The notes under the pieces: generated by a model
Seen by the model: the letters and a program-made list of their open reading frames with translations, nothing else
The model's database searches: none
Told to the model about the DNA's origin: nothing
Shown here: in pieces, positions 1 through 46,337 of the stretch
How the letters are laid out: each line of letters starts with the position of its first letter
Position numbering within the stretch: the first letter of the stretch is position 1
Translations under genes and position numbers: made by a program
Assembly (NCBI GenBank): GCA_964651115.1
Contig: CAZYXJ010000002.1
Span: forward strand, 1 to 46,337
DNA length: 46,337 nt
Direction: 5' to 3'
Source: an uncultured Candidatus Saccharibacteria bacterium
GTDB taxonomy: Bacteria > Patescibacteriota > Minisyncoccia > Phycocordibacterales > JACOZG01

Positions 1-505
1 AAAGTTGGAATGTCTTCACAAGAGACGGCTGGACAGGTGTTGCATGGCTGTCGTCAGTTCGTGGTTTGAGTTGTTCCCTTAAGTGGGGTAACGAACGCAA
101 CCCCTGTTGCCTGTTACAAGTGTCAGGCAAGACTGTCCGCCTGTGGCGGAAGGAAGCGGGGATGACGCCAAGTCAGCATGACCCTCTGATATCCTGGGCT
201 ACACGCATGATACAATGGCCACTACAATGGGTTGCGACGAGGTAACTCTGAGCTAATCCTCAAAAGTGGTCTCAGTTCGGATTGAGGGCTGCAATTCGCC
301 CTCATGAAGTTGGAATCGCTAGTAATCGCAGGTCAGCTATACTGCGGTGAATACGTTCTCGAGTCTTGTACTCACCGCCCGTCAAGCCAGGGGAGCCGGG
401 AGTACCCGAAGTTCCGCATTTTGCGGGCCGAAGGTAAGCTTGGTAACAAGGGTTAAGTCGTAACAAGGCACGGGTAGCGGAAGCTGCTCGTGGATTTATT
501 CAGGT
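1..505 (+). rRNA. rrs: 16S rRNA, 3' ~500 nt (partial, runs off the left edge)
   Basis: Universal 16S blocks are present: gcatggctgtcgtcag (42-57), aacgaacgcaaccc (91-104), cctgggctacacgc (193-206), gaatcgctagtaatcg (313-328), gtactcaccgcccgtca (369-385), aagtcgtaacaagg (455-468) and the helix 45 hairpin with a GGAA loop (469-492). The 3' boundary is approximate. Confidence 0.93.
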
Positions 506-701
506 GAAAACTCGCTCGCTTTATGGCGCTTAGGCGCCGTGGGGTTGAGCTTATAGTTAGTCGATTGTCTCAGCGTTACGTTGGGACGCTTGGCCACCGA
601 GTTAATGGTGGAGACGATAAGAGCAGTCTTTAAATGCTTTTTGGCACCAGGAAAGACTGGCATTGGAACGGAACAAAAGAAAGCTAGTAAACATCTCACT
701 G

Positions 702-729
702 TTGACATATTTTTATACCATGATACAAT
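702..729 (+). promoter_or_regulatory. Sigma70-type promoter for the 804 CDS
   Basis: TTGACA (702-707), a 16-nt spacer, then TGaTACAAT (721-729, extended -10). Confidence 0.6.
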
Positions 730-803
730 CATGGTTAGTTTTGGTGGCTGAGGAAATGGGGACGTACCCATGATCCGCAGTCTCTCGGAGTAGGAGGTCC
801 GAG

Positions 804-1235
804 TTGAAACTTTCCATCTTTTTTGTAGCCCTCGCCGTCCTAGGTTTATCCCAGGCGGCGCGGGCGGAACGGCCGCCAGCGGAATTGCTTCGGGCTCTGC
901 GAGTCGTGGAGTCCAAAGGTAATCCGCAGGTGGTGGGAGATCGTCATTTGCGTCAATGGGCGTATGGTGATCTCCAAGTCCGCCAGCCGTGCGTTGACGA
1001 CGTCAACGCACGGTACGGCACGAAATATCGTGCCGTGGATTGCTTGGGCAATCCGGCGTTGTCGGCAGAGATTTGTGCTAAGTACATAAATCTTTACGCC
1101 ACCCAGCAAGTTTTGGGTCGACGGCCGACACTGGAAGATATGGCCCGCATTTGGAATGGCGGGCCAACAGGATGGAAGAAGACCAGTACACGGAAGTACT
1201 GGACCAAGGTTAAGGCGGAGTTGGCGCGGAAGTAG
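804..1235 (+). CDS. Secreted lytic transglycosylase (SLT/lysozyme-like) domain protein
   Basis: TTG start 6 nt after AGGAGG (791-796). Signal peptide MKLSIFFVALAVLGLSQAARA. ES-x-GNP ... AYGDLQV resembles the SLT catalytic Glu-Ser and GLMQ blocks. Confidence 0.6.
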   Translation: MKLSIFFVALAVLGLSQAARAERPPAELLRALRVVESKGNPQVVGDRHLRQWAYGDLQVRQPCVDDVNARYGTKYRAVDCLGNPALSAEICAKYINLYATQQVLGRRPTLEDMARIWNGGPTGWKKTSTRKYWTKVKAELARK

Positions 1236-1271
1236 CCAAGGCCTGACCCTGGGGAATCAGAAGACATGGAG

Positions 1272-1309
1272 GTCGCCGCGTGGTGGAATCACAGGCGACT
1301 TTTCTTTTT
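1272..1309 (+). terminator. Rho-independent terminator
   Basis: gtcgcc / ggcgac stem followed by ttttcttttt. Confidence 0.6.
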
Positions 1310-1319
1310 AATTTTAAAT

Positions 1320-1328
1320 TGCTATAGT
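1320..1328 (+). promoter_or_regulatory. Extended -10 promoter for the tRNA-mRNA unit
   Basis: TGcTATAGT lies 18 nt before the tRNA-Ile 5' end. Confidence 0.5.
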
Positions 1329-1346
1329 TTGGCCGAGCTCTCGCTT

Positions 1347-1418
1347 GGGCGTATAGTTCAGTGGTAGAACGCTGTCCTGATAAGACAGAGGTCGTAAGTT
1401 CGATTCTTACTACGCCCA
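1347..1418 (+). tRNA. tRNA-Ile (anticodon GAU)
   Basis: Hand-folded cloverleaf: acceptor GGGCGTA/TACGCCC, D arm GTTC-AGTGGTA-GAAC, anticodon arm CTGTC-CTGATAA-GACAG, T arm GTAAG-TTCGATT-CTTAC, discriminator A. CCA is not encoded. Confidence 0.93.
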
Positions 1419-1423
1419 CCTTG

Positions 1424-1507
1424 GCCGGAGTGGTGAAATTGGCAGACACGCACGCTTCAGAGGCGTGTGAGCTCACGCTCGTGGAGGTTCAAATCCTCTC
1501 TCCGGCA
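1424..1507 (+). tRNA. tRNA-Leu (anticodon CAG), type II with long variable arm
   Basis: Acceptor GCCGGAG/CTCCGGC, anticodon arm CACGC-TTCAGAG-GCGTG, variable hairpin GAGC-TCAC-GCTC, T arm GGAGG-TTCAAAT-CCTCT. Confidence 0.9.
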
Positions 1508-1515
1508 CCTAAAAT

Positions 1516-2214
1516 ATGGAAGCAAATCGTGAGGCATGGGAGCGAGAGTATCAAAATTTTTCTTTACTTAATCGGGCTTTTTCACCAACGCTTCAGTCTA
1601 ATCTGAGCGATTTTCTTCGCTGGCTCCGGCGTCAGCATAATTTTTCCTTAGAGGACGCGCGGATTTTAGATCTTGGTTCTGGGGTCGGTCGTAACGCGAT
1701 TGAGTTGGCTCGGCGCGGTGCTCAGGTTACGGGTTTGGAGTTTTCGCCTCGCGCGGTCGCGATTGCCCGAGAGCGCAGCGCGGTGGCCAATGTTTCGGTT
1801 GATTATTTAATTCATGACGTCGGGATGCCCTATCCTTTTCCTGACCAGTCTTTTGAGTTAGTTTTTGATGTTACTTGCACTAATTCTCTTTCTCGCGTTG
1901 GTCGCGAAGTTTATTTGGCGGAAACTCGCCGAGTGTTGGCTCCAGGGGGTTGGTTATTTGTTCGCGCCTTGGCGCTTGATGGCGATCGTCATGCCGCCAC
2001 TTTGCTTAAACGTTTTCCGGGCGCTGAGCCAGACACTTATGTTTTGCCGGAGCTCGGCGTTACCGAGCGGGTCTTTAGACGAGAGGATTTTTTGGCCACC
2101 TATCAGCCTTATTTTAAGGTGGTAGAGCTGATCAAAATTAGTCGGTATGTTACATTTAAGGAACGTAAATATAAACGCAATTATTGGATTGCCTACCTGC
2201 AAAAACATGACTAA
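1516..2214 (+). CDS. Class I SAM-dependent methyltransferase
   Basis: Motif I ILDLGSGVGRN and a Methyltransf_11-like core. The ATG is 8 nt after the tRNA-Leu 3' end. Confidence 0.7.
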   Translation: MEANREAWEREYQNFSLLNRAFSPTLQSNLSDFLRWLRRQHNFSLEDARILDLGSGVGRNAIELARRGAQVTGLEFSPRAVAIARERSAVANVSVDYLIHDVGMPYPFPDQSFELVFDVTCTNSLSRVGREVYLAETRRVLAPGGWLFVRALALDGDRHAATLLKRFPGAEPDTYVLPELGVTERVFRREDFLATYQPYFKVVELIKISRYVTFKERKYKRNYWIAYLQKHD

Positions 2215-3562
2215 GTGGCAAGAATTTTTCCGAGGTAAAAAGATTACCGTGATGGGTTTAGGTCTGTTGGGTCGCGGTTTGGGGGATGTTAAATTTTTGG
2301 CTTCGCTCGGAGCTGAGTTAACGGTGACGGATCTAAAGACGGCTGAGCAGTTGGCTAGCTCGCTTAAACCTCTAAAAAAATTTTCCAATATTAAGTATGT
2401 TTTAGGCGAGCATCGCTTGGTCGATTTTAAGACGGCGGATTTGATAATTAAGGCGGCGGGCGTGCCGCTTGACTCGCTTTACGTGGCGGCGGCCTTAGTG
2501 GCGGGCGTGCCAGTTTATATGAGTACGGCGTTGTTTGTTAAATTTTTACCCGCCAAAACAACCGTGATCGGCGTAACGGGGACGCGGGGCAAATCAACGA
2601 CGACACAGTTGATTTACGAAATTGTTAAAGCGGCTGGTCGGCGGGTACATTTGGGGGGCAATGTGCGCGGGTTATCGACCCTCGCGCAATTACCGAAAGT
2701 TCGTTCAGGCGATGTGGTCGTTTTGGAGTTAGATTCGTGGCAGTTGCAGGGTTTTGGTGATTTAAAGATCAGTCCGGACGTGGCTATTTTTACTACTTTT
2801 TATCCTGATCATTTAAATTATTACAATAATGATTTGGATTTATATTTTAGAGACAAGGCTAATCTTTTTCGTCATCAAACCTCGGAACAGGTCTTGATTG
2901 CGGGCCAGCAGTTTGCGCGGGGGCCACTCCGTCAGCGATTACTGCGGGTTAATCCGGAGGTTAATTTGGTTACTCCGCGCCCAACAGATTGGCCAGACTT
3001 ATCAGCCCTGGGGATGATCGGCGAACATAATCGTCACAACGCGACTCTGGCAATTTTGGCGGCTCGTCAGTTGGGGATTAAAGCGGAGGTAATTACTAAA
3101 ACGGTAAAAAAATTTACTGGCGTACCGGGACGATTAGAATTAGTCAGAGTGGTTAAGAAAGTTTCGTGGTACAACGACACCACGAGCACGACGCCGGAGG
3201 CCTTGGTGGCGGCGTTGGAGGCTTTGGGCCAAAAATTTGGTCAGAAAAAAATCACGTTAATTATGGGTGGAGCCGATAAGAAATTAGATTTTAAAAAAGC
3301 GCGCCAGGCGTGGCAAAAGTATTGTCGGCAGATTATTTTGTTGCCCGGTTCTGGGACGGAGAGATTGCGGCAAGCCAAATTAATTTCTGGTCAGCCGGTT
3401 AGCAGTATGAAGGCGGCGGTGCTCGAGGGTCGCGCGCTGGCTCGCCCGGGCGAGGTGGTCGTCTTAAGTCCGGGATTTGCTTCTTTTGGCCCACCGCCCG
3501 GGGGTTTTAAAAATGAGTTTGATCGTGGGGACCAGTTTAATCGAGCCGTTAAGTTGTTATAA
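2207..3562 (+). CDS. murD: UDP-N-acetylmuramoylalanine--D-glutamate ligase
   Basis: N-terminal Rossmann-like block KKITVMGLGLLGRGLG..TVTD, P-loop GVTGTRGKSTTT and Mur ligase C-domain. Start moved to ATG 2207 (MTKWQEFF), which overlaps the upstream stop as ATGACTAA. Confidence 0.85.
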   Translation: MTKWQEFFRGKKITVMGLGLLGRGLGDVKFLASLGAELTVTDLKTAEQLASSLKPLKKFSNIKYVLGEHRLVDFKTADLIIKAAGVPLDSLYVAAALVAGVPVYMSTALFVKFLPAKTTVIGVTGTRGKSTTTQLIYEIVKAAGRRVHLGGNVRGLSTLAQLPKVRSGDVVVLELDSWQLQGFGDLKISPDVAIFTTFYPDHLNYYNNDLDLYFRDKANLFRHQTSEQVLIAGQQFARGPLRQRLLRVNPEVNLVTPRPTDWPDLSALGMIGEHNRHNATLAILAARQLGIKAEVITKTVKKFTGVPGRLELVRVVKKVSWYNDTTSTTPEALVAALEALGQKFGQKKITLIMGGADKKLDFKKARQAWQKYCRQIILLPGSGTERLRQAKLISGQPVSSMKAAVLEGRALARPGEVVVLSPGFASFGPPPGGFKNEFDRGDQFNRAVKLL

Positions 3563-3563
3563 T
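3555..3563 (+). promoter_or_regulatory. Extended -10 promoter abutting the start codon
   Basis: TGtTATAAT overlaps the murD stop. ATG codons lie at 3567 and 3570, that is +4 and +7 from the -10. Confidence 0.45.
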
Positions 3564-3566
3564 TGA

Positions 3567-4517
3567 ATGATGATTTCGACTCGAGGCGTAGCGGGAGTGA
3601 TTGGCCTGTTGCTGGTCGCCGTTATTTTAGTGGCCGGTGGCGTTATTTGGTGGGCGCAAGATGATTCGGTAACGCCGCCGGCCACTCCCACGGTGGCCAC
3701 CACCTCGAGTGCGACTACGCGCTCTCGGTTTCGCCAAAGTTCGTGGCGTCGCCCGGGCTTGAGCAACGATACGCGAGGAGTTTTGCGAGCCGGTGATGTT
3801 GCTAAGCGAGCGGTGGCCCTTAGTTGGGGCGACCAAGCCTTTTCCGTGACGGTCGAGGGCCAAGATCACGAGGTTAAGCTGGTGTCGCCCAGTGGTCGAC
3901 AGGTGGCGGCTCAAGGGTTTAGGTATAATCCGGTTACTGGTCAGATGGAGTGGGATTTTTTGGTCCCCGATAACCGGGAGAGTGGCGAATGGGAAGTGGT
4001 GATTACTGCGCCCCCAACTTCTTCGGCTGATTCTGATGAAGATGATGACGATGAGGAAGTTGATTATCAGATCCATCCGCCCGCCTTTGAAGAGAATCCT
4101 TTGGTTCACGATCAGACGCCGCCAGTAATTGACGCGACCCCGGGAGTTGATTTGTCGATTTTGGTTGAAGAGACTTTTATGACAGATGCGGGTTCGATGG
4201 TTCGGCCCGTCGTGGGGGCTCGAGTGGTGGCCGGAGTAACTGATCCGTCGGGAGATGTCTTGGCGGTTGAATTGCCGGCGGTGGCTGGTCAGCCCGGCAA
4301 TTACGCCGGAGTTTATCCTAATCGTGGCGAAGTTGGTATTTATCGGATTGAGTATGAGATTACGGGGCAAGATAGTACTGGTCGGCAATTTGTTCATTAC
4401 GCCTACGGACAGTTTGAGATTGTGGCCACGGCCGGAGGTGGCTCGACGAGTACTAACCAGTGGTATAAAAAATACGATATTAATCGCGCCGGCGACGTCC
4501 GTTTGTTAAATTATTAG
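3567..4517 (+). CDS. Membrane-anchored hypothetical protein with an acidic linker
   Basis: N-terminal TM segment (GVIGLLLVAVILVAGGVIWW), two beta-rich halves joined by SADSDEDDDDEEVD. I recognise no family. The alternative start is 3570. Confidence 0.55.
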   Translation: MMISTRGVAGVIGLLLVAVILVAGGVIWWAQDDSVTPPATPTVATTSSATTRSRFRQSSWRRPGLSNDTRGVLRAGDVAKRAVALSWGDQAFSVTVEGQDHEVKLVSPSGRQVAAQGFRYNPVTGQMEWDFLVPDNRESGEWEVVITAPPTSSADSDEDDDDEEVDYQIHPPAFEENPLVHDQTPPVIDATPGVDLSILVEETFMTDAGSMVRPVVGARVVAGVTDPSGDVLAVELPAVAGQPGNYAGVYPNRGEVGIYRIEYEITGQDSTGRQFVHYAYGQFEIVATAGGGSTSTNQWYKKYDINRAGDVRLLNY

Positions 4518-4520
4518 ATT

Positions 4521-5783
4521 ATGAAAGTTCACTTTATCGGCATCGGAGGGATTGGGATTTCGGCGATTGCGCGGATGTTATTGGCGGAGGGTATGGAGGT
4601 CAGCGGCTCGGATCAAGCCGCCGGTCAAGTGACGGCCGAATTGGAAAAGCTGGGCGCCAAAATTGCGATTGGCCATCGGGCCGAAAATGTTCCGGCGGGA
4701 GTGGGGTTGGTGGTCTATACGATCGCGATTACCCAAGACAATGCTGAGTGGTTGCGCGCGCGTGATTTGGGGGTGGAGCTAGTATCTTATCCTGAATATT
4801 TGGGACGAATTTCGGCTTCTAAATTTACCATCGCGGTGGCGGGGACTCATGGCAAAACAACGACGACAGCCATGGTGGCAGAGATTTTGGTGGCGGCAGG
4901 GCTTGATCCAACGGTGATCGTGGGCAGTTTTCTTAAGGGGCAAAAAAGTAACTTTATCGCCGGGAAAAGTGATTTGTTGGTGGTAGAGGCGTGCGAATAT
5001 CGCCGGTCGTTTTTAAATCTTTCGCCGCGAATTTTGATTATCACTAATATCGACAATGACCATCTTGACTACTACACCGATCTGGCTGACATTCAACGAG
5101 CCTTTATCGAGTTGGTAGAAAAATTGCCGCCAGATGGCTTGTTGATCACGCGGCTTGAGGATCCAGTTTTGGCGCCGGTGGTGGCCGCTAGCCGGGTGCG
5201 CGTTTTGGATTACGAGCGGCTGGCCGAGGAGTTTTCTTTGAAAGTCCCCGGCGCTCACAATCGGGCCAATGCCAAGGCGGCGCTTGCGGTTGCCGCCGAA
5301 CTACACGTGCCTTACGAGCGGGCCATGGTCGCGCTGGAGAGTTTTGCGGGGACGTGGCGTCGCTTCGAGTTCCGAGGAGAGCTCTCGAGTGGGGCCAAAG
5401 TTTATGATGATTACGGCCATCACCCGACCGAGATTAGAGCGACGCTGGAGGCGGCGCGCAGTCTTAATCCTAAGCGCTTGATTGTGGTTTTCCAGCCCCA
5501 TCTCTATAGCCGGACAAAGAAATTGTTTGCCGATTTTGTGACGAGTTTGAGCTTGGCCGATTTGGTTTATCTGGCGCCGATTTACGCGGCGCGGGAGCCA
5601 GTTGATCCTTCGGTGACTAGCGAGCAATTAGCCGAGGCACTAGCGGCCGGTGGCCGACCAGCCAAAGTTTATGATCGACTGGAGACGATTGCCGAAATTT
5701 TAAAAGCAGAGTCTGTTTCTGGGGACGTGATTATCACGATGGGTGCGGGCGATGTTGTGAAAGTGGCAGACCTTCTTGTATAA
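4521..5783 (+). CDS. murC: UDP-N-acetylmuramate--L-alanine ligase
   Basis: HFIGIGGIGISAIARMLLAEGMEVSGSD N-terminus, P-loop GTHGKTTTT and a DNDHLD block. Confidence 0.9.
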   Translation: MKVHFIGIGGIGISAIARMLLAEGMEVSGSDQAAGQVTAELEKLGAKIAIGHRAENVPAGVGLVVYTIAITQDNAEWLRARDLGVELVSYPEYLGRISASKFTIAVAGTHGKTTTTAMVAEILVAAGLDPTVIVGSFLKGQKSNFIAGKSDLLVVEACEYRRSFLNLSPRILIITNIDNDHLDYYTDLADIQRAFIELVEKLPPDGLLITRLEDPVLAPVVAASRVRVLDYERLAEEFSLKVPGAHNRANAKAALAVAAELHVPYERAMVALESFAGTWRRFEFRGELSSGAKVYDDYGHHPTEIRATLEAARSLNPKRLIVVFQPHLYSRTKKLFADFVTSLSLADLVYLAPIYAAREPVDPSVTSEQLAEALAAGGRPAKVYDRLETIAEILKAESVSGDVIITMGAGDVVKVADLLV

Positions 5784-5994
5784 TCGGGCAGTGGTAAATC
5801 GAGAAATAAAAAATTGGAATAATTTCTATCTAGGTCTGGCCGTGGTGGTGGTGGCTTTGATTGGCATTCCTCTTATTTTTAAACAATTGGCCCTGGTCGT
5901 TCTTGGTTTGTTGATCGCCCTCTTCTCTTTGGCGCGTCCGGGGCGGCTCGTTACTCCTTCCTCAGCTGATCACCCTTTGACTCATGCGGAGTAG
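5776..5994 (+). CDS. Small membrane protein (2 TM), hypothetical
   Basis: Hydrophobic stretches LGLAVVVVALIGIPLIF and LALVVLGLLIALFSL. The start is uncertain: TTG 5776 lies inside a TATAAT (5779-5784), and GTG 5791 is in frame. Confidence 0.4.
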   Translation: MYNRAVVNREIKNWNNFYLGLAVVVVALIGIPLIFKQLALVVLGLLIALFSLARPGRLVTPSSADHPLTHAE

Positions 5995-7213
5995 TAAAAT
6001 TTTGGCCGGGGGAGTTTTTTTGTTGGCGTTGATTTTGGCGGCTGGTTGGTGGTATGGCGAGCGGGCGGGTTGGTGGCTGGCCAGTCCTTACGTGGCTACG
6101 GAGTCGCAATCGGAGCTTGAGACTGAGCCAGTTTTGCCGCCGACTCCCAAGGTAAAACATTTGCCAGCGCCCGAGTCGGTAAAAGCTCTGTACATGACTC
6201 AGTGCGCCGCCGCCACACCCTCTCTCACCAATCATTTGCTGGCTCTCGCCTCGTCGACCGAAATTAATAGCATTGTGATTGACCTTAAGGATTACAGTGG
6301 TACGGTTTCTTTCCCTTCGGCGACGGCGGTGGCGGGAGGTCCGGGTTGTACGATTCCTAATTTTGCTGAACTGGTCGAGAAAATGCATGACCAAGATTTG
6401 TACGTCATCGGACGTTTGACGGTTTTCCAAGATCCTTTGTTTACCAAAGTCCATCCCGAGTTAGCCGTTCAGAGTAAGAGCCGTGGCGGACCGTGGAAAG
6501 ATCGCAAGGGTCTATCTTTTGTTGATGTTGGCGCGCGACCTTTTTGGACTTATATCGAATCCCTGGCGGGGGAGGCGTACCAGTTGGGTGTGGACGAAAT
6601 AAATTTTGATTACATTCGCTATCCGTCAGATGGTGATATGAGCGATACCGAATATGCTCACTCGGTGGGTCCTAAGGCCGAGATGTTGGAGCAATTTTTC
6701 CAGACTCTTACTTCTTCGCTGCGCGCCAAATTTACTACTCCGCCAATTATTCTTTCGGCTGATTTGTTTGGTATGACGGCTACCAACTATGATGATTTAA
6801 ATATTGGTCAGGTGCTGGAGCGAGCGTTGCCTCACTTTGATTACATTGCGCCGATGGTCTACCCTTCGCATTATCCCAAAAACTTTAATGGCTGGGCTAA
6901 TCCCAACGAGCATGCTTACGATATTATTTTCTATTCGATGAGTCGGGCGGCTGAGCGGGCAGTGTCGACTACCACCCCGGTGGCCGGTTTGACTCACACC
7001 CGCTTAGGAACCTCGACGCCAGCTGTCTATGCTAAAGCCGCTTATTCGAAGGAAAAGTTGCGACCTTGGTTGCAAGATTTTGACTATCCAGTGACTTATA
7101 CTCCAGAGATGGTTCGCGCGCAGATCCAGGCCACTTATGATGCTGGTCTTGATTCTTGGATGATGTGGGACCCCGCGAATCGCTACACCGTCTCGGTTTA
7201 CGGCCGAGACTAA
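5984..7213 (+). CDS. Putative TIM-barrel glycoside hydrolase (DUF4015/GHL-like), membrane anchored
   Basis: Signal anchor. The blocks NSIVIDLKDYSGTVSF, LYVIGRLTVFQDP and DEINFDYIRYP resemble the 'putative glycosyl hydrolase domain' family. Recognised from memory, not searched. Confidence 0.55.
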   Translation: MRSSKILAGGVFLLALILAAGWWYGERAGWWLASPYVATESQSELETEPVLPPTPKVKHLPAPESVKALYMTQCAAATPSLTNHLLALASSTEINSIVIDLKDYSGTVSFPSATAVAGGPGCTIPNFAELVEKMHDQDLYVIGRLTVFQDPLFTKVHPELAVQSKSRGGPWKDRKGLSFVDVGARPFWTYIESLAGEAYQLGVDEINFDYIRYPSDGDMSDTEYAHSVGPKAEMLEQFFQTLTSSLRAKFTTPPIILSADLFGMTATNYDDLNIGQVLERALPHFDYIAPMVYPSHYPKNFNGWANPNEHAYDIIFYSMSRAAERAVSTTTPVAGLTHTRLGTSTPAVYAKAAYSKEKLRPWLQDFDYPVTYTPEMVRAQIQATYDAGLDSWMMWDPANRYTVSVYGRD

Positions 7214-7221
7214 TGATCCCA

Positions 7222-7250
7222 TTGACTATATTGCAAATCTAGGTTATTAT
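7222..7250 (+). promoter_or_regulatory. Sigma70-type promoter
   Basis: TTGACT (7222-7227), a 17-nt spacer, TATTAT (7245-7250). Confidence 0.55.
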
Positions 7251-7310
7251 TCGGGGTGGTAATTTATTTGATTTCCTGGTCTTAAAACCGACTAAAGAAA
7301 GGGGTCTGTA

Positions 7311-7859
7311 ATGTTCCGTTCCCTGTTTTCTTTCGTGTTCCATTGGGATATGGCTTGGGGTCTCTTGATTGCCCTTGTTGTGCCCTATGCTTTGGGGCAT
7401 GAGCATTCCTGGGCCCTGGTGGCCTTCAGTGTCGTCTCGGCGTATGCTCCGGACGGTGATTTTATTCCCTTTTTGGTGTTCCGAAAATGGATACCGGTAC
7501 CTAGCCATCGCGTGATCGGCCATCATCCAATATTCTGGTTGGGACTAGGTTTGGCAATCATGCCTTGGTCGCCAATCGGAGGGGTGATTTTGGCTCTGGG
7601 GACCATGTGCCATTTTCTCCACGACAGTGGGGAACCTCAAGGATTGCATTGGTTTTCTCCATTTAGTTGGAGGATGTGGCGCTTTGGTATGGCTGGATTT
7701 GTCGAGGTCTCCCCTGAAGTTCGCAGGGCAAGATTGAAGGAGCTTGAAAGGCTAGACGGCTGGGTTGAGGAGATTGGTCATCGGACCGAACTAGTAGAAC
7801 CAGGAGTTGCCTATGCCGTCATTTTTTTGGCTGCCCTGAATCTTGTCGCGATTTATTGA
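7311..7859 (+). CDS. Integral membrane protein, possibly YdjM/DUF457-type metal-dependent hydrolase
   Basis: SD-like aaagggg 8 nt upstream, several TM segments and His-rich loops (HEH, HRVIGHH, HFLHD). Confidence 0.4.
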   Translation: MFRSLFSFVFHWDMAWGLLIALVVPYALGHEHSWALVAFSVVSAYAPDGDFIPFLVFRKWIPVPSHRVIGHHPIFWLGLGLAIMPWSPIGGVILALGTMCHFLHDSGEPQGLHWFSPFSWRMWRFGMAGFVEVSPEVRRARLKELERLDGWVEEIGHRTELVEPGVAYAVIFLAALNLVAIY

Positions 7860-7864
7860 GCGTC

Positions 7865-7906
7865 GACCCCACACTTGTTCCAACAAGAGTGGGGTCTTCT
7901 TTTTTG
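7865..7906 (+). terminator. Rho-independent terminator
   Basis: gaccccacacttgtt / aacaagagtggggtc (one mismatch) followed by ttcttttttg. Confidence 0.8.
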
Positions 7907-7935
7907 TGATTGTTGCGGTTATACTAAACAATATT

Positions 7936-9648
7936 ATGACTCCGGGTCTGACATACTTTGCCGAGACGGATTTTCGCGGTCAGCGAACCAGGTTTGGTAT
8001 TAAGGACGAGGATCGTACTCGTCATGTTTATGTGATCGGTAAGACCGGTATGGGCAAGTCGACCTTGCTCGAGAATATGGCCGCCCAAGACATTCAGAAT
8101 GGTAATGGGGTGGCTTTTATTGATCCCCACGGTTCGGCCGTCGACAAACTTCTCGATTATGTACCGGAGCATCGCATTAAGGATGTAATTTATTTCGCGC
8201 CTTTTGATCTGGATTATCCGATTTCTTTTAATGTGCTGGAGGATGTAGGGAAAGATCAACGTCAGTTGGTGGTGAATGGTTTGATGAGCGCTTTTAAAAA
8301 GATTTGGGGCGAAGAATCTTGGTCAGATCGCATGGCTTATATTCTTACCAACATCTTGTTGGCGCTCTTGGAATACCCTGGTGCGACTCTGCTCGGAGTT
8401 AACCGTATCATTGCCGACAAGGAGTATCGCAATAAAGTTGTGGCTAACGTCACCGATCCGAGCGTTAAGTCTTACTGGTTGGATGAGTTTGCTAACTATA
8501 CGGAACGCTTTGCGGCGGAGGCGACACCAGCGATTCAAAACAAGATCGGCCAATTTACTTCCAATCCGTTGATTCGTAATATTATCGGCCAGGAACGGTC
8601 GTCAGTTGATTTTCGTAAGATCATGGACGAGCGAAAGATTTTGCTCATTAACTTATCTAAGGGTCGGTTAGGCGAGGGGAACGCCAATCTCCTGGGATCA
8701 CTTTTGATCACCAAAATTTATTTGGCGGCGATGTCGCGCGCCAATCTCCCGCCCGCGCAATTGGCTCAGGCACCGGAATTCTTTTTCTTTGTGGATGAGT
8801 TCCAATCATTTGCCAACGAATCCTTTGCTGATATTTTGTCGGAGGCCCGCAAGTATCATTTGTCGCTGACGATCGCTCATCAATATGTTGAGCAAATGTC
8901 CGAAGAGGTTCGGGCGGCAGTGTTTGGAAACGTTGGCACGACGATTTCTTTTCGCGTTGGTCCCTTGGATGCCGAAATTTTTGAAAAGATTTATAATCCC
9001 ACTTTTACTAAAGAGGACATGGTTAATTTGGGCCGCTTTCAAATGTACTTGTCGCTGATGATTGACGGAGTTGGATCCACGCCCTTTTCGGCGCGCAATT
9101 TGCCACCCATTTCGCCACCACCCGTTTCTTATCGACAGCAGATTATCGAATCCTCTCGTTCTCTCTATGCTGTTCCTCGGGTGACAGTCGAAGAAAAGAT
9201 TGGCAAATGGCATAGCGAAACGCGGCAAAATAATGTGGCTAAGAGTGGCCCCCGGAATACTCCGCCTCCACGGCCAGTTAATCCGGCGCCGATGGTGGCC
9301 AAAGCTGTTCCGGCGGCCCCTCGTCCACCCCTAACGCCCCGACCAACGCCACCACGCGAAGTGGCCGATGGTTTTGTGCCGCTTAAAGAATTAACGAAAG
9401 TAGCTCAGCCCCCCAAGCTTGATCCGTCGGAGCGATCAGTGTCTTTAGCGGCACTCAAGCCCAAGATCGGGGGAGAGAAAAGTACTGGCAAGCACGCCGC
9501 TGATTTGAAAGACGTTTTATTGGCCGTCCAGAAGGAGGCGCCAGTAAAGAGGGCGGAAGCTCCGGCGCCAACCCCAGCCCCGGTCGCGCCAACCAAAACC
9601 AAGGCCGAAGTGCCAGAAGCCGATTTACGTAAACTGCTCGAGTTGTGA
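7936..9648 (+). CDS. Soluble P-loop ATPase, TraD/TraG/VirD4 (type IV coupling protein)-like, with a Pro-rich tail
   Basis: Walker A GKTGMGKSTL, Walker B-like FFFVDEFQSF and ARKYHLSLTIAHQY. Start moved to ATG 7936 because the ORF-track N-terminus reads through the 7865-7906 terminator. The C-terminal ~150 aa are Pro/Ala/Lys-rich low complexity. Confidence 0.6.
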   Translation: MTPGLTYFAETDFRGQRTRFGIKDEDRTRHVYVIGKTGMGKSTLLENMAAQDIQNGNGVAFIDPHGSAVDKLLDYVPEHRIKDVIYFAPFDLDYPISFNVLEDVGKDQRQLVVNGLMSAFKKIWGEESWSDRMAYILTNILLALLEYPGATLLGVNRIIADKEYRNKVVANVTDPSVKSYWLDEFANYTERFAAEATPAIQNKIGQFTSNPLIRNIIGQERSSVDFRKIMDERKILLINLSKGRLGEGNANLLGSLLITKIYLAAMSRANLPPAQLAQAPEFFFFVDEFQSFANESFADILSEARKYHLSLTIAHQYVEQMSEEVRAAVFGNVGTTISFRVGPLDAEIFEKIYNPTFTKEDMVNLGRFQMYLSLMIDGVGSTPFSARNLPPISPPPVSYRQQIIESSRSLYAVPRVTVEEKIGKWHSETRQNNVAKSGPRNTPPPRPVNPAPMVAKAVPAAPRPPLTPRPTPPREVADGFVPLKELTKVAQPPKLDPSERSVSLAALKPKIGGEKSTGKHAADLKDVLLAVQKEAPVKRAEAPAPTPAPVAPTKTKAEVPEADLRKLLEL

Positions 9649-10790
9649 TGGCCGAAGCCAAAAGAGTTTTAGTTTTTTCAACTGCTTATTTGCCTTTAGT
9701 GGGAGGCGCGGAATTGGCCGTCCATGAGCTAGCCAAACGTTTGCCAGAGTTTAAATTTGAAGTGGTGACGGCCCGTCTGCGTCCCGATCTACCGGCGCAA
9801 GAAACCGTCGGAGCGGTAACGGTCCATCGAGTCGGTCGAGGACGACGCTCAGACAAATTTCTGTTACCAATCATTGGCCGACCGCTGGTGCGGCAATTGA
9901 TGGCCAAACAACCCGCGGCCATTTTTTGGTCAATAATGGCTAGTCAGGCAAGTATTTTGGCCGCCTGGGCCAAGCGTCGATACCCCCAAATTCCCCTTGT
10001 TTTAACCCTACAGGAGGGCGATACCGAAGACCATTTAAAGCGCTACGTGGGCGGTAGCAGCTTTTTGTACCGCTGGCTGGTGCGTCCCTGGCATCTACGT
10101 GTTTTTGAGCGCGCCAACCACATTACGGCGATTAGCCGAGATCTGCTTAATCGGGCTCGAAGTCATCGTCGAACCGTGCCCTTAACCTTGATTCCTAATG
10201 GCGTTGACCTCGATCATTTCCGTTGGCGTTCGCTGGTGGAGCTGCCTAAAAAAGAGATCAAAACGATTATCACCACTTCGCGTTTGGTCGAAAAAAATGG
10301 GTTGTTTGATTTAATCGCGGCGCTCTCTTTTTTGCCACCTAATGTGGAGCTTAAAATTTTTGGTACTGGTCCGGATGAGTCGCGTTTGCGCGAGTGGGCC
10401 GAAGAACGGGGAGTGATGGGGCGGGTTCATTTTGCGGGGCAGGCTGATCATCACCGCATCGCGCTAGAGCTGGCTCGAGCTGATGTGTTTGTGCGGCCAT
10501 CGCTGTCGGAGGGGTTGGGGAATTCTTTTTTGGAAGCGATGGCCGTCGGCGTGCCGATAATCGGCACGCCCGTGGGCGGGATCCCGGACTTTTTGCGTCC
10601 CGGTGAGACGGGCTGGAGCTGCCGCGTTCATGATCCCGAGAGCGTCGCTAGGGCGGTTGCTTTTGTCTTAGCTCCAGAAAATCACGACCAAGTCCAAGCC
10701 GTAGCCCAAGCCGCCAGAAAGTTGGTCGAGGAGCGTTTTGACTGGACAGTCTTGGCGCGGTCACTTAGTCTGGTGTTTAAGAGTTTATGA
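9648..10790 (+). CDS. Glycosyltransferase, GT-B fold (GT4-like)
   Basis: EGLGNSFLEAMAVGVPIIGTPVGGIPDF (E-x7-E block). Its ATG overlaps the upstream TGA by 1 nt. Confidence 0.8.
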   Translation: MAEAKRVLVFSTAYLPLVGGAELAVHELAKRLPEFKFEVVTARLRPDLPAQETVGAVTVHRVGRGRRSDKFLLPIIGRPLVRQLMAKQPAAIFWSIMASQASILAAWAKRRYPQIPLVLTLQEGDTEDHLKRYVGGSSFLYRWLVRPWHLRVFERANHITAISRDLLNRARSHRRTVPLTLIPNGVDLDHFRWRSLVELPKKEIKTIITTSRLVEKNGLFDLIAALSFLPPNVELKIFGTGPDESRLREWAEERGVMGRVHFAGQADHHRIALELARADVFVRPSLSEGLGNSFLEAMAVGVPIIGTPVGGIPDFLRPGETGWSCRVHDPESVARAVAFVLAPENHDQVQAVAQAARKLVEERFDWTVLARSLSLVFKSL

Positions 10791-11881
10791 GTCCTAAACC
10801 TCGCATTTTGCTAGTTACCGGCATCTACCCGCCCGACATCGGCGGCCCGGCAACTTATAGTAAATTATTATTTGATGAGTTGCCCAAGCGTGGCTACTCG
10901 GTAAGAGTTTTAAGTTTTGGAGAAGTTAGACATTTGCCGCGAGGGATTCGGCACATTGTTTTTATGTTTAAAGTCGCGATGATTAGTCGAGGAAGAGATT
11001 TAATCTACGCTCAAGATACTGTGAGCGTGGGGGTGCCGGCGCGTCTAGTTTCTTTTTTGTTACGGAAGAGGTTTTGGGTGCGCGTGCCAGGAGACTACGC
11101 CTGGGAGCAGTCAGTTCAAAGATTTGGAGTAAGGGAAGGGATTGATGATTTCCAGTTGCGTCATTATGGTTGGCGGGTGGAAGTTTTGCGCTGGCTTCAA
11201 TCTTGGGTGGTTCGAGGGGCAGAAAGAGTGATTACTCCTAGTTATTATTTTAGAAATTTGGTGATGGGGTGGGGGGTTAATGATCGAAAAATAAAGGCAA
11301 TTTATAATGGAATTGATTTGCCGGCAAAGATTGAGGCCGTAAATTCCTGGCCAGATCGTCCTAAGACCATTATTACAGCCGGAAGGTTGGTCCCATGGAA
11401 AGGTTTTCGGGGGCTGATATCGCTGATGGTTAAATTGCCGGACTGGCACTTGCAAATTATCGGGGAAGGGGAGGAGAGACAATCTTTAGAAGACTGGGCG
11501 CGATCTTGTGGTGTGTCCGGACGGGTTGATTTCTTAGGGCGCATTTCTCGAGCGGAAATTTTTCAGCGCTTAAGTGAAGCAAGAATTTTCATGCTCAATA
11601 CCTCTTTTGAAAGTTTTTCTTTTCAGGTGGTTGAGGCTATGTATAGTGGTGTTCCCGTGATTGCTACGGCAATTGGTAGTTTGCCAGAGTTAATTACCTC
11701 GGGTGTCGAGGGCTTATTAGTTCGTCCCGATGATTTATCGGCATTGGAGGATGCGGTTGGTTTTTTGACTGACCACCCTGAGGCCGCTGCGGCGATGGCT
11801 GCGGCTGGCCGCATTAAATCTTTGAATTTTTCAATTGGTCGAACCCTGGACGGATTAGAGAGTCTATTTAAGGGGGAGTAA
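10787..11881 (+). CDS. Glycosyltransferase, GT-B fold (GT4-like)
   Basis: ESFSFQVVEAMYSGVPVIATAIGSLPELI. ATGA overlap with the upstream gene. Confidence 0.8.
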   Translation: MSPKPRILLVTGIYPPDIGGPATYSKLLFDELPKRGYSVRVLSFGEVRHLPRGIRHIVFMFKVAMISRGRDLIYAQDTVSVGVPARLVSFLLRKRFWVRVPGDYAWEQSVQRFGVREGIDDFQLRHYGWRVEVLRWLQSWVVRGAERVITPSYYFRNLVMGWGVNDRKIKAIYNGIDLPAKIEAVNSWPDRPKTIITAGRLVPWKGFRGLISLMVKLPDWHLQIIGEGEERQSLEDWARSCGVSGRVDFLGRISRAEIFQRLSEARIFMLNTSFESFSFQVVEAMYSGVPVIATAIGSLPELITSGVEGLLVRPDDLSALEDAVGFLTDHPEAAAAMAAAGRIKSLNFSIGRTLDGLESLFKGE

Positions 11882-11888
11882 TTTATTT

Positions 11889-12956
11889 ATGCACACTCTA
11901 TTTATCTCTTTAGACCGGGCAGTACTCTCTCGGGATTCCGATGTCTCTGAACGTTTTCGTTTATATGGTTCCTTTTTGGGCCCGATAACAATTATGTTGG
12001 TGGCTCCGAGCAAACAAACTGATGGGGCTTATTTTTTAACTCCCAGCGTGAAGGTTATACCTGTCCCTGGTCGTAGCCGGTTAGGAATTTTGTGTCGTTC
12101 CATCCTCATGATCAGTAAACTTGAAAAAATTTCTATCGTGACATGCCAAGATCCCTTCGAAACAGGGATCTTGGCATGGTTTGCTAGCCGGCTTCATCGA
12201 GCTCGTTTTTATGTCCAGGTACATACTGATTTTCTAAGTCCACATTTTGCTTCTGAGTCTTGGCGGCAAAGGATAAGGGTGGCTATTGCCTGTTTTGTTT
12301 TGCGTCGAGCCGATCGTTCTAGGGTAGTTTCTGCAAGGATCAAAGATGCAATTGTTAAGTCTGGAATAGTTAGCGATTCGCTGATTGATGTTTTGCCCAT
12401 TTTTATCGATCCGAGACCCTTAATCCAGGGGGGCCCTTCTGATTTTTTTCGCCAGCAGTATCCTGGGTTGGCCCCAATTATTTTGATGGCCTCAAGACTG
12501 ACTCGGGAAAAAAATATTCCCCTAGCAATTAGGGCGGTGGGAAAAATCATCTCAAAATATCCTCACGTTGGATTGGTTATTGTTGGCGATGGGCCAGAAA
12601 AAAAATCTTTGGAAAAGTTGCTTCGTCTAATTTTGCCAACTAATCATCTTTTGTTGCCGTGGGTAAATAATTTGATACCGCTATATAAAAGCGCCGACAT
12701 TTTTCTTTTAACATCAAGGTATGAAGGTTATGGGCGGACAATAGTGGAAGCTCGGTTGGCGGGGTTGCCGGTAGTGTCTCTTGATGTGGGAGTTGCCAGA
12801 GAAATGGGAGCCATTATTGCGACCGAATCAGATATTGGGAAACGACTAGATGAAGTGCTTGAAGGGGCAATTACTTCTGTCGAGCTCCCGGCTTTACCGT
12901 ATGCTAGTTGGCATGAGTACGGGCAAGCAATTACTAGCTCTATTTTAAAGGCATGA
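11889..12956 (+). CDS. Glycosyltransferase, GT-B fold (GT4-like)
   Basis: EGYGRTIVEARLAGLPVVSLDVGVAREM. Confidence 0.75.
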   Translation: MHTLFISLDRAVLSRDSDVSERFRLYGSFLGPITIMLVAPSKQTDGAYFLTPSVKVIPVPGRSRLGILCRSILMISKLEKISIVTCQDPFETGILAWFASRLHRARFYVQVHTDFLSPHFASESWRQRIRVAIACFVLRRADRSRVVSARIKDAIVKSGIVSDSLIDVLPIFIDPRPLIQGGPSDFFRQQYPGLAPIILMASRLTREKNIPLAIRAVGKIISKYPHVGLVIVGDGPEKKSLEKLLRLILPTNHLLLPWVNNLIPLYKSADIFLLTSRYEGYGRTIVEARLAGLPVVSLDVGVAREMGAIIATESDIGKRLDEVLEGAITSVELPALPYASWHEYGQAITSSILKA

Positions 12957-13996
12957 ACTTGTTAGTAATTACTCAGGCGGTAGATAAGGATGATCCGGTG
13001 TTGGGCTTTTTTCATGGTTGGCTCGAGGCTTTCAACCGAAGGTGGGGCAAACTAGAAGTGATTTGTCTTAAGCGAGGAAGAACTGATCTTCCTACGACGG
13101 TTAAGTTACATTCTTTGGGGAAGGAGAAGGGGAAGGTTTCTCGAGTTCGGTATTTGGGACGCCTGGCAAAGCATTTATGGATTTGTCGTGGCGCTTATCA
13201 AACAGTGTTTGTTCACATGACTCCGATATATGTAGTGATGGCCTGGTGGTGGTGGCGGATTTGGGGGGTCCGGATCGTTTTGTGGTACAACCATCCGCGA
13301 GCTGGTTGGATTGATCGTTTGGGCCTATCGTTGGCCGACGTTGTTTGTTACACCTCTCCAGCTTCGTTTAGTGCTCGATATTGTAGGGCTCAAAGAATGC
13401 CCGTAGGGGTTGATGTTGATCTTTTTTCCGGTGGCGATGTGAAAGACTTGGCTTCGACTTTTAGGTTGTTGGTTTTTGGACGAGTAGCCCGTATTAAGCG
13501 TGTGGAGCAAATTCTCGAGGTGTCACAATTTTTGAGTCGGTATTTCCCTTTGGAGACACTTATTGCTGGTCCTGTTGAGGATCTTGATTACTTGAAATTT
13601 TTACAAAACAAAATAGTTAAATTGGGTTTATCTGGCCAGGTTAGGTGGCTAAAACAAATTCCCCACGAGCGAGCAGTTTCGTTGTATCGAGAAAGTGGTT
13701 TGATGTTAAATTTAACGCCCCCGGGAAGTTTGGACAAAACAATTTTTGAGGCCCTGGCGTGCGGAACAATGGTAATAACAACTAATCGTTCTTTTGCTGA
13801 TGAGGGGGTACCGCGAGAGCTTTCTCCTTGGCTGTTTTCTGCTTCAGATGATGTTGAAGATATCGCTAACCTAGCTAAGAAATTTTTTAATCTTCAAGAG
13901 GAACAAAGAAGGGCACTTAAGAAGGCGGGGCGAGATTTTGTTGTTAACCATCATTCGCTTGAAGTTTTGTTAACTAAACTGGAATCGATTTTATGA
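12953..13996 (+). CDS. Glycosyltransferase, probable GT-B fold
   Basis: N-terminus LVITQAVDKDDPVLGFFHGW and C-terminal block DKTIFEALACGTMVITTN. ATGA overlap with the upstream gene. Confidence 0.6.
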   Translation: MNLLVITQAVDKDDPVLGFFHGWLEAFNRRWGKLEVICLKRGRTDLPTTVKLHSLGKEKGKVSRVRYLGRLAKHLWICRGAYQTVFVHMTPIYVVMAWWWWRIWGVRIVLWYNHPRAGWIDRLGLSLADVVCYTSPASFSARYCRAQRMPVGVDVDLFSGGDVKDLASTFRLLVFGRVARIKRVEQILEVSQFLSRYFPLETLIAGPVEDLDYLKFLQNKIVKLGLSGQVRWLKQIPHERAVSLYRESGLMLNLTPPGSLDKTIFEALACGTMVITTNRSFADEGVPRELSPWLFSASDDVEDIANLAKKFFNLQEEQRRALKKAGRDFVVNHHSLEVLLTKLESIL

Positions 13997-14775
13997 GAAA
14001 AAGATTAAAAGATTGGCTCGCCAAGATTTTATTGATGGCAAATTATTCAAGTCCTAAATCGGGCGCCATTCTAATGTATCATTCGGTGGCGTCTAATGGT
14101 GCGTTTTTTTCCGTGACACCGGGGGACTTTGAGGAGCAATTGCGTTTGATCCGATCCAGCGGACGAAGGGTGTTATTTCTGTCCGAATTAATTCAACTTT
14201 TGGTCACAAATCAAGCCGTTAATGGTCTGATCGTCCTTACTTTTGATGATGCTCATCAAGATTTTTATACTACCGTTTTGCCGTTGTTAAAAAAATATCA
14301 GATTCCCGCAACTTTATTTATTCCAACTTCGCTGGTCGGTAAGAATTTAAACGTAACGGGGATTGGCCCCATGCCGATTATGAGCCAGTCACAAATTGAA
14401 GAAGCCGCTAAAAGTGGTTTGGTGGAGCTGGCATCGCATACGGCTAATCATCTTCTGTTGAACGAAATCCCGCTGTCTCAAATCGAAAATGAACTAGTCG
14501 ATTCGCAGCTCTGGCTTACCGGCTTGGGTTTTGAGTCGGTCCCAATTTTGGCGTATCCCAAGGGACGTTATTCTACCGAGGTTATTTCTGTATTACAGCG
14601 ACTTGGCTGGTTGGGGGCCGTAACGGTGAAGCCTGGACTTATTAACTCGCAAAGTTCTAGATTTGAATTACCAAGGATTCCTATTGATTCGGCGACAACC
14701 TCGGCGCTTTTCAGGCTAGCTCTGTCTGAGGGTTATGCGTGGTATGCTACTATTGCTCATGCTAAGTTTTTCTGA
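13993..14775 (+). CDS. Polysaccharide deacetylase (NodB homology domain)
   Basis: LTFDDAHQDFYTTVLPLLKKYQIPATLFIPT and SHTANH motifs. Confidence 0.75.
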   Translation: MRKRLKDWLAKILLMANYSSPKSGAILMYHSVASNGAFFSVTPGDFEEQLRLIRSSGRRVLFLSELIQLLVTNQAVNGLIVLTFDDAHQDFYTTVLPLLKKYQIPATLFIPTSLVGKNLNVTGIGPMPIMSQSQIEEAAKSGLVELASHTANHLLLNEIPLSQIENELVDSQLWLTGLGFESVPILAYPKGRYSTEVISVLQRLGWLGAVTVKPGLINSQSSRFELPRIPIDSATTSALFRLALSEGYAWYATIAHAKFF

Positions 14776-15406
14776 TTTTCTAAGCCAAGTCCGGCAGGGC
14801 CGGACAATATATCGAATTTTGGCCAATTGGACCATCGCTCAAGAAGTGGTGGTTAGGGGTACTCCCATTTTCGATATGGCGGGGACGCATGGGGCTAGTT
14901 ACTATCAATACTTATCTTTGCCTGAGCAGACGGTCGCGACCAATTATCAATTGTCTTCTGGCGTGGATCAGGTGATAGATTTAAATAAGCCGATTGCTTT
15001 AGAAGATCGATCTGTAGGAACCCTGCTATTTTTTAACGCTGTATATATTATTAAAGATCGTCAGCTTATGTGGCGAGAATTTTTCCGCATCCTTAAGGAT
15101 GATGGTGATTTATATATATTGTCACCATTCATCTCCAATGAAATGTCTGAGCCAGATGATTTTGTACGATTGACTGAGCAGGGTTTGGTTTCGGAACTTA
15201 GGGAGGCGGGTTTTGGTCGAGTTAGGGTGGTTAGGTTTGGCGAACGCGCTACTTCAGCTGTTTATCTATTGAATCCGTTTTTGGTTTGGTGGCCGATGAG
15301 ACTATTAGCCCACCTTTTGTCTTTGGGGTTGGACCATTTAATCCCCCGATCAGTAAGGGAAAGTCATCCGACCCCCTTGGGTTATTTATGTATTGTAAAA
15401 AAATAA
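14735..15406 (+). CDS. SAM-dependent methyltransferase-like protein
   Basis: Degenerate motif I IFDMAGTHG and the post-I/II block LEDRSVGTLLFFNAVYII..FFRILKDDGDLYI. The start is uncertain (14735-14759). Confidence 0.5.
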   Translation: MRGMLLLLMLSFSDFLSQVRQGRTIYRILANWTIAQEVVVRGTPIFDMAGTHGASYYQYLSLPEQTVATNYQLSSGVDQVIDLNKPIALEDRSVGTLLFFNAVYIIKDRQLMWREFFRILKDDGDLYILSPFISNEMSEPDDFVRLTEQGLVSELREAGFGRVRVVRFGERATSAVYLLNPFLVWWPMRLLAHLLSLGLDHLIPRSVRESHPTPLGYLCIVKK

Positions 15407-15420
15407 ATTCTCCGCGACCG

Positions 15421-16527
15421 ATGGTTTGGGTGGGAATAAATGATTTTTTAGTTGGCGGAGCCCAGCGTTTGATTGCTGATTACTTAAATAATGTAAATTC
15501 TGGTCGTTATGATTATGCGTTAGTGGTCTTGAGAGATTTTCCAGATCGACGGACCCTAGATCAATTTTTGCCACCTACTATACCGGTTTATCGGTTAGGA
15601 TTTAAGGGGTTTTATGATTTTCCCGCCTGGCTAAGGCTTATCAAGCTGGTTTGGGATTGCCGTCCCGATGTGGTGATTAGCCATTTGTTTTTTAGTAACA
15701 CTGTTTTTCGTGTTTTGCAGCTGGCCGGAAGATATAAAACTATTTGTGTTGAGCATAATACTTATACCAATAAGCCCATCCTTCATCAGTTAGTCGATCG
15801 TTTACTGGCGCCCTTGAGCTCTGGGCTAGTGGCCGTCTCTAAGACGGTGGCGGATTATACTAGCCAGCAGGAGAAAATTCCTCGCCACTATTTTACAGTT
15901 ATTAGGAACGGTGTGCCTCTTTCCAAAATCCGGTCGACGGTTAGTCTAATCTCGCGTTCCGAGGCGAGGTCGCGTCGGGGAATTGAGACCGATGATTTGG
16001 TCTTGTTGAATGTTGGAAGATTGACTCGCCAGAAAAATCAAGAATTGTTAATCAATTCTTTCGCGCAGTGGTCTGCTCGACCGTCGAATGCGAGATTGTA
16101 CATCGTGGGTGAGGGCGCCTTGAAAGAGCAGTTAATGAATTTGTGCCCGGAACTTGTTTCTGGTGGACGGGTGGTATTTACTGGGGTGCAGGAAAATATT
16201 TTTGAATGGTACGTGTTGGCGGATGCCTTGGTTTCTACTTCCGACATTGAGGGTCTTAGTATTGCTTATCTTGAAGCCTTGGCGGTGGGTGTACCAATAG
16301 TTGCCACGTTAACGGCTGGTACGGATGAGCTTTTGCGTGACCGGGAAAACGGCGTTATCATTGCCCGTTCTCAACCAGAAGCGGTTATTGACGCTTGGAA
16401 CACTTTTTTGAAATTGGATCGAGCCAGGCTGGCGGTCGGAGCTAGACAAACGGCTCAAAATTTTGATATTGAGCGAACTGTTTCCGAGTATGAAAATTTA
16501 ATCGATCGGATTTTGGCCCACGGCTAG
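15421..16527 (+). CDS. Glycosyltransferase, GT-B fold (GT4-like)
   Basis: [13 protein letters not shown] and [21 protein letters not shown]. The start is ATG 15421 (MVWVGINDF) or 15388; the ORF-track start at 15286 overlaps the previous gene. Confidence 0.75.
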
Positions 16528-17655
16528 AAAGCGATATGCTCTTTCAGAAGATTTTCCGTCGAGGTGGCGATGGTATTGAGAACGGATTCGAAGCCTTTCG
16601 GCTCGATAACTGTCGAGAGACAGGCTGGTTTCGATGGCTAACATGAGACTGCAAAGATCTTGAGCCTTCAAGCCGGGAGTATCTTTGTCGTAATCTATTG
16701 ATAGACCTTCTTGGGACTCGTATTCTGATCGATCGTAAGCATAAAATATTATTGGCCTGTCCAAGAGGAGGAAATCGGTAAAAACGGATGAATAATCAGT
16801 AATTAGAAGGGAAAAATAATTCATTAGAGGGTAGTAGTCACCTTCTTCGGCAAAGAAAATGTTGGAAAAATTTTCTGACCTAAGTTGGCTTCGGTACTTG
16901 GGGTGGAGGGAAACAATCAGGTGTAGATTTTTAGATTCAAGCCATTCATTAAGGTGCCGAGGGGATAAAATTTTCTCCAAATCAAAAGTCGGACGTCCAC
17001 GCCGGAAAGTGGGGGCATACCATAGGATTTTATTTTGAGAGGATTGAGAAGAGATAAATTTAAGTCGGTCGGCCAGATCTTGATTAATGCAGATATCTGA
17101 GCCAGGAACCGGACCAAAAATAACATCATTACGGGGATATCCCGTACAACGAATCAGACTATTTCTTTTAAAGGAGGTGGGTAGGAGTTTTTCTACAAAA
17201 TCTGAAGGAGTAAAGATGTAGTCTTGAGATCGATATTGCGGTTCACTGTAACCTTTCTTTTTCATTCCTTTGCCGTGAAGAAGCTGAACAATTTTTGAGC
17301 GCCCGGTATAGCGGAAGTTTTGGCGTTGAAGGAAGGCATCAATAATTGTATAGCTGGATCGCAGGGCATACCATCGCCCACGCCAACTGGCTTCGAAATA
17401 AGCTTCATAGCCTCGGGATCGCAGGGTTTGAGCAAGTTTGGCGCTCTTCGCTAGCCAGATTGGCCTAATGTTGGAGTTGAGGTTGGCAGAGTAGAGAAAT
17501 AGATATTTGGTGTTGTCAGCGAAAATTTCTCCTTCTGGCCCACCTCGATGCCAACCGATGAATACCCAGATTTGTTTTGATCGAGGAAAGAGCCATGAAA
17601 AAAAGAAAATTGGCCAGGTGATCGCTATATCCCAAAAAGTTTTGATTTTGGACAT
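16498..17655 (-). CDS. CDP-glycerol glycerophosphotransferase family (TagB/TagF-like) protein
   Basis: [13 protein letters not shown] and [22 protein letters not shown] blocks. Start trimmed to ATG 17655 (MSKIKTFW), 1 nt after the stop of the gene before it in the operon (17657-18394). Confidence 0.7.
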
Positions 17656-17656
17656 G

Positions 17657-18394
17657 TTAAATTTTAGACATAAATTCTTCCCACAGTCGCCTGGCCCGAA
17701 GATAGTCTTCGGGAGTATCAATCTCAATGGCGGTATGTTCTGAGACATCAATTGCCTCAAAGTTGAGATGCGGTTCTTGCAAGACGGCGTTAATCGCATC
17801 CACAGCATAATGGTTAGTGTTTCCCTGGGTTGCCCAGTTGTCGAGGGTTTTAATAAGGGCTTCGGTAAATTTTTTTCCAAATTTGGTTACGCCAATAAAT
17901 TCACCACTGCTTTTTTCTGGAGGGATATCTTTTCCGATGGTGACTATTTTGCTCGCGCCTTCGATTGTGACGTTCACTTCTTCTTCATCCCAGGGGGTTC
18001 TCTGGATGGCGGTGGCGGAGTCGGAGGGGTGGTTTACAACTTTTTCAATAATTGTTGGTTCGCAAAGAACGTCAGAATTTAAATAAAGAATTGGGCCGAC
18101 TAAATATTCTTTTGCCACCCACAAGCCATGAGCGGCGCGAGTGGTGGCAAAATCAGGATTTCTAATAAAATTAAAATTTATTTCTGGATGTTCAGCTAGC
18201 AGGTAATTTTCTAATAGCTCGGCTTGATATCCGGTGACAACTATTATGCGGGAAATTCCTAGCGCTTTAAGTGTTTCAATTTGAAAATCGATGATTGTTC
18301 GATGGCCAATTTTAAGAAGGCACTTGGGGCGATCGTGGGTTAGGGGGCGAAGCCGAAGAGATTGCCCGGCGGCGAGAATGATGGCGTTGTTCAT
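17657..18394 (-). CDS. LicC-like nucleotidyl(cytidylyl)transferase
   Basis: [24 protein letters not shown] (G-x-G-x-R-L NTP-transferase motif). The ~245-aa size and the C-terminal IEIDTPEDY resemble LicC-type phospho-alcohol cytidylyltransferases. Confidence 0.65.
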
Positions 18395-18405
18395 CGTGGA
18401 TTGGA

Positions 18406-19665
18406 TTAACTTGAGCTTTTTTTAATTAGACTCCAAGACAGGAAGAAGCTTATTGCCCGGGTTAAAATCCTGGCAACAATAATTCCCCAAATCCCCAGCC
18501 AAATCGTTCCCCCGACCAGAAGGGCGATCTTTAAAACATTCGTGGCGCTGTTTAGGATATATTGTTCTTTAATGGCCATCGTAGCCTTAAGAGCCGCTCC
18601 CGCGAGTCCGCCTTCAAATATTAGAATTATGGCAAATAATCGGGAATAGGGAATGGCGTCCAAATACTGGGGGAAGAAAATTTTAAATAACCAGGGAGCT
18701 GCCACAATATACCCAATGATTAATGGCAAAGTAATTATGGCCATTAAGATTATTTTTCGAGAAATATTGGCGGAAATTTTAGTTCTAGAATGTTGAGAAA
18801 ATTTTGGTATCGCCATCGTCCCTACGTTTTTTAGTAGAGTTCTGGCTTGTTCGGGAATCGCGGTGGCTAGAGAGTAAGTAGCCAATGCTCCGGCTCCCAT
18901 GATTTGGAAAGCGATGACTTTATCTATGTAGGTAGCGATAACATCCAGGGCATTAATGATGCTGAGATGCAAGCTAAAATTTTCACTGGCTGGTTCGGGC
19001 GGGTGGTTGGGGCCATGCCGCATAATGGCGTAATGGACCGATGCGGCAACTAGTCCGTTGGCTAGGTAGTAGGCGGCAATGACGGCAATTGTGGAACTGG
19101 AAAAGCGGATGGTTAGAATTATTAAAATAGCCGGAATCACCGTAGTGATTGCTCCCGTTTCTGCTAGTTGCCGAAATCTGCCTTTTCCTGCCAGATAAGA
19201 ACGATACAAAAGCCAGCTGGTCAGGAGGGGGTTGGTGAAGGCGATAATAGCCATTCCCCAACCCAAAGGATAGTTTTGATTTAAGAAATAGTAAGCGCTT
19301 ATTCCTAGGGCAAGAGTAATAAAACCAATACTCCATTTTAAGTTTTTTCGTGCGGCTACGTGGGCTAGGCCGTTTTGGCCACGAGCTACCGACTGAATAA
19401 TGGCCGTGTTTAGTCCGGTTAGCGAGGCGGCCGAGAGCATCCCCGCCATTGAGAGAAGGTATTTATAGGCTCCATACGAGTCTTTGGGGAACCAGTTGGC
19501 GAAAGCTAGTGTAATGGCAAAACCACTAATTGCCGCCACTCCTTGGCCGATCGTCAGCCATAAGCTACCCCAAGCCGCATAGTGGAGGTTAATTTTTGTT
19601 TTTTTGCCTAGGAAATCTAGAATCGTGTTGATATATTCTCCGGCGAGGCGAGCAAATCGGCCCAT
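18406..19665 (-). CDS. Polysaccharide/oligosaccharide flippase (Wzx, MOP superfamily)
   Basis: A ~12-TM, 419-aa profile in a glycan locus. Confidence 0.65.
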   Translation of the reverse strand: MGRFARLAGEYINTILDFLGKKTKINLHYAAWGSLWLTIGQGVAAISGFAITLAFANWFPKDSYGAYKYLLSMAGMLSAASLTGLNTAIIQSVARGQNGLAHVAARKNLKWSIGFITLALGISAYYFLNQNYPLGWGMAIIAFTNPLLTSWLLYRSYLAGKGRFRQLAETGAITTVIPAILIILTIRFSSSTIAVIAAYYLANGLVAASVHYAIMRHGPNHPPEPASENFSLHLSIINALDVIATYIDKVIAFQIMGAGALATYSLATAIPEQARTLLKNVGTMAIPKFSQHSRTKISANISRKIILMAIITLPLIIGYIVAAPWLFKIFFPQYLDAIPYSRLFAIILIFEGGLAGAALKATMAIKEQYILNSATNVLKIALLVGGTIWLGIWGIIVARILTRAISFFLSWSLIKKSSS

Positions 19666-19731
19666 GGCTGTATCCTATCCAATTTACTTCATATTGTATA
19701 TAGCCGCTGGTCCATGTATATTGTGTTACGT

Positions 19732-20370
19732 ATGAATTCTTCCGTTCAAGTGCCTTCTCGTTATTATTTCCGTAGAGCCTACAATAGCCTAGAGCGTTTT
19801 ATCTCTTACTTTCATCAAGCTGATTTGGTTTCAGAACTGGAACCAGAAACGATCCTTGAAGTAGGAATGGGGAGCGGTTTGCTGTCATCTCATTTGCGAT
19901 CTTTGGGGGTTAAGGTTACGACGTGTGACTTTGATGAATCTGTTTGTCCAGACGTTGTATCTGATGTTCGATCGCTACCTTTTGAGGATAAAAGTTTTGA
20001 TGTGTCGATTGCTTGTGAGGTTTTAGAGCATTTACCTTTTTCAGAGGTGGGATTGGCTCTATCGGAACTTGCTAGGGTGAGTCGTCGGGCGATAATTGTT
20101 TCGGTTCCGTATTGTTCCACTGGGTGGGAATTTGTTTTTCGCTTTCCTTTTATCCGTCGATTTCTGGGCCGGGCATTTCTAAGTGGTTATTGGCGATGGC
20201 CGTTAAAATTTTGGGGCTTCGAAGAGTCGGGGCAACATTACTGGGAGATTGATAGAAAAGAATTTCGTTTGGATCGGGTTCGAAAACTTTTTTCTTCCGT
20301 GGGTAAAATTACTCGAGAATTTTCTCCCCCTCTTGATCGATACCAATATTTTTTTATTATTTCCCTGTAG
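19732..20370 (+). CDS. Class I SAM-dependent methyltransferase
   Basis: ILEVGMGSGLL, SFDVSIACEVLEHLPF and IIVSVP. The start ATG 19732 follows TATATT (19717-19722). Confidence 0.7.
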   Translation: MNSSVQVPSRYYFRRAYNSLERFISYFHQADLVSELEPETILEVGMGSGLLSSHLRSLGVKVTTCDFDESVCPDVVSDVRSLPFEDKSFDVSIACEVLEHLPFSEVGLALSELARVSRRAIIVSVPYCSTGWEFVFRFPFIRRFLGRAFLSGYWRWPLKFWGFEESGQHYWEIDRKEFRLDRVRKLFSSVGKITREFSPPLDRYQYFFIISL

Positions 20371-20375
20371 AAAAT

Positions 20376-21140
20376 ATGTCGACTAATAAGCAAAATGAAA
20401 AACTGACCGGGGAATATGTGCAAAAATTTTATAATCGCTTTTTATCGGAAAGCGGAGCTTCTTATCGTTGGTATCGCTGGGAAAGTAATTTGGTTGCCAG
20501 ATATCATTTTAATCAAATGGCACGGACATTAGATCCTGTGTTGAGCCAGGTTAGGGGGACAGTTTTGGAAGTTGGGGGAGGTGATGGGGTGTGGACAGAG
20601 AGGTATCTACCTTTGGTGGACCGGTTAGTTTTTTTGGACATTTCGGAGTCGATGATTTCTCAAGCTCAGAAACAGCTCAAGTCTTCTAGGGTTGAGTTTG
20701 TCCGAGCGGATTTTTTAAATAATCAGTTACCAAGCAGTAGTTTTGATTCAATTGTTTCTATTAGAAATTTTGAATATTTTCCAGATAAAGAACGGGCAAT
20801 GTTAGAATTTAATCGTCTGGTTCGACCGGGTGGAAAAATTATTTTAGTAACCAAGAATCCTCGGGCCGATTGGCGGAAATATTTTAGGGCCAAGACTCTT
20901 CATTCGGGCCAACTTTCTTTAAAACAAATTAGCGAATTGGCCAGTCAAAATTCTTTGGAGATTGAACTAATTAAACCAACGATTTTTGGGAAAAAGATTT
21001 CTTGGCCGATTGTTGGTCAACTATTTGATCTGTTGCACCGTTTTATCGTATCGATGGGGTTTAACTTTATTCCGTTGGCATTGATGGAATTTTTTTCTGA
21101 GAGTTTTTTAATTATGTTAAAACGGACCAATGATCGCTGA
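20376..21140 (+). CDS. Class I SAM-dependent methyltransferase
   Basis: VLEVGGGDGVW, FDSIVSIRNFEYF and RLVRPGGKIILV. Confidence 0.7.
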   Translation: MSTNKQNEKLTGEYVQKFYNRFLSESGASYRWYRWESNLVARYHFNQMARTLDPVLSQVRGTVLEVGGGDGVWTERYLPLVDRLVFLDISESMISQAQKQLKSSRVEFVRADFLNNQLPSSSFDSIVSIRNFEYFPDKERAMLEFNRLVRPGGKIILVTKNPRADWRKYFRAKTLHSGQLSLKQISELASQNSLEIELIKPTIFGKKISWPIVGQLFDLLHRFIVSMGFNFIPLALMEFFSESFLIMLKRTNDR

Positions 21141-21690
21141 GCTCTATGGCCTGCCCGGCAGTGGCAAAACAACCAAGGCCAAGGATTTGGCAGTAGAGTA
21201 TTCTTTGGTGGAGGTTTCTGGTCGCTGGGTGTTGGTGGGGTTGGTGTTACGTTTTGCAGTTAGACATCCGTTTTCTTGGCTTTGGTGGCATCTTGTTTGG
21301 GTGTGGTATGGTCGTTGGGGGCTGATGTATTACCGCTATTTTTTAATGTTGAGGACGATGTCGATGGTAGCCCGGGCAGAGCGGGATGCTGGTCGTGGGG
21401 GAAATGTTTTAATTGACGAGGGGTTGATTCAAAGAATTTTGACTATTGCGGAGCGGCCTGTTTCGGTGAATGTGTTGCGATTATGGCTACGTTTTTGCCC
21501 GCCCTTTGGGCGGATTTTGGTCATGGGTGGAGGAGACTTTTTCCGTTACCAACAGGCGGCTGATCGATTTAAAAATCCTCGTGTGGTGCTTGGCCAGCAA
21601 TACTTAGATCGATGGAAAGTGGTCATTACTATTAACCACGAACGGTTGCTGGCGCTGCTGGTTTCTTCGCGGCTTGCTACACTATATTAA
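21130..21690 (+). CDS. P-loop NTPase of unknown function
   Basis: Walker A GLPGSGKTT at residues 8-15, a Walker B-like VLIDEG, and a Trp-rich hydrophobic insert between them. Confidence 0.5.
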   Translation: MIAELYGLPGSGKTTKAKDLAVEYSLVEVSGRWVLVGLVLRFAVRHPFSWLWWHLVWVWYGRWGLMYYRYFLMLRTMSMVARAERDAGRGGNVLIDEGLIQRILTIAERPVSVNVLRLWLRFCPPFGRILVMGGGDFFRYQQAADRFKNPRVVLGQQYLDRWKVVITINHERLLALLVSSRLATLY

Positions 21691-22830
21691 ATGAAGACTT
21701 TAAGCATGTTTCGAGGCTATCGTTTAGTGTTGGTAATTTTAGTTGCCTCTCTCTGGGGTATTCTTCTGATTAACATTTTTCCACGAGTGCCCGTGATTTC
21801 TGACTTTGCTGATTATGACAGTATTGCCCGTTCAATTGTTGCCTTCGGCGTTTATCCTACGATATCCCCTGAGCGGCTAATTTATCCTCCGCTTTACCCT
21901 TTATTTCTGGCTGTTGGTTATGCTGCTGGTTTGTCGTGGCCAGAGATTTATCTGGTCCAGTTTATTGTCTTGGGTTTAATTGCTTGGCTGACTTCTAGAT
22001 TGGTCGGGGATCTTTCCAAGAATTATAAATGGATTTCAGGTGTAGCTTTTTCGGTCGTTATGTTGTGGCCTTACTTCTTGCTATATGCCCAAGTTATTAG
22101 CAATGAAGTTTTGTTCTCCCTTTTTTTATTGGCTGCCGTGGCTCTTACCATAGAGGCCTTTGATCGTCCTGCCGATTCTCGCAGAATGATGTTTTTGGGT
22201 GGGACTTATGCGGTCGCGGTGTTGATCAGGCCAGTAGCTTTGTTGTTATTGCCCTGGACTTTGGGGTGGATTTTTATTACCAGTGGCTCTTACTCGTGGA
22301 CTTCAATTAGGACATTTATTGGACGTTGGTTTTTGGCAATCTTCACTTTCGTGATCGTTTTAGCGCCGTGGTTGATTTTTAGTCGCGTCCAATTTGGTTA
22401 CTGGTTTCCGGTGGCTTCTAATTTGGGTGCTGTTTTTTCTAAGGCAAATGAAACGATGTCTTATTTAGGAGATTCTGCATCTTCGGAAACTTTGGCTAGG
22501 GCAAAGATCAAGAATTTTTTCTGGTTTTGGAGCCCCGGGGCCGGGGGATATCACGCCGCTCAGTTAATAAACCACTATCCTTTGGCGAGGTGGGGAATTG
22601 TATTTTATCAATTTTTCTACTATTTAATCTTGGCTCTGGCGGCCTTAGGGGCGTGGAAATTTCGTCACTGGCCGATAGCGGTTATTCCCATAACCGTTTT
22701 TTATTTTTGGTCCCTGCATACAGTGCTTTTCCCTTTTCCTAGATATACTTTACCAATTATCCCTCTTGTGATAATTTTGGCATGCGTTGGTTTTATCAAT
22801 ATCTTGAATTTTTTTCATCGTGACCGTTGA
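21691..22830 (+). CDS. Polytopic membrane glycosyltransferase, GT-C fold (GT39/GT83, ArnT/PMT-like)
   Basis: About 10 TM segments, an acidic first loop SDFADYD, and a position beside the GT2 and GtrA genes. Confidence 0.5.
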   Translation: MKTLSMFRGYRLVLVILVASLWGILLINIFPRVPVISDFADYDSIARSIVAFGVYPTISPERLIYPPLYPLFLAVGYAAGLSWPEIYLVQFIVLGLIAWLTSRLVGDLSKNYKWISGVAFSVVMLWPYFLLYAQVISNEVLFSLFLLAAVALTIEAFDRPADSRRMMFLGGTYAVAVLIRPVALLLLPWTLGWIFITSGSYSWTSIRTFIGRWFLAIFTFVIVLAPWLIFSRVQFGYWFPVASNLGAVFSKANETMSYLGDSASSETLARAKIKNFFWFWSPGAGGYHAAQLINHYPLARWGIVFYQFFYYLILALAALGAWKFRHWPIAVIPITVFYFWSLHTVLFPFPRYTLPIIPLVIILACVGFINILNFFHRDR

Positions 22831-23800
22831 GTCTATTTTGGTTTTTGTGCCCGCACGAAATGAAGCAAAAACCATTGCTAGCGTTATTTCCACGGCTAAA
22901 GCAGTAATTTGTCAGACTGTGCCGGCGGCTCAAGTTTCGGTGGTGGTGATTGATGATGGGTCAGAAGATGAGACGGGGAGTCTGGCTGGAGCGGAGGGGG
23001 CGATAGTTTTTAGACACGAGACTAGTCGAGGTCTAGGTGCAAATTTTTCCCAGGCGGTGGCCTATGCTATTCGTACTGGGGTCGACGTTATGGTAACAAT
23101 TGATGGCGATGGCCAATTTTTTGCTGAAGACCTGCCTTCTTTGCTGGGGCCCGTTTTAACTGGTTCGGCGGATTTTGTTACTGGTAGTCGGTTTGCTCGG
23201 GGTTGGGATATACCCAATATGTCTGGGGTAAAAAAGATGGGTAACCGCCTGATGTCCTTGTTGGTCAGTTCGATTTTGGGGCGACGCTATCGAGATGTGT
23301 CGTGTGGTTTTCGGGTCTACGGTCGAGAGGCGCTGTTGCATCTTAATTTGTTTGGCCGCTTTACTTATACTCAGGAAACTTTTCTCAATCTTGGCTACAA
23401 ATCTTTAAGATTGTGCGAGGTGCCCATTCGGGTTCAGTATTTTCCAGAGCGACGGTCTAGAATTGCCGGCAATATTGTTCGTTATGCGTGGCAAACACTG
23501 CTAATTATTGTAAAATCTCTATTGTATTATCGGCCGTTGCGTTTTTTGGGTGCGTTAGCGGTAATTTTAATTTTTCCCAGTTTGGTTTCTTTGGCGGTTT
23601 TGAGCGTCCGCTATTTGGAGACGGGATTGATTAGTCCTCATAAGGGGGTAGCGATCACTTCCTTGGTTGGGATGGCTGTGGGGATTGGTATTTTTTCTTT
23701 GGGGGTGGTGTGTCAAATTATTAGTCGGTTGCAATTTACTGCTGACGCTATCTTATATCATGAACGACGCCGATCCGAGCATTACCCAATTCACCGATAA
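22820..23800 (+). CDS. GT2 polyprenyl-phosphate glycosyltransferase (GtrB/ArnC/DPM1-like)
   Basis: VFVPARNEAKTI, VVIDDGSEDET, TIDGDGQ and two C-terminal TM helices. GTG start. Confidence 0.75.
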   Translation: MTVESILVFVPARNEAKTIASVISTAKAVICQTVPAAQVSVVVIDDGSEDETGSLAGAEGAIVFRHETSRGLGANFSQAVAYAIRTGVDVMVTIDGDGQFFAEDLPSLLGPVLTGSADFVTGSRFARGWDIPNMSGVKKMGNRLMSLLVSSILGRRYRDVSCGFRVYGREALLHLNLFGRFTYTQETFLNLGYKSLRLCEVPIRVQYFPERRSRIAGNIVRYAWQTLLIIVKSLLYYRPLRFLGALAVILIFPSLVSLAVLSVRYLETGLISPHKGVAITSLVGMAVGIGIFSLGVVCQIISRLQFTADAILYHERRRSEHYPIHR

Positions 23801-24386
23801 ATACGAAAGGGGTAATTTTTTGACCCGCTGGCTTTTGAATAATTTTTTTTCTGCTGTGCGTCAGGCGATTCCAATGAAAAGTAAAATTTTGGAAATTGGT
23901 TGTGGGGCGGGATATTCGGCCGAAGAACTGTTTACTTATGTAGAAGCTCTTTCCTACCACGCTTCCGATGTTGATGGTCGACTAGCTACAATGGCTCGAG
24001 AACGGGTTACGGGAATTACCACAGCAACTGAGTCGGTTTATTCATTGCCCCATGCTGATAATAGTTTTGACGTGGTTATTGGCCTCGAGACCCTGGAGCA
24101 CCTAGAGCGACCGTCAGATGCCTTGGCTGAAATGTTGCGTGTTTCTCGAGATCTGGTTATCGTGAGTGTGCCACACGAGCCCTGGTGGAGAATTCTTAAT
24201 TGTTTGCGAGGTAAATATTTGAGTGATCTTGGAAATACCCCAGGACACATTAATCATTGGTCAGCCCATAGCTTTGCGGAGTTTGTGGGTCGTCAGGCTC
24301 GGGTGATCTCGCGTCGATTGCCAACACCCTGGATAGTCGTTGTAGCTAAAAAAACACCCCCCAATTATGATATCTCTGATTTATAA
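23760..24386 (+). CDS. Class I SAM-dependent methyltransferase
   Basis: ILEIGCGAGYS, SFDVVIGLETLEHLERP and VIVSVP. This is a paralog of the 19732 gene. Start trimmed to ATG 23760. Confidence 0.7.
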   Translation: MNDADPSITQFTDKYERGNFLTRWLLNNFFSAVRQAIPMKSKILEIGCGAGYSAEELFTYVEALSYHASDVDGRLATMARERVTGITTATESVYSLPHADNSFDVVIGLETLEHLERPSDALAEMLRVSRDLVIVSVPHEPWWRILNCLRGKYLSDLGNTPGHINHWSAHSFAEFVGRQARVISRRLPTPWIVVVAKKTPPNYDISDL

Positions 24387-24756
24387 TCTCCCGTGGAGGG
24401 AACTGGTTCGATATGGCACTGTTACGGCGGTTAGTTATGGTTTTTTATATATTTTTACAGTATCTTTAGTCGAGGTTTGGGGGTGGATGCCGAGCGCCGC
24501 TTATGCCGTTTCTTTAAGTTTGGTTTATGTCGGGGTCTATTTTTCTTATTCATTGTTCGTCTTTCAAAAATCTTTCACGGCCAGTACTGCTTTAAGATTT
24601 TTAATTTCTTTGGTGTTTATTTGGGCAATGAATAATTCCTTATTTTTTATTCTCCAGCAACTTGCAGGGCTACCTTATCGGCTGGTGATCGTTCTGAATT
24701 TGATAATTTTAGGTGGTGTGCGATTTTTTATTCAACGTCACTATGTTTTTCGATAA
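24367..24756 (+). CDS. GtrA-family small membrane protein
   Basis: 129 aa, 4 TM segments, ends in RFFIQRHYVF. Confidence 0.7.
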   Translation: MISLIYNLPWRELVRYGTVTAVSYGFLYIFTVSLVEVWGWMPSAAYAVSLSLVYVGVYFSYSLFVFQKSFTASTALRFLISLVFIWAMNNSLFFILQQLAGLPYRLVIVLNLIILGGVRFFIQRHYVFR

Positions 24757-25591
24757 GTCCAAGAACCAAGTTCCTACTGTCCTCTCCTTTGATTTGGAGT
24801 TGTGGCATGAAGGCGAATGGCTCAAGCCTTACATTTCTCCAAATCCTAGAGATTTTTTGGTGGAGTCGCTGGAACCCATTTTGGGATGGTTGAAAGCTTG
24901 CAACGGTCGGGCCACGTTCTTTGTGACTCGCCAGGTGATAGAAAAATATCCAGATATTGTTTCGGATCTGTCTCGTTGTGGTCATGAGGTTGCCAGTCAT
25001 GGGCCTCGCCATACTCGTCTCGCCAACTGGAAGCCTGACGAGTTTGAGCGTGAATTGGCAATTGATTCGAAAAAAATTTTTGATTTGACCGGCTTGACTC
25101 CGAAGGGTTTTAGAGCCCCTCATTTTTCCCTGACGGAAGATATTGAGTGGTTGTTTCCGGTACTGAGACGCCTTGGATTTCAATACGACTCAAGTATTTT
25201 TCCTGTTAAGACGGGTTCGTATGGCAGTGGCTCTTTTCCTTTTGTTCCCTTTTATAATTCAGGTTTGTGGGAATTGCCAGTCTTTATTAGGAGTTTTAAG
25301 GGTTGGAGGATTCCCGCCGCTGGAGGATTTTACTTTCGCCTGTATCCAGAGTTTATGTTTGGTTGGTTAATTTCTCAGTCCATGTCTTCTGATACCTGGC
25401 CGGTGCTATACTTTCACCCGCACGAGTTATGCGCCTTAACGCCTAAAATTAGGGGACCGTGGTTGAAAACCAAACTTAAGTATTATGGGGTTGATCGTTC
25501 ATTGGAAAAATTAAAAAGAGTTTTATCTGGACGCCAGGTTGTTAGTATGATGGAATATATTAATCATTTGAACAAGAAAAATAATTTATGA
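24743..25591 (+). CDS. Polysaccharide deacetylase family protein (NodB-like)
   Basis: LSFDLELWHEG, ATFFVTRQVIEKYPD and GHEVASHGPRH. Confidence 0.7.
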   Translation: MFFDKSKNQVPTVLSFDLELWHEGEWLKPYISPNPRDFLVESLEPILGWLKACNGRATFFVTRQVIEKYPDIVSDLSRCGHEVASHGPRHTRLANWKPDEFERELAIDSKKIFDLTGLTPKGFRAPHFSLTEDIEWLFPVLRRLGFQYDSSIFPVKTGSYGSGSFPFVPFYNSGLWELPVFIRSFKGWRIPAAGGFYFRLYPEFMFGWLISQSMSSDTWPVLYFHPHELCALTPKIRGPWLKTKLKYYGVDRSLEKLKRVLSGRQVVSMMEYINHLNKKNNL

Positions 25592-27768
25592 CTATTCGGC
25601 ACCTTAGCTCATCTTGGTTGGTTCGGGTTATTGGAATATTAAGTTTGGCGACGCTTTTGGTGCCGCTATTTGTGGCAGATAGTTTGTTCTTTCCCTATAT
25701 CACTGGTAAGGCGATTGCTTTTCGGGCACTGACGGCTTTGGCGGTGATTTTTTGGGCTGGCTTGATTTGGCGGGAGCCGACTTTAATGCCCAAGCGTTCA
25801 ATTTGGCTGGCTGCTCTGGGGGTTTTTATTGGCGTGTTAACACTGTCAACATTTACGAGCATTGATTGGTATCGCAGTTTTTGGTCCAACTACGAACGAA
25901 TGGAGGGTCTGGTTACCTTTTTATATTTGGGTGCCTGGGCATTGGTGCTCTCGACCGTGTTCCGTCTGGAAGTTTTTCGGCGTTGGTTTTGGACGACCAT
26001 GCTTTTTGTTAGTGGATTGCTGGTGTTGTTAGCAATTATCGACGGGGCTCGAGCCGGCTCTTTTAATGGGGCTGTGCGTTTAGATGCTACCTTGGGTAAT
26101 CCGATTTATTTGGCGGTGTATATGTTGTTTGGCCTCGGTGTGTCGGCCGTAGTTGCTCTCCGGGCTCGATCTTTGGCTACGCGTCTCCTGTTGGGAATTT
26201 TGGCCCTTGGACAACTGTGGGCTCTGTATGCTACGGCTACACGTAGTGCCATTCTGGGTTTGATCGGTGGCTTAATCGTGGCGGCGGTGATTTTTGCTTG
26301 GCGGGGGCGTAGCTTTCCTGGGGCTCGCCGATTAGTCATTGCGTTTCTGGCCGCGGTAGTTGTGCTGACCGGTGGCTTTTGGCTTGCCCGGGAATCATCT
26401 TTTGTGCAGGGGAGCCCAGTACTTAGCAGGATTGTTAACATTTCTTTAAGTGACGCCACCACTCGTCACCGCCTAATGAACTGGGACATGGGCTGGCGGG
26501 GATTTCTTGAGCGACCAATTACTGGTTGGGGTTTAGAAAATTACATGGTTGTATTTAGTCGCTTTTATAATCCTGAGCTTTACGATGCTGAGCAGTGGTT
26601 TGATCGGACACACAATATTTATATAGATTGGCTGGTGTCGGCTGGAGTGTTGGGTCTCGCTGCCTATCTTTTTCTGTTGGCGACAGCGCTTTATTATATT
26701 TGGAAGCGCCCACGATCAATTGCAGAAGTGTCGGTGTTGTCTGGCTTGATCTTAGCTTATGCCATTCATAATATTTTCGTTTTCGACAGTTTAACCAGCT
26801 ATATGATTTTATTTGCTGGCTTAGCTTGGCTGGTGACGGAAAGTAGCAATCCCAACCATCAGGAGGAGCCACTAATTAATGAACGGGGTTCTAAAATCGC
26901 GGCGGTAATTTTCGGAGTAGCGGCAATGGTGTCGTTGTGGTGGGCCGTGATCGTTCCTTGGCGTGGCGCTCAACTGTTAGTAGAGACGCTTAATACTGGT
27001 GATCCGGTATCGAAGTTAGATTATTTTAATCAAGCAGTTGATTGGGGTGGTCCAGGACAAGTTGAGGTTCGCGAACAATTAATACAGCAGTCAGGATTTT
27101 TACTGGCGGCTCCAGCTGCGTTGGCGGCGGAAGCTCAGACTTTGATTGATTCGGAAATGAAAAAAGAAATTGATCGGTCGCCGACGAATGTTCGCGCTCT
27201 TTTATTTTATGGATCATATTTGCGAATTAATAAGCGGGCCGCCGAAGCCATTCCTTATTTAGAGCGAGCCGTAGAGCTTTCTCCGACTAAGCAAATGATT
27301 TTGTTTGAACTTGTTTATGCGCTAGATGGGGCGGGGAGGAAGACGGAGGCCTTGGCTGTGGCGCGAAAGGCTTATGAGTTGGCGCCCAAATTCCGTACCG
27401 CCGCCGAAATTTATGCCACCTGGTTGGGGCGAACTGGTCAACAGGACGAGGCGCGGAAGATCCTGGCTTCTTTGCCGGTCGAGCTTTCAGAAAATTTGGA
27501 CTTGGACGAAGTTAATCGTCAGATCAATAGTTTTATTGCCGCGGAGCGCTATGACCTAGCGGCATCCTTGTGGCAGAAAGTTGTAGACGAGCATCCGCAA
27601 AACGCTGAGTATCGTTTTCGTTTGGCGGCGGCACGATTGTTGAATGGTGAAAAAAATAAATCGATCGAAGAGTTGCAGGCGGCGGTTAAGATTGAACCAA
27701 GACTCAGTAAACAAGTTGAATTTTTGATCAGCGAAATTCGCGCGGGGAGAAATCCGATCAGTAAATAA
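25588..27768 (+). CDS. O-antigen ligase/polymerase-like (Wzy_C) membrane protein fused to C-terminal TPR repeats
   Basis: About 12 TM segments, the block ATRSAILGLIGGLIV, and ~230 C-terminal residues with TPR-like periodicity (AEAIPYLERAVELSP..., ALAVARKAYELAP...). Confidence 0.65.
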   Translation: MTIRHLSSSWLVRVIGILSLATLLVPLFVADSLFFPYITGKAIAFRALTALAVIFWAGLIWREPTLMPKRSIWLAALGVFIGVLTLSTFTSIDWYRSFWSNYERMEGLVTFLYLGAWALVLSTVFRLEVFRRWFWTTMLFVSGLLVLLAIIDGARAGSFNGAVRLDATLGNPIYLAVYMLFGLGVSAVVALRARSLATRLLLGILALGQLWALYATATRSAILGLIGGLIVAAVIFAWRGRSFPGARRLVIAFLAAVVVLTGGFWLARESSFVQGSPVLSRIVNISLSDATTRHRLMNWDMGWRGFLERPITGWGLENYMVVFSRFYNPELYDAEQWFDRTHNIYIDWLVSAGVLGLAAYLFLLATALYYIWKRPRSIAEVSVLSGLILAYAIHNIFVFDSLTSYMILFAGLAWLVTESSNPNHQEEPLINERGSKIAAVIFGVAAMVSLWWAVIVPWRGAQLLVETLNTGDPVSKLDYFNQAVDWGGPGQVEVREQLIQQSGFLLAAPAALAAEAQTLIDSEMKKEIDRSPTNVRALLFYGSYLRINKRAAEAIPYLERAVELSPTKQMILFELVYALDGAGRKTEALAVARKAYELAPKFRTAAEIYATWLGRTGQQDEARKILASLPVELSENLDLDEVNRQINSFIAAERYDLAASLWQKVVDEHPQNAEYRFRLAAARLLNGEKNKSIEELQAAVKIEPRLSKQVEFLISEIRAGRNPISK

Positions 27769-27794
27769 TTTTTCAAAAAATATTTTTTGAAAAA
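27769..27794. repeat. Perfect 26-bp AT-rich palindrome
   Basis: tttttcaaaaaa-ta-ttttttgaaaaa, starting 1 nt after the stop codon of the upstream gene. Confidence 0.95.
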
Positions 27795-27877
27795 GTTATC
27801 CACACTTTTCGCTAAAAATAATTGTCGTGCACGATGATTTGTTCGATAATTATTGTGTACGCAGTGATTGGTATGTT

Positions 27878-27907
27878 TGCAAAATATTTTTTAAAAAATA
27901 TTTTGCA
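27878..27907. repeat. Perfect 30-bp AT-rich palindrome
   Basis: tgcaaaatatttttt / aaaaaatattttgca. It shares the AAAATATTTT core with the first palindrome. Confidence 0.95.
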
Positions 27908-27951
27908 CAAGGTCGCGATCATTGCTGGAAACCAAAATTTTGAAATTTACT

Positions 27952-28041
27952 ATGGCTGCTAAAAAACGAAAGGCAACGAAGAAGAAGACGGCGAAGAAGA
28001 CCACCAAGCGCAAGACTGCAAAGCGCAAGGCTCGCCGATAG
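27952..28041 (+). CDS. 29-aa Lys/Arg-rich mini-protein (absent from the ORF track)
   Basis: ATG...TAG encodes MAAKKRKATKKKTAKKTTKRKTAKRKARR. A strong terminator starts 10 nt after the stop. No SD is present. Confidence 0.5.
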   Translation: MAAKKRKATKKKTAKKTTKRKTAKRKARR

Positions 28042-28051
28042 ATTGCTTAAG

Positions 28052-28096
28052 AACAACCCCGCTTCCTAACGACAGAGGCCGGGGTTGTTTTTTTGT
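28052..28096 (+). terminator. Strong rho-independent terminator or attenuator immediately upstream of secA
   Basis: aacaaccccg / cggggttgtt stem with an inner cct/agg pairing, followed by tttttgtg. The secA GTG is 22 nt downstream. Confidence 0.8.
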
Positions 28097-28118
28097 GCCA
28101 AAAAGAGCAGAATGAGTC

Positions 28119-30587
28119 GTGGCTTTTCTGCAAAAACTATTTCGGGGCGGAGAATCGGCTCGCTTTGTCCGATCGGCTAGACCTTTGGTCTTGGCGATCA
28201 ATGATCTGGAGAGTCAGTTTGAGTCCTTAAGTGACGTGGAGTTAACCGCCAAGACTTCGGAGTTTCGGGCTGCTTTGGCGGCCGGGGCGGAGTTAGATTC
28301 TTTATTGGTTCCCGCTTTTGCGGCGGTGAGAGAGTCGGCACGTCGCACTTTGGGCCAGCGCCATTATGACGTGCAATTGTTGGGCGGTATCGCTCTTCAT
28401 CGTGGCGGCGTAGCCGAGATGCGAACAGGTGAGGGAAAAACTTTGGTTTGTACTTTGCCGGCCTACCTTAACGCGTTAAGTGGTCGGGGGGTCCATGTGG
28501 TGACGGTTAACGATTATTTGGCTCGTCGTGACGCGGTGTGGATGGGGCAAATCTATGCCGCACTCGGCTTGTCGGTGGGCGTCATTAATAACGACGCTTC
28601 TTATCTATATGATCCGGGCCATCGCGAAGTGGATGCCGCGCGCGATGAAACCGGTTCGTTTAAGGTTTTTTATGATTTTCTAAAGCCATGCGCGCGTGCC
28701 GAGGCTTATCGAGCCGATATTACCTACGGCACCAATAATCAGTATGGTTTTGATTACTTGCGCGATAACCTGGCTCATTCTCCGGCCGGCGTGGTTCAGC
28801 TTTCCACTGCTCATCCCGGACACCATTTTGCGATTATCGACGAAGTCGATTCTATTTTGATTGATGAGGCGCGAACGCCGTTGATTATTGCTGGTCCAGT
28901 GGGTGAGTCAGAAAGTTTGTATACCAAGTTTGCGGATTTGGTCCGTAATTTTACTCCGGGAGTTGATTACACGGTTGAGGAAAAGGAGCGCTCTATTGGT
29001 ATGACTGAGGAGGGGATTACCAAGGCGGAAAAGTCTTTGGGTATTGATAATCTGTACACCGACGGCGGCATTAAGTACGTTCATCATTTGGAGACCGCTG
29101 TCAAAGCCAAGGCACTTTATGAAATTGATCGTCATTACGTGGTTCGCGATGGTGAGGTGGTGATTGTTGATGATTTTACGGGGCGCTTAATGCCTGGTCG
29201 ACGCTGGTCGGATGGTTTGCATCAAGCCATTGAGGCCAAGGAGGGCGTGTCTATTCGTCAGGAGTCTCGGACTTTTGCCAGTATTACCTTTCAAAATTAT
29301 TTTCGCTTGTATGGCAAAATTTCCGGGATGACGGGTACGGCGTCCTCGTCAGCCGAGGAATTTTTGAAAGTTTATGCGCTGGATGTTTTGTCGATCCCGA
29401 CGCATCGTCCGAGCGCCCGCGAAGATCGTGAGGATTTAATTTTCCAAACCGAAAAAGGTAAGTTCCAGGCGATTGCGCGGGCGATTAAGGGCTTGCACGA
29501 AAAGGGCCAACCGGTGTTGGTGGGCACCGTTTCGATTGAAAAAAATGAGTTACTCTCTGCCTATCTCAAGCGCGAGGGGATTCCTCACCAGATTCTAAAT
29601 GCCAAAAACCACGAGCAGGAGGGAGCGATTATTGCCGAAGCGGGTAAGCGAGGAAGTGTGGTGATTGCTACCAACATGGCGGGTCGTGGTGTCGACATCA
29701 AGCTTGGCGGTAGCGACGCGACCGAACAGGAGGCCACGGCCATTAGGGAATTGGGCGGTTTGTTTGTGCTGGGGACGGAGCGTCACGAAGCGCGGCGCAT
29801 CGACGATCAGTTGCGCGGGCGTTCCGGTCGCCAGGGTGATCCCGGAGCAACGCAGTTTTATATTTCGTTTGAGGATGATTTAGCGCGGATTTTCGCGTCC
29901 GATCGAGTTAAGTCGATGATGGGCCGATTGGGCATTCCGGAGGACGAGCCGATTCAAAATCGCTTGGTTAGCCGCGCGATTGAGAACGCCCAGGCCAAGA
30001 TTGAGGGTTTAAATTTTGACCGCCGCAAGCATGTTTTGGATTACGACATGGTGATGAACCATCAGCGGACGATTATTTACGAGCGGCGTAATGATTTGTT
30101 GTTTGGTGGCGAGTCCGACATTTTAGCTTTCTTGGAGCGAGCGCTCGAAGAGACGGTTGGCGCTGATGAGTTGGTGGCAATTCGCGAACAGATTGACCGT
30201 AAGCGCCAGGAGTTGGGGTCGGACGATTTTGTGATGGCCGTGCGGCAGCTGGCTCTCCAGACCATCGACATGCATTGGGTTAACCATTTGGAGACGATGG
30301 ATTATTTACAGTCAGCGGTGCGCTTGCGGCAAATTGGCCAGCGTGATCCTTTGGTAGAATATCGTAAGGAGGGCTTGGCGGCGTTCAAAGAGATGGAGCG
30401 AACAATTTTTGCTTCGGTGATTAAAGTGTTACCGACCCTAACTTTGACTAAGGCGCCACCGGTGACGGTCGCGGCCACCGAGACGAGTAGTCAGACGATC
30501 GGCCGCAATGATCCTTGCCCTTGCGGTTCGGGGAAAAAATATAAAAATTGCGGACTAATTAACGCTCCAGGGCACCGCGCTGGTTAA
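28119..30587 (+). CDS. secA: Preprotein translocase ATPase SecA
   Basis: MRTGEGKTLV (Walker A), DEVDSILIDEARTPLII, and a C-terminal zinc finger CPCGSGKKYKNCG. GTG start; an in-frame TGA lies 6 nt upstream. Confidence 0.95.
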   Translation: MAFLQKLFRGGESARFVRSARPLVLAINDLESQFESLSDVELTAKTSEFRAALAAGAELDSLLVPAFAAVRESARRTLGQRHYDVQLLGGIALHRGGVAEMRTGEGKTLVCTLPAYLNALSGRGVHVVTVNDYLARRDAVWMGQIYAALGLSVGVINNDASYLYDPGHREVDAARDETGSFKVFYDFLKPCARAEAYRADITYGTNNQYGFDYLRDNLAHSPAGVVQLSTAHPGHHFAIIDEVDSILIDEARTPLIIAGPVGESESLYTKFADLVRNFTPGVDYTVEEKERSIGMTEEGITKAEKSLGIDNLYTDGGIKYVHHLETAVKAKALYEIDRHYVVRDGEVVIVDDFTGRLMPGRRWSDGLHQAIEAKEGVSIRQESRTFASITFQNYFRLYGKISGMTGTASSSAEEFLKVYALDVLSIPTHRPSAREDREDLIFQTEKGKFQAIARAIKGLHEKGQPVLVGTVSIEKNELLSAYLKREGIPHQILNAKNHEQEGAIIAEAGKRGSVVIATNMAGRGVDIKLGGSDATEQEATAIRELGGLFVLGTERHEARRIDDQLRGRSGRQGDPGATQFYISFEDDLARIFASDRVKSMMGRLGIPEDEPIQNRLVSRAIENAQAKIEGLNFDRRKHVLDYDMVMNHQRTIIYERRNDLLFGGESDILAFLERALEETVGADELVAIREQIDRKRQELGSDDFVMAVRQLALQTIDMHWVNHLETMDYLQSAVRLRQIGQRDPLVEYRKEGLAAFKEMERTIFASVIKVLPTLTLTKAPPVTVAATETSSQTIGRNDPCPCGSGKKYKNCGLINAPGHRAG

Positions 30588-30591
30588 ATTG

Positions 30592-30600
30592 TGCTATAAT
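30592..30600 (+). promoter_or_regulatory. Extended -10 promoter, near-leaderless
   Basis: TGcTATAAT ends 10 nt before ATG 30611, with no SD between them. Confidence 0.5.
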
Positions 30601-30610
30601 TTGTTCGTCT

Positions 30611-31090
30611 ATGAACCGTCGTCAGAAAATTAGCCGACGCCTAGAAATTGGAGTCGGTTTATTGTTGCTGGTTTTGGTTGTTTGGGGCGCCTACGAATCT
30701 TTTTATAAACACGGGGCAGCGTATGTTTTTTCTAAACTAGGTTTGGCCGCGCCCGTGCCAGAATTGACGCACCAGCAAAATGTTTGGCTGCACGCGCTCG
30801 AGTGGTGCGAGAGCAGTGGGACCAAAACTGCGATTAATGAAAAAGATTTGGATGGCACGCCCTCTTATTATTCTTTTCAGTTTAAGCCCAGCACCTTTAA
30901 GCAGTACGGGGTTAAGTATGGATTGCTCAGCAAGCGGGTGGATGATGAGACGGTGGAGGTTAAGTTGGCCAGCTATGAGTTACAGCGCCAAATGGTGATG
31001 AGGATGATGTTTGATCGGAGCGTGCGCTGGAATCGCGAATTTCCTGATTGTGTTCGCCGGTTGGGTCCGCCGCCGGTAGTGGAAGATTAA
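30611..31090 (+). CDS. Membrane-anchored lysozyme/transglycosylase-like protein
   Basis: N-terminal TM segment. WCESSG...SYYSFQF resembles the Glu-Ser catalytic block and the S-x-G-x-Q block of transglycosylase-like domains. Confidence 0.45.
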   Translation: MNRRQKISRRLEIGVGLLLLVLVVWGAYESFYKHGAAYVFSKLGLAAPVPELTHQQNVWLHALEWCESSGTKTAINEKDLDGTPSYYSFQFKPSTFKQYGVKYGLLSKRVDDETVEVKLASYELQRQMVMRMMFDRSVRWNREFPDCVRRLGPPPVVED

Positions 31091-31097
31091 TTGCTTC

Positions 31098-34000
31098 GTG
31101 ACCAATTTTAGTTTTAAAATATCAGGAATGAGAGCGCGGTCTAAATTTTGGTGGCCGGTGATTTTTTTGGCTGTTTTGGCGACGGCCCTGATCGGCAGTC
31201 GCTGGTTTGAGCTGGGGTCATTGGTGGCGACGCCGGCGGCGGTGAATTTGGCCAATCCTAGCGCGCCGATTCGTGCTTTTTCGGTGACGCGAGATATTCC
31301 GATTAACACCGCTCAGGAAATCGAATTGTGGAGTAACGCCACCGCCCCAAGTTATCAAATTGTTTCGGCCCCTGGTCATGGTGGACTGAGCGCGGTTAGT
31401 GGCGGGAGAGTGACATACACGCCCGCCACTGGTTACGTCGGGCCAGACGCCTTTTCCTTTACGGTGACGGATAGTCGAGGGACAAGTGCCGTCGCAACCG
31501 TTTGGCTGACCGTGGTCCCCAATCCCCGGCTAAATCGAACGGGCAGTGAGATGAACACCATGATCCCAATTTTAACCCCAGATCATTGGGATGACCCCGA
31601 ACCTTTGAGACGAGATGATGATCCGGTTTCGAAAGCCGATTATTTAGATTATATTGTTGATACTTATCAGCGTCGTCAGCCCGGGGGTAATCCGGACGAT
31701 TTTTATCAATACGACCCATTAATTTATAATAGTTTTTTCTACCGCGCGCTTGGTGATGCTAGTTATTTGCAGCAAGCTCTCACAGCGCTCGGCAAATTGG
31801 GCGCTTATTACACCACTGGTCCCGGAGCCAGTAACCCCAGTATTTATTTTCGCCGCTCAGACTCCGCTCCAACCTTAGAGGCGCTGTCGTGGATTTTGCC
31901 CAATTTGGCTTCGACGACGGATGAGGCCACCGCTACTTCGGCTCGCGATCAGGTGATGACGTTGTTTGATAAATTAGAGCGATTTAATCCGCCCACGACT
32001 CCGTGGCAATTTGGCGCCGGCAATCAGAGTATTGGCCCGGCCGCGGCTCTAAAGGTGATCGAATCTCTTTATCCCAATTATCCTGACGCGGCCGCCAGTT
32101 CTGAGCGCCAAACGATAGCTAACCAGGTTTGGACTGATTGGACGACGGAGGTGGATGGTTTTGAGAATGCGACTGATTACAATGGTTTATTTGCTGCCGG
32201 AGTGCTGCATTGGCTAGCCGGCGCCACCACTCAAGAACGAGCGGCGCTTTTTGGTCGGTCTGATTTTTCTGATTATGCCCAGCGTTATCTGTTGCAAGTT
32301 TCGCCTCTGGGTATCATCCCCGGTTATGGTGACACTTTTGGTTTTGGTGGTCGTCCGGGGCACTGGGTCCACGCTTTTGAGTCTTGGGCGCCCGAGCTGA
32401 AGTCGACCGATGGTGAGCTGGCGGGTAATTTGCGTTGGGCCGCCGGTCAGGCTCTGGGTTGGATTAAGCGCCAAGAGTCGCCAATGGATTTTTGGGGTAA
32501 TTTAAGTGACTTCACGTTGCGCGATGTGATGTTTGGTTACTTTAAAGTTGACGATGGAATTGCTCCCCGGGCCCCGTCGGAGGGCAGCGTGTTAACTTAT
32601 CGACACGACGTTGAGTTTAAGAGTGGGGCGGTACGTGACGCCACTGGTTATCCGGCGGTAGTGAAAAGTAATACCATTCCTGACAAATTAGTGATCCGGA
32701 CTGGTTGGGACGAAGATGATTTTTATGCTTTGTTTGAACTAGCCCCACCGCTTGGTCATGGCCACAACGATACCGGCAGTCTCAATGCGTTGATTGAGGG
32801 CGGCAGCTTGCTTTTGGGCGATACGCCCTACGTCATCAAAGACCATCGTTTCCATAATGCTTTTCAGTTAATTCCTAATGGACCAGAAACTGTTTCCAAT
32901 CAAGAGACCACTTTGCGTTCGATGCGGACCACTAATCCTTCGGTGCGGGATGGTCGGCTAGGAACAATTGCTAATTTTTCGATTTCGTCCTATTTGGGTC
33001 GATCAGTTGATTTGTCTCGGTCAGTTTTTGTTTTAAAAAGTCCCCGCGGCCAGGCCCCTTATTTGTGGGTTCGTGATCGGGTGGTGGGGCGCGAAGAGGA
33101 TTCGTTTTCCGGGACCATTGGTCCCGCTTGGCAGACCCAAACGATTTACGGCGCTCGCGGCAATGCTTGGGTTAATACCACCTTCCAGACTATTCCCGTT
33201 GGCTACGTCGATGTTTTGGAATACATTGCTCAGTGGTCTAACGCCAATCGTGATCTGCTGATGATTTTTCCGGGGGCTAGCTCGCTTTCCATCGAAAATG
33301 TCAGTCGCGACACCACCAGATTAAATAGCGCGGTTGATCAGCAGAATACTTCTCGTCTAAAAGTTGGAGCATTTAAATCGACAATTGTTTCAACTGCGCC
33401 GCAGAGTTTTTCTACCTTGCTCGTCCCTCACGCTCCCACGCCAGACGCCACTGATCTGGCCGAACAATTTAGAAGCGTGATTGCGGAGCCGAACGTGACC
33501 GTGGTTTCGCGCACGAGCGGCAACGTTAAGGAGTATTTGGGGGTTAATGATTTGGGGGCGACGATTAGCTTTGATGGCATCACCACTAACGCGACGCGTT
33601 TGATGCTTGTTCGCGATGGCAGTACTTTAAATTATCAATTAGAGGGCGTGCGATCGTTGGTGGTGGATGGCAAAACTGTCGTGGCCGAAAGTGGCACGGT
33701 TAATCGTGAGGGTTCGTTTTCGCTCGGTTCAACGAGTTCAACCAAGTCAACTACGACAACGTCCAGCACTACGGTTCGGCCGCCCGAAGTGGCTGGGGTG
33801 GTGACTCCCGAACCAACCACTCCGGTGGTGGCGCCGGCGAGTCCTTTGCCTAAACTAATTGGCCCGTTTGCTTACGGGATGAAGAGCGATCAGGTGAGAG
33901 TTCTCCAGCAGATGCTGGCGCGTGATCCGAGCATTGTGCCGCCCGCGCCGATTTCTGGAGTTTACGATATGTATACGGCCAAGGCAGTGTCAATTTTCCA

Positions 34001-34220
34001 AAAACGTTTAGGTTTAGTGACCTATGGCACCCCCGATACAACTGGTTTTGGTTTAGCGGGTCCAGCAACGCGCGCTAAGCTTAATGAGCTCTATGGTGGA
34101 ACCACCGTGACTCCTACCGCGACGATTGACGCCGACCGCCGGGCCTTAATTTTATCTCTCCAAACTAAACTCTTAGAACTTTTGATAAAACTGCGAGACG
34201 CTCTTTTGTTGGGCGCTTAA
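31098..34220 (+). CDS. Large secreted protein: Ig-like/VCBS domain, heparinase II/III-like domain, PG-binding domain
   Basis: Signal anchor (alternative ATG at 31128). VTYTPATGYVGPDAFSFTVTDSRGTS is a cadherin/VCBS-like Ig block. LGHGHNDTGSL (nt 32755-32772 code GHGHND) is typical of the heparinase II/III family. The C-terminus GMKSDQVRVLQQML...GVYDMYTAKAVSIFQ is PG_binding_1-like. Confidence 0.6.
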   Translation: MTNFSFKISGMRARSKFWWPVIFLAVLATALIGSRWFELGSLVATPAAVNLANPSAPIRAFSVTRDIPINTAQEIELWSNATAPSYQIVSAPGHGGLSAVSGGRVTYTPATGYVGPDAFSFTVTDSRGTSAVATVWLTVVPNPRLNRTGSEMNTMIPILTPDHWDDPEPLRRDDDPVSKADYLDYIVDTYQRRQPGGNPDDFYQYDPLIYNSFFYRALGDASYLQQALTALGKLGAYYTTGPGASNPSIYFRRSDSAPTLEALSWILPNLASTTDEATATSARDQVMTLFDKLERFNPPTTPWQFGAGNQSIGPAAALKVIESLYPNYPDAAASSERQTIANQVWTDWTTEVDGFENATDYNGLFAAGVLHWLAGATTQERAALFGRSDFSDYAQRYLLQVSPLGIIPGYGDTFGFGGRPGHWVHAFESWAPELKSTDGELAGNLRWAAGQALGWIKRQESPMDFWGNLSDFTLRDVMFGYFKVDDGIAPRAPSEGSVLTYRHDVEFKSGAVRDATGYPAVVKSNTIPDKLVIRTGWDEDDFYALFELAPPLGHGHNDTGSLNALIEGGSLLLGDTPYVIKDHRFHNAFQLIPNGPETVSNQETTLRSMRTTNPSVRDGRLGTIANFSISSYLGRSVDLSRSVFVLKSPRGQAPYLWVRDRVVGREEDSFSGTIGPAWQTQTIYGARGNAWVNTTFQTIPVGYVDVLEYIAQWSNANRDLLMIFPGASSLSIENVSRDTTRLNSAVDQQNTSRLKVGAFKSTIVSTAPQSFSTLLVPHAPTPDATDLAEQFRSVIAEPNVTVVSRTSGNVKEYLGVNDLGATISFDGITTNATRLMLVRDGSTLNYQLEGVRSLVVDGKTVVAESGTVNREGSFSLGSTSSTKSTTTTSSTTVRPPEVAGVVTPEPTTPVVAPASPLPKLIGPFAYGMKSDQVRVLQQMLARDPSIVPPAPISGVYDMYTAKAVSIFQKRLGLVTYGTPDTTGFGLAGPATRAKLNELYGGTTVTPTATIDADRRALILSLQTKLLELLIKLRDALLLGA

Positions 34221-34258
34221 TTTAAGAGGTTTATCCCCACCGGATTGACCTAATTGAT

Positions 34259-34267
34259 TGCTATAAT
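34259..34267 (+). promoter_or_regulatory. Extended -10 promoter, short leader
   Basis: TGcTATAAT ends 12 nt before ATG 34280. Confidence 0.5.
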
Positions 34268-34279
34268 TGGGTTACTGGT

Positions 34280-37081
34280 ATGAAACACGAAAGCCCGTTG
34301 GTCGGTGGCTTTTTCTTGGTCGCGCTAGCGATGTTTAGTTTCTTGGTGGCGCCCGGATTTGTCGCGGCCGCGCCGGCGCTCACGATTAATTATCAAGGCA
34401 AGTTGGCAGACGATAACGGCGCTGTTGTGACCGACGGTACTTACAATATGCGCTTCAAGCTTTATACTGCCGCCTCGGGCGGTAGCCCGGTTTGGACGGA
34501 GACGTGGTGCCACACCCTGGCAAATGATTGTACGGGGCCTTACGTTGACGGCGAAGATATCATTTCTAATGATCAGCGCGTGGAGGTGGCTGATGGCCTT
34601 TTTTCGCTGATGTTGGGGACCCAAACTTCTTTAAGCGCGGTTAATTTTGATCAGCCACTCTACCTAAGCGTCGAGATTGGAGGGACTTCGGAAGTTGCGG
34701 CCGAAGGGTGGGATGGCGAAATGTCGCCGCGCAAGCCGCTCGGCTCCGTGCCCTCGGCGTTTATCGCCCAGAGGTTGAATGGTTTGTCGTCTTCTCAATT
34801 CTTGCGCTCTGATGCCACCAATGCTACTTCGACAACGAACACCGCTTTGGTGATCAACCAACAAGGATTGGGAGCGTTGATCGATTTACAAGACGGTGGC
34901 GTGTCGGCCTTTAAAATTTTGGATGGCGGTAACGTGGGGATCGGCACAAGTACTCCTTACGCCAAGTTGTCGGTGGTGGGCGAGACAGTCAGTACTTATT
35001 TTACGGCGACCTCGACGACCGCCACTTCAACTTTTGCGGGCGGAGTCTCGGCTGGTGCTCTGGAAGTGACGGGCGCGGCTACCTCAACTTTTGCTGGCGG
35101 AATTAATTTAACGACGGGGTGTTTCGCGATTTCTGGCAATTGTGTCGGCGGAGCCGGTGGCGGTTCGGGAACGGTTGGGAGCGGTACCACGGGACAGACT
35201 TCTTACTATGCTGGCAACGGAACTTCGGTTACCGCGACCTCGACCATTTTTATTGGTACCACCAGTTACGTTGGTATTGGCACGGCGTCGCCGTCTTACC
35301 AACTTTCGCTGGCCGCTGATTCAAAGATTGGTATCGGTAGTTTGGCGGCTTTATACATTCCTAATCAAACCAGTTTCGTCGGTAGCTTTTTTGTTGGCGA
35401 TGGCGGCGCGAGTTTGGTCAGCGCCGGAGCTAACCAGGGTGACCACAACACTGGCGTAGGTATTGGCGCGGCCAACGCCCTAACTAGTGGTTATCAGAAT
35501 ACGGCCATCGGTTACCAATCTTTGCATCTGGCGACGTCATCAATTCAAAACACTGCTTTGGGTTATTTAGCTCTCCGCAATACCACTAGCGGTAGCGGCA
35601 ACGTGGGCCTGGGTGTTGGCACTCTTTCCAACAACAGTACTGGTAGCAACAACATGGGTATTGGTAGCAACACTTTGGTTACGAACACTTCTGGTTCGGA
35701 AAACGTTGGTCTTGGTTATCAGGCGATGCGTCTTAATAGTACGGGAAGTTATAATGTGGGTATTGGTAGTGAGGCGTTGTATAACAGTACGGTGACTGGC
35801 AGTGTGGCGGTTGGTTATCGAGCCCTCTATAGTGCCTCAAGTGGTTCTTACAACACCGCCGTTGGTTATCAGGCGGGTAAGGGAGCTAGTGCCCACACGA
35901 CTACGGGTGGCGTCTTTATCGGTTACAACGCGGGAGCGGCGATTACAACGGGCGCGACCAACAACACCATTATTGGCGCGGGATCTGGTGAGACGGTCAG
36001 CTCAGGTAACGGCAATATTTTGATCGGTTACCAGACGGCCAATAATCTTACTAGTGGCTCGCGCAATATCGCCATTGGTTATGACATTGATATTACTAAT
36101 TCGACGGGTAGTAACCAGTTAAATATCGGCAACTTTATTTTTGGAACGGGGATTGACGGTACGGCCGGTACGGTCAGTAATGCAAAGATCGGAATCGGTA
36201 CTACGACCCCCGTCTCTACGCTCTCGGTTCAGGGCTCGCTCTGTGTTCGCGATGATGGTTCTTGTGGCACCACGGCGGGGACGATTTACGCCACAACGGC
36301 GGCCATTTCGGACATTGACGTGGCTGAAAATTTTCCGACCCAGGATGAAACCTTGTCGGCGGGAGAAATTGTCTCGGTTGACCCTGGTGCTGATGAGCAC
36401 ATTAAGCGAGCCGAGAGCGGCGAAGTGGTGGTGGGAGTTGTTTCGACTCAGCCGGGATTGTTGTTGGGGAAAGAATTTTCCTCCGGTCGGCCGGTAGCTT
36501 TGGCGGGTCGCGTGCCGGTAAAGGTTAACGACGAAGGTGGTCCGATTGAGCCCGGTGATTTGATTGCTCTGTCTACCGTCCCGGGAGTTGGTCGCAAGGC
36601 GACGACGAGTGATGAGGTGACGGTCGGCGTGGCGCTGGGATCATTAAATGATTCAACCGGCGAAGTGGTGGTCTTTGTGAGTTTGGAACGTCAGCGCTTG
36701 GCTGACCAGCAGTTATTTGCGGATCGACCGGAGGCGGAGGTTAAATTACGCGAATTAGTCTCTTCTCTGGGCGAGTGGAGCTTATCGGTGGAAGGCATTT
36801 TAACGGTTAAAGAAATCCGGGCTGATCGTCTTTGTTTGGGGGAGACTTGTATTGGTCAAAATGAGCTCGATCGAATTTTGAGACGTTTGAATATTGATGA
36901 ACCAGAATCAACGCCTGATCCGGAACCCGAACCTGAACCCGAACCTGAACCGGAACCTGATCCTGAACCAGAACCAGAAGTTACCCCCGAACCAGAGACC
37001 ACTTCTGATCCGGAGCCAGAACCAGAACCAGAGCCTGGAGTTGTCGTTGACGAAGAGCCAACTTCTGAGCCAGCAGTCTAA
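34280..37081 (+). CDS. Secreted fibre/adhesin-like protein with YadA-head-like repeats and a Pro-Glu tail
   Basis: Signal peptide. There are three (V/I)GIGT(S/T)xP...LS(V/L) motifs and ~14-15-aa repeats of the type NTAxGYxAL..NTTGSxNVGxG (about nt 35460-36110). The C-terminal tail is (PE)n. Confidence 0.6.
36914..37036 (+). repeat. Imperfect hexanucleotide (GAACCN)n tract encoding Pro-Glu/Pro-Asp repeats
   Basis: cctgatccggaacccgaacctgaacccgaacctgaaccggaacct... read directly. Confidence 0.9.
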
Positions 37082-37102
37082 AGGACATCGTTTCTATAGG
37101 AC

Positions 37103-37127
37103 AAACGGCCCGTTTGGGCCGTTTTTT
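37103..37127 (+). terminator. Rho-independent terminator
   Basis: aaacggccc-gttt-gggccgttt followed by ttt. Confidence 0.75.
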
Positions 37128-37130
37128 CGA

Positions 37131-37157
37131 CCCCCTTTTCCGGCCGGAAAAAGGGGG
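37131..37157. repeat. Near-perfect palindrome built on C5/G8 homopolymer runs
   Basis: cccccttttccgg / ccggaaaaaggggg, followed by more G residues and an A8 run. Confidence 0.85.
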
Positions 37158-37290
37158 GGGTGCCCAAAAAAAAGAAAAGATCCTTACCCTTCACAAAATC
37201 TTCATATCGTGTTAGTAGTTATAGCTAGGACATTAGCTCTTTGACTGGCTCTTTTTTGTTTGTGACCGGTTTTTTATTTTTTACTTGTCC

Positions 37291-38853
37291 ATGGCAAAAA
37301 AGAGCTATATTCGCTCAATTCTCAAGAAGTGTGTTGTCCTCGGTTTGGCCGGGGCCCTTTTTGTGTCTGCCGGACAAGTAGTTTGGGCGCAAGAAGTAAC
37401 GTCAAGTGAGGTGAGCGTGGCCGCGGTAAGTTCCGAGGCGCCAGCGTCTGCTGAGTCATCGACGAGCGAAACTCCTGCTTCGGCTGATGATGAGGACGAC
37501 CAATCGGCTCCAGAACCCACCCCAGAACCTACGTCAGAATCAGCTTCGGAAATTACTCAGGAAGTGAGTCCGGTTGCCGGGCCAGTAGTAACCGAAACGG
37601 TGACTGAGCCGGTAACGGAACCTGAGACTCAAGCAGTTGTTGAGTCGGTGGCTGAGGTGGCCGAGGTGATGGAAGTTGCCGAATCAGCCCCCGAGCTTCG
37701 TTCTGAGACTCAGCCAGAAGTGGTGGCAGTGGCCGCCGTGGTGGTAGAGACGGTGGTTAGTGCTGAGGTCTCGACGGCGACGGGTTCCGTTCCTCCCCCG
37801 ATTGCTGGTGGTGAGGTGGCGGTAAGTGCCGAAGTTTCGGCGACCACGCTTGGAGCTAGCGGGCCAGCGACGGAGATCGCGATTAGCCCCGAGGTGAGCG
37901 CGACCACTCTTTCAGCGGGTGGTCCGGGATCAGATCCCGAGATTGCGATTAGTGGCGAATATTCTTTCACTACTCTCGGCAATGGCGGACCAACCACGGA
38001 GATCGCGGTTAGCGGCGAGTATTCCTTCACCACCCTTGACGACGACGATGGACCTGGGGGTGGTGGCGGTGGCGGCCGACGCCGTCGCAGTTCTCCACGC
38101 GGGGAGGTCTTGGGTGAGGTTCTGCCCTGTGGCGAATGGTTGTCTAAGTACATTCGTTATGGTTGGAACAATGACCCCTTCGAAGTCCTTAAGCTTCAAT
38201 ATTTCTTGCGTACCTTTGAGGGTTTCGAGGTTGGCTTGACTGGTGTTTATGACGAACCCACGCTCCAGGCGGTGATGATTTTCCAGCGCCGCTACAGCGA
38301 TGATGTTTTGAATCCTTGGGGTTTGTCGGTAGATCAGCCTACGGGTTTCGTGTTTATCACGACCAAGTTGGCTATCAACAATATCTACTGTAACCGTAGC
38401 ACCGACACCGATCTCGACTTGCGCCACATCTACGATCACTATGGACCGGTTGGCCTGATTGTGGATAAGGAGGGCGCCGGTAACTACGTGGCCGGACCCG
38501 TCACTGTGGCGACGAGTACTTGGGAGTATGCTCCTGAGCCGACTCGCGGTTGGTTGGGTGCCGCCGCTGTTGGGTTGCTCGATTTTATAAAGGACAAAGC
38601 CGCCTTACTATTTATTTTAATTTTGGCGGCGGCAATTGCCGTGCTCTGGTATCTTTTAATGCATTCTTATAAACAACGAGAAGATTTGGCGGAGGAGTAC
38701 TATTCGACCATCCCACCGCCGGTAGTGGTGCCTAAGGAAGAGGTGGTTGAAGTGCGGGTGCGCGATGAAGAAATTTCGGCAGCTGACCTGAACGAGGCCG
38801 CGGTGGCGGATCGAGACCAGTCTGCCGGGAACGACCCCGTTGACAAAAAGTAA
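37291..38853 (+). CDS. Acidic repeat protein with a PG-binding-like domain and a C-terminal TM anchor
   Basis: Signal or anchor sequence, an S/E/T/P/V-rich acidic region, 4 tandem ~20-aa repeats, G7-R4, a domain LKLQYFLRTFEGF..GVYDEPTLQAVMIFQRRY, a C-terminal TM segment and a charged tail. Confidence 0.6.
   Translation: MAKKSYIRSILKKCVVLGLAGALFVSAGQVVWAQEVTSSEVSVAAVSSEAPASAESSTSETPASADDEDDQSAPEPTPEPTSESASEITQEVSPVAGPVVTETVTEPVTEPETQAVVESVAEVAEVMEVAESAPELRSETQPEVVAVAAVVVETVVSAEVSTATGSVPPPIAGGEVAVSAEVSATTLGASGPATEIAISPEVSATTLSAGGPGSDPEIAISGEYSFTTLGNGGPTTEIAVSGEYSFTTLDDDDGPGGGGGGGRRRRSSPRGEVLGEVLPCGEWLSKYIRYGWNNDPFEVLKLQYFLRTFEGFEVGLTGVYDEPTLQAVMIFQRRYSDDVLNPWGLSVDQPTGFVFITTKLAINNIYCNRSTDTDLDLRHIYDHYGPVGLIVDKEGAGNYVAGPVTVATSTWEYAPEPTRGWLGAAAVGLLDFIKDKAALLFILILAAAIAVLWYLLMHSYKQREDLAEEYYSTIPPPVVVPKEEVVEVRVRDEEISAADLNEAAVADRDQSAGNDPVDKK
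37831..38040 (+). repeat. Four tandem 60-66-nt repeats inside the CDS
   Basis: Units start at 37831, 37891, 37957 and 38017 and encode E(V/Y)S(A/F)TTL..GP..EIA(I/V)S(P/G). Confidence 0.85.
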
Positions 38854-38942
38854 AATTCGGGGTAGTTGTTAGATCTGAGGCACGCGTTGTGCTTCAGTGT
38901 TCATTGAAATTTGCGGGAATTCACAGAAAGCGGAGGTGTTCC

Positions 38943-40223
38943 ATGACGACGAGGATTGGTTTCGCAGGATTGGTGGGGTTGTTGGCTGGCTTGGCTGGCT
39001 GCCAACCGGCACCGGTCGCCACAACGGTCCAAGTAAAAGTCGGCGAGCGCCTGCTCGCCACGGGGGAAGAGGTTCGCGTGCGCCAGGGAGACTCTCTCGT
39101 TCTCGAGGCGGTGACGACTGGGGCGGTGGCTGGCTACGACTGGGAGGTGCCGACCGACGCGTCGATGCGGCATAACAGCCCGGATCTGCCGTGGCTGTTT
39201 CGGGATGCGGGCCGTCACCTCATCAAGGTGACAGCCTTCAGTCCGTTCGGTGGAGCTTTCAATGGCTTCACCAGCATCTGGGTCGTCGTCGACCCGGTGC
39301 CTCAGCCGGTTGTGGTTGTGGGTCCTGGCGGTGAGACTCCACCGGTGCCCATCGTCCTCGACCTGGGGCGAATCATCGTCACGGGAGGTGGACTCTGGAT
39401 CCCGGCGGAAAATCTCTTCGAGGTTGAGCCGGGCCAGGAGTTCGTGCTCGACCTCTCGGGCGCCTGCTCGGGCGGCACGGGTCCTTATGGCTTTGTGGTG
39501 ACGGGACCAGGTGGGGTGATTTGGGGCACTTCGCCTCGGATTGTCCGAATCTTGCCGGCAGGAAGTGGTGACGTGTACTTGACGATCCGCGTCACCGACG
39601 GCCGCGGTCAGGTTCGCGAGTTTGTGATCCTGATCCGCGTCCGCGGCGGCGGTAGCAACCCGCCGCCGTGCACCTTGCCGGTGCTGGCCCTGTCGGGCCC
39701 GTCCGCGGTCAAAGCTGGCGAGAGCATCTCGCTGGCTTACCAGGCGAGTGCGGGCACTCTCGCCCTGTCGTCGTCGCCGGCCATCCCGGGACTGCCGTCG
39801 GTGCCGAGCAGTAGTCCAATCGTCATCCCGACGACGGGATTACTGGGGACGTACCGCTTAACTCTCCGCTTGACCAATAGTTGTGGAAGCGTGGAGAAGT
39901 CCCTTGACGTGGCGGTACAAAACGAGCCGCCCACCATGACTTACCCGACAGTGGTGATCAGCGCGCCCGCGCAAGATACCACCGTCAAGGTCGGTCAGGC
40001 GGTCACCTTCACGGCGCAGGTGATTGGAGGTACGCCGCCGTACAGCTATAACTGGCTGTTTAGTGATGGCGATACACCTCCCACCACCAGTAGTTCCTCG
40101 GTGGTCAAGGTGTTTAATCGCGCCACGGCCGGGCAGTTTCCCTTCGACCAGTATCTCGAGGTTCGAGATAGTCAGGGGAGGAAAAGCCTGGTGGCGACGG
40201 TTCGGGTCCGAGTCGTCCCGTAA
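38943..40223 (+). CDS. PKD/Ig-like repeat lipoprotein with high-GC codon usage (probable foreign origin)
   Basis: GGAGG 7 nt upstream. Lipobox LLAGLAGC. PKD signature GGTPPYSYNWLFSDGD. ATC, CTC, GTC and CCG codons dominate, unlike the neighbouring genes. Confidence 0.7.
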   Translation: MTTRIGFAGLVGLLAGLAGCQPAPVATTVQVKVGERLLATGEEVRVRQGDSLVLEAVTTGAVAGYDWEVPTDASMRHNSPDLPWLFRDAGRHLIKVTAFSPFGGAFNGFTSIWVVVDPVPQPVVVVGPGGETPPVPIVLDLGRIIVTGGGLWIPAENLFEVEPGQEFVLDLSGACSGGTGPYGFVVTGPGGVIWGTSPRIVRILPAGSGDVYLTIRVTDGRGQVREFVILIRVRGGGSNPPPCTLPVLALSGPSAVKAGESISLAYQASAGTLALSSSPAIPGLPSVPSSSPIVIPTTGLLGTYRLTLRLTNSCGSVEKSLDVAVQNEPPTMTYPTVVISAPAQDTTVKVGQAVTFTAQVIGGTPPYSYNWLFSDGDTPPTTSSSSVVKVFNRATAGQFPFDQYLEVRDSQGRKSLVATVRVRVVP

Positions 40224-40255
40224 CCGTAAACCATTTTGCTCTTTTGTTTTTTTCT

Positions 40256-40292
40256 GCCCCCACTTCGGCTTTAGCCAAGTGGGGGCTTTTTT
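40256..40292 (+). terminator. Rho-independent terminator
   Basis: gcccccactt / aagtgggggc followed by tttttt. Confidence 0.85.
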
Positions 40293-40383
40293 CATGCAAT
40301 CTTCAGGTTAGTAAACTAGGGTGAGGGCTTAAGCGGTTTGAGCTTGACCTTGCTTTTTTATCAGAATGTGTTAAACATAGGGT

Positions 40384-40995
40384 ATGAAAAATTACAAACA
40401 AGTAGCAATTTGGGCTTTGGTTTTAGCTTTAGTTTTGGGTGCCACGGTGGCCGTATCGGCTCAGACGGCACTGCAGGCTAACATTTTGGGGCCAGCTAAC
40501 GGCTCTTCTTACGCCGTTGGTCAGCTCGTTTCTTTTGGCGCTTCGGCCGAGGGTGGCAGCGCGCCTTACGTTTATAACTGGGATTTTGGTGATGGCACGA
40601 GTCAGTCGGGTCAATCTTTTGACCGGGCTTACACTCAAGCCGGCAGCCGAACGGTTAAGCTGACGGTGACGGACTTTACTGGTGCCACGGCTGAGGCGAC
40701 TCGCAATCTGACGATTACTGGCGGGACGAGCAATCCGCTCACGATCTCTAATGTTCGCGTAACGGACGTGACCAAGAACAGTGCCGTGGTTCGTTGGACG
40801 ACTAATAAGCCAGCGACGAGTCGGGTCATCTACGATACGGTTTCCCACGCTACTTTGGGAAGCGCGCCTGATTATGGTTATGCCAATACTACTGGGACGA
40901 CTGATGTCGACACCAAGGTGACGGAGCACGCGGTAACGGTTAGCGGTTTGTCTAGCCAGACGACCTACTACTTCCGAGTGATTTCTGAGGCCTAA
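40384..40995 (+). CDS. Secreted PKD-domain plus FN3-like domain protein
   Basis: Signal peptide. GGSAPYVYNWDFGDGT...VKLTVTD is a PKD block. ISNVRVTDVTKNSAVVRWTT...TTYYFRV is FN3-like. Confidence 0.65.
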   Translation: MKNYKQVAIWALVLALVLGATVAVSAQTALQANILGPANGSSYAVGQLVSFGASAEGGSAPYVYNWDFGDGTSQSGQSFDRAYTQAGSRTVKLTVTDFTGATAEATRNLTITGGTSNPLTISNVRVTDVTKNSAVVRWTTNKPATSRVIYDTVSHATLGSAPDYGYANTTGTTDVDTKVTEHAVTVSGLSSQTTYYFRVISEA

Positions 40996-41022
40996 GCCCT
41001 CTTGCTTCGGGTTTGTGGTTTG

Positions 41023-41060
41023 CAAAACTCCGCCTAGAACTTAGGCGGAGTTTTGTTTAT
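41023..41060 (+). terminator. Terminator-like 13-bp perfect hairpin
   Basis: caaaactccgcct-agaactt-aggcggagttttg followed by tttat. Confidence 0.6.
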
Positions 41061-41069
41061 AGTGGGGCG

Positions 41070-42032
41070 ATGACCCGCCGCCAGTGGCAAAAATTATTCC
41101 CCCAAGCCCAGCTTAACTTCCCGATTAGCCGGGTTACTACCTTTGGCGTTGGTGGCGTGGTGGCGGCTTATTTACCAGTCGAAACGCCTGAGGCCCTGAT
41201 GTCGGCGGTGATTCGCGCCCAGCAAGCGAAAGTTAAATATTTAGTTTTGGCGGGAGGCAGTAATGTGGTGTTTGCTGATCGCCGCTACGCTGGTTTGGTC
41301 ATTCATTATTATTCACCCCAGGCGGCTTGTTTAGTCGGCAATGACTCGTTAACTTGTAACGCTGGGGCCAAGTTGTCGACCTTGGTGGCCAGTGCCGTCG
41401 ACGCCGGCTTGGCGGGCTTGGAATCATTGTCGGGGATCCCGGGGACGGTAGGCGGAGCTATCGTTGGTAACGCTGGGGCCTATGGCCAAGCGATTTCTGA
41501 TCACCTGGCTTGGGTGGAAGTTTTTGATTCAACGAAACAGAAAACCAAAATTTTGTCGGTCCAGGAATGCCGGTTTGCTTATCGCGACAGCATCTTTAAA
41601 CATCGTCCGTGGTTGGTGTTGCGGGCTAATTTTAAATTAACCCCTGGCGCGGCGGCTGATTTGCGGCGACGTTCTCAGGAAATTATTGCGGCCCGTGAGA
41701 AAAAATATCCTCCCGGCTTGCGCTGTCCTGGCAGCTTCTTTAAAAACGTTAGAGTGGCCGAAGTGTCTAAAAAATCTCTTCGTTTAATCGACACCAGCAA
41801 AATTATCGAGGGCAAAATTCCGGCTGGTTACTTGTTGGAGGCGGTGGGCGCCAAGGGGCGGCAGGTGGGTGGGGTGCTGGTTTCGGATGTCCACGGTAAT
41901 CTGATCGTTAATGTGGGCCGGGCTCGCTGGGGGGAGGTGCGACGCCTGGCCGAGCAACTTAGGCGGGCCGTATTTAAGCGTTTCGGCATTGTTTTAGAAG
42001 AAGAGGTCCGTTATCTGGGAGGAGTTCGTTAA
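41070..42032 (+). CDS. murB: UDP-N-acetylenolpyruvoylglucosamine reductase
   Basis: TFGVGGVVAAY, LVLAGGSNVVFAD and GIPGTVGGAIVGNAGAYG. Start trimmed to ATG 41070, after the hairpin and 6 nt after TATAGT. Confidence 0.85.
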   Translation: MTRRQWQKLFPQAQLNFPISRVTTFGVGGVVAAYLPVETPEALMSAVIRAQQAKVKYLVLAGGSNVVFADRRYAGLVIHYYSPQAACLVGNDSLTCNAGAKLSTLVASAVDAGLAGLESLSGIPGTVGGAIVGNAGAYGQAISDHLAWVEVFDSTKQKTKILSVQECRFAYRDSIFKHRPWLVLRANFKLTPGAAADLRRRSQEIIAAREKKYPPGLRCPGSFFKNVRVAEVSKKSLRLIDTSKIIEGKIPAGYLLEAVGAKGRQVGGVLVSDVHGNLIVNVGRARWGEVRRLAEQLRRAVFKRFGIVLEEEVRYLGGVR

Positions 42033-42034
42033 TA

Positions 42035-42043
42035 TGTTATAAT
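42035..42043 (+). promoter_or_regulatory. Extended -10 promoter, leaderless geometry
   Basis: TGtTATAAT ends 7 nt before ATG 42051. Confidence 0.5.
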
Positions 42044-42050
42044 CGGCATT

Positions 42051-42506
42051 ATGACTGGATCCAGCGTGGTGGGGATTATGAGTGTGCTTTTAATCGTTGG
42101 CTTGGGGGCGACTATTTTGCTCCGCCAGCCCGTCGAACCTATGACTAATATTCCTGATGCTTTGTCGTCGTCCCTAACTCCCCCGATTGGTGGTTACGAG
42201 CTTGTGCCGCCAGCGGGTTATGAGTTGTTTGGTCAGATTGATTTTGGCGCACCGACGACCTGGATTAAAGCGGTGGGCCCGGCTAGTCCGGTGGCCAGCG
42301 AGGGCCCCGGCGCGCCCCACTCATTTATTACCGTTGTTCCTTTGCCGGTAGTCGGCGGCGAGGAGGTGCTCAAAGAACATTTGACGATTGATCCGGCGAC
42401 CTATGGTCAGGTGGTGGAAAGTGGTGAGCGCCGCTATTTGATTTATGGTCGAGCAGCCGATCGGGCGGAGATTGAGTCGGCCATCGCTTCGTTTAAAATT
42501 AATTAA
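42051..42506 (+). CDS. Membrane-anchored hypothetical protein
   Basis: One N-terminal TM segment and no recognisable family. Confidence 0.5.
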   Translation: MTGSSVVGIMSVLLIVGLGATILLRQPVEPMTNIPDALSSSLTPPIGGYELVPPAGYELFGQIDFGAPTTWIKAVGPASPVASEGPGAPHSFITVVPLPVVGGEEVLKEHLTIDPATYGQVVESGERRYLIYGRAADRAEIESAIASFKIN

Positions 42507-42516
42507 GTTTAAACTT

Positions 42517-42744
42517 ATGGACAATAAAACTACCATTAGTACGCTAGTGATTCTTTTAATTTTGGGTGCTTTTTATGTGATTTTGATGGCGGCGCGAAAT
42601 CTAACGCCTGAGCGACCAGTGCCGCCAGTTGGTGAGGGCGAGCCAATTTTTTGCACGATGGACGCCAAGATCTGTCCGGATGGTTCCGCGGTTGGTCGCG
42701 TGCCGCCAACTTGCGAATTTGCCGCTTGCCCCACGGGGATGTAA
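42517..42744 (+). CDS. Small membrane-anchored Cys-rich protein
   Basis: 75 aa with one TM segment, then CTMDAKICPDGSAVGRVPPTCEFAACP (4 Cys). Start trimmed to ATG 42517. Confidence 0.5.
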   Translation: MDNKTTISTLVILLILGAFYVILMAARNLTPERPVPPVGEGEPIFCTMDAKICPDGSAVGRVPPTCEFAACPTGM

Positions 42745-42754
42745 GTTTATTAAC

Positions 42755-44104
42755 ATGGATTTGATTCCGATCATTGGGCTAGAGATTCACGCCGAACTCG
42801 CGACGGCCACTAAAATGTGGTGTGGCTGTAAAAATGATCCGGACGAAAAACGGCCGAATTGGAACGTCTGTCCAGTCTGTTTGGCTCATCCGGGAACGTT
42901 GCCGGTGCCTAATCGCGAAGCGCTTAGGCACGTGTTGCGCGTGGGTTTGGCCGTGGGCGGTCGACTAGCTGACTTTACGGAGTTTGATCGGAAAAATTAT
43001 TTTTATCCCGATATTCCGAAGGGGTATCAGATTAGTCAGTACGAGTATCCATTAGTCGTTGGTGGGTCGTTGGCCGGCGTAGCTCTAACTCGCATTCACT
43101 TGGAAGAAGATACGGCTCGATCTCAGCACGCGGAAGATGCCGACCATAGCTTGGTTGATTTCAACCGCGCCGGCGTGCCGCTCATGGAGTTGGTGACGGA
43201 GCCAGTGATCGAAAATGCCAAACAGGCCGGCGACTTTGCTCGTGAGCTCCAGTTGTTGTTGCGCTATTTGGGTGTTGCCGAAGCGAATATGGAAAAGGGG
43301 GAGTTGCGAGTTGAGGCGAATATTTCGCTCGGGACGCGAGAAAAATTCGGGACGAAAGTGGAAGTAAAAAATCTAAACTCTTTCCGGGCGGTGGAAAAGG
43401 CCATCAATCACGAACTGGAGCGTCAGCGAGCGTTATTGGCTAGCGGCGGCCAGGTGGTGCAAGAGACGCGTGGTTGGGATGACGTGACCGGGGTCACTTT
43501 TTCTCAACGGCAAAAAGAGTCTTCTCATGATTATCGCTATTTCCCGGATCCCGATATTCCTAAATTTAAATTAAGTGAACTGACCGAATTCCAAAATTTA
43601 GAGCAAACTTTGCCGGAGTTGCCGTGGCAAAAGCGCGAGCGCTACCGGGCTCTGGGTTTTTTGCAGTCTCAAGATGTTGAACAACTCGTTGGCGACTTTG
43701 AGCTGGCTCTCTTTTTTGACCAGACTGCCGCCGAGCTTAGAGATCCGTCCCTAATTAAGGCGGCGGCGAACATTATTTTAAATGATATTGCGGGTAAGCG
43801 AAAAAATGATCCAGCGTGGTTGCCGACGGCTGAGACATTTGTGAAAGTGATTAAGCTTAATTTGCCCATGCCGCAAACGCGGAGTTCAATTCTAACCGGC
43901 ACAATCGTCGAAGTGCTGTCTGATGACGCGCTCGGTGGAATCGTGGAGAAAGTTGTCGCGGCCAATCCCAACGTGGTCGCTGACTATCGGGGCGGCAAAC
44001 AATCGGCCTTACAATTTTTGGTTGGGCAGGGGATGAAGGAGAGCCAGGGCAGTGCTAATCCGGCGGTGTTGGCAAAATTATTTAAAGCGGCTTTAGATTC
44101 TTAA
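42755..44104 (+). CDS. gatB: Asp/Glu-tRNA amidotransferase subunit B
   Basis: IGLEIHAELATATKMWCGC, HLEEDTA, NRAGVPLMELVTEP and EANISL. Start trimmed to ATG 42755 (MDLIPIIGLE). Confidence 0.9.
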   Translation: MDLIPIIGLEIHAELATATKMWCGCKNDPDEKRPNWNVCPVCLAHPGTLPVPNREALRHVLRVGLAVGGRLADFTEFDRKNYFYPDIPKGYQISQYEYPLVVGGSLAGVALTRIHLEEDTARSQHAEDADHSLVDFNRAGVPLMELVTEPVIENAKQAGDFARELQLLLRYLGVAEANMEKGELRVEANISLGTREKFGTKVEVKNLNSFRAVEKAINHELERQRALLASGGQVVQETRGWDDVTGVTFSQRQKESSHDYRYFPDPDIPKFKLSELTEFQNLEQTLPELPWQKRERYRALGFLQSQDVEQLVGDFELALFFDQTAAELRDPSLIKAAANIILNDIAGKRKNDPAWLPTAETFVKVIKLNLPMPQTRSSILTGTIVEVLSDDALGGIVEKVVAANPNVVADYRGGKQSALQFLVGQGMKESQGSANPAVLAKLFKAALDS

Positions 44105-44106
44105 TT

Positions 44107-44526
44107 ATGAGTTGGATCTTACTTTCTTTACTCTCGGCTTTTTTTGCCGCTTTGGTGGCAATCTTGGGTAAGTTGGGAATTAAGGAGATTGATTCGACCC
44201 TGGCCACGGGAGTGCGCGCGGCGGTGATGGCGGTAGCAATGCTGGTGGCGGTTACTGCTCTGGGTAAATGGAAATTCGTTTCCACCATTGACGGCCGCGC
44301 GCTCGGCTTTATTGTGGCTTCGGGTTTGGCCGGAGCGCTGTCGTGGTTATTTTATTTTCTCGCTTTAAAAAGTGGTAAGGCCTCTTCGGTGGCGGCGGTT
44401 GATCGTTTGAGCGTCGTCTTTGTACTGATCCTCGCCGCTCTCTTTTTGGGCGAGCTGGCGACGTGGAAGGCGTGGGGCGGCGCGGCGCTTATCGTCCTGG
44501 GCGCGATCTTAATGGTGCTGGGGTAG
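44107..44526 (+). CDS. Half-size EamA/DMT-family transporter (4-5 TM)
   Basis: 139 aa; SALFYFLALKSG-like and LGAILMVL blocks typical of EamA domains. Confidence 0.6.
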   Translation: MSWILLSLLSAFFAALVAILGKLGIKEIDSTLATGVRAAVMAVAMLVAVTALGKWKFVSTIDGRALGFIVASGLAGALSWLFYFLALKSGKASSVAAVDRLSVVFVLILAALFLGELATWKAWGGAALIVLGAILMVLG

Positions 44527-44533
44527 GGGATCT

Positions 44534-44692
44534 ATGAAGAAAGTCATCAGCACTGCTAAAAAATCCATCCAATCAATCGAGAAAATATCGCACTTTCGTT
44601 GTGCTCACTGCAACAAATGGTGGTCTATCGGTGATGCCCCGCGTCGTAAAAAGTGGTGGTGCCCTTGGTGTGGCCAGGGGGTTATGTTGTAG
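44534..44692 (+). CDS. 52-aa zinc-ribbon mini-protein (absent from the ORF track)
   Basis: MKKVISTAKKSIQSIEKISHFRCAHCNKWWSIGDAPRRKKWWCPWCGQGVML has two CxxC pairs 16 residues apart. GGGGA lies 5 nt upstream, and the start is 7 nt after the EamA stop. Confidence 0.5.
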   Translation: MKKVISTAKKSIQSIEKISHFRCAHCNKWWSIGDAPRRKKWWCPWCGQGVML

Positions 44693-44700
44693 GGTCTAGG

Positions 44701-44870
44701 TAAAAAAATAGCCCCGCTTGGAGGCGTTCCGGTCGATCCGGTCTGCCAAACGGGGGTTGCGAACGTTGCTCGAATGCTTAGCGGAATGCTAATCCTTGGC
44801 GAACTGACGGCCAGAAGGAGTTACATCCGAGCTTCGGTTGAACTCGCAACAAGTGCCTTTCGGGCACTTC
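44701..44870 (+). ncRNA. Candidate structured RNA, unit A (unclassified)
   Basis: P1 hairpin ccccgcttgg (44712-44721) / ccaaacgggg (44746-44755). Long-range helix GTTGCGA (44756-44762) / TCGCAAC (44844-44850) encloses three hairpins. Terminal hairpin aagtgcc-tttcg-ggcactt. No ORF. The ends are approximate. Confidence 0.45.
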
Positions 44871-44903
44871 CATCGCCAGTTTAATCTAAATTTTGTAATC
44901 TTT

Positions 44904-44937
44904 AAAGATGGCGGCCTCATAGAGTTTAAGATTTAGG
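44904..44937 (+). promoter_or_regulatory. 34-nt conserved box, copy 1
   Basis: AAAGATGGCGGCCTCATAGAGTTTAAGATTTAGG is 28/34 identical to copy 2. It holds a -10-like TAAGAT located 17 nt after AAAGAT. Confidence 0.6.
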
Positions 44938-44939
44938 AA

Positions 44940-44968
44940 TTGACAATTTGGTTTATGTAGTGTTTACT
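44940..44968 (+). promoter_or_regulatory. Sigma70-type promoter for ORF 45023
   Basis: TTGACA (44940-44945), a 17-nt spacer, TTTACT (44963-44968), preceded by TG. Confidence 0.6.
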
Positions 44969-45022
44969 ACCGGTAGAAAATGTTTTCGAATTCCAGATAA
45001 CCAAAATTGAAAGGACTAAGGC

Positions 45023-45214
45023 ATGACTCTACTTGAAGAATTTTACAATGCCCGTATCAGTGAACCGGATCCAGCAAAGAAGATGTTATTCACGGTCTTT
45101 AGTGATCTGATCGCGCGAGTTGGTTTTGGTGATTGGTGGCGTTCGTGCGACGAAAAGGTTCAAAACGAAATACTTCAAACCAACCTGGACAAGATTCGAC
45201 AGCAGATGTCGTAG
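45023..45214 (+). CDS. 63-aa hypothetical protein
   Basis: It has its own promoter and a gaaagga 10 nt upstream. The product looks soluble and helical. No family recognised. Confidence 0.45.
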   Translation: MTLLEEFYNARISEPDPAKKMLFTVFSDLIARVGFGDWWRSCDEKVQNEILQTNLDKIRQQMS

Positions 45215-45307
45215 TCAACGCCCACCATCTCAAACACGGAAAATTCACGTCGCGAGAGGAGGGTTTCTGTTAAATGAAGATGACTGCCATTGAAAAAAGG
45301 AAATATT

Positions 45308-45499
45308 ATGAAAAAGTTCTGGCTTCTGATTGCTCTTTGGAACACTGTGGTCATGTGTGTGAATCTGACTGTTCTGCCGCACTTCGGTCCGGCAGCGACG
45401 GCTTACATCACACCCCAATCGCAGTTGCTTCCGATCATGATCCCGCTGGCTCTCTACGCGCTTTCCTTCGGACAAGTTCGAAGGTTGGTGTGGAGGTGA
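45308..45499 (+). CDS. 63-aa two-TM membrane protein (hypothetical)
   Basis: MKKFWLLIALWNTVVMCVNL...LLPIMIPLALYALSF..RRLVWR. AAGGA lies 8 nt upstream and a terminator lies downstream. It competes with the overlapping frame 45274-45510. Confidence 0.4.
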   Translation: MKKFWLLIALWNTVVMCVNLTVLPHFGPAATAYITPQSQLLPIMIPLALYALSFGQVRRLVWR

Positions 45500-45523
45500 G
45501 ATCGGTTTGATCAGGTAATTACG

Positions 45524-45564
45524 AGGGCGGCCTGGATAAACTCTAGGCCGCCCTTTCTTCTTTT
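45524..45564 (+). terminator. Rho-independent terminator
   Basis: agggcggcc / ggccgccct with a 13-nt loop, followed by ttcttctttt. Confidence 0.75.
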
Positions 45565-45565
45565 A

Positions 45566-45599
45566 GAAGACGGCGGTGTCACAGAGTTTAAAATTTAGG
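45566..45599 (+). promoter_or_regulatory. 34-nt conserved box, copy 2
   Basis: GAAGACGGCGGTGTCACAGAGTTTAAAATTTAGG. GAAGAC, a 17-nt spacer, then TAAAAT (45589-45594). It runs straight into TAAAAATAGAGCC, the start of unit B. Confidence 0.6.
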
Positions 45600-45600
45600 T

Positions 45601-45745
45601 AAAAATAGAGCCGCGATGCACTGTTTCCCTTGGGAGACGGCGCATCCGGCTGATGAGTTGCGAGGCTTTCGTCAGCACAGGCGTTGCCTGATCTTTGACT
45701 AAGTCATGGGGTTGGGTATCCAAATCCAACCCTTTCGCAACTAAG
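45601..45745 (+). ncRNA. Candidate structured RNA, unit B (paralog of unit A)
   Basis: P1 agccgcgatgc (45609-45619) / gcatccggct (45642-45651). Helix GTTGCGA (45657-45663) / TCGCAAC (45735-45741) encloses three hairpins (caggc-gtt-gcctg, tgac-taa-gtca, gggttgg-N10-ccaaccc). The ends are approximate. Confidence 0.45.
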
Positions 45746-45761
45746 CAAATTGTAGCATTTG

Positions 45762-45795
45762 GAAGACGGAAATACTATCGAGTTTAAAATCAAAA
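45762..45795 (+). promoter_or_regulatory. 34-nt conserved box, copy 3
   Basis: GAAGACGGAAATACTATCGAGTTTAAAATCAAAA is 22/34 identical to copy 2, with the same GAAGAC-N17-TAAAAT geometry. Confidence 0.5.
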
Positions 45796-45940
45796 AAGCC
45801 CGTCGAGTACGTCTACTCGCGGACTTGTGTTTCCGAAAGACCTTTGGTGGCCCGGACGGGTGGGGTGGACATAATGCGATGCAGGGAGCACGTGCTCTAT
45901 CCTGGAGGCCCACCCCACCCGTCGCCGTCACCACTTTTTT
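45796..45940 (+). ncRNA. Candidate small RNA, unit C, ending in a long GC-rich terminator hairpin
   Basis: 5' hairpin at 45800-45822. A 14-bp perfect helix gacgggtggggtgg (45855-45868) / ccaccccacccgtc (45910-45923), followed by T6 (45935-45940). The ORFs predicted here cross these structures. Confidence 0.45.
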
Positions 45941-45983
45941 GACTTTACCAAAATCCTTCCTGGCCGTCAATTTTGCTACTAAA

Positions 45984-46011
45984 TTGACAAGCCGGGATAA
46001 TCGTGTATTCT
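45984..46011 (+). promoter_or_regulatory. Sigma70-type promoter for the RRM gene
   Basis: TTGACA (45984-45989), a 16-nt spacer, TATTCT (46006-46011). The -35 lies inside the inverted repeat gtcaattt-N7-aaattgac (45966-45988). Confidence 0.55.
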
Positions 46012-46108
46012 AATAATACGTAGTAAGTGTTTCTCGAGGTTCCTGCATTTGTTCAAAGTGTCGGGAGACGTGGAGAAAGGTCGCCTTACACGAAAAACAA
46101 AAGTTCAA

Positions 46109-46337
46109 ATGGCTAAAAAATTGTACGTCGGCGGTATTCCGTATTCAAGTACGGATGAGACGCTGAAGGCCGCTTTTGCTCAGGCTGGCTCCGTTGAGTC
46201 TGCGACCATCATCATGGATCGCATGACGGGTCGCTCGAAAGGCTTCGGCTTTGTCGAGATGACCTCGGACGAGGATGCGCAAAAAGCGATCGCGATGTGG
46301 AATGGTCAGGACTTTGAGGGTCGCAAGCTTACGGTCA
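46109..46337 (+). CDS. RRM-type RNA-binding protein (partial, runs off the right edge)
   Basis: MAKKLYVGGIPYS (RNP-2) and KGFGFVEM (RNP-1). Confidence 0.85.
   Translation, partial: MAKKLYVGGIPYSSTDETLKAAFAQAGSVESATIIMDRMTGRSKGFGFVEMTSDEDAQKAIAMWNGQDFEGRKLTV

Follow-up and report, generated by a model that had tools for sequence, protein, structure and literature searches.

A widely conserved, uncalled gene predicted to encode a tiny acid-free, lysine-rich protein lies upstream of secA in uncultured Paceibacteria

The interval upstream of secA in the window (the whole stretch of DNA analyzed here, 46,337 nucleotides) holds a DnaA box, a sigma-70-type promoter, a structured leader, a 29-codon open reading frame (the mini-ORF), an intrinsic terminator, and a candidate promoter next to secA itself, all on the forward strand (Table 1). 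The mini-ORF, a basic 29-aa ORF that the first-pass annotation had described, is present in the sequence and is the only one among the ATG-initiated ORFs of 15 to 90 aa on both strands of the 46-kb window in which Lys and Arg make up at least 45% of residues. The GTG start of secA and an in-frame TGA just upstream (28113-28115), both noted in the same annotation, were likewise confirmed, and the N-terminus of the predicted protein, MAFLQKLF..., aligns with the MSFLSKLF... starts of its relatives.

Table 1. Features of the mini-gene and secA, with positions in the window
Feature	Position	Strand	Description
DnaA-box consensus, perfect	27796..27804	+	TTATCCACA; 40 nt upstream of the -10 hexamer
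Mini-gene promoter	27822..27850	+	-35 TTGTCG (27822-27827), 17-nt spacer, -10 GATAAT (27845-27850)
Structured 5' leader	27861..27925	+	Stem P1 (27861-27870 paired with 27916-27925); P2, inner AT-palindrome hairpin (about 27877-27909); GGUCG (27911-27915)
Mini-ORF, 29 codons	27952..28041	+	ATG at 27952, stop TAG at 28039-28041; encodes MAAKKRKATKKKTAKKTTKRKTAKRKARR, a Lys/Arg/Ala/Thr polycation
Intrinsic terminator of mini-gene	28051..28094	+	Hairpin 28051-28090, T7 tract 28088-28094
Candidate secA promoter (inferred)	28085..28113	+	TTGTTT (28085-28090), 17-nt spacer, CAGAAT (28108-28113)
secA	28119..30587	+	822 aa, GTG start, all SecA Pfam domains

No gene is called at the mini-ORF by the ENA, JGI, or Logan pipelines, and the gene calls of relatives L202 to L205 leave an empty gap where the mini-gene sits. 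An exact look-up in a collection of 15 billion proteins found 0 of 20 mini-ORF peptides, for which missed calls or filtering of the collection are possible reasons; a phmmer-type search of 5.8 billion proteins returned no match to a mini-ORF peptide at an E value of ≤0.1, and searches of these peptides against Pfam and NCBIfam profiles gave no significant match. Homology searches of this kind are uninformative because the sequence is of low complexity, and membership in the mini-gene family, where low complexity defeats homology tests, was set by context and composition. Searches of the literature on Patescibacteria returned no account of a comparable protein and none of DnaA boxes or leaderless genes.

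The comparison set covers about 130 loci of uncultured Paceibacteria (CPR) that are related to this one, and in it the elements make up a conserved transcription unit: DnaA box, GATAAT -10 hexamer, structured leader, an ORF beginning "MAAKKK...," and intrinsic terminator. A comparison with related genomes, suggested in the first-pass annotation, thus finds a basic mini-ORF and hairpin before secA, with the frame of the ORF kept, and within the data examined the mini-gene is restricted to Paceibacteria. The 127 nonidentical ORFs that are homologous by context start with M-A-A-K-K-K, range from 12 to 103 codons (median, 31 aa), and consist of 46.5% K, 21.7% A, 8.9% R, 8.6% V, and 5.7% T. Their 4,887 residues include no Asp or Glu and a single aromatic, and the two alternative frames contain 223 and 326 stops as well as Glu codons. 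AAG accounts for a share of 0.56 of Lys codons in the mini-ORFs versus 0.32 in secA from the same loci, and the longest A-run in the mini-ORFs does not exceed 9 nt. The ATG and a GCN second codon are kept, the frame is open from the ATG almost to the terminator in every locus, and indels among relatives L022, L027, and L040 leave the C-terminal residues intact. The C termini, which end in KKK, KRA, KKR, or RRR, share no conserved motif.

Compared with relative L001, the window is 99.5% identical over intergenic positions 27769-27951 and 97.8% identical over the mini-ORF (one synonymous and one Ala-to-Thr change), with 88 to 91% identity in secA and 59 to 83% in the upstream gene. This contrast between the mini-gene region and its flanking genes is repeated in a sister strain recovered from cDNA contigs. 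Because identity across the intergenic region and the ORF exceeds that of both secA and the upstream gene, the mini-gene appears to be under purifying selection. We consider the mini-ORF, as read from its sequence, to be a real, widely conserved, and uncalled gene for a tiny acid-free, Lys-rich protein.

The mini-gene promoter matches 9 of 12 sigma-70 consensus positions in a consensus scan, and its GATAAT is conserved across 112 units, as are a TTG 17 nt 5' of that hexamer and an A-tract ahead of the -35 element. Transcription would start near 27857, with the center of the DnaA box near -58. A box with at most one mismatch occurs in the same orientation 105 to 185 nt before the ATG in 37 of 43 GTDB loci (perfect in 31 of the 43), against a background of 0.32 per kb, and the spacer between box and GATAAT is 38 to 42 nt, mostly 40 to 41 nt, in 32 of 40 units. 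The box is a putative binding site for DnaA. Known DnaA-regulated promoters include those of dnaA and nrdAB in Escherichia coli; the mini-gene resembles them in that the consensus 9-mer precedes the -35 element at a constant position but differs in that its box is single, drives a micro-protein gene, and stands 40 to 41 nt from the -10 hexamer class-wide. An origin of replication was considered and rejected for this locus because the DnaA box stands alone and GC skew stays positive from one side to the other, without a change of sign.

In the leader, the invariant GGUCG immediately precedes the 3' strand of P1. All 43 of 43 GTDB loci have GGTCG in the 160 nt that precede the ATG (background, 0.77 per kb), and 53% of loci, versus 7% of shuffles, contain P1 as a perfect helix of 9 bp or more, with 54 G-U pairs on this strand. 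The mean fold z score is -2.63 over 122 units and -5.9 in the window. Pairing was judged by RNAalifold and by pair counts on a subset, MAFFT having misregistered the variable loops: on a plain MAFFT alignment, RNAalifold recovered 7 pairs, 4 of them with compensatory changes, and paired cells amounted to 92.9% versus 84.8% in shuffles, a level matched by 0 of 500 shuffles. The leader matches no Rfam family; scans against Rfam, at gathering and permissive thresholds, gave chance-level matches alone, including Thr_leader at 22.9 bits (cutoff, 55). The leader may have a gene-specific RNA role, although a reading as RNA structure is not universal, because P1 is missing in L008, L014, L022, L027, and L040, where GGTCG sits 11 to 18 nt after the -10 hexamer. 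Two other candidates were rejected, namely, the GGUCG hairpin as a general regulon motif (8.6% elsewhere versus 5 to 8% for control pentamers) and pairing of GGUCG with 16S rRNA (CGACC is absent from the 505 nt of 16S within the window).

The strong hairpin and U tract that had been reported before secA hold up well: the hairpin has 15 pairs and one bulge (-20.7 kcal/mol), a U7 tract follows or overlaps it, and the 90-nt stretch that contains it has a z score of -2.9 versus shuffles. A simple terminator scan missed this hairpin solely because its loop is 9 nt and the loop limit of the scan is 8 nt. The close spacing to the stop codon also stands, at 9 nt rather than the 10 nt first given. A single hairpin of -8 kcal/mol or stronger (median, -16.8 kcal/mol) and a T tract follow the mini-ORF in 128 of 129 loci; the terminator sequences are unrelated between loci, the T tracts are interrupted in many relatives, and the stop-to-hairpin gap ranges from 6 to 135 nt (median, 19 nt). 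In the window, the T tract ends 24 nt before the secA GTG. Because the distance from hairpin to secA is short (median, 48 nt; lower quartile, 29 nt), the terminator tail overlaps the secA promoter.

Concerning that promoter, the first-pass annotation had found no credible -35/-10 pair between terminator and start codon. This holds insofar as the consensus scan of the window detects no sigma-70 match of at least 9/12 there, but a weak candidate exists, TTGTTT-17-CAGAAT, with 7 of 12 matches (below the scan threshold) and no TGn extension; its -10 hexamer (4/6 matches) ends 5 nt before the GTG, and the candidate overlaps the terminator tail. Positions 28068-28118 are identical in L001, and the weak CAGAAT element is conserved in the closest relative of the window. 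L205, with 66% identity in SecA, also has the element GCCAAAAAGAGCAGAAT 5 nt ahead of a start codon, and the sequence before its secA reads ...GCCAAAAAAGAGCAGAAT-5 nt-ATG; L017 has TATAAT-7 nt-GTG at the same positions. In 68 of 118 relatives, an extended -10 (TGnTAnnnT) lies between terminator and secA and ends 6 to 9 nt before the secA start, and because of this proximity, the secA mRNA of these relatives would be leaderless.

The 3' end of the 16S rRNA in the window (...GUGGAUUUAUUC) lacks CCUCC, the anti-Shine-Dalgarno sequence, and there is no Shine-Dalgarno sequence before secA in the window; many Parcubacteria have been reported to lack the anti-Shine-Dalgarno sequence in 16S rRNA (PMC9297842). 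Window genes at 3567, 30611, 34280, and 42051 have a TATAAT ending 3 to 12 nt before the ATG, TGn-extended in three cases. The secA mRNA of the window is probably leaderless or nearly so.

The association between mini-gene and secA is close. In 42 of 80 GTDB secA loci, the 900 nt before secA contain a K/R-rich mini-ORF in the same orientation, and 40 ORFs with a K+R fraction of at least 0.45 lie within 700 nt of secA versus 17 elsewhere (about 650 kb, two strands). Among metagenome units retrieved without using secA, secA is directly 3' of the mini-gene in 81 of the 83 that could be assessed (about 98%), and the upstream neighbor is variable, falling into 31 clusters across 82 loci. Simple insulation does not account for this near-absolute adjacency. 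The gene immediately 5' of the unit in L051 and L055 encodes a ribosome hibernation factor-like protein.

Sequence features, conservation, coding signature, and synteny are direct observations, and what we infer beyond them are the transcription start sites, binding by DnaA, the function of the leader, the target of the protein, and the degree of terminator read-through. We favor, as the likely reading of the sequence, an interval made up of two tandem transcription units in place of a single gene with a leader. The first, unit 1 (about 27857-28094), would be a monocistronic micro-gene, in which a sigma-70-type promoter, TTGTCG-17-GATAAT, with a DnaA box about 58 nt upstream of the start, would yield an mRNA of about 240 nt carrying the GGUCG hairpin, an unstructured A/U-rich stretch, the 29-aa ORF, and the strong terminator. 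Unit 2 would be secA, transcribed from a separate promoter that abuts the terminator tail and translated without a Shine-Dalgarno sequence. The terminator would insulate secA from the mini-gene promoter, and leakage past it may contribute to the secA transcript, above all in this lineage, whose secA -10 is weak. As an architecture, this agrees with one of the two readings offered in the first-pass annotation, a basic micro-protein with its own terminator, in that the ORF is a conserved coding gene served by a separate promoter and terminator in about 130 loci. The accompanying view that secA needs read-through is not compelled, as the candidate promoter is kept in L205, but some contribution of read-through in this lineage is possible, given that this promoter is weak and that cDNA contigs bridge the terminator.

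A tighter coupling of the two units is conceivable, though we regard it as rather unlikely. The units would still be separate, and a meaningful share of secA transcription, perhaps most of it in the lineage of the window, would come from polymerases that pass the terminator or reinitiate just after it, such that the terminator sets the secA dose relative to the DnaA-box promoter and keeps the genes adjacent. Near-absolute adjacency despite a varied upstream neighbor argues for this coupling, as do the short hairpin-to-secA distance with overlapping tail and promoter, the interrupted T tracts of many relatives, and the 4/6 match of the secA -10 in the window; by sequence, however, the window terminator is strong, and in most relatives a good promoter stands directly before secA. 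The RNA data, which are Logan contigs from wastewater cDNA libraries with a flat depth per contig and are not quantitative for read-through, bear on both sides: contigs span the terminator in runs X7, X8, X13, and X21, the last with a contig that starts at 27841, near the mini-gene promoter, and extends into secA, but carry-over of DNA is possible. A depth spike at 27962-27997 was traced to unrelated contigs matching the AAG-rich stretch and was disregarded.

The micro-protein would be intrinsically disordered, resembling a histone H1 tail or protamine, and would most likely coat or neutralize nucleic acid; nucleic acid binding is its probable function, and it is probably abundant. The DnaA box in its promoter suggests the nucleoid as the target. 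H1-like and protamine-like bacterial polycations include Chlamydia Hc1 and Hc2, Pseudomonas AlgP, Bordetella BpH1, the tail of mycobacterial HupB/MDP1, and Coxiella ScvA. The mini-gene product is like these in being Lys/Ala(/Pro/Thr)-rich, acid poor, repetitive, and variable in length, with electrostatic binding to nucleic acid expected, but it is much smaller (median, 31 aa), has no folded domain, and is distinguished by a dedicated DnaA-box promoter, a GGUCG leader, and a fixed place beside secA. The best matches to the Hc2 profiles, from one relative only, fell far below cutoff (PF07382, E = 0.52, 10.8 bits versus 40; NF038052, E = 0.41, 10.8 bits versus 135), and the window peptide matched neither.

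The ribosome is the alternative target, and a ribosome-associated role, in which the micro-protein would be a free-standing Ala/Lys-rich rRNA-binding tail and not a nucleoid protein, has perhaps one chance in a few of being right. The tiny basic ribosomal proteins bL37, bS22, bTHX, and eL41 have 24 to 33 aa, a fixed length, and a conserved sequence; mini-gene products are similarly tiny, more than half Lys plus Arg, and of a kind often missed by annotation, but they vary about eightfold in length (12 to 103 aa) and consist of simple repeats, which argues against this role. The composition suits RNA as well as DNA, the units in L051 and L055 follow a gene related to ribosome hibernation, and in Parcubacteria, whose ribosomes are reduced, uS19 ends in an Ala/Lys-rich C-terminal extension of about 25 aa that is specific to the lineage (PMC9297842). 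Against it, the promoter DnaA box points to a link with replication, and the loci examined show no linkage to ribosomal-protein operons.

Returning to the nucleoid as target, the elements might together form a previously unrecognized module, a suggestion that we put forward as speculative: a DnaA-driven, replication-coupled gene for an H1/protamine-like micro-protein, with a GGUCG RNA element, co-dosed with a leaderless secA through either terminator leak or hand-over of polymerase to the overlapping promoter. If true, bacteria would have an analogue of S-phase histone expression, and ultra-small cells a new means to couple chromosome state to protein export. The promoter of the mini-gene is strong and its expression probably high, and at about 30 residues an acid-free polycation could serve as a major counter-ion of DNA or rRNA, or as a packaging factor, a role that fits cells without many of the usual nucleoid and ribosomal proteins. 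CPR genomes are tiny, such that a conserved gene overlooked by every pipeline is a real gap in the parts list, and the conserved DnaA box, the gene-specific leader RNA, and the near-absolute linkage to a leaderless secA offer an entry point into the little-studied promoters, translation starts, and replication control of these organisms.

The other reading in the first-pass annotation, a translation-dependent attenuator in which a ribosome that pauses or terminates on completing the mini-ORF shields the 5' arm of the hairpin, so that read-through into secA depends on translation of the ORF, now seems very improbable, and it finds no support as a conserved mechanism. In its favor, the window hairpin starts close enough to the stop codon for a terminating ribosome to reach it, the secA promoter is weak, cDNA contigs span the terminator, and the adjacency of mini-gene and secA is about 98% conserved. 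Attenuation is nevertheless not a conserved feature, because the stop-to-hairpin distance varies, exceeding 20 nt in 47% of loci and lying within ribosome reach (≤12 nt) in 15%. The ORFs differ in length from 12 to 103 codons without a conserved arrest-like C terminus, minimum free energy and centroid folds of 27857-28100 show an isolated terminator with no competing helix, extended -10 elements lie between terminator and secA in 68 of 118 relatives, and the shift to AAG with avoidance of long A-runs argues for smooth translation, not stalling.

As in SecM-secA of E. coli and MifM-yidC2 of Bacillus subtilis, the mini-ORF is small and stands immediately before a protein-export gene that is read in the same direction. 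SecM and MifM, however, are export substrates with a conserved arrest motif that unmask a Shine-Dalgarno sequence within one mRNA, whereas the mini-ORF peptides (K, A, R, V, T, and P in composition) have neither a hydrophobic segment nor a conserved C terminus, the host lacks an anti-Shine-Dalgarno sequence, and a terminator (and, in relatives, a promoter) separates the mini-gene from secA. With leader-peptide transcription attenuators of the trpL, hisL, and thrL type, the locus shares a short ORF dominated by one amino acid and an intrinsic terminator set between this ORF and the gene that comes next, and the sub-threshold Rfam match is to Thr_leader; it differs from them in lacking antiterminator pairing, in its variable spacing, in the promoter that follows the terminator in relatives, in Lys codons that have no logical link to secA, and in ORFs of up to 103 codons. 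For annotation, a small ORF and terminator before a gene need not mean an attenuator.

Least probable of all, and barely credible, is that the ORF is untranslated and the unit is a gene for a purine-rich small RNA with a 5' hairpin and terminator, a reading to which the silence of the three gene-calling pipelines, the absence of 20/20 peptides from the protein collection, and the conserved RNA structure at the 5' end of the transcript lend some weight, but which is opposed by the conserved ATG and GCN codon with a frame open in every locus, by the lack of in-frame Asp and Glu codons where the other frames hold Glu and hundreds of stops, by the biased choice of Lys codons, and by C-terminal residues preserved across the indels of L022, L027, and L040.

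Sequence comparisons support reading the basic mini-ORF in front of secA as a class-wide, uncalled micro-gene that has a predicted DnaA-box promoter, a leader RNA specific to it, and a terminator and that keeps a fixed place beside an apparently leaderless secA. The elements described by the first-pass annotation (the ORF, the GC-rich hairpin with its U tract, the GTG start of secA, and the in-frame TGA) are all present in the sequence, and its proposal of a basic micro-protein with its own terminator is supported and extended by the promoter, the leader, and the linkage to secA. The mini-ORF is the only ATG-initiated ORF of 15 to 90 aa with at least 45% Lys plus Arg on either strand of the whole window. 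The consensus terminator scan did not report the window hairpin, solely because its loop is 9 nt long. The N terminus assigned to secA, MAFLQKLF..., aligns to the MSFLSKLF... of its relatives.

Features of the mini-gene and of the secA start in the window
Feature	Position	Strand	Remarks
DnaA box	27796-27804	+	window copy
Mini-gene -35	27822-27827	+	promoter recovered by consensus scan
Mini-gene -10	27845-27850	+	promoter recovered by consensus scan
Leader stem P1	27861-27870 with 27916-27925	+	paired strands
Leader stem P2	about 27877-27909	+	AT palindrome
Mini-ORF	ATG 27952 to TAG 28039-28041	+	29 codons, MAAKKRKATKKKTAKKTTKRKTAKRKARR
Terminator hairpin	28051-28090	+	15 pairs, one bulge, -20.7 kcal/mol
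T7 tract	28088-28094	+	hairpin's 3' end runs into it
Candidate secA promoter	TTGTTT 28085-28090, CAGAAT 28108-28113	+	17-nt spacer; 5 nt from CAGAAT to GTG
secA	GTG 28119	+	all SecA Pfam domains; in-frame TGA at 28113

In 42 of 80 GTDB secA loci, secA is preceded on its own strand by a Lys-rich ORF beginning MAAKKK.... ORFs with a Lys-plus-Arg fraction of at least 0.45 number 40 within 700 nt of secA and 17 in the roughly 650 kb, two strands, elsewhere, some of the latter being the mini-gene itself at a greater upstream distance. Pooling GTDB and metagenome loci yielded 127 nonidentical units, whose mini-ORFs encode 12 to 103 aa (median, 31) with the N-terminal pattern M-A-(A/K)-K-K-K and consist of 46.5% Lys, 21.7% Ala, 8.9% Arg, 8.6% Val, 5.7% Thr, and 2.9% Pro, with no Asp or Glu and a single aromatic residue among 4,887. 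Stops number 223 and 326 in the two alternative frames, where Glu reaches 17%; AAG makes up 56% of Lys codons, versus 32% in secA at the same loci; and C-terminal residues stay in frame across indels between close relatives (Paceibacteria loci L022, L027, and L040). Together, the conserved ORF, its acid-free composition, the stop-filled other frames, the AAG bias, and the frame-keeping indels are signatures of a translated gene. Two changes, one synonymous and the other Ala to Thr, separate the mini-ORF of the window from that of its conspecific locus L001. Despite 46% Lys, the longest A-run in any mini-ORF is no more than 9 nt, which fits selection against poly-A stretches that would be slippery in translation.

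The encoded protein matches no Pfam or NCBIfam family, and Hc2 models reach only an E value of about 0.5, so that it fails membership in that family. A phmmer-type search returned no match, none of 20 mini-ORF peptides (up to 103 aa) occurs in a collection of 15 billion proteins, and the ENA, JGI, and Logan gene calls place nothing in the gap that the mini-ORF occupies; homology tools are unable to cope with this protein. In composition, it most resembles polycations of the H1-tail or protamine type, and we infer that its target is the nucleoid or the ribosome.

Every relative identified through SecA is an uncultured member of the Paceibacteria/Parcubacteria (Candidate Phyla Radiation); SecA of L001 is 96% identical to that of the window, and the next-nearest relatives are at 60 to 67%. 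Of rRNA and tRNA genes, the window has the 3' portion of one 16S gene and two tRNAs, and because no 23S rRNA gene is found across the other 45 kb, the rRNA operon is unlinked. The 16S rRNA ends in ...GUGGAUUUAUUC (DNA at 470-505, ...GTGGATTTATTC) and lacks the CCUCC (CCTCC in DNA) anti-Shine-Dalgarno core, a loss reported in about half of Parcubacteria (PMC9297842). Four operon-leading genes, at 3567, 30611, 34280, and 42051, have a TATAAT hexamer 3 to 12 nt 5' of the ATG, with a TGn extension in all except that at 34280. The missing anti-Shine-Dalgarno core and these near-ATG hexamers indicate that Shine-Dalgarno-independent, often leaderless initiation is the norm, and transcripts with no leader, or almost none, seem to be usual in this genome, where purine runs resembling a Shine-Dalgarno sequence are rare. 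In the first 1,509 nt, the 16S end is followed by an SLT-domain ORF (804-1235), tRNA-Ile(GAT), and tRNA-Leu(CAG).

Upstream of the mini-ORF, 37 of 43 GTDB loci have a match to the DnaA-box consensus, oriented the same way, and in 31 it is a perfect TTATCCACA, against a background of 0.32 per kb. It is held at a rigid 40 to 41 nt from a GATAAT -10 element, which is preceded at 17 nt by a TTG -35 element and, 5' of that, an A-tract. This spacing puts the box near -58, the classical position of an activator, and its perfect consensus suggests that it is bound by DnaA. A replication origin at the box is ruled out, since the GC skew stays positive from one side to the other. The entire 183-nt intergenic region of the window shares 99.5% identity with that of L001, compared with 88 to 91% for secA and 59 to 83% for the upstream gene. 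The core AAAATATTTT(TT) is common to two AT-only palindromes: one (27769-27795) sits between the upstream gene's stop codon, which it directly follows, and the nearby DnaA box, and the other (27877-27909) is the leader hairpin P2. Palindromes of the AAATATTTT type recur in the leaders of six further loci (L005, L007, L013, L015, L019, and L048) and could be protein-binding sites on DNA, instead of or besides forming RNA hairpins.

Between promoter and mini-ORF, all 43 GTDB loci contain GGTCG (background, 0.77 per kb) at variable spacing, 11 to 85 nt from the -10 element and 26 to 92 nt from the ATG. In most loci, it lies directly 5' of the 3' strand of P1, a long-range stem that opens a few nucleotides past the inferred transcription start and frequently has another hairpin nested inside it. 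Of the loci, 53% have a perfect helix of 9 bp or longer, as do 7% of shuffles; these helices include 54 G-U pairs on the mini-gene strand and become shorter when A-C pairs are allowed instead. Folding z-scores average -2.63 over 122 leaders (-5.9 in the window); RNAalifold, given an unfitted MAFFT alignment, finds 7 pairs, of which 4 show compensatory changes; and 92.9% of cells are paired, a level that none of 500 shuffles reached (84.8% in shuffles). Where GGTCG lies only 11 to 18 nt past the -10 element (L008, L014, L022, L027, and L040), P1 is impossible; GGUCG is thus the element common to all loci, and most loci, though not every one, add the stem. Rfam has no family that matches the motif, which shows no enrichment elsewhere in the loci. 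Autoregulation, stabilization, and processing are candidate roles for the leader.

Of 129 loci, 128 have one strong hairpin, with a T tract, after the mini-ORF (median, -16.8 kcal/mol), its sequence unrelated from locus to locus. The secA start lies a median of 48 nt past the hairpin (lower quartile, 29 nt). In 68 of 118 loci, TGnTAnnnT occurs exactly 6 to 9 nt 5' of the secA start codon, matches at other offsets being scattered, and in 67 of 118 a -10 hexamer (at least 5 of 6 positions) lies 3 to 13 nt upstream, with a mode of 9 nt. These near-start elements mark secA as typically a leaderless unit, whose promoter would typically abut or overlap the terminator tail. The first-pass annotation, finding no credible promoter past the terminator, reasoned that secA seems to need read-through; most relatives appear to have a secA promoter of their own, and the window and L001 are outliers, with a GTG start and no extended -10. 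CAGAAT is the best candidate for the window's -10: L017 has TATAAT-7-GTG at the equivalent position, and the closest nonconspecific relative, L205 (SecA 66% identical), has CGCCAAAAAAGAGCAGAAT-agggc-ATG where the window has TGCCAAAAAGAGCAGAAT-gagtc-GTG, so that CAGAAT and its 5-nt gap to the start codon are conserved. An out-of-frame ATG 7 nt 5' of the secA GTG opens a 22-codon ORF (MSRGFSAKTISGRRIGSLCPIG, 28112-28180) that overlaps the secA start. L205 does not have this ORF, which might compete for initiation were transcription to start a few nucleotides 5' of the GTG.

A metagenome search with a pattern made up solely of the box, the -10 element, and GGTCG (TTATCCACA-N40-41-GATAAT-N30-60-GGTCG) returned 120 loci, 89 with a Lys-rich ORF within 130 nt; secA follows immediately in 81 of these and at 817 nt in one, one has none, and six contigs end. 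Upstream neighbors fall into 31 clusters over 82 loci, with MurB in 36 and the others including Wzy_C/TPR (the window's type), Ddl-like, HD-domain, ABC1-kinase-like, and HPF-like hibernation factor proteins. The junction with secA is therefore by far the more stable flank, and with terminator tail and promoter overlapping, there is little neutral DNA where the two genes could part. A rival explanation, itself plausible, is some functional coupling of the two through leak-through or polymerase reinitiation. The RNA data for an L001-like strain consist of assembled wastewater cDNA contigs, which run continuously across the terminator (27403-28171 in run X7, 27649-28171 in X8, and 27875-28171 in X13); one in X21, whose start at 27841 is close to the mini-gene promoter, reaches into secA. 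This is weak evidence that some molecules span the terminator, as depth is given as one mean value per contig and DNA may have been carried over. A depth spike of 300 to 980 at 27962-27997 in all four runs was rejected as mini-gene expression, because it comes from other organisms, whose long and highly expressed contigs match just a 36-nt, low-complexity AAG-rich stretch. The other first-pass proposal, a translation-dependent attenuator of secA, is disfavored as a conserved mechanism by the relatives' own secA promoters and by a stop-to-hairpin distance that runs from 6 to 135 nt (median, 19; quartiles, 16 and 27) and is 12 nt or less in only 15% of loci, the window's 9 nt being at the short end.

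The window's murB (41013-42032) lies 13 kb 3' of secA and is the immediate upstream neighbor of the unit in L008, L014, L039, and others; upstream of the unit, the window has a low-GC block (about 11 to 28 kb, 40 to 46% GC) with glycosyltransferase, polysaccharide-deacetylase, and O-antigen-ligase genes. Displacement and block suggest a rearrangement or insertion that kept mini-gene and secA together. In L051 and L055, the gene for a 137-aa HPF-resembling protein (MRIIVKGRNIKLSPSIKQYIEEKI...) adjoins the unit on its upstream side, and the order hpf-like, mini-gene, secA recalls the hpf-secA neighborhood of Firmicutes. GC content peaks at 64.8% at 39 to 40 kb, versus 44 to 54% elsewhere, over genes for PKD-domain surface proteins (38889-40223 and 40384-40995). 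One chance match to the search pattern, L086, carries at 13275-14130 a 31-nt repeat (ATAGTCTTGCGCTTCGGTCGGACGGGACTAT) in six or more copies, 114 to 231 nt apart, a repeat array that is possibly CRISPR-like and is unrelated to the mini-gene.

Follow-up and report, generated by a model that had tools for sequence, protein, structure and literature searches.

The locus considered here raises the question of why a 34-nt box occurs three times in the island of about 1.3 kb that separates a zinc-ribbon mini-ORF from an RRM gene. The window (the whole stretch of DNA analysed, 46,337 nt from an uncultured Candidatus Saccharibacteria bacterium) had previously been read from its letters alone, and in that sequence-only reading the box was taken for a promoter module serving a set of small RNAs.

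The boxes and the 3′-end of ychF

The three boxes lie on the same (+) strand. Boxes 1 and 2 are identical at 28 of 34 positions and boxes 2 and 3 at 22 of 34, as originally reported, and boxes 1 and 3 at 19 of 34. The pattern (G/A)AAGA(C/T)-N17-TAA(A/G)AT, which had been given for the box, fits all three copies. A repeat search recovered the same three-copy family, and it also confirmed that two of the adjacent folded units, A and B, share the start TAGGTAAAAA(AA)TAG(A)GCC. Similarity between boxes 1 and 2 extends over 46 nt. When 44693-45960 was shuffled 200 times with its dinucleotides preserved, the best 34-mer pair shared a mean of 21.2 positions (maximum 24), and 28 was reached in 0/200. 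No further copy of the core AAGAYGG-N10-GAGTTTAARAT was found elsewhere in the 46-kb window.

Judged from translations and profile matches, each box is a homologue of the final ∼10 codons and the stop codon of ychF, which encodes the ribosome-binding ATPase YchF. With a profile of ychF termini, the three boxes were the sole matches over the 46-kb window, at profile positions 55-90. The boxes, and a fourth candidate, are:

Box 0, 44675 to 44696, + strand: degenerate, shortened candidate box overlapping the 3′-end of the zinc-ribbon ORF, aligned by eye
Box 1, 44904 to 44937, + strand: reads KDGGLIEFKI then stop; ychF-terminus profile match at 44901-44936 (E = 4.7e-5)
Box 2, 45566 to 45599, + strand: reads EDGGVTEFKI then stop; ychF-terminus profile match (E = 6.3e-5)
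Box 3, 45762 to 45795, + strand: most decayed copy, reads EDGNTIEFKI with the stop codon lost; ychF-terminus profile match (E = 0.0086)

The assignment of box 0 is weak. About 12 of 20 positions agree when CAGGGGGTTATGTTGTAG..GGTC and the adjoining TAGGTAAAAAAAT of the window are set by eye against AAGATGGTGACGTTATTGAGTTTTTAATC and the adjoining TAGGCAATAAAAAA of contig L147 (described below), and box 0 was undetected by any profile search.

When metagenomes were scanned with the box pattern, most matches were ychF 3′-ends, with 82 distinct ones among the matches listed, and these termini read ...EGK(E/D)Y(I/V)V(K/Q)DGDV(I/M)EFK(I/F) then stop. The AT-rich tail found at the end of the folded units was considered as decayed ychF coding sequence from further upstream (..GKEYIV..), and this was ruled out because the ychF-terminus profile stops aligning at position 55. 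The 46-kb window contains no ychF gene, so homology and L147 are the basis for linking the window to ychF. Literature searches gave nothing specific on integration at ychF in these bacteria.

The same scan yielded 'orphan' boxes that lie behind ychF and close small inserted cassettes. Position 10 of the box is A in all 82 ychF termini and G in 10 of 15 orphans, which come from several contexts. Most orphans keep the stop codon and the GAGTTTAARAT core, a conservation that is partly ascertainment since the orphans in this set were selected with the pattern itself. It is conceivable that the boxes are functional punctuation in RNA or DNA, such as a binding or processing site for an RNase or the zinc-ribbon protein, present also at the 3′-ends of ychF transcripts and kept by selection. 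The A/G split at position 10 would be in keeping with this, as it argues that the orphans are not random decay products, and so would the retained stop codon and core and the pairing of AGAAGATGG with a downstream CCATCTTCT at some ychF termini. However, orphans that were found independently of the pattern are decaying, and the window boxes differ from one another at 6-15 of 34 positions, making punctuation an improbable explanation.

Of the promoter module proposed initially, the repetition itself stands, and its cause appears to be another one, the box being a homologue of the ychF tail. As a promoter, each box would have a non-consensus −35 of (G/A)AAGA(C/T) and a −10 of TAA(A/G)AT, would start units B and C, and would read into the leader of ORF 45023. 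TAAAAT agrees with TATAAT at 5 of 6 positions, and AAGACG-N16-TAAAAT reaches 8/12 in boxes 2 and 3, just below the threshold of the sigma-70 scan (at least 9/12 over two hexamers, spacing 16-18 nt). Box 2 is, moreover, all that separates unit B from a strong terminator (45523-45555). As this terminator is directly upstream, unit B, if it is an independent RNA, needs a start in box 2, and a weak promoter in TTTAAAAT of that box is possible. However, no box was reported by the consensus scan, the best register for box 1 is 6/12, and GAAGAC in the register originally chosen matches TTGACA at 0/6 positions, whereas perfect TTGACA hexamers exist nearby at 44940 and 45984, the latter conserved in locus L004. 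The equivalent −10 in L147 reads TTTAAT and lacks a −35. Box conservation is accounted for by ychF coding sequence, and the confinement of the box to this island within 46 kb also speaks against a promoter. The AT-rich tracts upstream of the boxes are similar, as had been noted, but they belong to the unit family, whose conserved 3′ tail they form, and are not an UP element. Likewise, TAGGTAAAAA, once taken for a transcript start, is box flank that travels with the box, and TAGGTAAATAAAT after the L147 box is the ribosome-binding region of the zinc-ribbon gene. Compared with a sigma-70 promoter carrying an UP element, the box thus has the TAAAAT hexamer and an AT-rich tract upstream but no −35 match at 17-nt spacing, and a promoter as the reason for the repeat is regarded as unlikely.

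Insertions behind ychF in other Patescibacteria

In L147, a groundwater Parcubacteria contig, the gene order is ychF, NUDIX, box, zinc-ribbon gene, box, unit B homologue, box and DUF5671. An insertion of ∼830 bp is present in L147, L246 and L247. The zinc-ribbon gene, box, structured unit and box are part of the L147 insertion and form a module common to L147 and the window, located beside ychF in the former and beside gatB/EamA in the latter. Empty sites occur in L248-L252 (YchF 95% identical), where the DUF5671 gene lies 8 nt after ychF, and the gap between the two genes is 8-22 nt across L248-L252 and L253-L260. Box 3 of L147 together with TATAAATATG aligns with the ychF terminus of L248 together with TAAATATATG. 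By this alignment, the last box of L147 is the original ychF tail, pushed downstream.

Direct repeats of the ychF tail surround unrelated cargo at further loci. In L169, a 48-bp repeat (46/48 identical) lies either side of a DUF433 and DUF5615/PIN pair, with the copies 660 bp apart. Other direct repeats are 36 bp in L112 (35/36), ∼106 bp in L179, 31 bp in L187 and 24 bp in L144. In L169, L112, L179, L187 and L147, direct repeats of the target 3′-end flank the insert and ychF is intact. The order ychF, NUDIX and orphan box was found again at loci reached via NUDIX protein homology, which is independent of the DNA pattern, and orphans found in this way show visible decay, e.g. in L261 and in box 3 of L147. 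The repeats range from 24 to 106 bp across loci, which does not fit a single fixed att core.

The interpretation preferred here, and held with moderate confidence, is that the island represents an old array of cassettes, small pieces of DNA bounded by copies of the ychF 3′-end, and that this array is now located away from ychF. Cassettes would enter via recombination within the ychF tail, and the incoming DNA would carry its own copy of the tail, such that ychF stays intact and one extra tail is left per event. The recombination could be either site-specific, with a recombinase acting in trans, or a single crossover of the Campbell type over 25-100 bp of homologous sequence. The window array would comprise four cargoes. 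Two of these would be units A and B, another a two-gene operon that has a promoter and a terminator to itself, and the fourth unit C, which would terminate transcription ahead of the RRM gene. The array would later have been separated from ychF, with decay of the boxes to the present 28/34 and 22/34. Those of the window are probably relics rather than active sites, and their divergence gives no support to recent mobility here.

Among 36 large ORFs of the window, no recombinase or transposase was found. No recombinase was found in the L246 neighbourhood either, nor beside the other arrays except for a tyrosine-recombinase fragment in L192. This integrase fragment was rejected as a recombinase acting in cis as it has no relatives in the other loci.

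A local tandem duplication of a unit and its box, followed by later insertions and with no cassette mobility, would mean that the likeness to ychF arose by chance in a single duplication long ago. Units A and B are same-orientation paralogues with a box after each, and the 46-nt similarity of boxes 1 and 2 is also as expected from such an event. However, a duplication leaves unexplained that direct ychF-tail repeats enclose unrelated cargo at many independent loci, that the site is occupied in L147 and empty in L248, and that the module has differing contexts (ychF in L147, gatB/EamA in the window). Little probability is attached to this explanation.

Proposed cargo and borders of the island

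Under the cassette-array interpretation, the sequences between and beside the boxes are cargo or neighbouring genes, as follows:

Zinc-ribbon mini-ORF, 44534 to 44692, + strand: 52 aa, weak matches to zinc-ribbon families, left neighbour of the array
Unit A, 44697 to 44903, + strand: A-rich leader; P1 at 44712-44755; P2 GTTGCGA...TCGCAAC at 44756-44850; extra hairpin at 44853-44871; AT-rich tail
Putative promoter of the ORF 45023 operon, 44940 to 44968, + strand: TTGACA, 17 nt, TTTACT, read from the sequence
ORF63, 45023 to 45214, + strand: member of a conserved small protein family
Second small ORF, 45308 to 45499, + strand: predicted, 63 aa, same orientation as ORF63, containing two hydrophobic segments
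Intrinsic terminator, 45523 to 45565, + strand: 14-bp GC-rich stem (hairpin 45523-45555) then a T-run, closing the two-ORF cassette
Unit B, 45596 to 45757, + strand: leader TAGGTAAAAATAG; P1 at 45609-45651; P2 GTTGCGAG...TTTCGCAAC at 45657-45741, enclosing hairpins P3 and P4; tail
Unit C, 45791 to 45950, + strand: A-tract, short hairpin, long GC-rich hairpin (arms 45845-45868 and 45910-45933), T6 run
RRM gene promoter, 45984 to 46011, + strand: TTGACA, 16 nt, TATTCT, right limit of the island

Unit B has a predicted fold of −70.8 kcal/mol (z = −6.3 against shuffles), compared with −58.2 for the opposite strand. A homologue is present in L147 at 2622-2795 (nhmmer, E about 1e-6), and the + strand folds better than the opposite strand in both. 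In the comparison of these two sequences, all 24 modelled pairs are kept, both partners having changed in 2 of them and one partner in another 2. Apparent compensatory changes in P1 include A-U to G-C and C-G to U-A, and the inner P1 helix has a wholly different sequence in L147 with the pairing retained. The genomes differ in G+C content, and the element is a multi-helix structure of ∼165-175 nt. Unit A has an architecture in common with unit B, and its fold as a whole is unexceptional (z = −1.7 against shuffles). The covariance model R1, built from unit B and the L147 unit, scores 182.7 bits for unit B and aligns with unit A over its full length, though the score there is only 6.8 bits. Going by this alignment and the common architecture, unit A is a distant variant of unit B. 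As the family comprises three distinct sequences, with A related only weakly, covariation gives thin evidence for the structure. Units A and B are most likely a conserved cargo that folds as a + strand RNA, in which, according to the structural models, a three-way junction comes after a long hairpin.

Unit C also folds well (−71.3 kcal/mol, z = −4.7 against shuffles), and no homologue was found in any fetched locus. Its 24-nt arms followed by T6 are those of a terminator, which was missed by the terminator scan because the loop is too long for the rule of the scan. As modelled, unit C resembles a long terminator before the RRM promoter, one that may work in both directions. Thus, where three structured RNAs had been proposed, A and B remain as one structured non-coding family, and unit C is better described as resembling a long terminator.

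The earlier remark that the units match no RNA class that can be named agrees with Rfam 15, which has no match at the gathering score for units A-C. Nothing credible was found in the island at E values up to 10, and the L147 unit had no match at E up to 1. The best Rfam match of the island, L20-leader (21.9 bits), was discarded as it covers a terminator hairpin alone. A hammerhead reading of CUGAUGAG in unit B was likewise rejected, there being no GAAA/UH core and no Rfam hammerhead match. A coding reading of unit B, as a 28-aa ORF, was dropped because the frame is not conserved in L147. The ATG-initiated frames of the two units differ across conserved nucleotides, and the unit is thus not protein-coding. 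Searches with nhmmer, with a P2 regular expression and R1 over 2.7 Mb of related loci, and among viral contigs detected no members beyond A, B and L147. An R1 match in L097 (17.6 bits) lacks most domains and was not accepted as a unit member.

In all three cases (A, B and L147) the unit lies between two ychF-tail boxes. This raises the possibility that the unit RNA is itself a component of the recombination, a guide or scaffold that recognizes the ychF tail in the manner of the bridge RNAs of IS110 recombinases. At ∼165-175 nt, and with internal loops in its hairpins, the unit falls within the range of bridge RNAs, and TTCCCTTGGGAGACGGCG, which is the 3′ arm of the P1 of unit B, bears a resemblance to the region of box 2. 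However, this resemblance is absent in L147, complementarity of the loops is inconsistent between unit B and L147, and most arrays have no unit. Neither the window nor L246 has an adjacent recombinase gene, of the DEDD/Tnp type found with IS110 bridge RNAs or of another kind, and a guide role is considered very improbable. A broader proposal is that Patescibacteria have an undescribed cassette-capture system that docks at the 3′-end of ychF, in which the zinc-ribbon-linked unit of ∼170 nt would be the guide or scaffold RNA and the orphan boxes with G at position 10 the cassette-side site. This would be a long shot.

The zinc-ribbon mini-ORF is 71% identical (tblastn) to L147 2450-2620, which occupies the same place relative to the unit. 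Homologues were found by tblastn in other contexts in L082, L022, L024, L038, L059 and L245. The protein database search gave a single match, at L245, where a different noncoding region and then a DUF3800 gene follow. That only one was found is explained by such mini-ORFs rarely being called as genes.

The island had been described as noncoding apart from two 63-aa ORFs. Both ORFs are present, but the region is not purely noncoding, as ORF 45023-45214 (ORF63) belongs to a conserved family of ∼65 aa. The family has 27 representatives (E ≤ 1e-3), mostly of 64-73 aa and aligned over the full length, and no Pfam or NCBIfam family corresponds to it. The exact ORF63 protein was found on only 3 contigs, all from one study. 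ORF 45308-45499 has no family matches. The putative promoter at 44940 was not reported by the scan because its −10 has no A at position 2. Only box 2, among the boxes, pairs with the arm of a neighbouring terminator.

On the right, the RRM promoter and 5′ leader are conserved in L004, directly after gatB. Window positions 44105-45983 are therefore extra DNA relative to L004, which is the closest gatB relative in what is a distant comparison (closest gatB 64-65% identical). No island-like sequence was found beside gatB among 80 GTDB relatives.

Relationship to known systems

Integrative elements and genomic islands insert at gene 3′-ends, classically those of tRNA and tmRNA genes and also protein genes such as rbgA in the case of Tn5253 (PMC8571831), restoring the end and sometimes standing in tandem. 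The ychF-tail inserts are similar to these in having direct repeats of the target 3′-end, a gene end that comes from the insert, several successive copies and empty sites in close relatives. In contrast, they are tiny (0.2-1 kb, with one or two genes or an RNA-like element only), have no integrase and have repeats of variable length, and the window array is no longer beside its target gene. Integron arrays and CALINs resemble the island in their co-oriented, small and mostly promoterless cassettes, in end sites that often overlap ORF ends, and in including cassettes that lack an ORF. However, the box is a copy of a gene tail and not an attC-type imperfect palindrome, with no internal dyad symmetry and no R′′/L′′-L′/R′ symmetry, and the window has no match to the intI/Phage_integrase family.

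Xer-dependent modules, such as IMEX and the pdif modules of Acinetobacter plasmids, are small and non-autonomous, include toxin-antitoxin pairs, are bounded by sites of ∼28 bp and use the host recombinase in trans. Sites of the dif type consist of two inverted 11-bp arms and a 6-bp spacer, and their orientation alternates in pdif modules. The island shares with these the arrangement of small modules bounded by short sites, but the boxes are direct repeats without inverted-arm symmetry.

If the cassette-array interpretation holds, a housekeeping gene that is conserved universally would offer its end as a recurrent landing pad for accessory cassettes in Patescibacteria, and the cargo at ychF would comprise a NUDIX hydrolase, a toxin-antitoxin pair, small membrane and secreted proteins, and RNA-like elements without an ORF. 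Patescibacteria have tiny genomes and few recognizable mobile elements, and the ychF tail would then be a searchable signature of gene gain. The case also illustrates that a promoter-like short repeat can be a displaced gene end, which translation in all frames together with a metagenome search will quickly tell.

Orphan structured ncRNA candidates have been obtained from comparative genomics of bacteria (PMC6429828, PMC11109978). Unit B and the L147 unit are like these in being multi-helix elements of ∼170 nt with apparent compensatory changes and no coding potential, and unlike them in that the unit, represented by three sequences only, always lies between two ychF-tail boxes. The two are a candidate for a new family of structured RNAs, one whose genomic address is defined.

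Boxes and the ychF 3′ end

The boxes are homologous to the 3′ end of ychF. Reading of 44300-46337 and a repeat search confirmed three co-oriented copies, as described in the sequence-only reading. Boxes and neighbouring features are as follows.

44697-44903, unit A, structured segment
44904-44937, + strand, box 1
45023-45214, ORF63
45566-45599, + strand, box 2
45596-45757, unit B, structured segment
45762-45795, + strand, box 3
45791-45950, unit C, structured segment

Pairwise comparison gave 28/34 identities for boxes 1 and 2, 22/34 for 2 and 3, and 19/34 for 1 and 3, and all three match (G/A)AAGA(C/T)-N17-TAA(A/G)AT. The value of 28/34 lies beyond all 200 dinucleotide-preserving shuffles of the region, where the best 34-mer pair had ≤24 identities.

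The core AAGAYGG-N10-GAGTTTAARAT was used as a pattern against metagenome contigs, and the flanks of matches were examined. Most matches are ychF gene ends, having ...GAAGGNAARGANTAYATNGTN on the upstream side, a stop codon on the downstream side and the C-terminal consensus ...EGK(E/D)Y(I/V)V(K/Q)DGDV(I/M)EFK(I/F)*. Among the matches listed, with duplicates removed, 82 are ychF termini, 51 are chance occurrences inside unrelated ORFs, and 19 have an immediate stop codon without ychF-type coding sequence upstream. Two of these 19 are the window's own boxes; on inspection, about 11 of the others proved to be 'orphan' copies, which have in-frame upstream stop codons, and the remainder are chance. 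In-frame translation yields KDGGLIEFKI* (box 1), EDGGVTEFKI* (box 2) and EDGNTIEFKI (box 3). A nucleotide profile of the 82 ychF termini matches boxes 1, 2 and 3 with E = 4.7e-5, 6.3e-5 and 0.0086, respectively, its alignments ending at the left box edge, and gave no other match over the 46 kb. A weak box-like sequence at 34887-34919 (TACAAGACGGTGGCGTGTCGGCCTTTAAAATTT, E = 1.1), within a 933-aa ORF (34280-37081), is probably due to chance. No ychF gene was found within the window.

The box had been read as a reiterated promoter. As a sigma-70 promoter it reaches 8/12 matches at best, no copy was reported by a promoter scan, what was taken for an UP element is the tail of the unit, and the supposed transcription start is the flank of the box itself. 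Nothing but box 2 separates a strong terminator from unit B, so that a weak promoter is possible there, despite the poor sigma-70 match.

Inserts behind ychF

Orphan tails bound inserts. Several unrelated contigs carry an orphan box at the distal end of a short insert behind an intact ychF.

Repeats and inserts behind ychF (locus; repeat; cargo; start-to-start distance)
L169; 48 bp (46/48); DUF433 + DUF5615/PIN pair; 660 bp
L112; 36 bp (35/36); 183-aa ORF; 717 bp
L179; ~106 bp; 234-aa ORF; 1038 bp
L187; 31 bp; –; 924 bp
L144; 24 bp; 96-aa membrane ORF; 328 bp

The L169 spacing compares with 662 bp from box 1 to box 2 in the window. The order ychF, NUDIX ORF, orphan box was also seen in loci retrieved by NUDIX protein homology, which are therefore independent of the DNA pattern.

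An occupied and an empty site were recovered. The occupied site is L147, from Hainich groundwater (L246 and L247 are identical).

1962-1996, ychF terminus, followed by a NUDIX ORF
2407-2438, box + TTAGGTAAATAAATT, after the NUDIX ORF
2450-2620, Zn-ribbon mini-ORF, 3′ end overlapping another box
2592-2625, box overlapping the Zn-ribbon 3′ end
2622-2792, 170-nt element, homologue of window unit B
2793-2823, decayed box, followed by a DUF5671 gene

In L248-L252, where YchF is 95% identical, the DUF5671 gene lies 8-22 nt after ychF, as it does in a further set (L253-L260). In an alignment, the last L147 box with TATAAATATG corresponds to the ychF terminus of L248 with TAAATATATG, whereas the current L147 terminus differs from that of L248 at many synonymous positions. 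On this alignment, a segment of ~830 bp entered within the ychF tail, supplying a new tail and displacing the old one downstream.

At box position 10, which is the middle base of the Asp codon in DG-D-V, A occurs in 82/82 ychF termini and G in 10/15 orphans (including those in L142, L144, L147, L152, L153 and L192, and window positions 44913 and 45575). The only orphans that keep A are recent, near-identical duplicates and box 3 of the window. The G is not expected under independent neutral decay. In some ychF termini and orphans (L137, L089, L142 and L214, compared over the box and 25 nt downstream), AGAAGATGG at the box start has an inverted counterpart, CCATCTTCT, immediately past the stop codon, and pairing gives a hairpin around the last ten codons. 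An inverted-repeat search paired window box 2 instead with an arm of the upstream terminator.

Cassettes would integrate via recombination inside the ychF tail, each carrying its own tail copy, and repeated integration would build arrays. The sharp left box edge and the tendency of non-recent orphans to G, against A in the termini, suggest a trans-acting site-specific recombinase; the varying repeat lengths suggest a Campbell-type crossover on short homology. Among array loci, only L192 has a tyrosine-recombinase fragment near the boxes, and 36 large window ORFs gave no match to a recombinase or transposase family. Divergence of the window boxes and their separation from ychF make it most likely that they are relics.

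Gene restoration upon insertion into a 3′ end is well known, as are tandem att repeats. As far as the literature searches show, ychF as a target, very small integrase-less cassettes in Patescibacteria and an ORF-less structured cassette are new.

The island and its structured units

L147 and the window share a module. The window Zn-ribbon ORF (44534-44692) is 71% identical to its L147 counterpart, and both are followed by TAGG and A-rich sequence, a structured unit and a box. By-eye alignment tentatively places a shortened box-like remnant ('box 0') over the 3′ end of the window ORF. The order is Zn-ribbon ORF, (box 0), unit A, box 1, promoter-like TTGACA-N17-TTTACT, ORF63, a 63-aa membrane ORF, the strong terminator, box 2, unit B, box 3, unit C and the RRM promoter. 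The closest gatB relative is L004. There the RRM promoter and leader are conserved, and the promoter's TTGACA shares bases with the gatB stop codon; window 44105-45983 is therefore extra relative to that genome.

ORF63, previously taken for a mini-ORF in a noncoding island, belongs to a real, conserved family of small proteins (~65 aa). Clustering at 50% leaves 27 representatives, which align over their full length, and no Pfam or NCBIfam model matches the family. The family consensus is ..LLEEF......P.D.AKKILF.V..DL..R.GFD..WD..D...QEEIL.TNLE.I.

The only Rfam matches in the window were to a 16S fragment and two tRNAs, with no credible match in the island, in keeping with the proposal that it holds no known RNA class. 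The common start of units A and B, TAGGTAAAAA..TAG.GCC, was recovered in a repeat search. All three units had been called structured RNAs; units B and C are predicted to fold far better than shuffles (z = -6.3 and -4.7), and unit A is not (z = -1.7).

Homology between unit B and the L147 unit is clear (nhmmer E about 1e-6), although they differ in G+C content. They share an A-rich leader, the junction G(A/G)UGAGUUGC, a helix P2 (GUUGCRAG/UUUCGCAAC) enclosing exactly 85 nt, a CAGG/CCUG hairpin and hairpin P4 (GGGUYGG-GUAUC.AAU-CCRACC). Hairpin P1 shows A-U to G-C and C-G to U-A changes, and its inner helix still forms, though from unrelated sequence. Predicted + strand folds are more stable than - strand folds in both unit B (-70.8 vs -58.2 kcal/mol) and the L147 unit (-68.2 vs -62.0 kcal/mol), which fits a + strand RNA. 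The leader, P1 and P2 recur in unit A, but it scores only 6.8 bits with a model from the other two. Comparison of these three sequences is suggestive of a functional RNA. Searches of 2.7 Mb of related loci and of viral contigs gave no further members, and the L147 unit had no Rfam match. Short ATG-initiated frames in unit B and the L147 unit were rejected as coding, as they differ and are not conserved.

The L147 P4 hairpin (2735-2765) contains GGGTATCTAATCC, the exact reverse complement of the universal 16S rRNA 790-loop motif GGATTAGATACCC; the corresponding unit B sequence (45707-45732) is GGGTATCCAAATCC. The likeness could reflect chance or loop pairing with 16S rRNA.

In unit C, a long GC-rich hairpin lies between an A-tract and T6; the best reading of the unit is a terminator ahead of the RRM promoter, and no homologue was found in the related loci.

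Other features

The RRM promoter TTGACA-N16/17-TAT(T/G)CT is conserved between window 45984-46109 and L004 5860-5988 (GatB 64% identical), as is a ~100-nt 5′ leader with a GTGT(C/A)(G/A)GGAG...CTTACAC hairpin, which is possibly autoregulatory. In L245, ~220 nt of hairpin-rich noncoding DNA (1737-1955), with no Rfam match at E ≤ 1, lies between a Zn-ribbon homologue and a DUF3800 gene.

In window 1-1509, a partial 16S rRNA gene (its 3′ portion, 1-505) precedes an SLT-domain ORF (804-1235), after which come tRNA-Ile(GAT) and tRNA-Leu(CAG). No 23S gene was found in this region, so the rRNA genes are unlinked. The ORF at 7843-9648, in a cell-envelope and glycosyltransferase region, has weak matches to TrwB/TraG-type coupling proteins and HerA-like ATPases.

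Follow-up and report, generated by a model that had tools for sequence, protein, structure and literature searches.

Putative small-RNA genes among ychF-end repeats in an uncultured member of the Paceibacteria, one supported by covariation as part of a rare RNA family

Background

The non-coding RNAs of the Patescibacteria (candidate phyla radiation) are almost unexplored, and a short region near the end of a 46,337-nt contig stretch (hereafter the window, by which we mean the whole stretch of DNA analysed) raises the question of what a pattern that recurs there encodes, from which strand it is read, and among what kind of sequences it is carried. Searching GTTGCGA-N(70-100)-TCGCAAC over the 46-kb window returned exactly two occurrences, at 44756-44850 (95 nt, unit A) and 45657-45741 (85 nt, unit B), where shuffles gave an expectation of 0.02, and both spans agree with those reported in a first-pass annotation made from the letters alone. 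The A-rich start and ~44-nt hairpin described there were likewise seen at both units: the leader TAGGTAAAAA has only two exact copies in the window, 49 and 51 nt ahead of the two GTTGCGA…TCGCAAC copies, and each is followed by a hairpin of 43-44 nt, P1 (44712-44755 in A, 45609-45651 in B), at the same position and of unrelated sequence. Thermodynamic folding, the check proposed at the time, recovered both P1 and the 7-bp helix in A and B, with folding z-scores of −2.6 for unit A and −6.8 to −7.6 for unit B.

The first-pass annotation had further described a three-hairpin, four-way junction and an (A/T)AG tail, of which the junction was not borne out and the tail was found in unit A (AAG) but not in unit B (TAA). 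It had interpreted the units as paralogous functional RNAs that start on the plus strand at the leader and P1, and had proposed testing for an association with the adjacent RRM protein. In our analysis structured RNA genes remain the favored interpretation, while the strand, the role of P1, the paralogy, the junction, and the RRM link have all had to be revised or given up. Here, we describe the two units and their relatives, weigh the strand from which they would be transcribed, and place them among copies of the 3′ end of ychF that lie between and beside them.

Unit A and a rare family of structured RNAs

Unit A (44699-44871, minus strand, ~173 nt) reads on that strand, 5′ to 3′, as a P0 hairpin, a core closed by P2, the predicted P1 terminator, and a U-tract. 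The 5′ hairpin P0 (44851-44869, minus strand) has the form AAGUGCC-CGAAA-GGCACUU, and three of its pairs have changed on both sides among A-type copies. In the core (44756-44850, minus strand), P2 joins GTTGCGA (44756-44762) to TCGCAAC (44844-44850) over 7 bp, and inside it P3, of 8-9 bp (44768-44776 with 44824-44832), encloses two covariation-supported hairpins (44778-44792 and 44794-44818). The minus-strand minimum-free-energy (MFE) fold recovers this core and covariation supports it. In place of three hairpins in a cloverleaf-like four-way junction, unit A is thus nested by covariation, and the MFE fold of unit B has a three-way junction from which a single long arm and a single hairpin extend.

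That unit A is a functional RNA rather than decayed coding sequence, as first proposed, is supported by homologs in three further lineages (L083/L084, L107/L108, and L122), in which each helix has undergone compensatory changes. Model R2, derived solely from the L083/L084/L107 copies and without the window sequence, matched unit A over its full length (model positions 1-167) with 72.9 bits and an E-value of 7e-19. In the alignment of A-type copies (five sequences from four lineages, three of these lineages close to one another), 96.4% of cells pair and both partners have changed in 14 pairs, whereas slid controls give 0-3 such pairs and shuffles 0/500, and RNAalifold independently gave the same helices. 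The pairs of P1 are preserved across all five sequences, with the outer stem CCCCG…CGGGG retained, and P2 in the copies outside the window is GUUGCAA/UUGCAAC. As a MAFFT alignment of A with B misplaces P1 and P2, structural conclusions were drawn solely from model-based alignments of the A-type copies. Small ORFs of 43-44 aa that run across the units on the minus strand were rejected as an explanation, given that the changes separating the homologs are compensatory in the stems and include indels of lengths not divisible by three.

Covariation thus supports unit A as a member of a rare RNA family that has no entry in Rfam. No match for the units was found among the 4,227 families of Rfam 15: the window at gathering threshold gave only 16S rRNA and two tRNAs, the region at E ≤ 10 gave weak chance matches only, and the homolog loci gave only tRNA and LOOT, located elsewhere in those loci. 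Neither nhmmer, a regular expression, nor a model search found copies in 80 loci collected around GatB by synteny, where one weak match (L060) was discarded as lying inside a NUDIX-like ORF and being full of non-canonical pairs. A scan for the leader-P2 pattern yielded zero matches in viral contigs and three in metagenome contigs, none of them recognised by the model and one situated in a toxin-antitoxin ORF, and these we regard as chance. BLAST of the whole block that holds both units (see below) against phage or plasmid records gave no match.

Strand, promoters, and terminators

At the end of each unit opposite to P1 lie promoter-like sites. All three A-type copies outside the window (3/3) are preceded on the minus strand by TAGACA-17-TATATT with a TG (10/12), these promoters end exactly 7 nt ahead of the RNA, and conservation among A-type copies ends just past the −35. 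Unit A itself has a weak promoter-like site (44878-44906, minus strand; TTTAAA-17-TAAACT), read from the sequence, which at 8/12 matches falls below the 9/12 threshold of the promoter scan and so went unlisted; it aligns with the homologs' TAGACA-17-TATATT, and its −10 likewise ends 7 nt ahead of the RNA start. For unit B (45598-45744, ~145 nt, delineated by folds and assigned to the minus strand from such signals, with uncertainty), an extended −10, TGCTACAAT (45749-45757, minus strand), was read from the sequence and ends 7 nt ahead of the extended P2 helix (RNA start ~45742), with no good −35 element for this unit in the sequence.

At the other end, the minus strand of unit A reads …GGGG-CUA-UUUUUUU, as it does in three of the four homolog sequences (U6 in L122), and that of unit B reads …CGGCU-CUA-UUUUU. 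P1 folds as a GC-rich stem-loop in A, in B, and in all A-type homologs, and a U-tract follows it on the minus strand in each of these, although the tract is offset from the stems by 2-4 nt and P1 exceeds the typical length of a terminator stem. What had been described as an A-rich start followed by P1 is therefore better read in the opposite direction, as a predicted intrinsic (Rho-independent) terminator on the minus strand. In unit A this terminator (44699-44755, minus strand) would consist of the P1 hairpin at 44712-44755 followed by CUAUUUUUUUACC (44699-44711); the terminator scan listed it as a minus-strand site at 44725..44711 with the tail TATTTTTTTA, and since an offset of 3-4 nt exceeds the 0-2 nt that the scan allows, unit B and the homologs went unlisted. 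No minus-strand gene follows the terminators in the window.

Base pairing points the same way for the A-type RNAs. One minus-strand U·G pair is invariant (5/5), and wobble cells number 10 on the minus strand versus 4 on the plus strand, a modest asymmetry that was measured on an alignment fitted to the minus strand. Unit A folds to −58.5 kcal/mol on the minus strand versus −55.4 kcal/mol on the plus strand, and the minus-strand fold recovers the covarying helices. Together, the consensus signals and the modest G·U asymmetry suggest that the units are probably read from the minus strand, opposite to the first proposal.

The main alternative keeps the original direction, with plus-strand RNAs made of an A-rich single-stranded leader, P1, and a junction domain, which would start at a TTTAAAAT box in the ychF-end repeat or be co-transcribed with plus-strand cassette genes. 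Unit B speaks for this alternative, as it folds to −69.9 kcal/mol with six G·U pairs on the plus strand versus −57.0 kcal/mol with one on the minus strand, i.e., it is 13 kcal/mol more stable there, a pattern that leaves the strand assignment of B uncertain, and the repeat beside it (rep2, below) puts a TAAAAT box 7-8 nt upstream of its leader. Among A-type copies, the plus strand is also favored by two U·G pairs in the inner part of P1 in L083, and by a single wobble in the L107 P0. However, the A-type copies have no conserved promoter ahead of them on the plus strand: the scans find none there, and to the left of the leader their sequences diverge. Nor does a plus-strand terminator follow any unit, with no U-tract seen after any plus-strand 3′ hairpin. 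Transcription from the plus strand would also leave unexplained the perfectly conserved minus-strand −35 and −10 hexamers, which flank a variable spacer and keep a fixed 7 nt from the structure, and an invariant C·A mismatch that the plus strand has at the inner end of P3. We consider plus-strand transcription unlikely.

Unit B and its relation to unit A

In unit B, P2 pairs 45657-45663 with 45735-45741. No homologs of this unit were found in any locus examined, and the models do not connect it to unit A: R2, made from A-type copies, has no match on unit B at E ≤ 10, R3, built from B, has none on unit A, and R1, in which only P1 and P2 are modelled, scores unit B at 9.9 bits (E 0.36). Only the 7-bp helix and the terminator tail are common to the two, so paralogy of A and B is not upheld, and the apparent covariation of P1 between them loses its force as any two terminator stems would give the same pattern.

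These results leave some room for the view that only unit A is a gene of a conserved family, with B being an unrelated or decaying sequence, perhaps nonfunctional, that acquired its helix and tail through local recombination or gene conversion with A. Such an origin would fit the lack of B homologs, the failed cross-searches, and the fact that A and B, within one genome, share an identical P2, when A-type copies elsewhere have GUUGCAA/UUGCAAC. On the other hand, B folds more strongly than A (z-scores given above), which would be unexpected for decaying sequence, and it has the full cassette layout of repeat, tail, hairpin, closed domain, and −10 box, while close relatives in which homologs might be sought are very thinly sampled. 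We hold this view to be quite improbable, and treat unit B as a second, orphan small-RNA gene candidate.

Genomic setting and neighboring genes

Both units lie in a 1,265-nt block (44526-45790), in place of which the closest relative found (L103, GCA_964444555.1) has 12 nt. The block contains, in order, ORF52, unit A, rep1, ORF63, ORF63b, rep2, unit B, and rep3. By blastn, positions 1-10419 of L103 correspond to 34131-44525 of the window (87.6%) and positions 10432-10977 to 45791-46337 (95.8%), with EamA, unit C, and RRM directly adjacent in L103. The contig of the window itself is present in identical form in SRR14271375 and SRR14271365. ORF52 (44534-44692, plus strand) encodes a mini-protein with weak zinc-ribbon Pfam matches, and its stop codon is 6 nt ahead of the unit A tail. 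As ORF52 has chromosomal homologs near gatB in other Paceibacteria, part of the L103 difference could be a deletion in L103. The small protein encoded by ORF63 (45023-45214, plus strand) is met again as a cassette in the hot spot between ychF and leuS, and ORF63b (45308-45499, plus strand) encodes a 63-aa hydrophobic protein with an intrinsic terminator at 45523-45555, the two together spanning 45308-45555.

Several roles tied to these neighbors were considered and rejected. The suggested association with the adjacent RRM protein did not survive, since the block is absent from L103, where EamA, unit C, and RRM adjoin, and no RRM gene lies near the A-type homologs. The neighbors of A-type copies differ in each lineage (the window, L083, L107, and L122), which argues against a cis-regulatory role, and a riboswitch or other cis-regulatory leader was dismissed for want of a conserved downstream gene on the same strand. 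A type I toxin-antitoxin antisense RNA is contradicted by the lack of overlap between unit B (end ~45600) and ORF63b (terminator end 45555) and by duplex energies that do not stand out for the start regions of ORF52, ORF63, or ORF63b (ranks 4 to 33 of 38). Antisense action at neighboring start codons was discarded as well: unit B matches the ORF63 start region over 12 nt (family D10), but this match does not exceed what chance would give.

With respect to known classes, the units most resemble generic trans-acting sRNAs with a sigma-70 promoter and a Rho-independent terminator. The likeness includes a stand-alone gene ~145-175 nt long, a promoter whose end lies 7 nt ahead of the RNA, the succession of body, GC-rich terminal hairpin, and U-tract, and the lack of a conserved neighbor gene. 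Unlike such sRNAs, the units have no Rfam match and no detectable target complementarity to neighboring start regions, and their body is a closed multi-helix domain instead of open seed regions. Self-contained trans-acting sRNA cassettes are the most likely class.

An array of ychF-end repeats

The units are interspersed with three copies of the 3′ end of ychF. The first, rep1 (44898-44944, plus strand), copies the last ~35 nt of the gene (…KDGGLIEFKI*), was detected through the direct-repeat family D1/D2, an nhmmer repeat profile, and tblastn with YchF residues 357-368, and is followed by a TTGACA promoter for ORF63. The second, rep2 (45560-45603, plus strand; …EDGGVTEFKI*), was detected by direct repeats and the nhmmer profile and abuts the tail of unit B. 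The third and degenerate copy, rep3 (45755-45800, plus strand), was detected by direct repeats, the nhmmer profile, tblastn, and the comparison with L103, and at this copy the block meets native sequence on its right side (…GAGTTTAAAATC|AAAAAAGCCCG).

In related genomes, arrays of such repeats occur downstream of real ychF genes, and the content of the ychF-leuS interval varies among genomes. In the window the array is not beside ychF; EamA/ORF52 lies on one side of it and, on the other, a native structured element that precedes the RRM gene. In L110 and L117 the same design is seen again: a closed multi-stem RNA with its promoter on the minus strand and with a terminator that abuts a ychF-end repeat. 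In L104 a tRNA-like gene (Rfam tRNA, 40 bits) occupies the same cassette layout in the same orientation with its own terminator. We interpret the ychF-end copies as probable remnants of attachment sites, and the stretch downstream of ychF in related genomes as a hot spot of variable cassettes that they mark.

Taken together, we think it somewhat probable that units A and B each constitute a self-contained small-RNA gene, read most likely from the minus strand and carried as cargo among ychF-end attachment remnants. Each gene would run from its own promoter (conserved in the outside A-type copies; in the window, weak at A and present at B as an extended −10) to the putative Rho-independent terminator formed by the A-rich stretch and P1. 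The functional body would be the 85-95-nt multi-helix domain closed by the 7-bp GUUGCRA/UYGCAAC helix, which in unit A would enclose a second helix bearing two hairpins, with the 5′ hairpin ahead. From the comparisons, both genes are cargo in a series of short cassettes delimited by ~35-nt copies of the ychF 3′ end, which integrative elements or phages with this gene end as their target in related Paceibacteria would have left behind. The RNAs would act in trans and not in cis on a neighbor gene, with the shared 7-bp helix as the probable recognition element for a protein or processing enzyme.

Comparison with attC sites, tRNAs, and gene-end islands

The short, shuffled cassettes invite comparison with integrons, and the folds might operate at the level of DNA and mobilise the cassettes as structures formed in single strands, either for recombination (attC-like) or for replication (an origin). 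The units do lie in arrays of short cassettes beside recombinase genes, their structure is conserved above sequence as in integron attC sites, their 7-bp inverted boxes begin and end with GTT and AAC, and compensatory changes do not separate RNA from single-stranded DNA. The box order, however, is inverse to that of attC (GTT…AAC, not …AAC/GTT…): the attC core requires RYYYAAC…GTTRRRY, whereas here GTTGCGA…TCGCAAC is read on both strands and GCGA misfits RRRY. Further, most cassettes in the arrays lack the element, and it is the ychF-end repeat that all cassette boundaries have in common; the fold is multi-branched and not a single bulged hairpin; and promoter and terminator frame the element exactly. 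Integron arrays also differ in that the cassettes here carry their own promoters and are bounded by a direct repeat of a gene end, and no IntI-type integrase was identified. DNA-level folding is, in our judgment, very improbable, and small-RNA genes carried as cargo remain the preferred interpretation.

Degenerate tRNA-derived or tRNA-like RNAs, for which the 7-bp closing helix as an acceptor stem and the shared cassette kind, position, and orientation of the L104 tRNA-like gene could be cited, are largely refuted and scarcely credible, as ARAGORN found no tRNA or tmRNA at the units (in the window only two tRNAs, at 1347-1509), the Rfam tRNA model had no match over 44500-46120 at E ≤ 10, the units have no D arm, anticodon arm, or T arm with its loop (the absence of tRNA-type D and T loops having been noted from the outset), and the covarying topology of unit A, a helix around two hairpins, is nested and not a cloverleaf. 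A hammerhead was considered for the plus strand of unit B, where CUGAUGA occurs at 45650-45656, and rejected because UAAG rather than GAAA follows the helix and no Rfam match was found at E ≤ 10. Unit A has no CUGAUGA core.

Islands built by serial integration at a gene end offer a parallel for the setting, and SCC elements at the 3′ end of rlmH are an example. Another is provided by tycheposons at tRNA genes in Prochlorococcus, where islands arise from successive site-specific integration at one gene end (bioRxiv 10.1101/2020.12.28.424599). As in such islands, copies of the target 3′ end punctuate a variable array next to the gene, and integrase genes and a phage-like contig bear the same repeat. 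The arrays studied here differ in that the inter-repeat units are very small (~200-600 nt), each has its own promoter and terminator and most lack a recombinase, the target is the coding end of ychF and not a tRNA, and the array in the window does not adjoin ychF. A pneumococcal prophage inserted between dnaN and ychF, with a 14-bp site of integration that lies in the promoter region of ychF (PMC6375853), shows that a temperate element can use the neighborhood of ychF as an integration site, though it does not use the 3′ coding end, and no cassette arrays or RNA genes were described with it.

The discovery is solid but modest: one rare RNA family with covariation support and one orphan RNA are added, while the cloverleaf-like paralog pair and the RRM partner have fallen away. 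It indicates that small RNA genes, and not only small ORFs, may be cargo between attachment-site remnants in the variable hot spot downstream of ychF, and if these RNAs serve mobile elements (e.g., in defence, counter-defence, or host manipulation), they could offer a handle on gene flow in uncultured organisms. More speculatively, and with considerable doubt on our part, Paceibacteria might harbor a new type of integron-like system, in which the ~35-nt ends of ychF would be recombination sites bounding tiny self-expressing cassettes (promoter, product, and terminator). Such cassettes would be acquired and lost, change their order, and now and then relocate to other loci, and a good part of them would encode structured small RNAs (A-type, B, tRNA-like, and several others) in place of proteins. 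The shared GUUGCRA/UYGCAAC helix would then be recognised by a host- or element-encoded factor. If site-specific cassette exchange does occur, junctions should fall inside the ychF-end repeat, near …GAGTTTAA|GAT….

The repeat has also been seen in the company of mobile-element sequences. In L086/L087 a tyrosine integrase adjoins a ychF-end repeat, and a phage-like IMG/VR contig carries an isolated 30-nt ychF end, with a stop codon before it, ~100 nt from the contig end.

Units A and B share boundary elements within different folds

The motif GTTGCGA-N(70-100)-TCGCAAC occurs twice in the window (44756-44850 and 45657-45741, against 0.02 copies expected from shuffles), and the leader TAGGTAAAAA has exactly two exact copies, 49 and 51 nt upstream of these spans. 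Between leader and helix lie hairpins (P1) of 44 nt in unit A and 43 nt in unit B whose sequences are unrelated, all features being present where the first-pass annotation had placed them. Single-sequence folding likewise recovered P1 and the 7-bp helix (P2) that it had proposed for both units (z = -2.6 for A and -6.8 for B). However, the three hairpins in a four-way junction that it described were not found: the interior of unit B folds, as a single sequence, into a three-way junction, and the unit A fold that has covariation support is nested. Read 5' to 3' on the minus strand, the A-type RNA comprises a P0 hairpin, P2 (7 bp, GUUGCRA/UYGCAAC, with a variable pair that is G-C in the window and A-U elsewhere), P3 (8-9 bp, enclosing two hairpins), P1, and a U-tract.

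Unit A represents an RNA family with conserved secondary structure

Neither the 80 loci fetched by synteny with GatB, which lacked A- or B-like sequence, nor pattern scans of viral and metagenome collections (zero true matches) yielded relatives. The productive route was through homologs of ORF63, the small protein encoded between units A and B, which are few and sited downstream of ychF in other Paceibacteria. One ORF63-homolog contig carries an A-like unit (L083:2431-2597, with a near copy in L084), and contigs around closely related YchF proteins supplied further A-type copies (L107/L108 and L122). The covariance model R2 (50 pairs), which uses outside copies alone, matched unit A over its full length at 72.9 bits (E 7e-19). 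Five distinct A-type sequences, representing four lineages of which three are mutually close, were aligned by fitting to the model; in them standard pairs fill 96.4% of pair cells and 14 pairs, spread over all helices, have changed on both sides. Only 0-3 pairs do so when the structure is slid by 1-3 columns, and none of 500 shuffles attains the real count. RNAalifold independently predicts the same helices. The homolog covariation on which the case for a functional RNA was to be judged is thus present for unit A: its secondary structure is conserved, and it is a real, previously uncatalogued RNA family.

Unit B stands apart, with no homologs in any locus examined, whether sought with nhmmer or with a model of its own (R3). 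Since the GTTGCGA...TCGCAAC pair occurs twice against 0.02 expected, the boundary elements that A and B have in common, a tail and an identical 7-bp helix, are too specific for chance, and a model of P1 and P2 only scores unit B at 9.9 bits. What the two units share is limited to these boundaries; the bodies are not demonstrably paralogous, because R2 misses B and R3 misses A, and unit B is an orphan structured RNA. The hammerhead core heptamer CTGATGA directly before the unit B helix (45650-45656, plus strand) is a coincidence, as the helix is not followed by GAAA and ribozyme models give no match.

Transcription signals favor the minus strand

On the minus strand, the "A-rich start" and P1 become a GC-rich hairpin followed by CUAUUUUUUU, giving leader and P1 the form of a putative intrinsic terminator. 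The differences between the P1 stems of A and B, earlier taken as compensatory changes and hence as RNA evidence, are on this strand no more than would be expected between any two terminator stems. Each of the three independent outside copies is preceded on the minus strand by a promoter, TAGACA-17-TATATT plus a TG upstream (10 of 12 positions matching), that stops exactly 7 nt short of model position 1; L083 and L107 have the same hexamers with spacers differing at 4 of 17 positions, and similarity among A-type copies stops just past the -35. Unit A has a weaker TTTAAA-17-TAAACT in the same place; in unit B an extended -10, TGCTACAAT, stops 7 nt ahead of the extended P2 helix. The plus strand showed no conserved promoter and no U-tract after any 3' hairpin.

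Wobble pairing points the same way, with 10 G·U cells on the A-type consensus structure on the minus strand vs 4 on the plus strand, and a U·G pair invariant in all five sequences whose plus-strand equivalent is a C·A mismatch. The minimum free energy of unit A is -58.5 kcal/mol on the minus strand, where it recovers the covarying helices, vs -55.4 on the plus strand. For unit B the plus-strand fold is the more stable by 13 kcal/mol and contains six G·U pairs, which counts against the minus strand. We regard minus-strand transcription as probable for unit A and as the somewhat better-favored reading for unit B.

The units lie in a variable array bounded by ychF-end repeats

A direct repeat of ~35 nt, present at 44898-44944, 45560-45603, and 45755-45800 (rep1 to rep3), reproduces the 3' end of ychF (...DGDVMEFKI*), yet despite these three copies the window has no ychF gene. 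In related genomes the ychF ORF truly ends in the first copy, and further copies behind it separate short units from one another; the ychF-leuS stretch varies from genome to genome, even at YchF identities of 86-99%. Repeat arrays follow ychF in L083, L104, L110, L117, and L122, and the same kinds of unit, among them the A-type RNA, ORF63, and a 132-aa gene, recur in changed order. These units are self-contained: protein units open with a TTGACA promoter immediately behind the repeat and close with a terminator, and RNA units are oriented oppositely, their terminator adjoining the repeat. Units A and B lie in such a variable, repeat-bounded array. ORF63 (45023-45214) itself belongs to a 63-65-aa family without Pfam or PHROG match that recurs as a hot-spot cassette; in three of four lineages (window, L083, and L122) it and the A-type RNA are no more than 1 kb apart, in differing order and orientation.

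ORF-less cassettes at L110:8762-8907 and 10105-10300, L117:2349-2545 and 2580-2790, and L086:440-700 and 2060-2200 combine a TTGACA-type promoter, a closed multi-stem domain, and a terminator adjoining a ychF-end repeat; they look like minus-strand sRNA genes, as judged from these signals, and match neither Rfam nor the A or B models. A tRNA-like gene (L104:7664-7742, minus strand; Rfam tRNA, 40 bits; no ARAGORN call) has an 11-nt anticodon loop, a stem extended to ~10 bp, and its own terminator adjoining the ychF stop codon. Elsewhere, unknown ORFs surround a LOOT RNA (RF03000; L096:5052-5168, minus strand; 72 bits, above gathering score), with a large serine recombinase and ychF located downstream.

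Most simply, the repeat would be where elements that integrate into the ychF 3' end attach, and their serial integration and decay would have produced the arrays, a mode of growth described for tycheposon islands at tRNA genes (bioRxiv 10.1101/2020.12.28.424599). A tyrosine integrase (PF00589) lies just left of a ychF-end repeat at L086:754-1671 and L087:978-1895, and an isolated 30-nt ychF end lies ~100 nt from the end of a phage-like contig (L124:10581-10617, IMG/VR UViG_3300027923_001678; also L125) encoding Phage_rep_O (replication protein O), AAA_24, and two DNA methylases. A stop codon precedes this copy, an arrangement that would be typical of a site used for integration into ychF. Beside the integrase, also left of the repeat, is a 48-aa lysine/glycine-rich ORF, and in sister contigs (L089 and L090) the right-hand genes of L086/L087 directly follow ychF.

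The array is absent from the closest relative found

In the closest relative found (L103, GCA_964444555.1), EamA is 93% identical, the DNA flanks are 88-96% identical, and unit C and the RRM gene come immediately after EamA; 12 nt there correspond to window 44526-45790 (1,265 nt). At the right junction rep3 runs straight into native sequence, and the left end includes ORF52. Because ORF52 has chromosomal homologs near gatB in other Paceibacteria (L019, L021, L033, L060, and L080), some of the difference could stem from a loss in L103; the hot-spot signature covers at least unit A through rep3. ORF52 (44534-44692) encodes a CxxC...CxxC zinc-ribbon mini-protein. The native upstream neighbor of the RRM gene is unit C, A and B are missing from L103, and no RRM gene lies near A-type copies elsewhere, so that the first-pass annotation, having misread strand and architecture, also fails in its link to a neighboring gene.

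Unit C (45791-45948, between EamA and the RRM gene; L103:10432-10585) has a long GC-rich hairpin and a second hairpin, with A-runs and T-runs on either side, and resembles a terminator whichever way it is read. A promoter-like TTGACG-17-TAAAGT with TG lies on the minus strand at 45970..45942, two pairs are compensatory between window and L103, and Rfam gave no match. Possible readings are a third minus-strand sRNA gene and a bidirectional terminator/leader belonging to the RRM gene.

Comparison with known systems and possible mode of action

Rfam 15 returned no match in the A/B region at gathering score or E<=10, and ARAGORN no tRNA; the units also failed to qualify as tRNAs, attC sites, hammerhead ribozymes, riboswitch leaders, or type I antitoxins. 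In form they are like ordinary bacterial sRNA genes. An integron-like cassette system trading small RNA genes seems unlikely. The array is alike overall to serial-integration islands, but differs in its tiny self-expressing cassettes, its target at the ychF coding end, and its frequent RNA-gene cargo. A pneumococcal prophage near ychF is no precedent, because it integrates upstream of the gene and not in the 3' end (PMC6375853).

From their consensus signals, each unit would be a promoter-to-terminator minus-strand gene for an RNA of ~145-175 nt. We infer that these RNAs act in trans, because they have no conserved neighbor and neither overlap nor complementarity with neighboring genes was found. 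Since P2 is identical in A and B here and covaries elsewhere, it may, speculatively, be a recognition or processing element.

The host is a Patescibacteria genome of Paceibacteria/Parcubacteria type, with best GatB matches to Adlerbacteria-like and "Saccharibacteria"-labeled MAGs (55-65% identity). The 3' part of a 16S rRNA occupies window positions 1-505, followed after ~840 nt by tRNA-Ile(GAT) and tRNA-Leu(CAG) (region 1-1509), and, as the remaining 45 kb hold no 23S rRNA, the rRNA genes of this genome appear to be unlinked.
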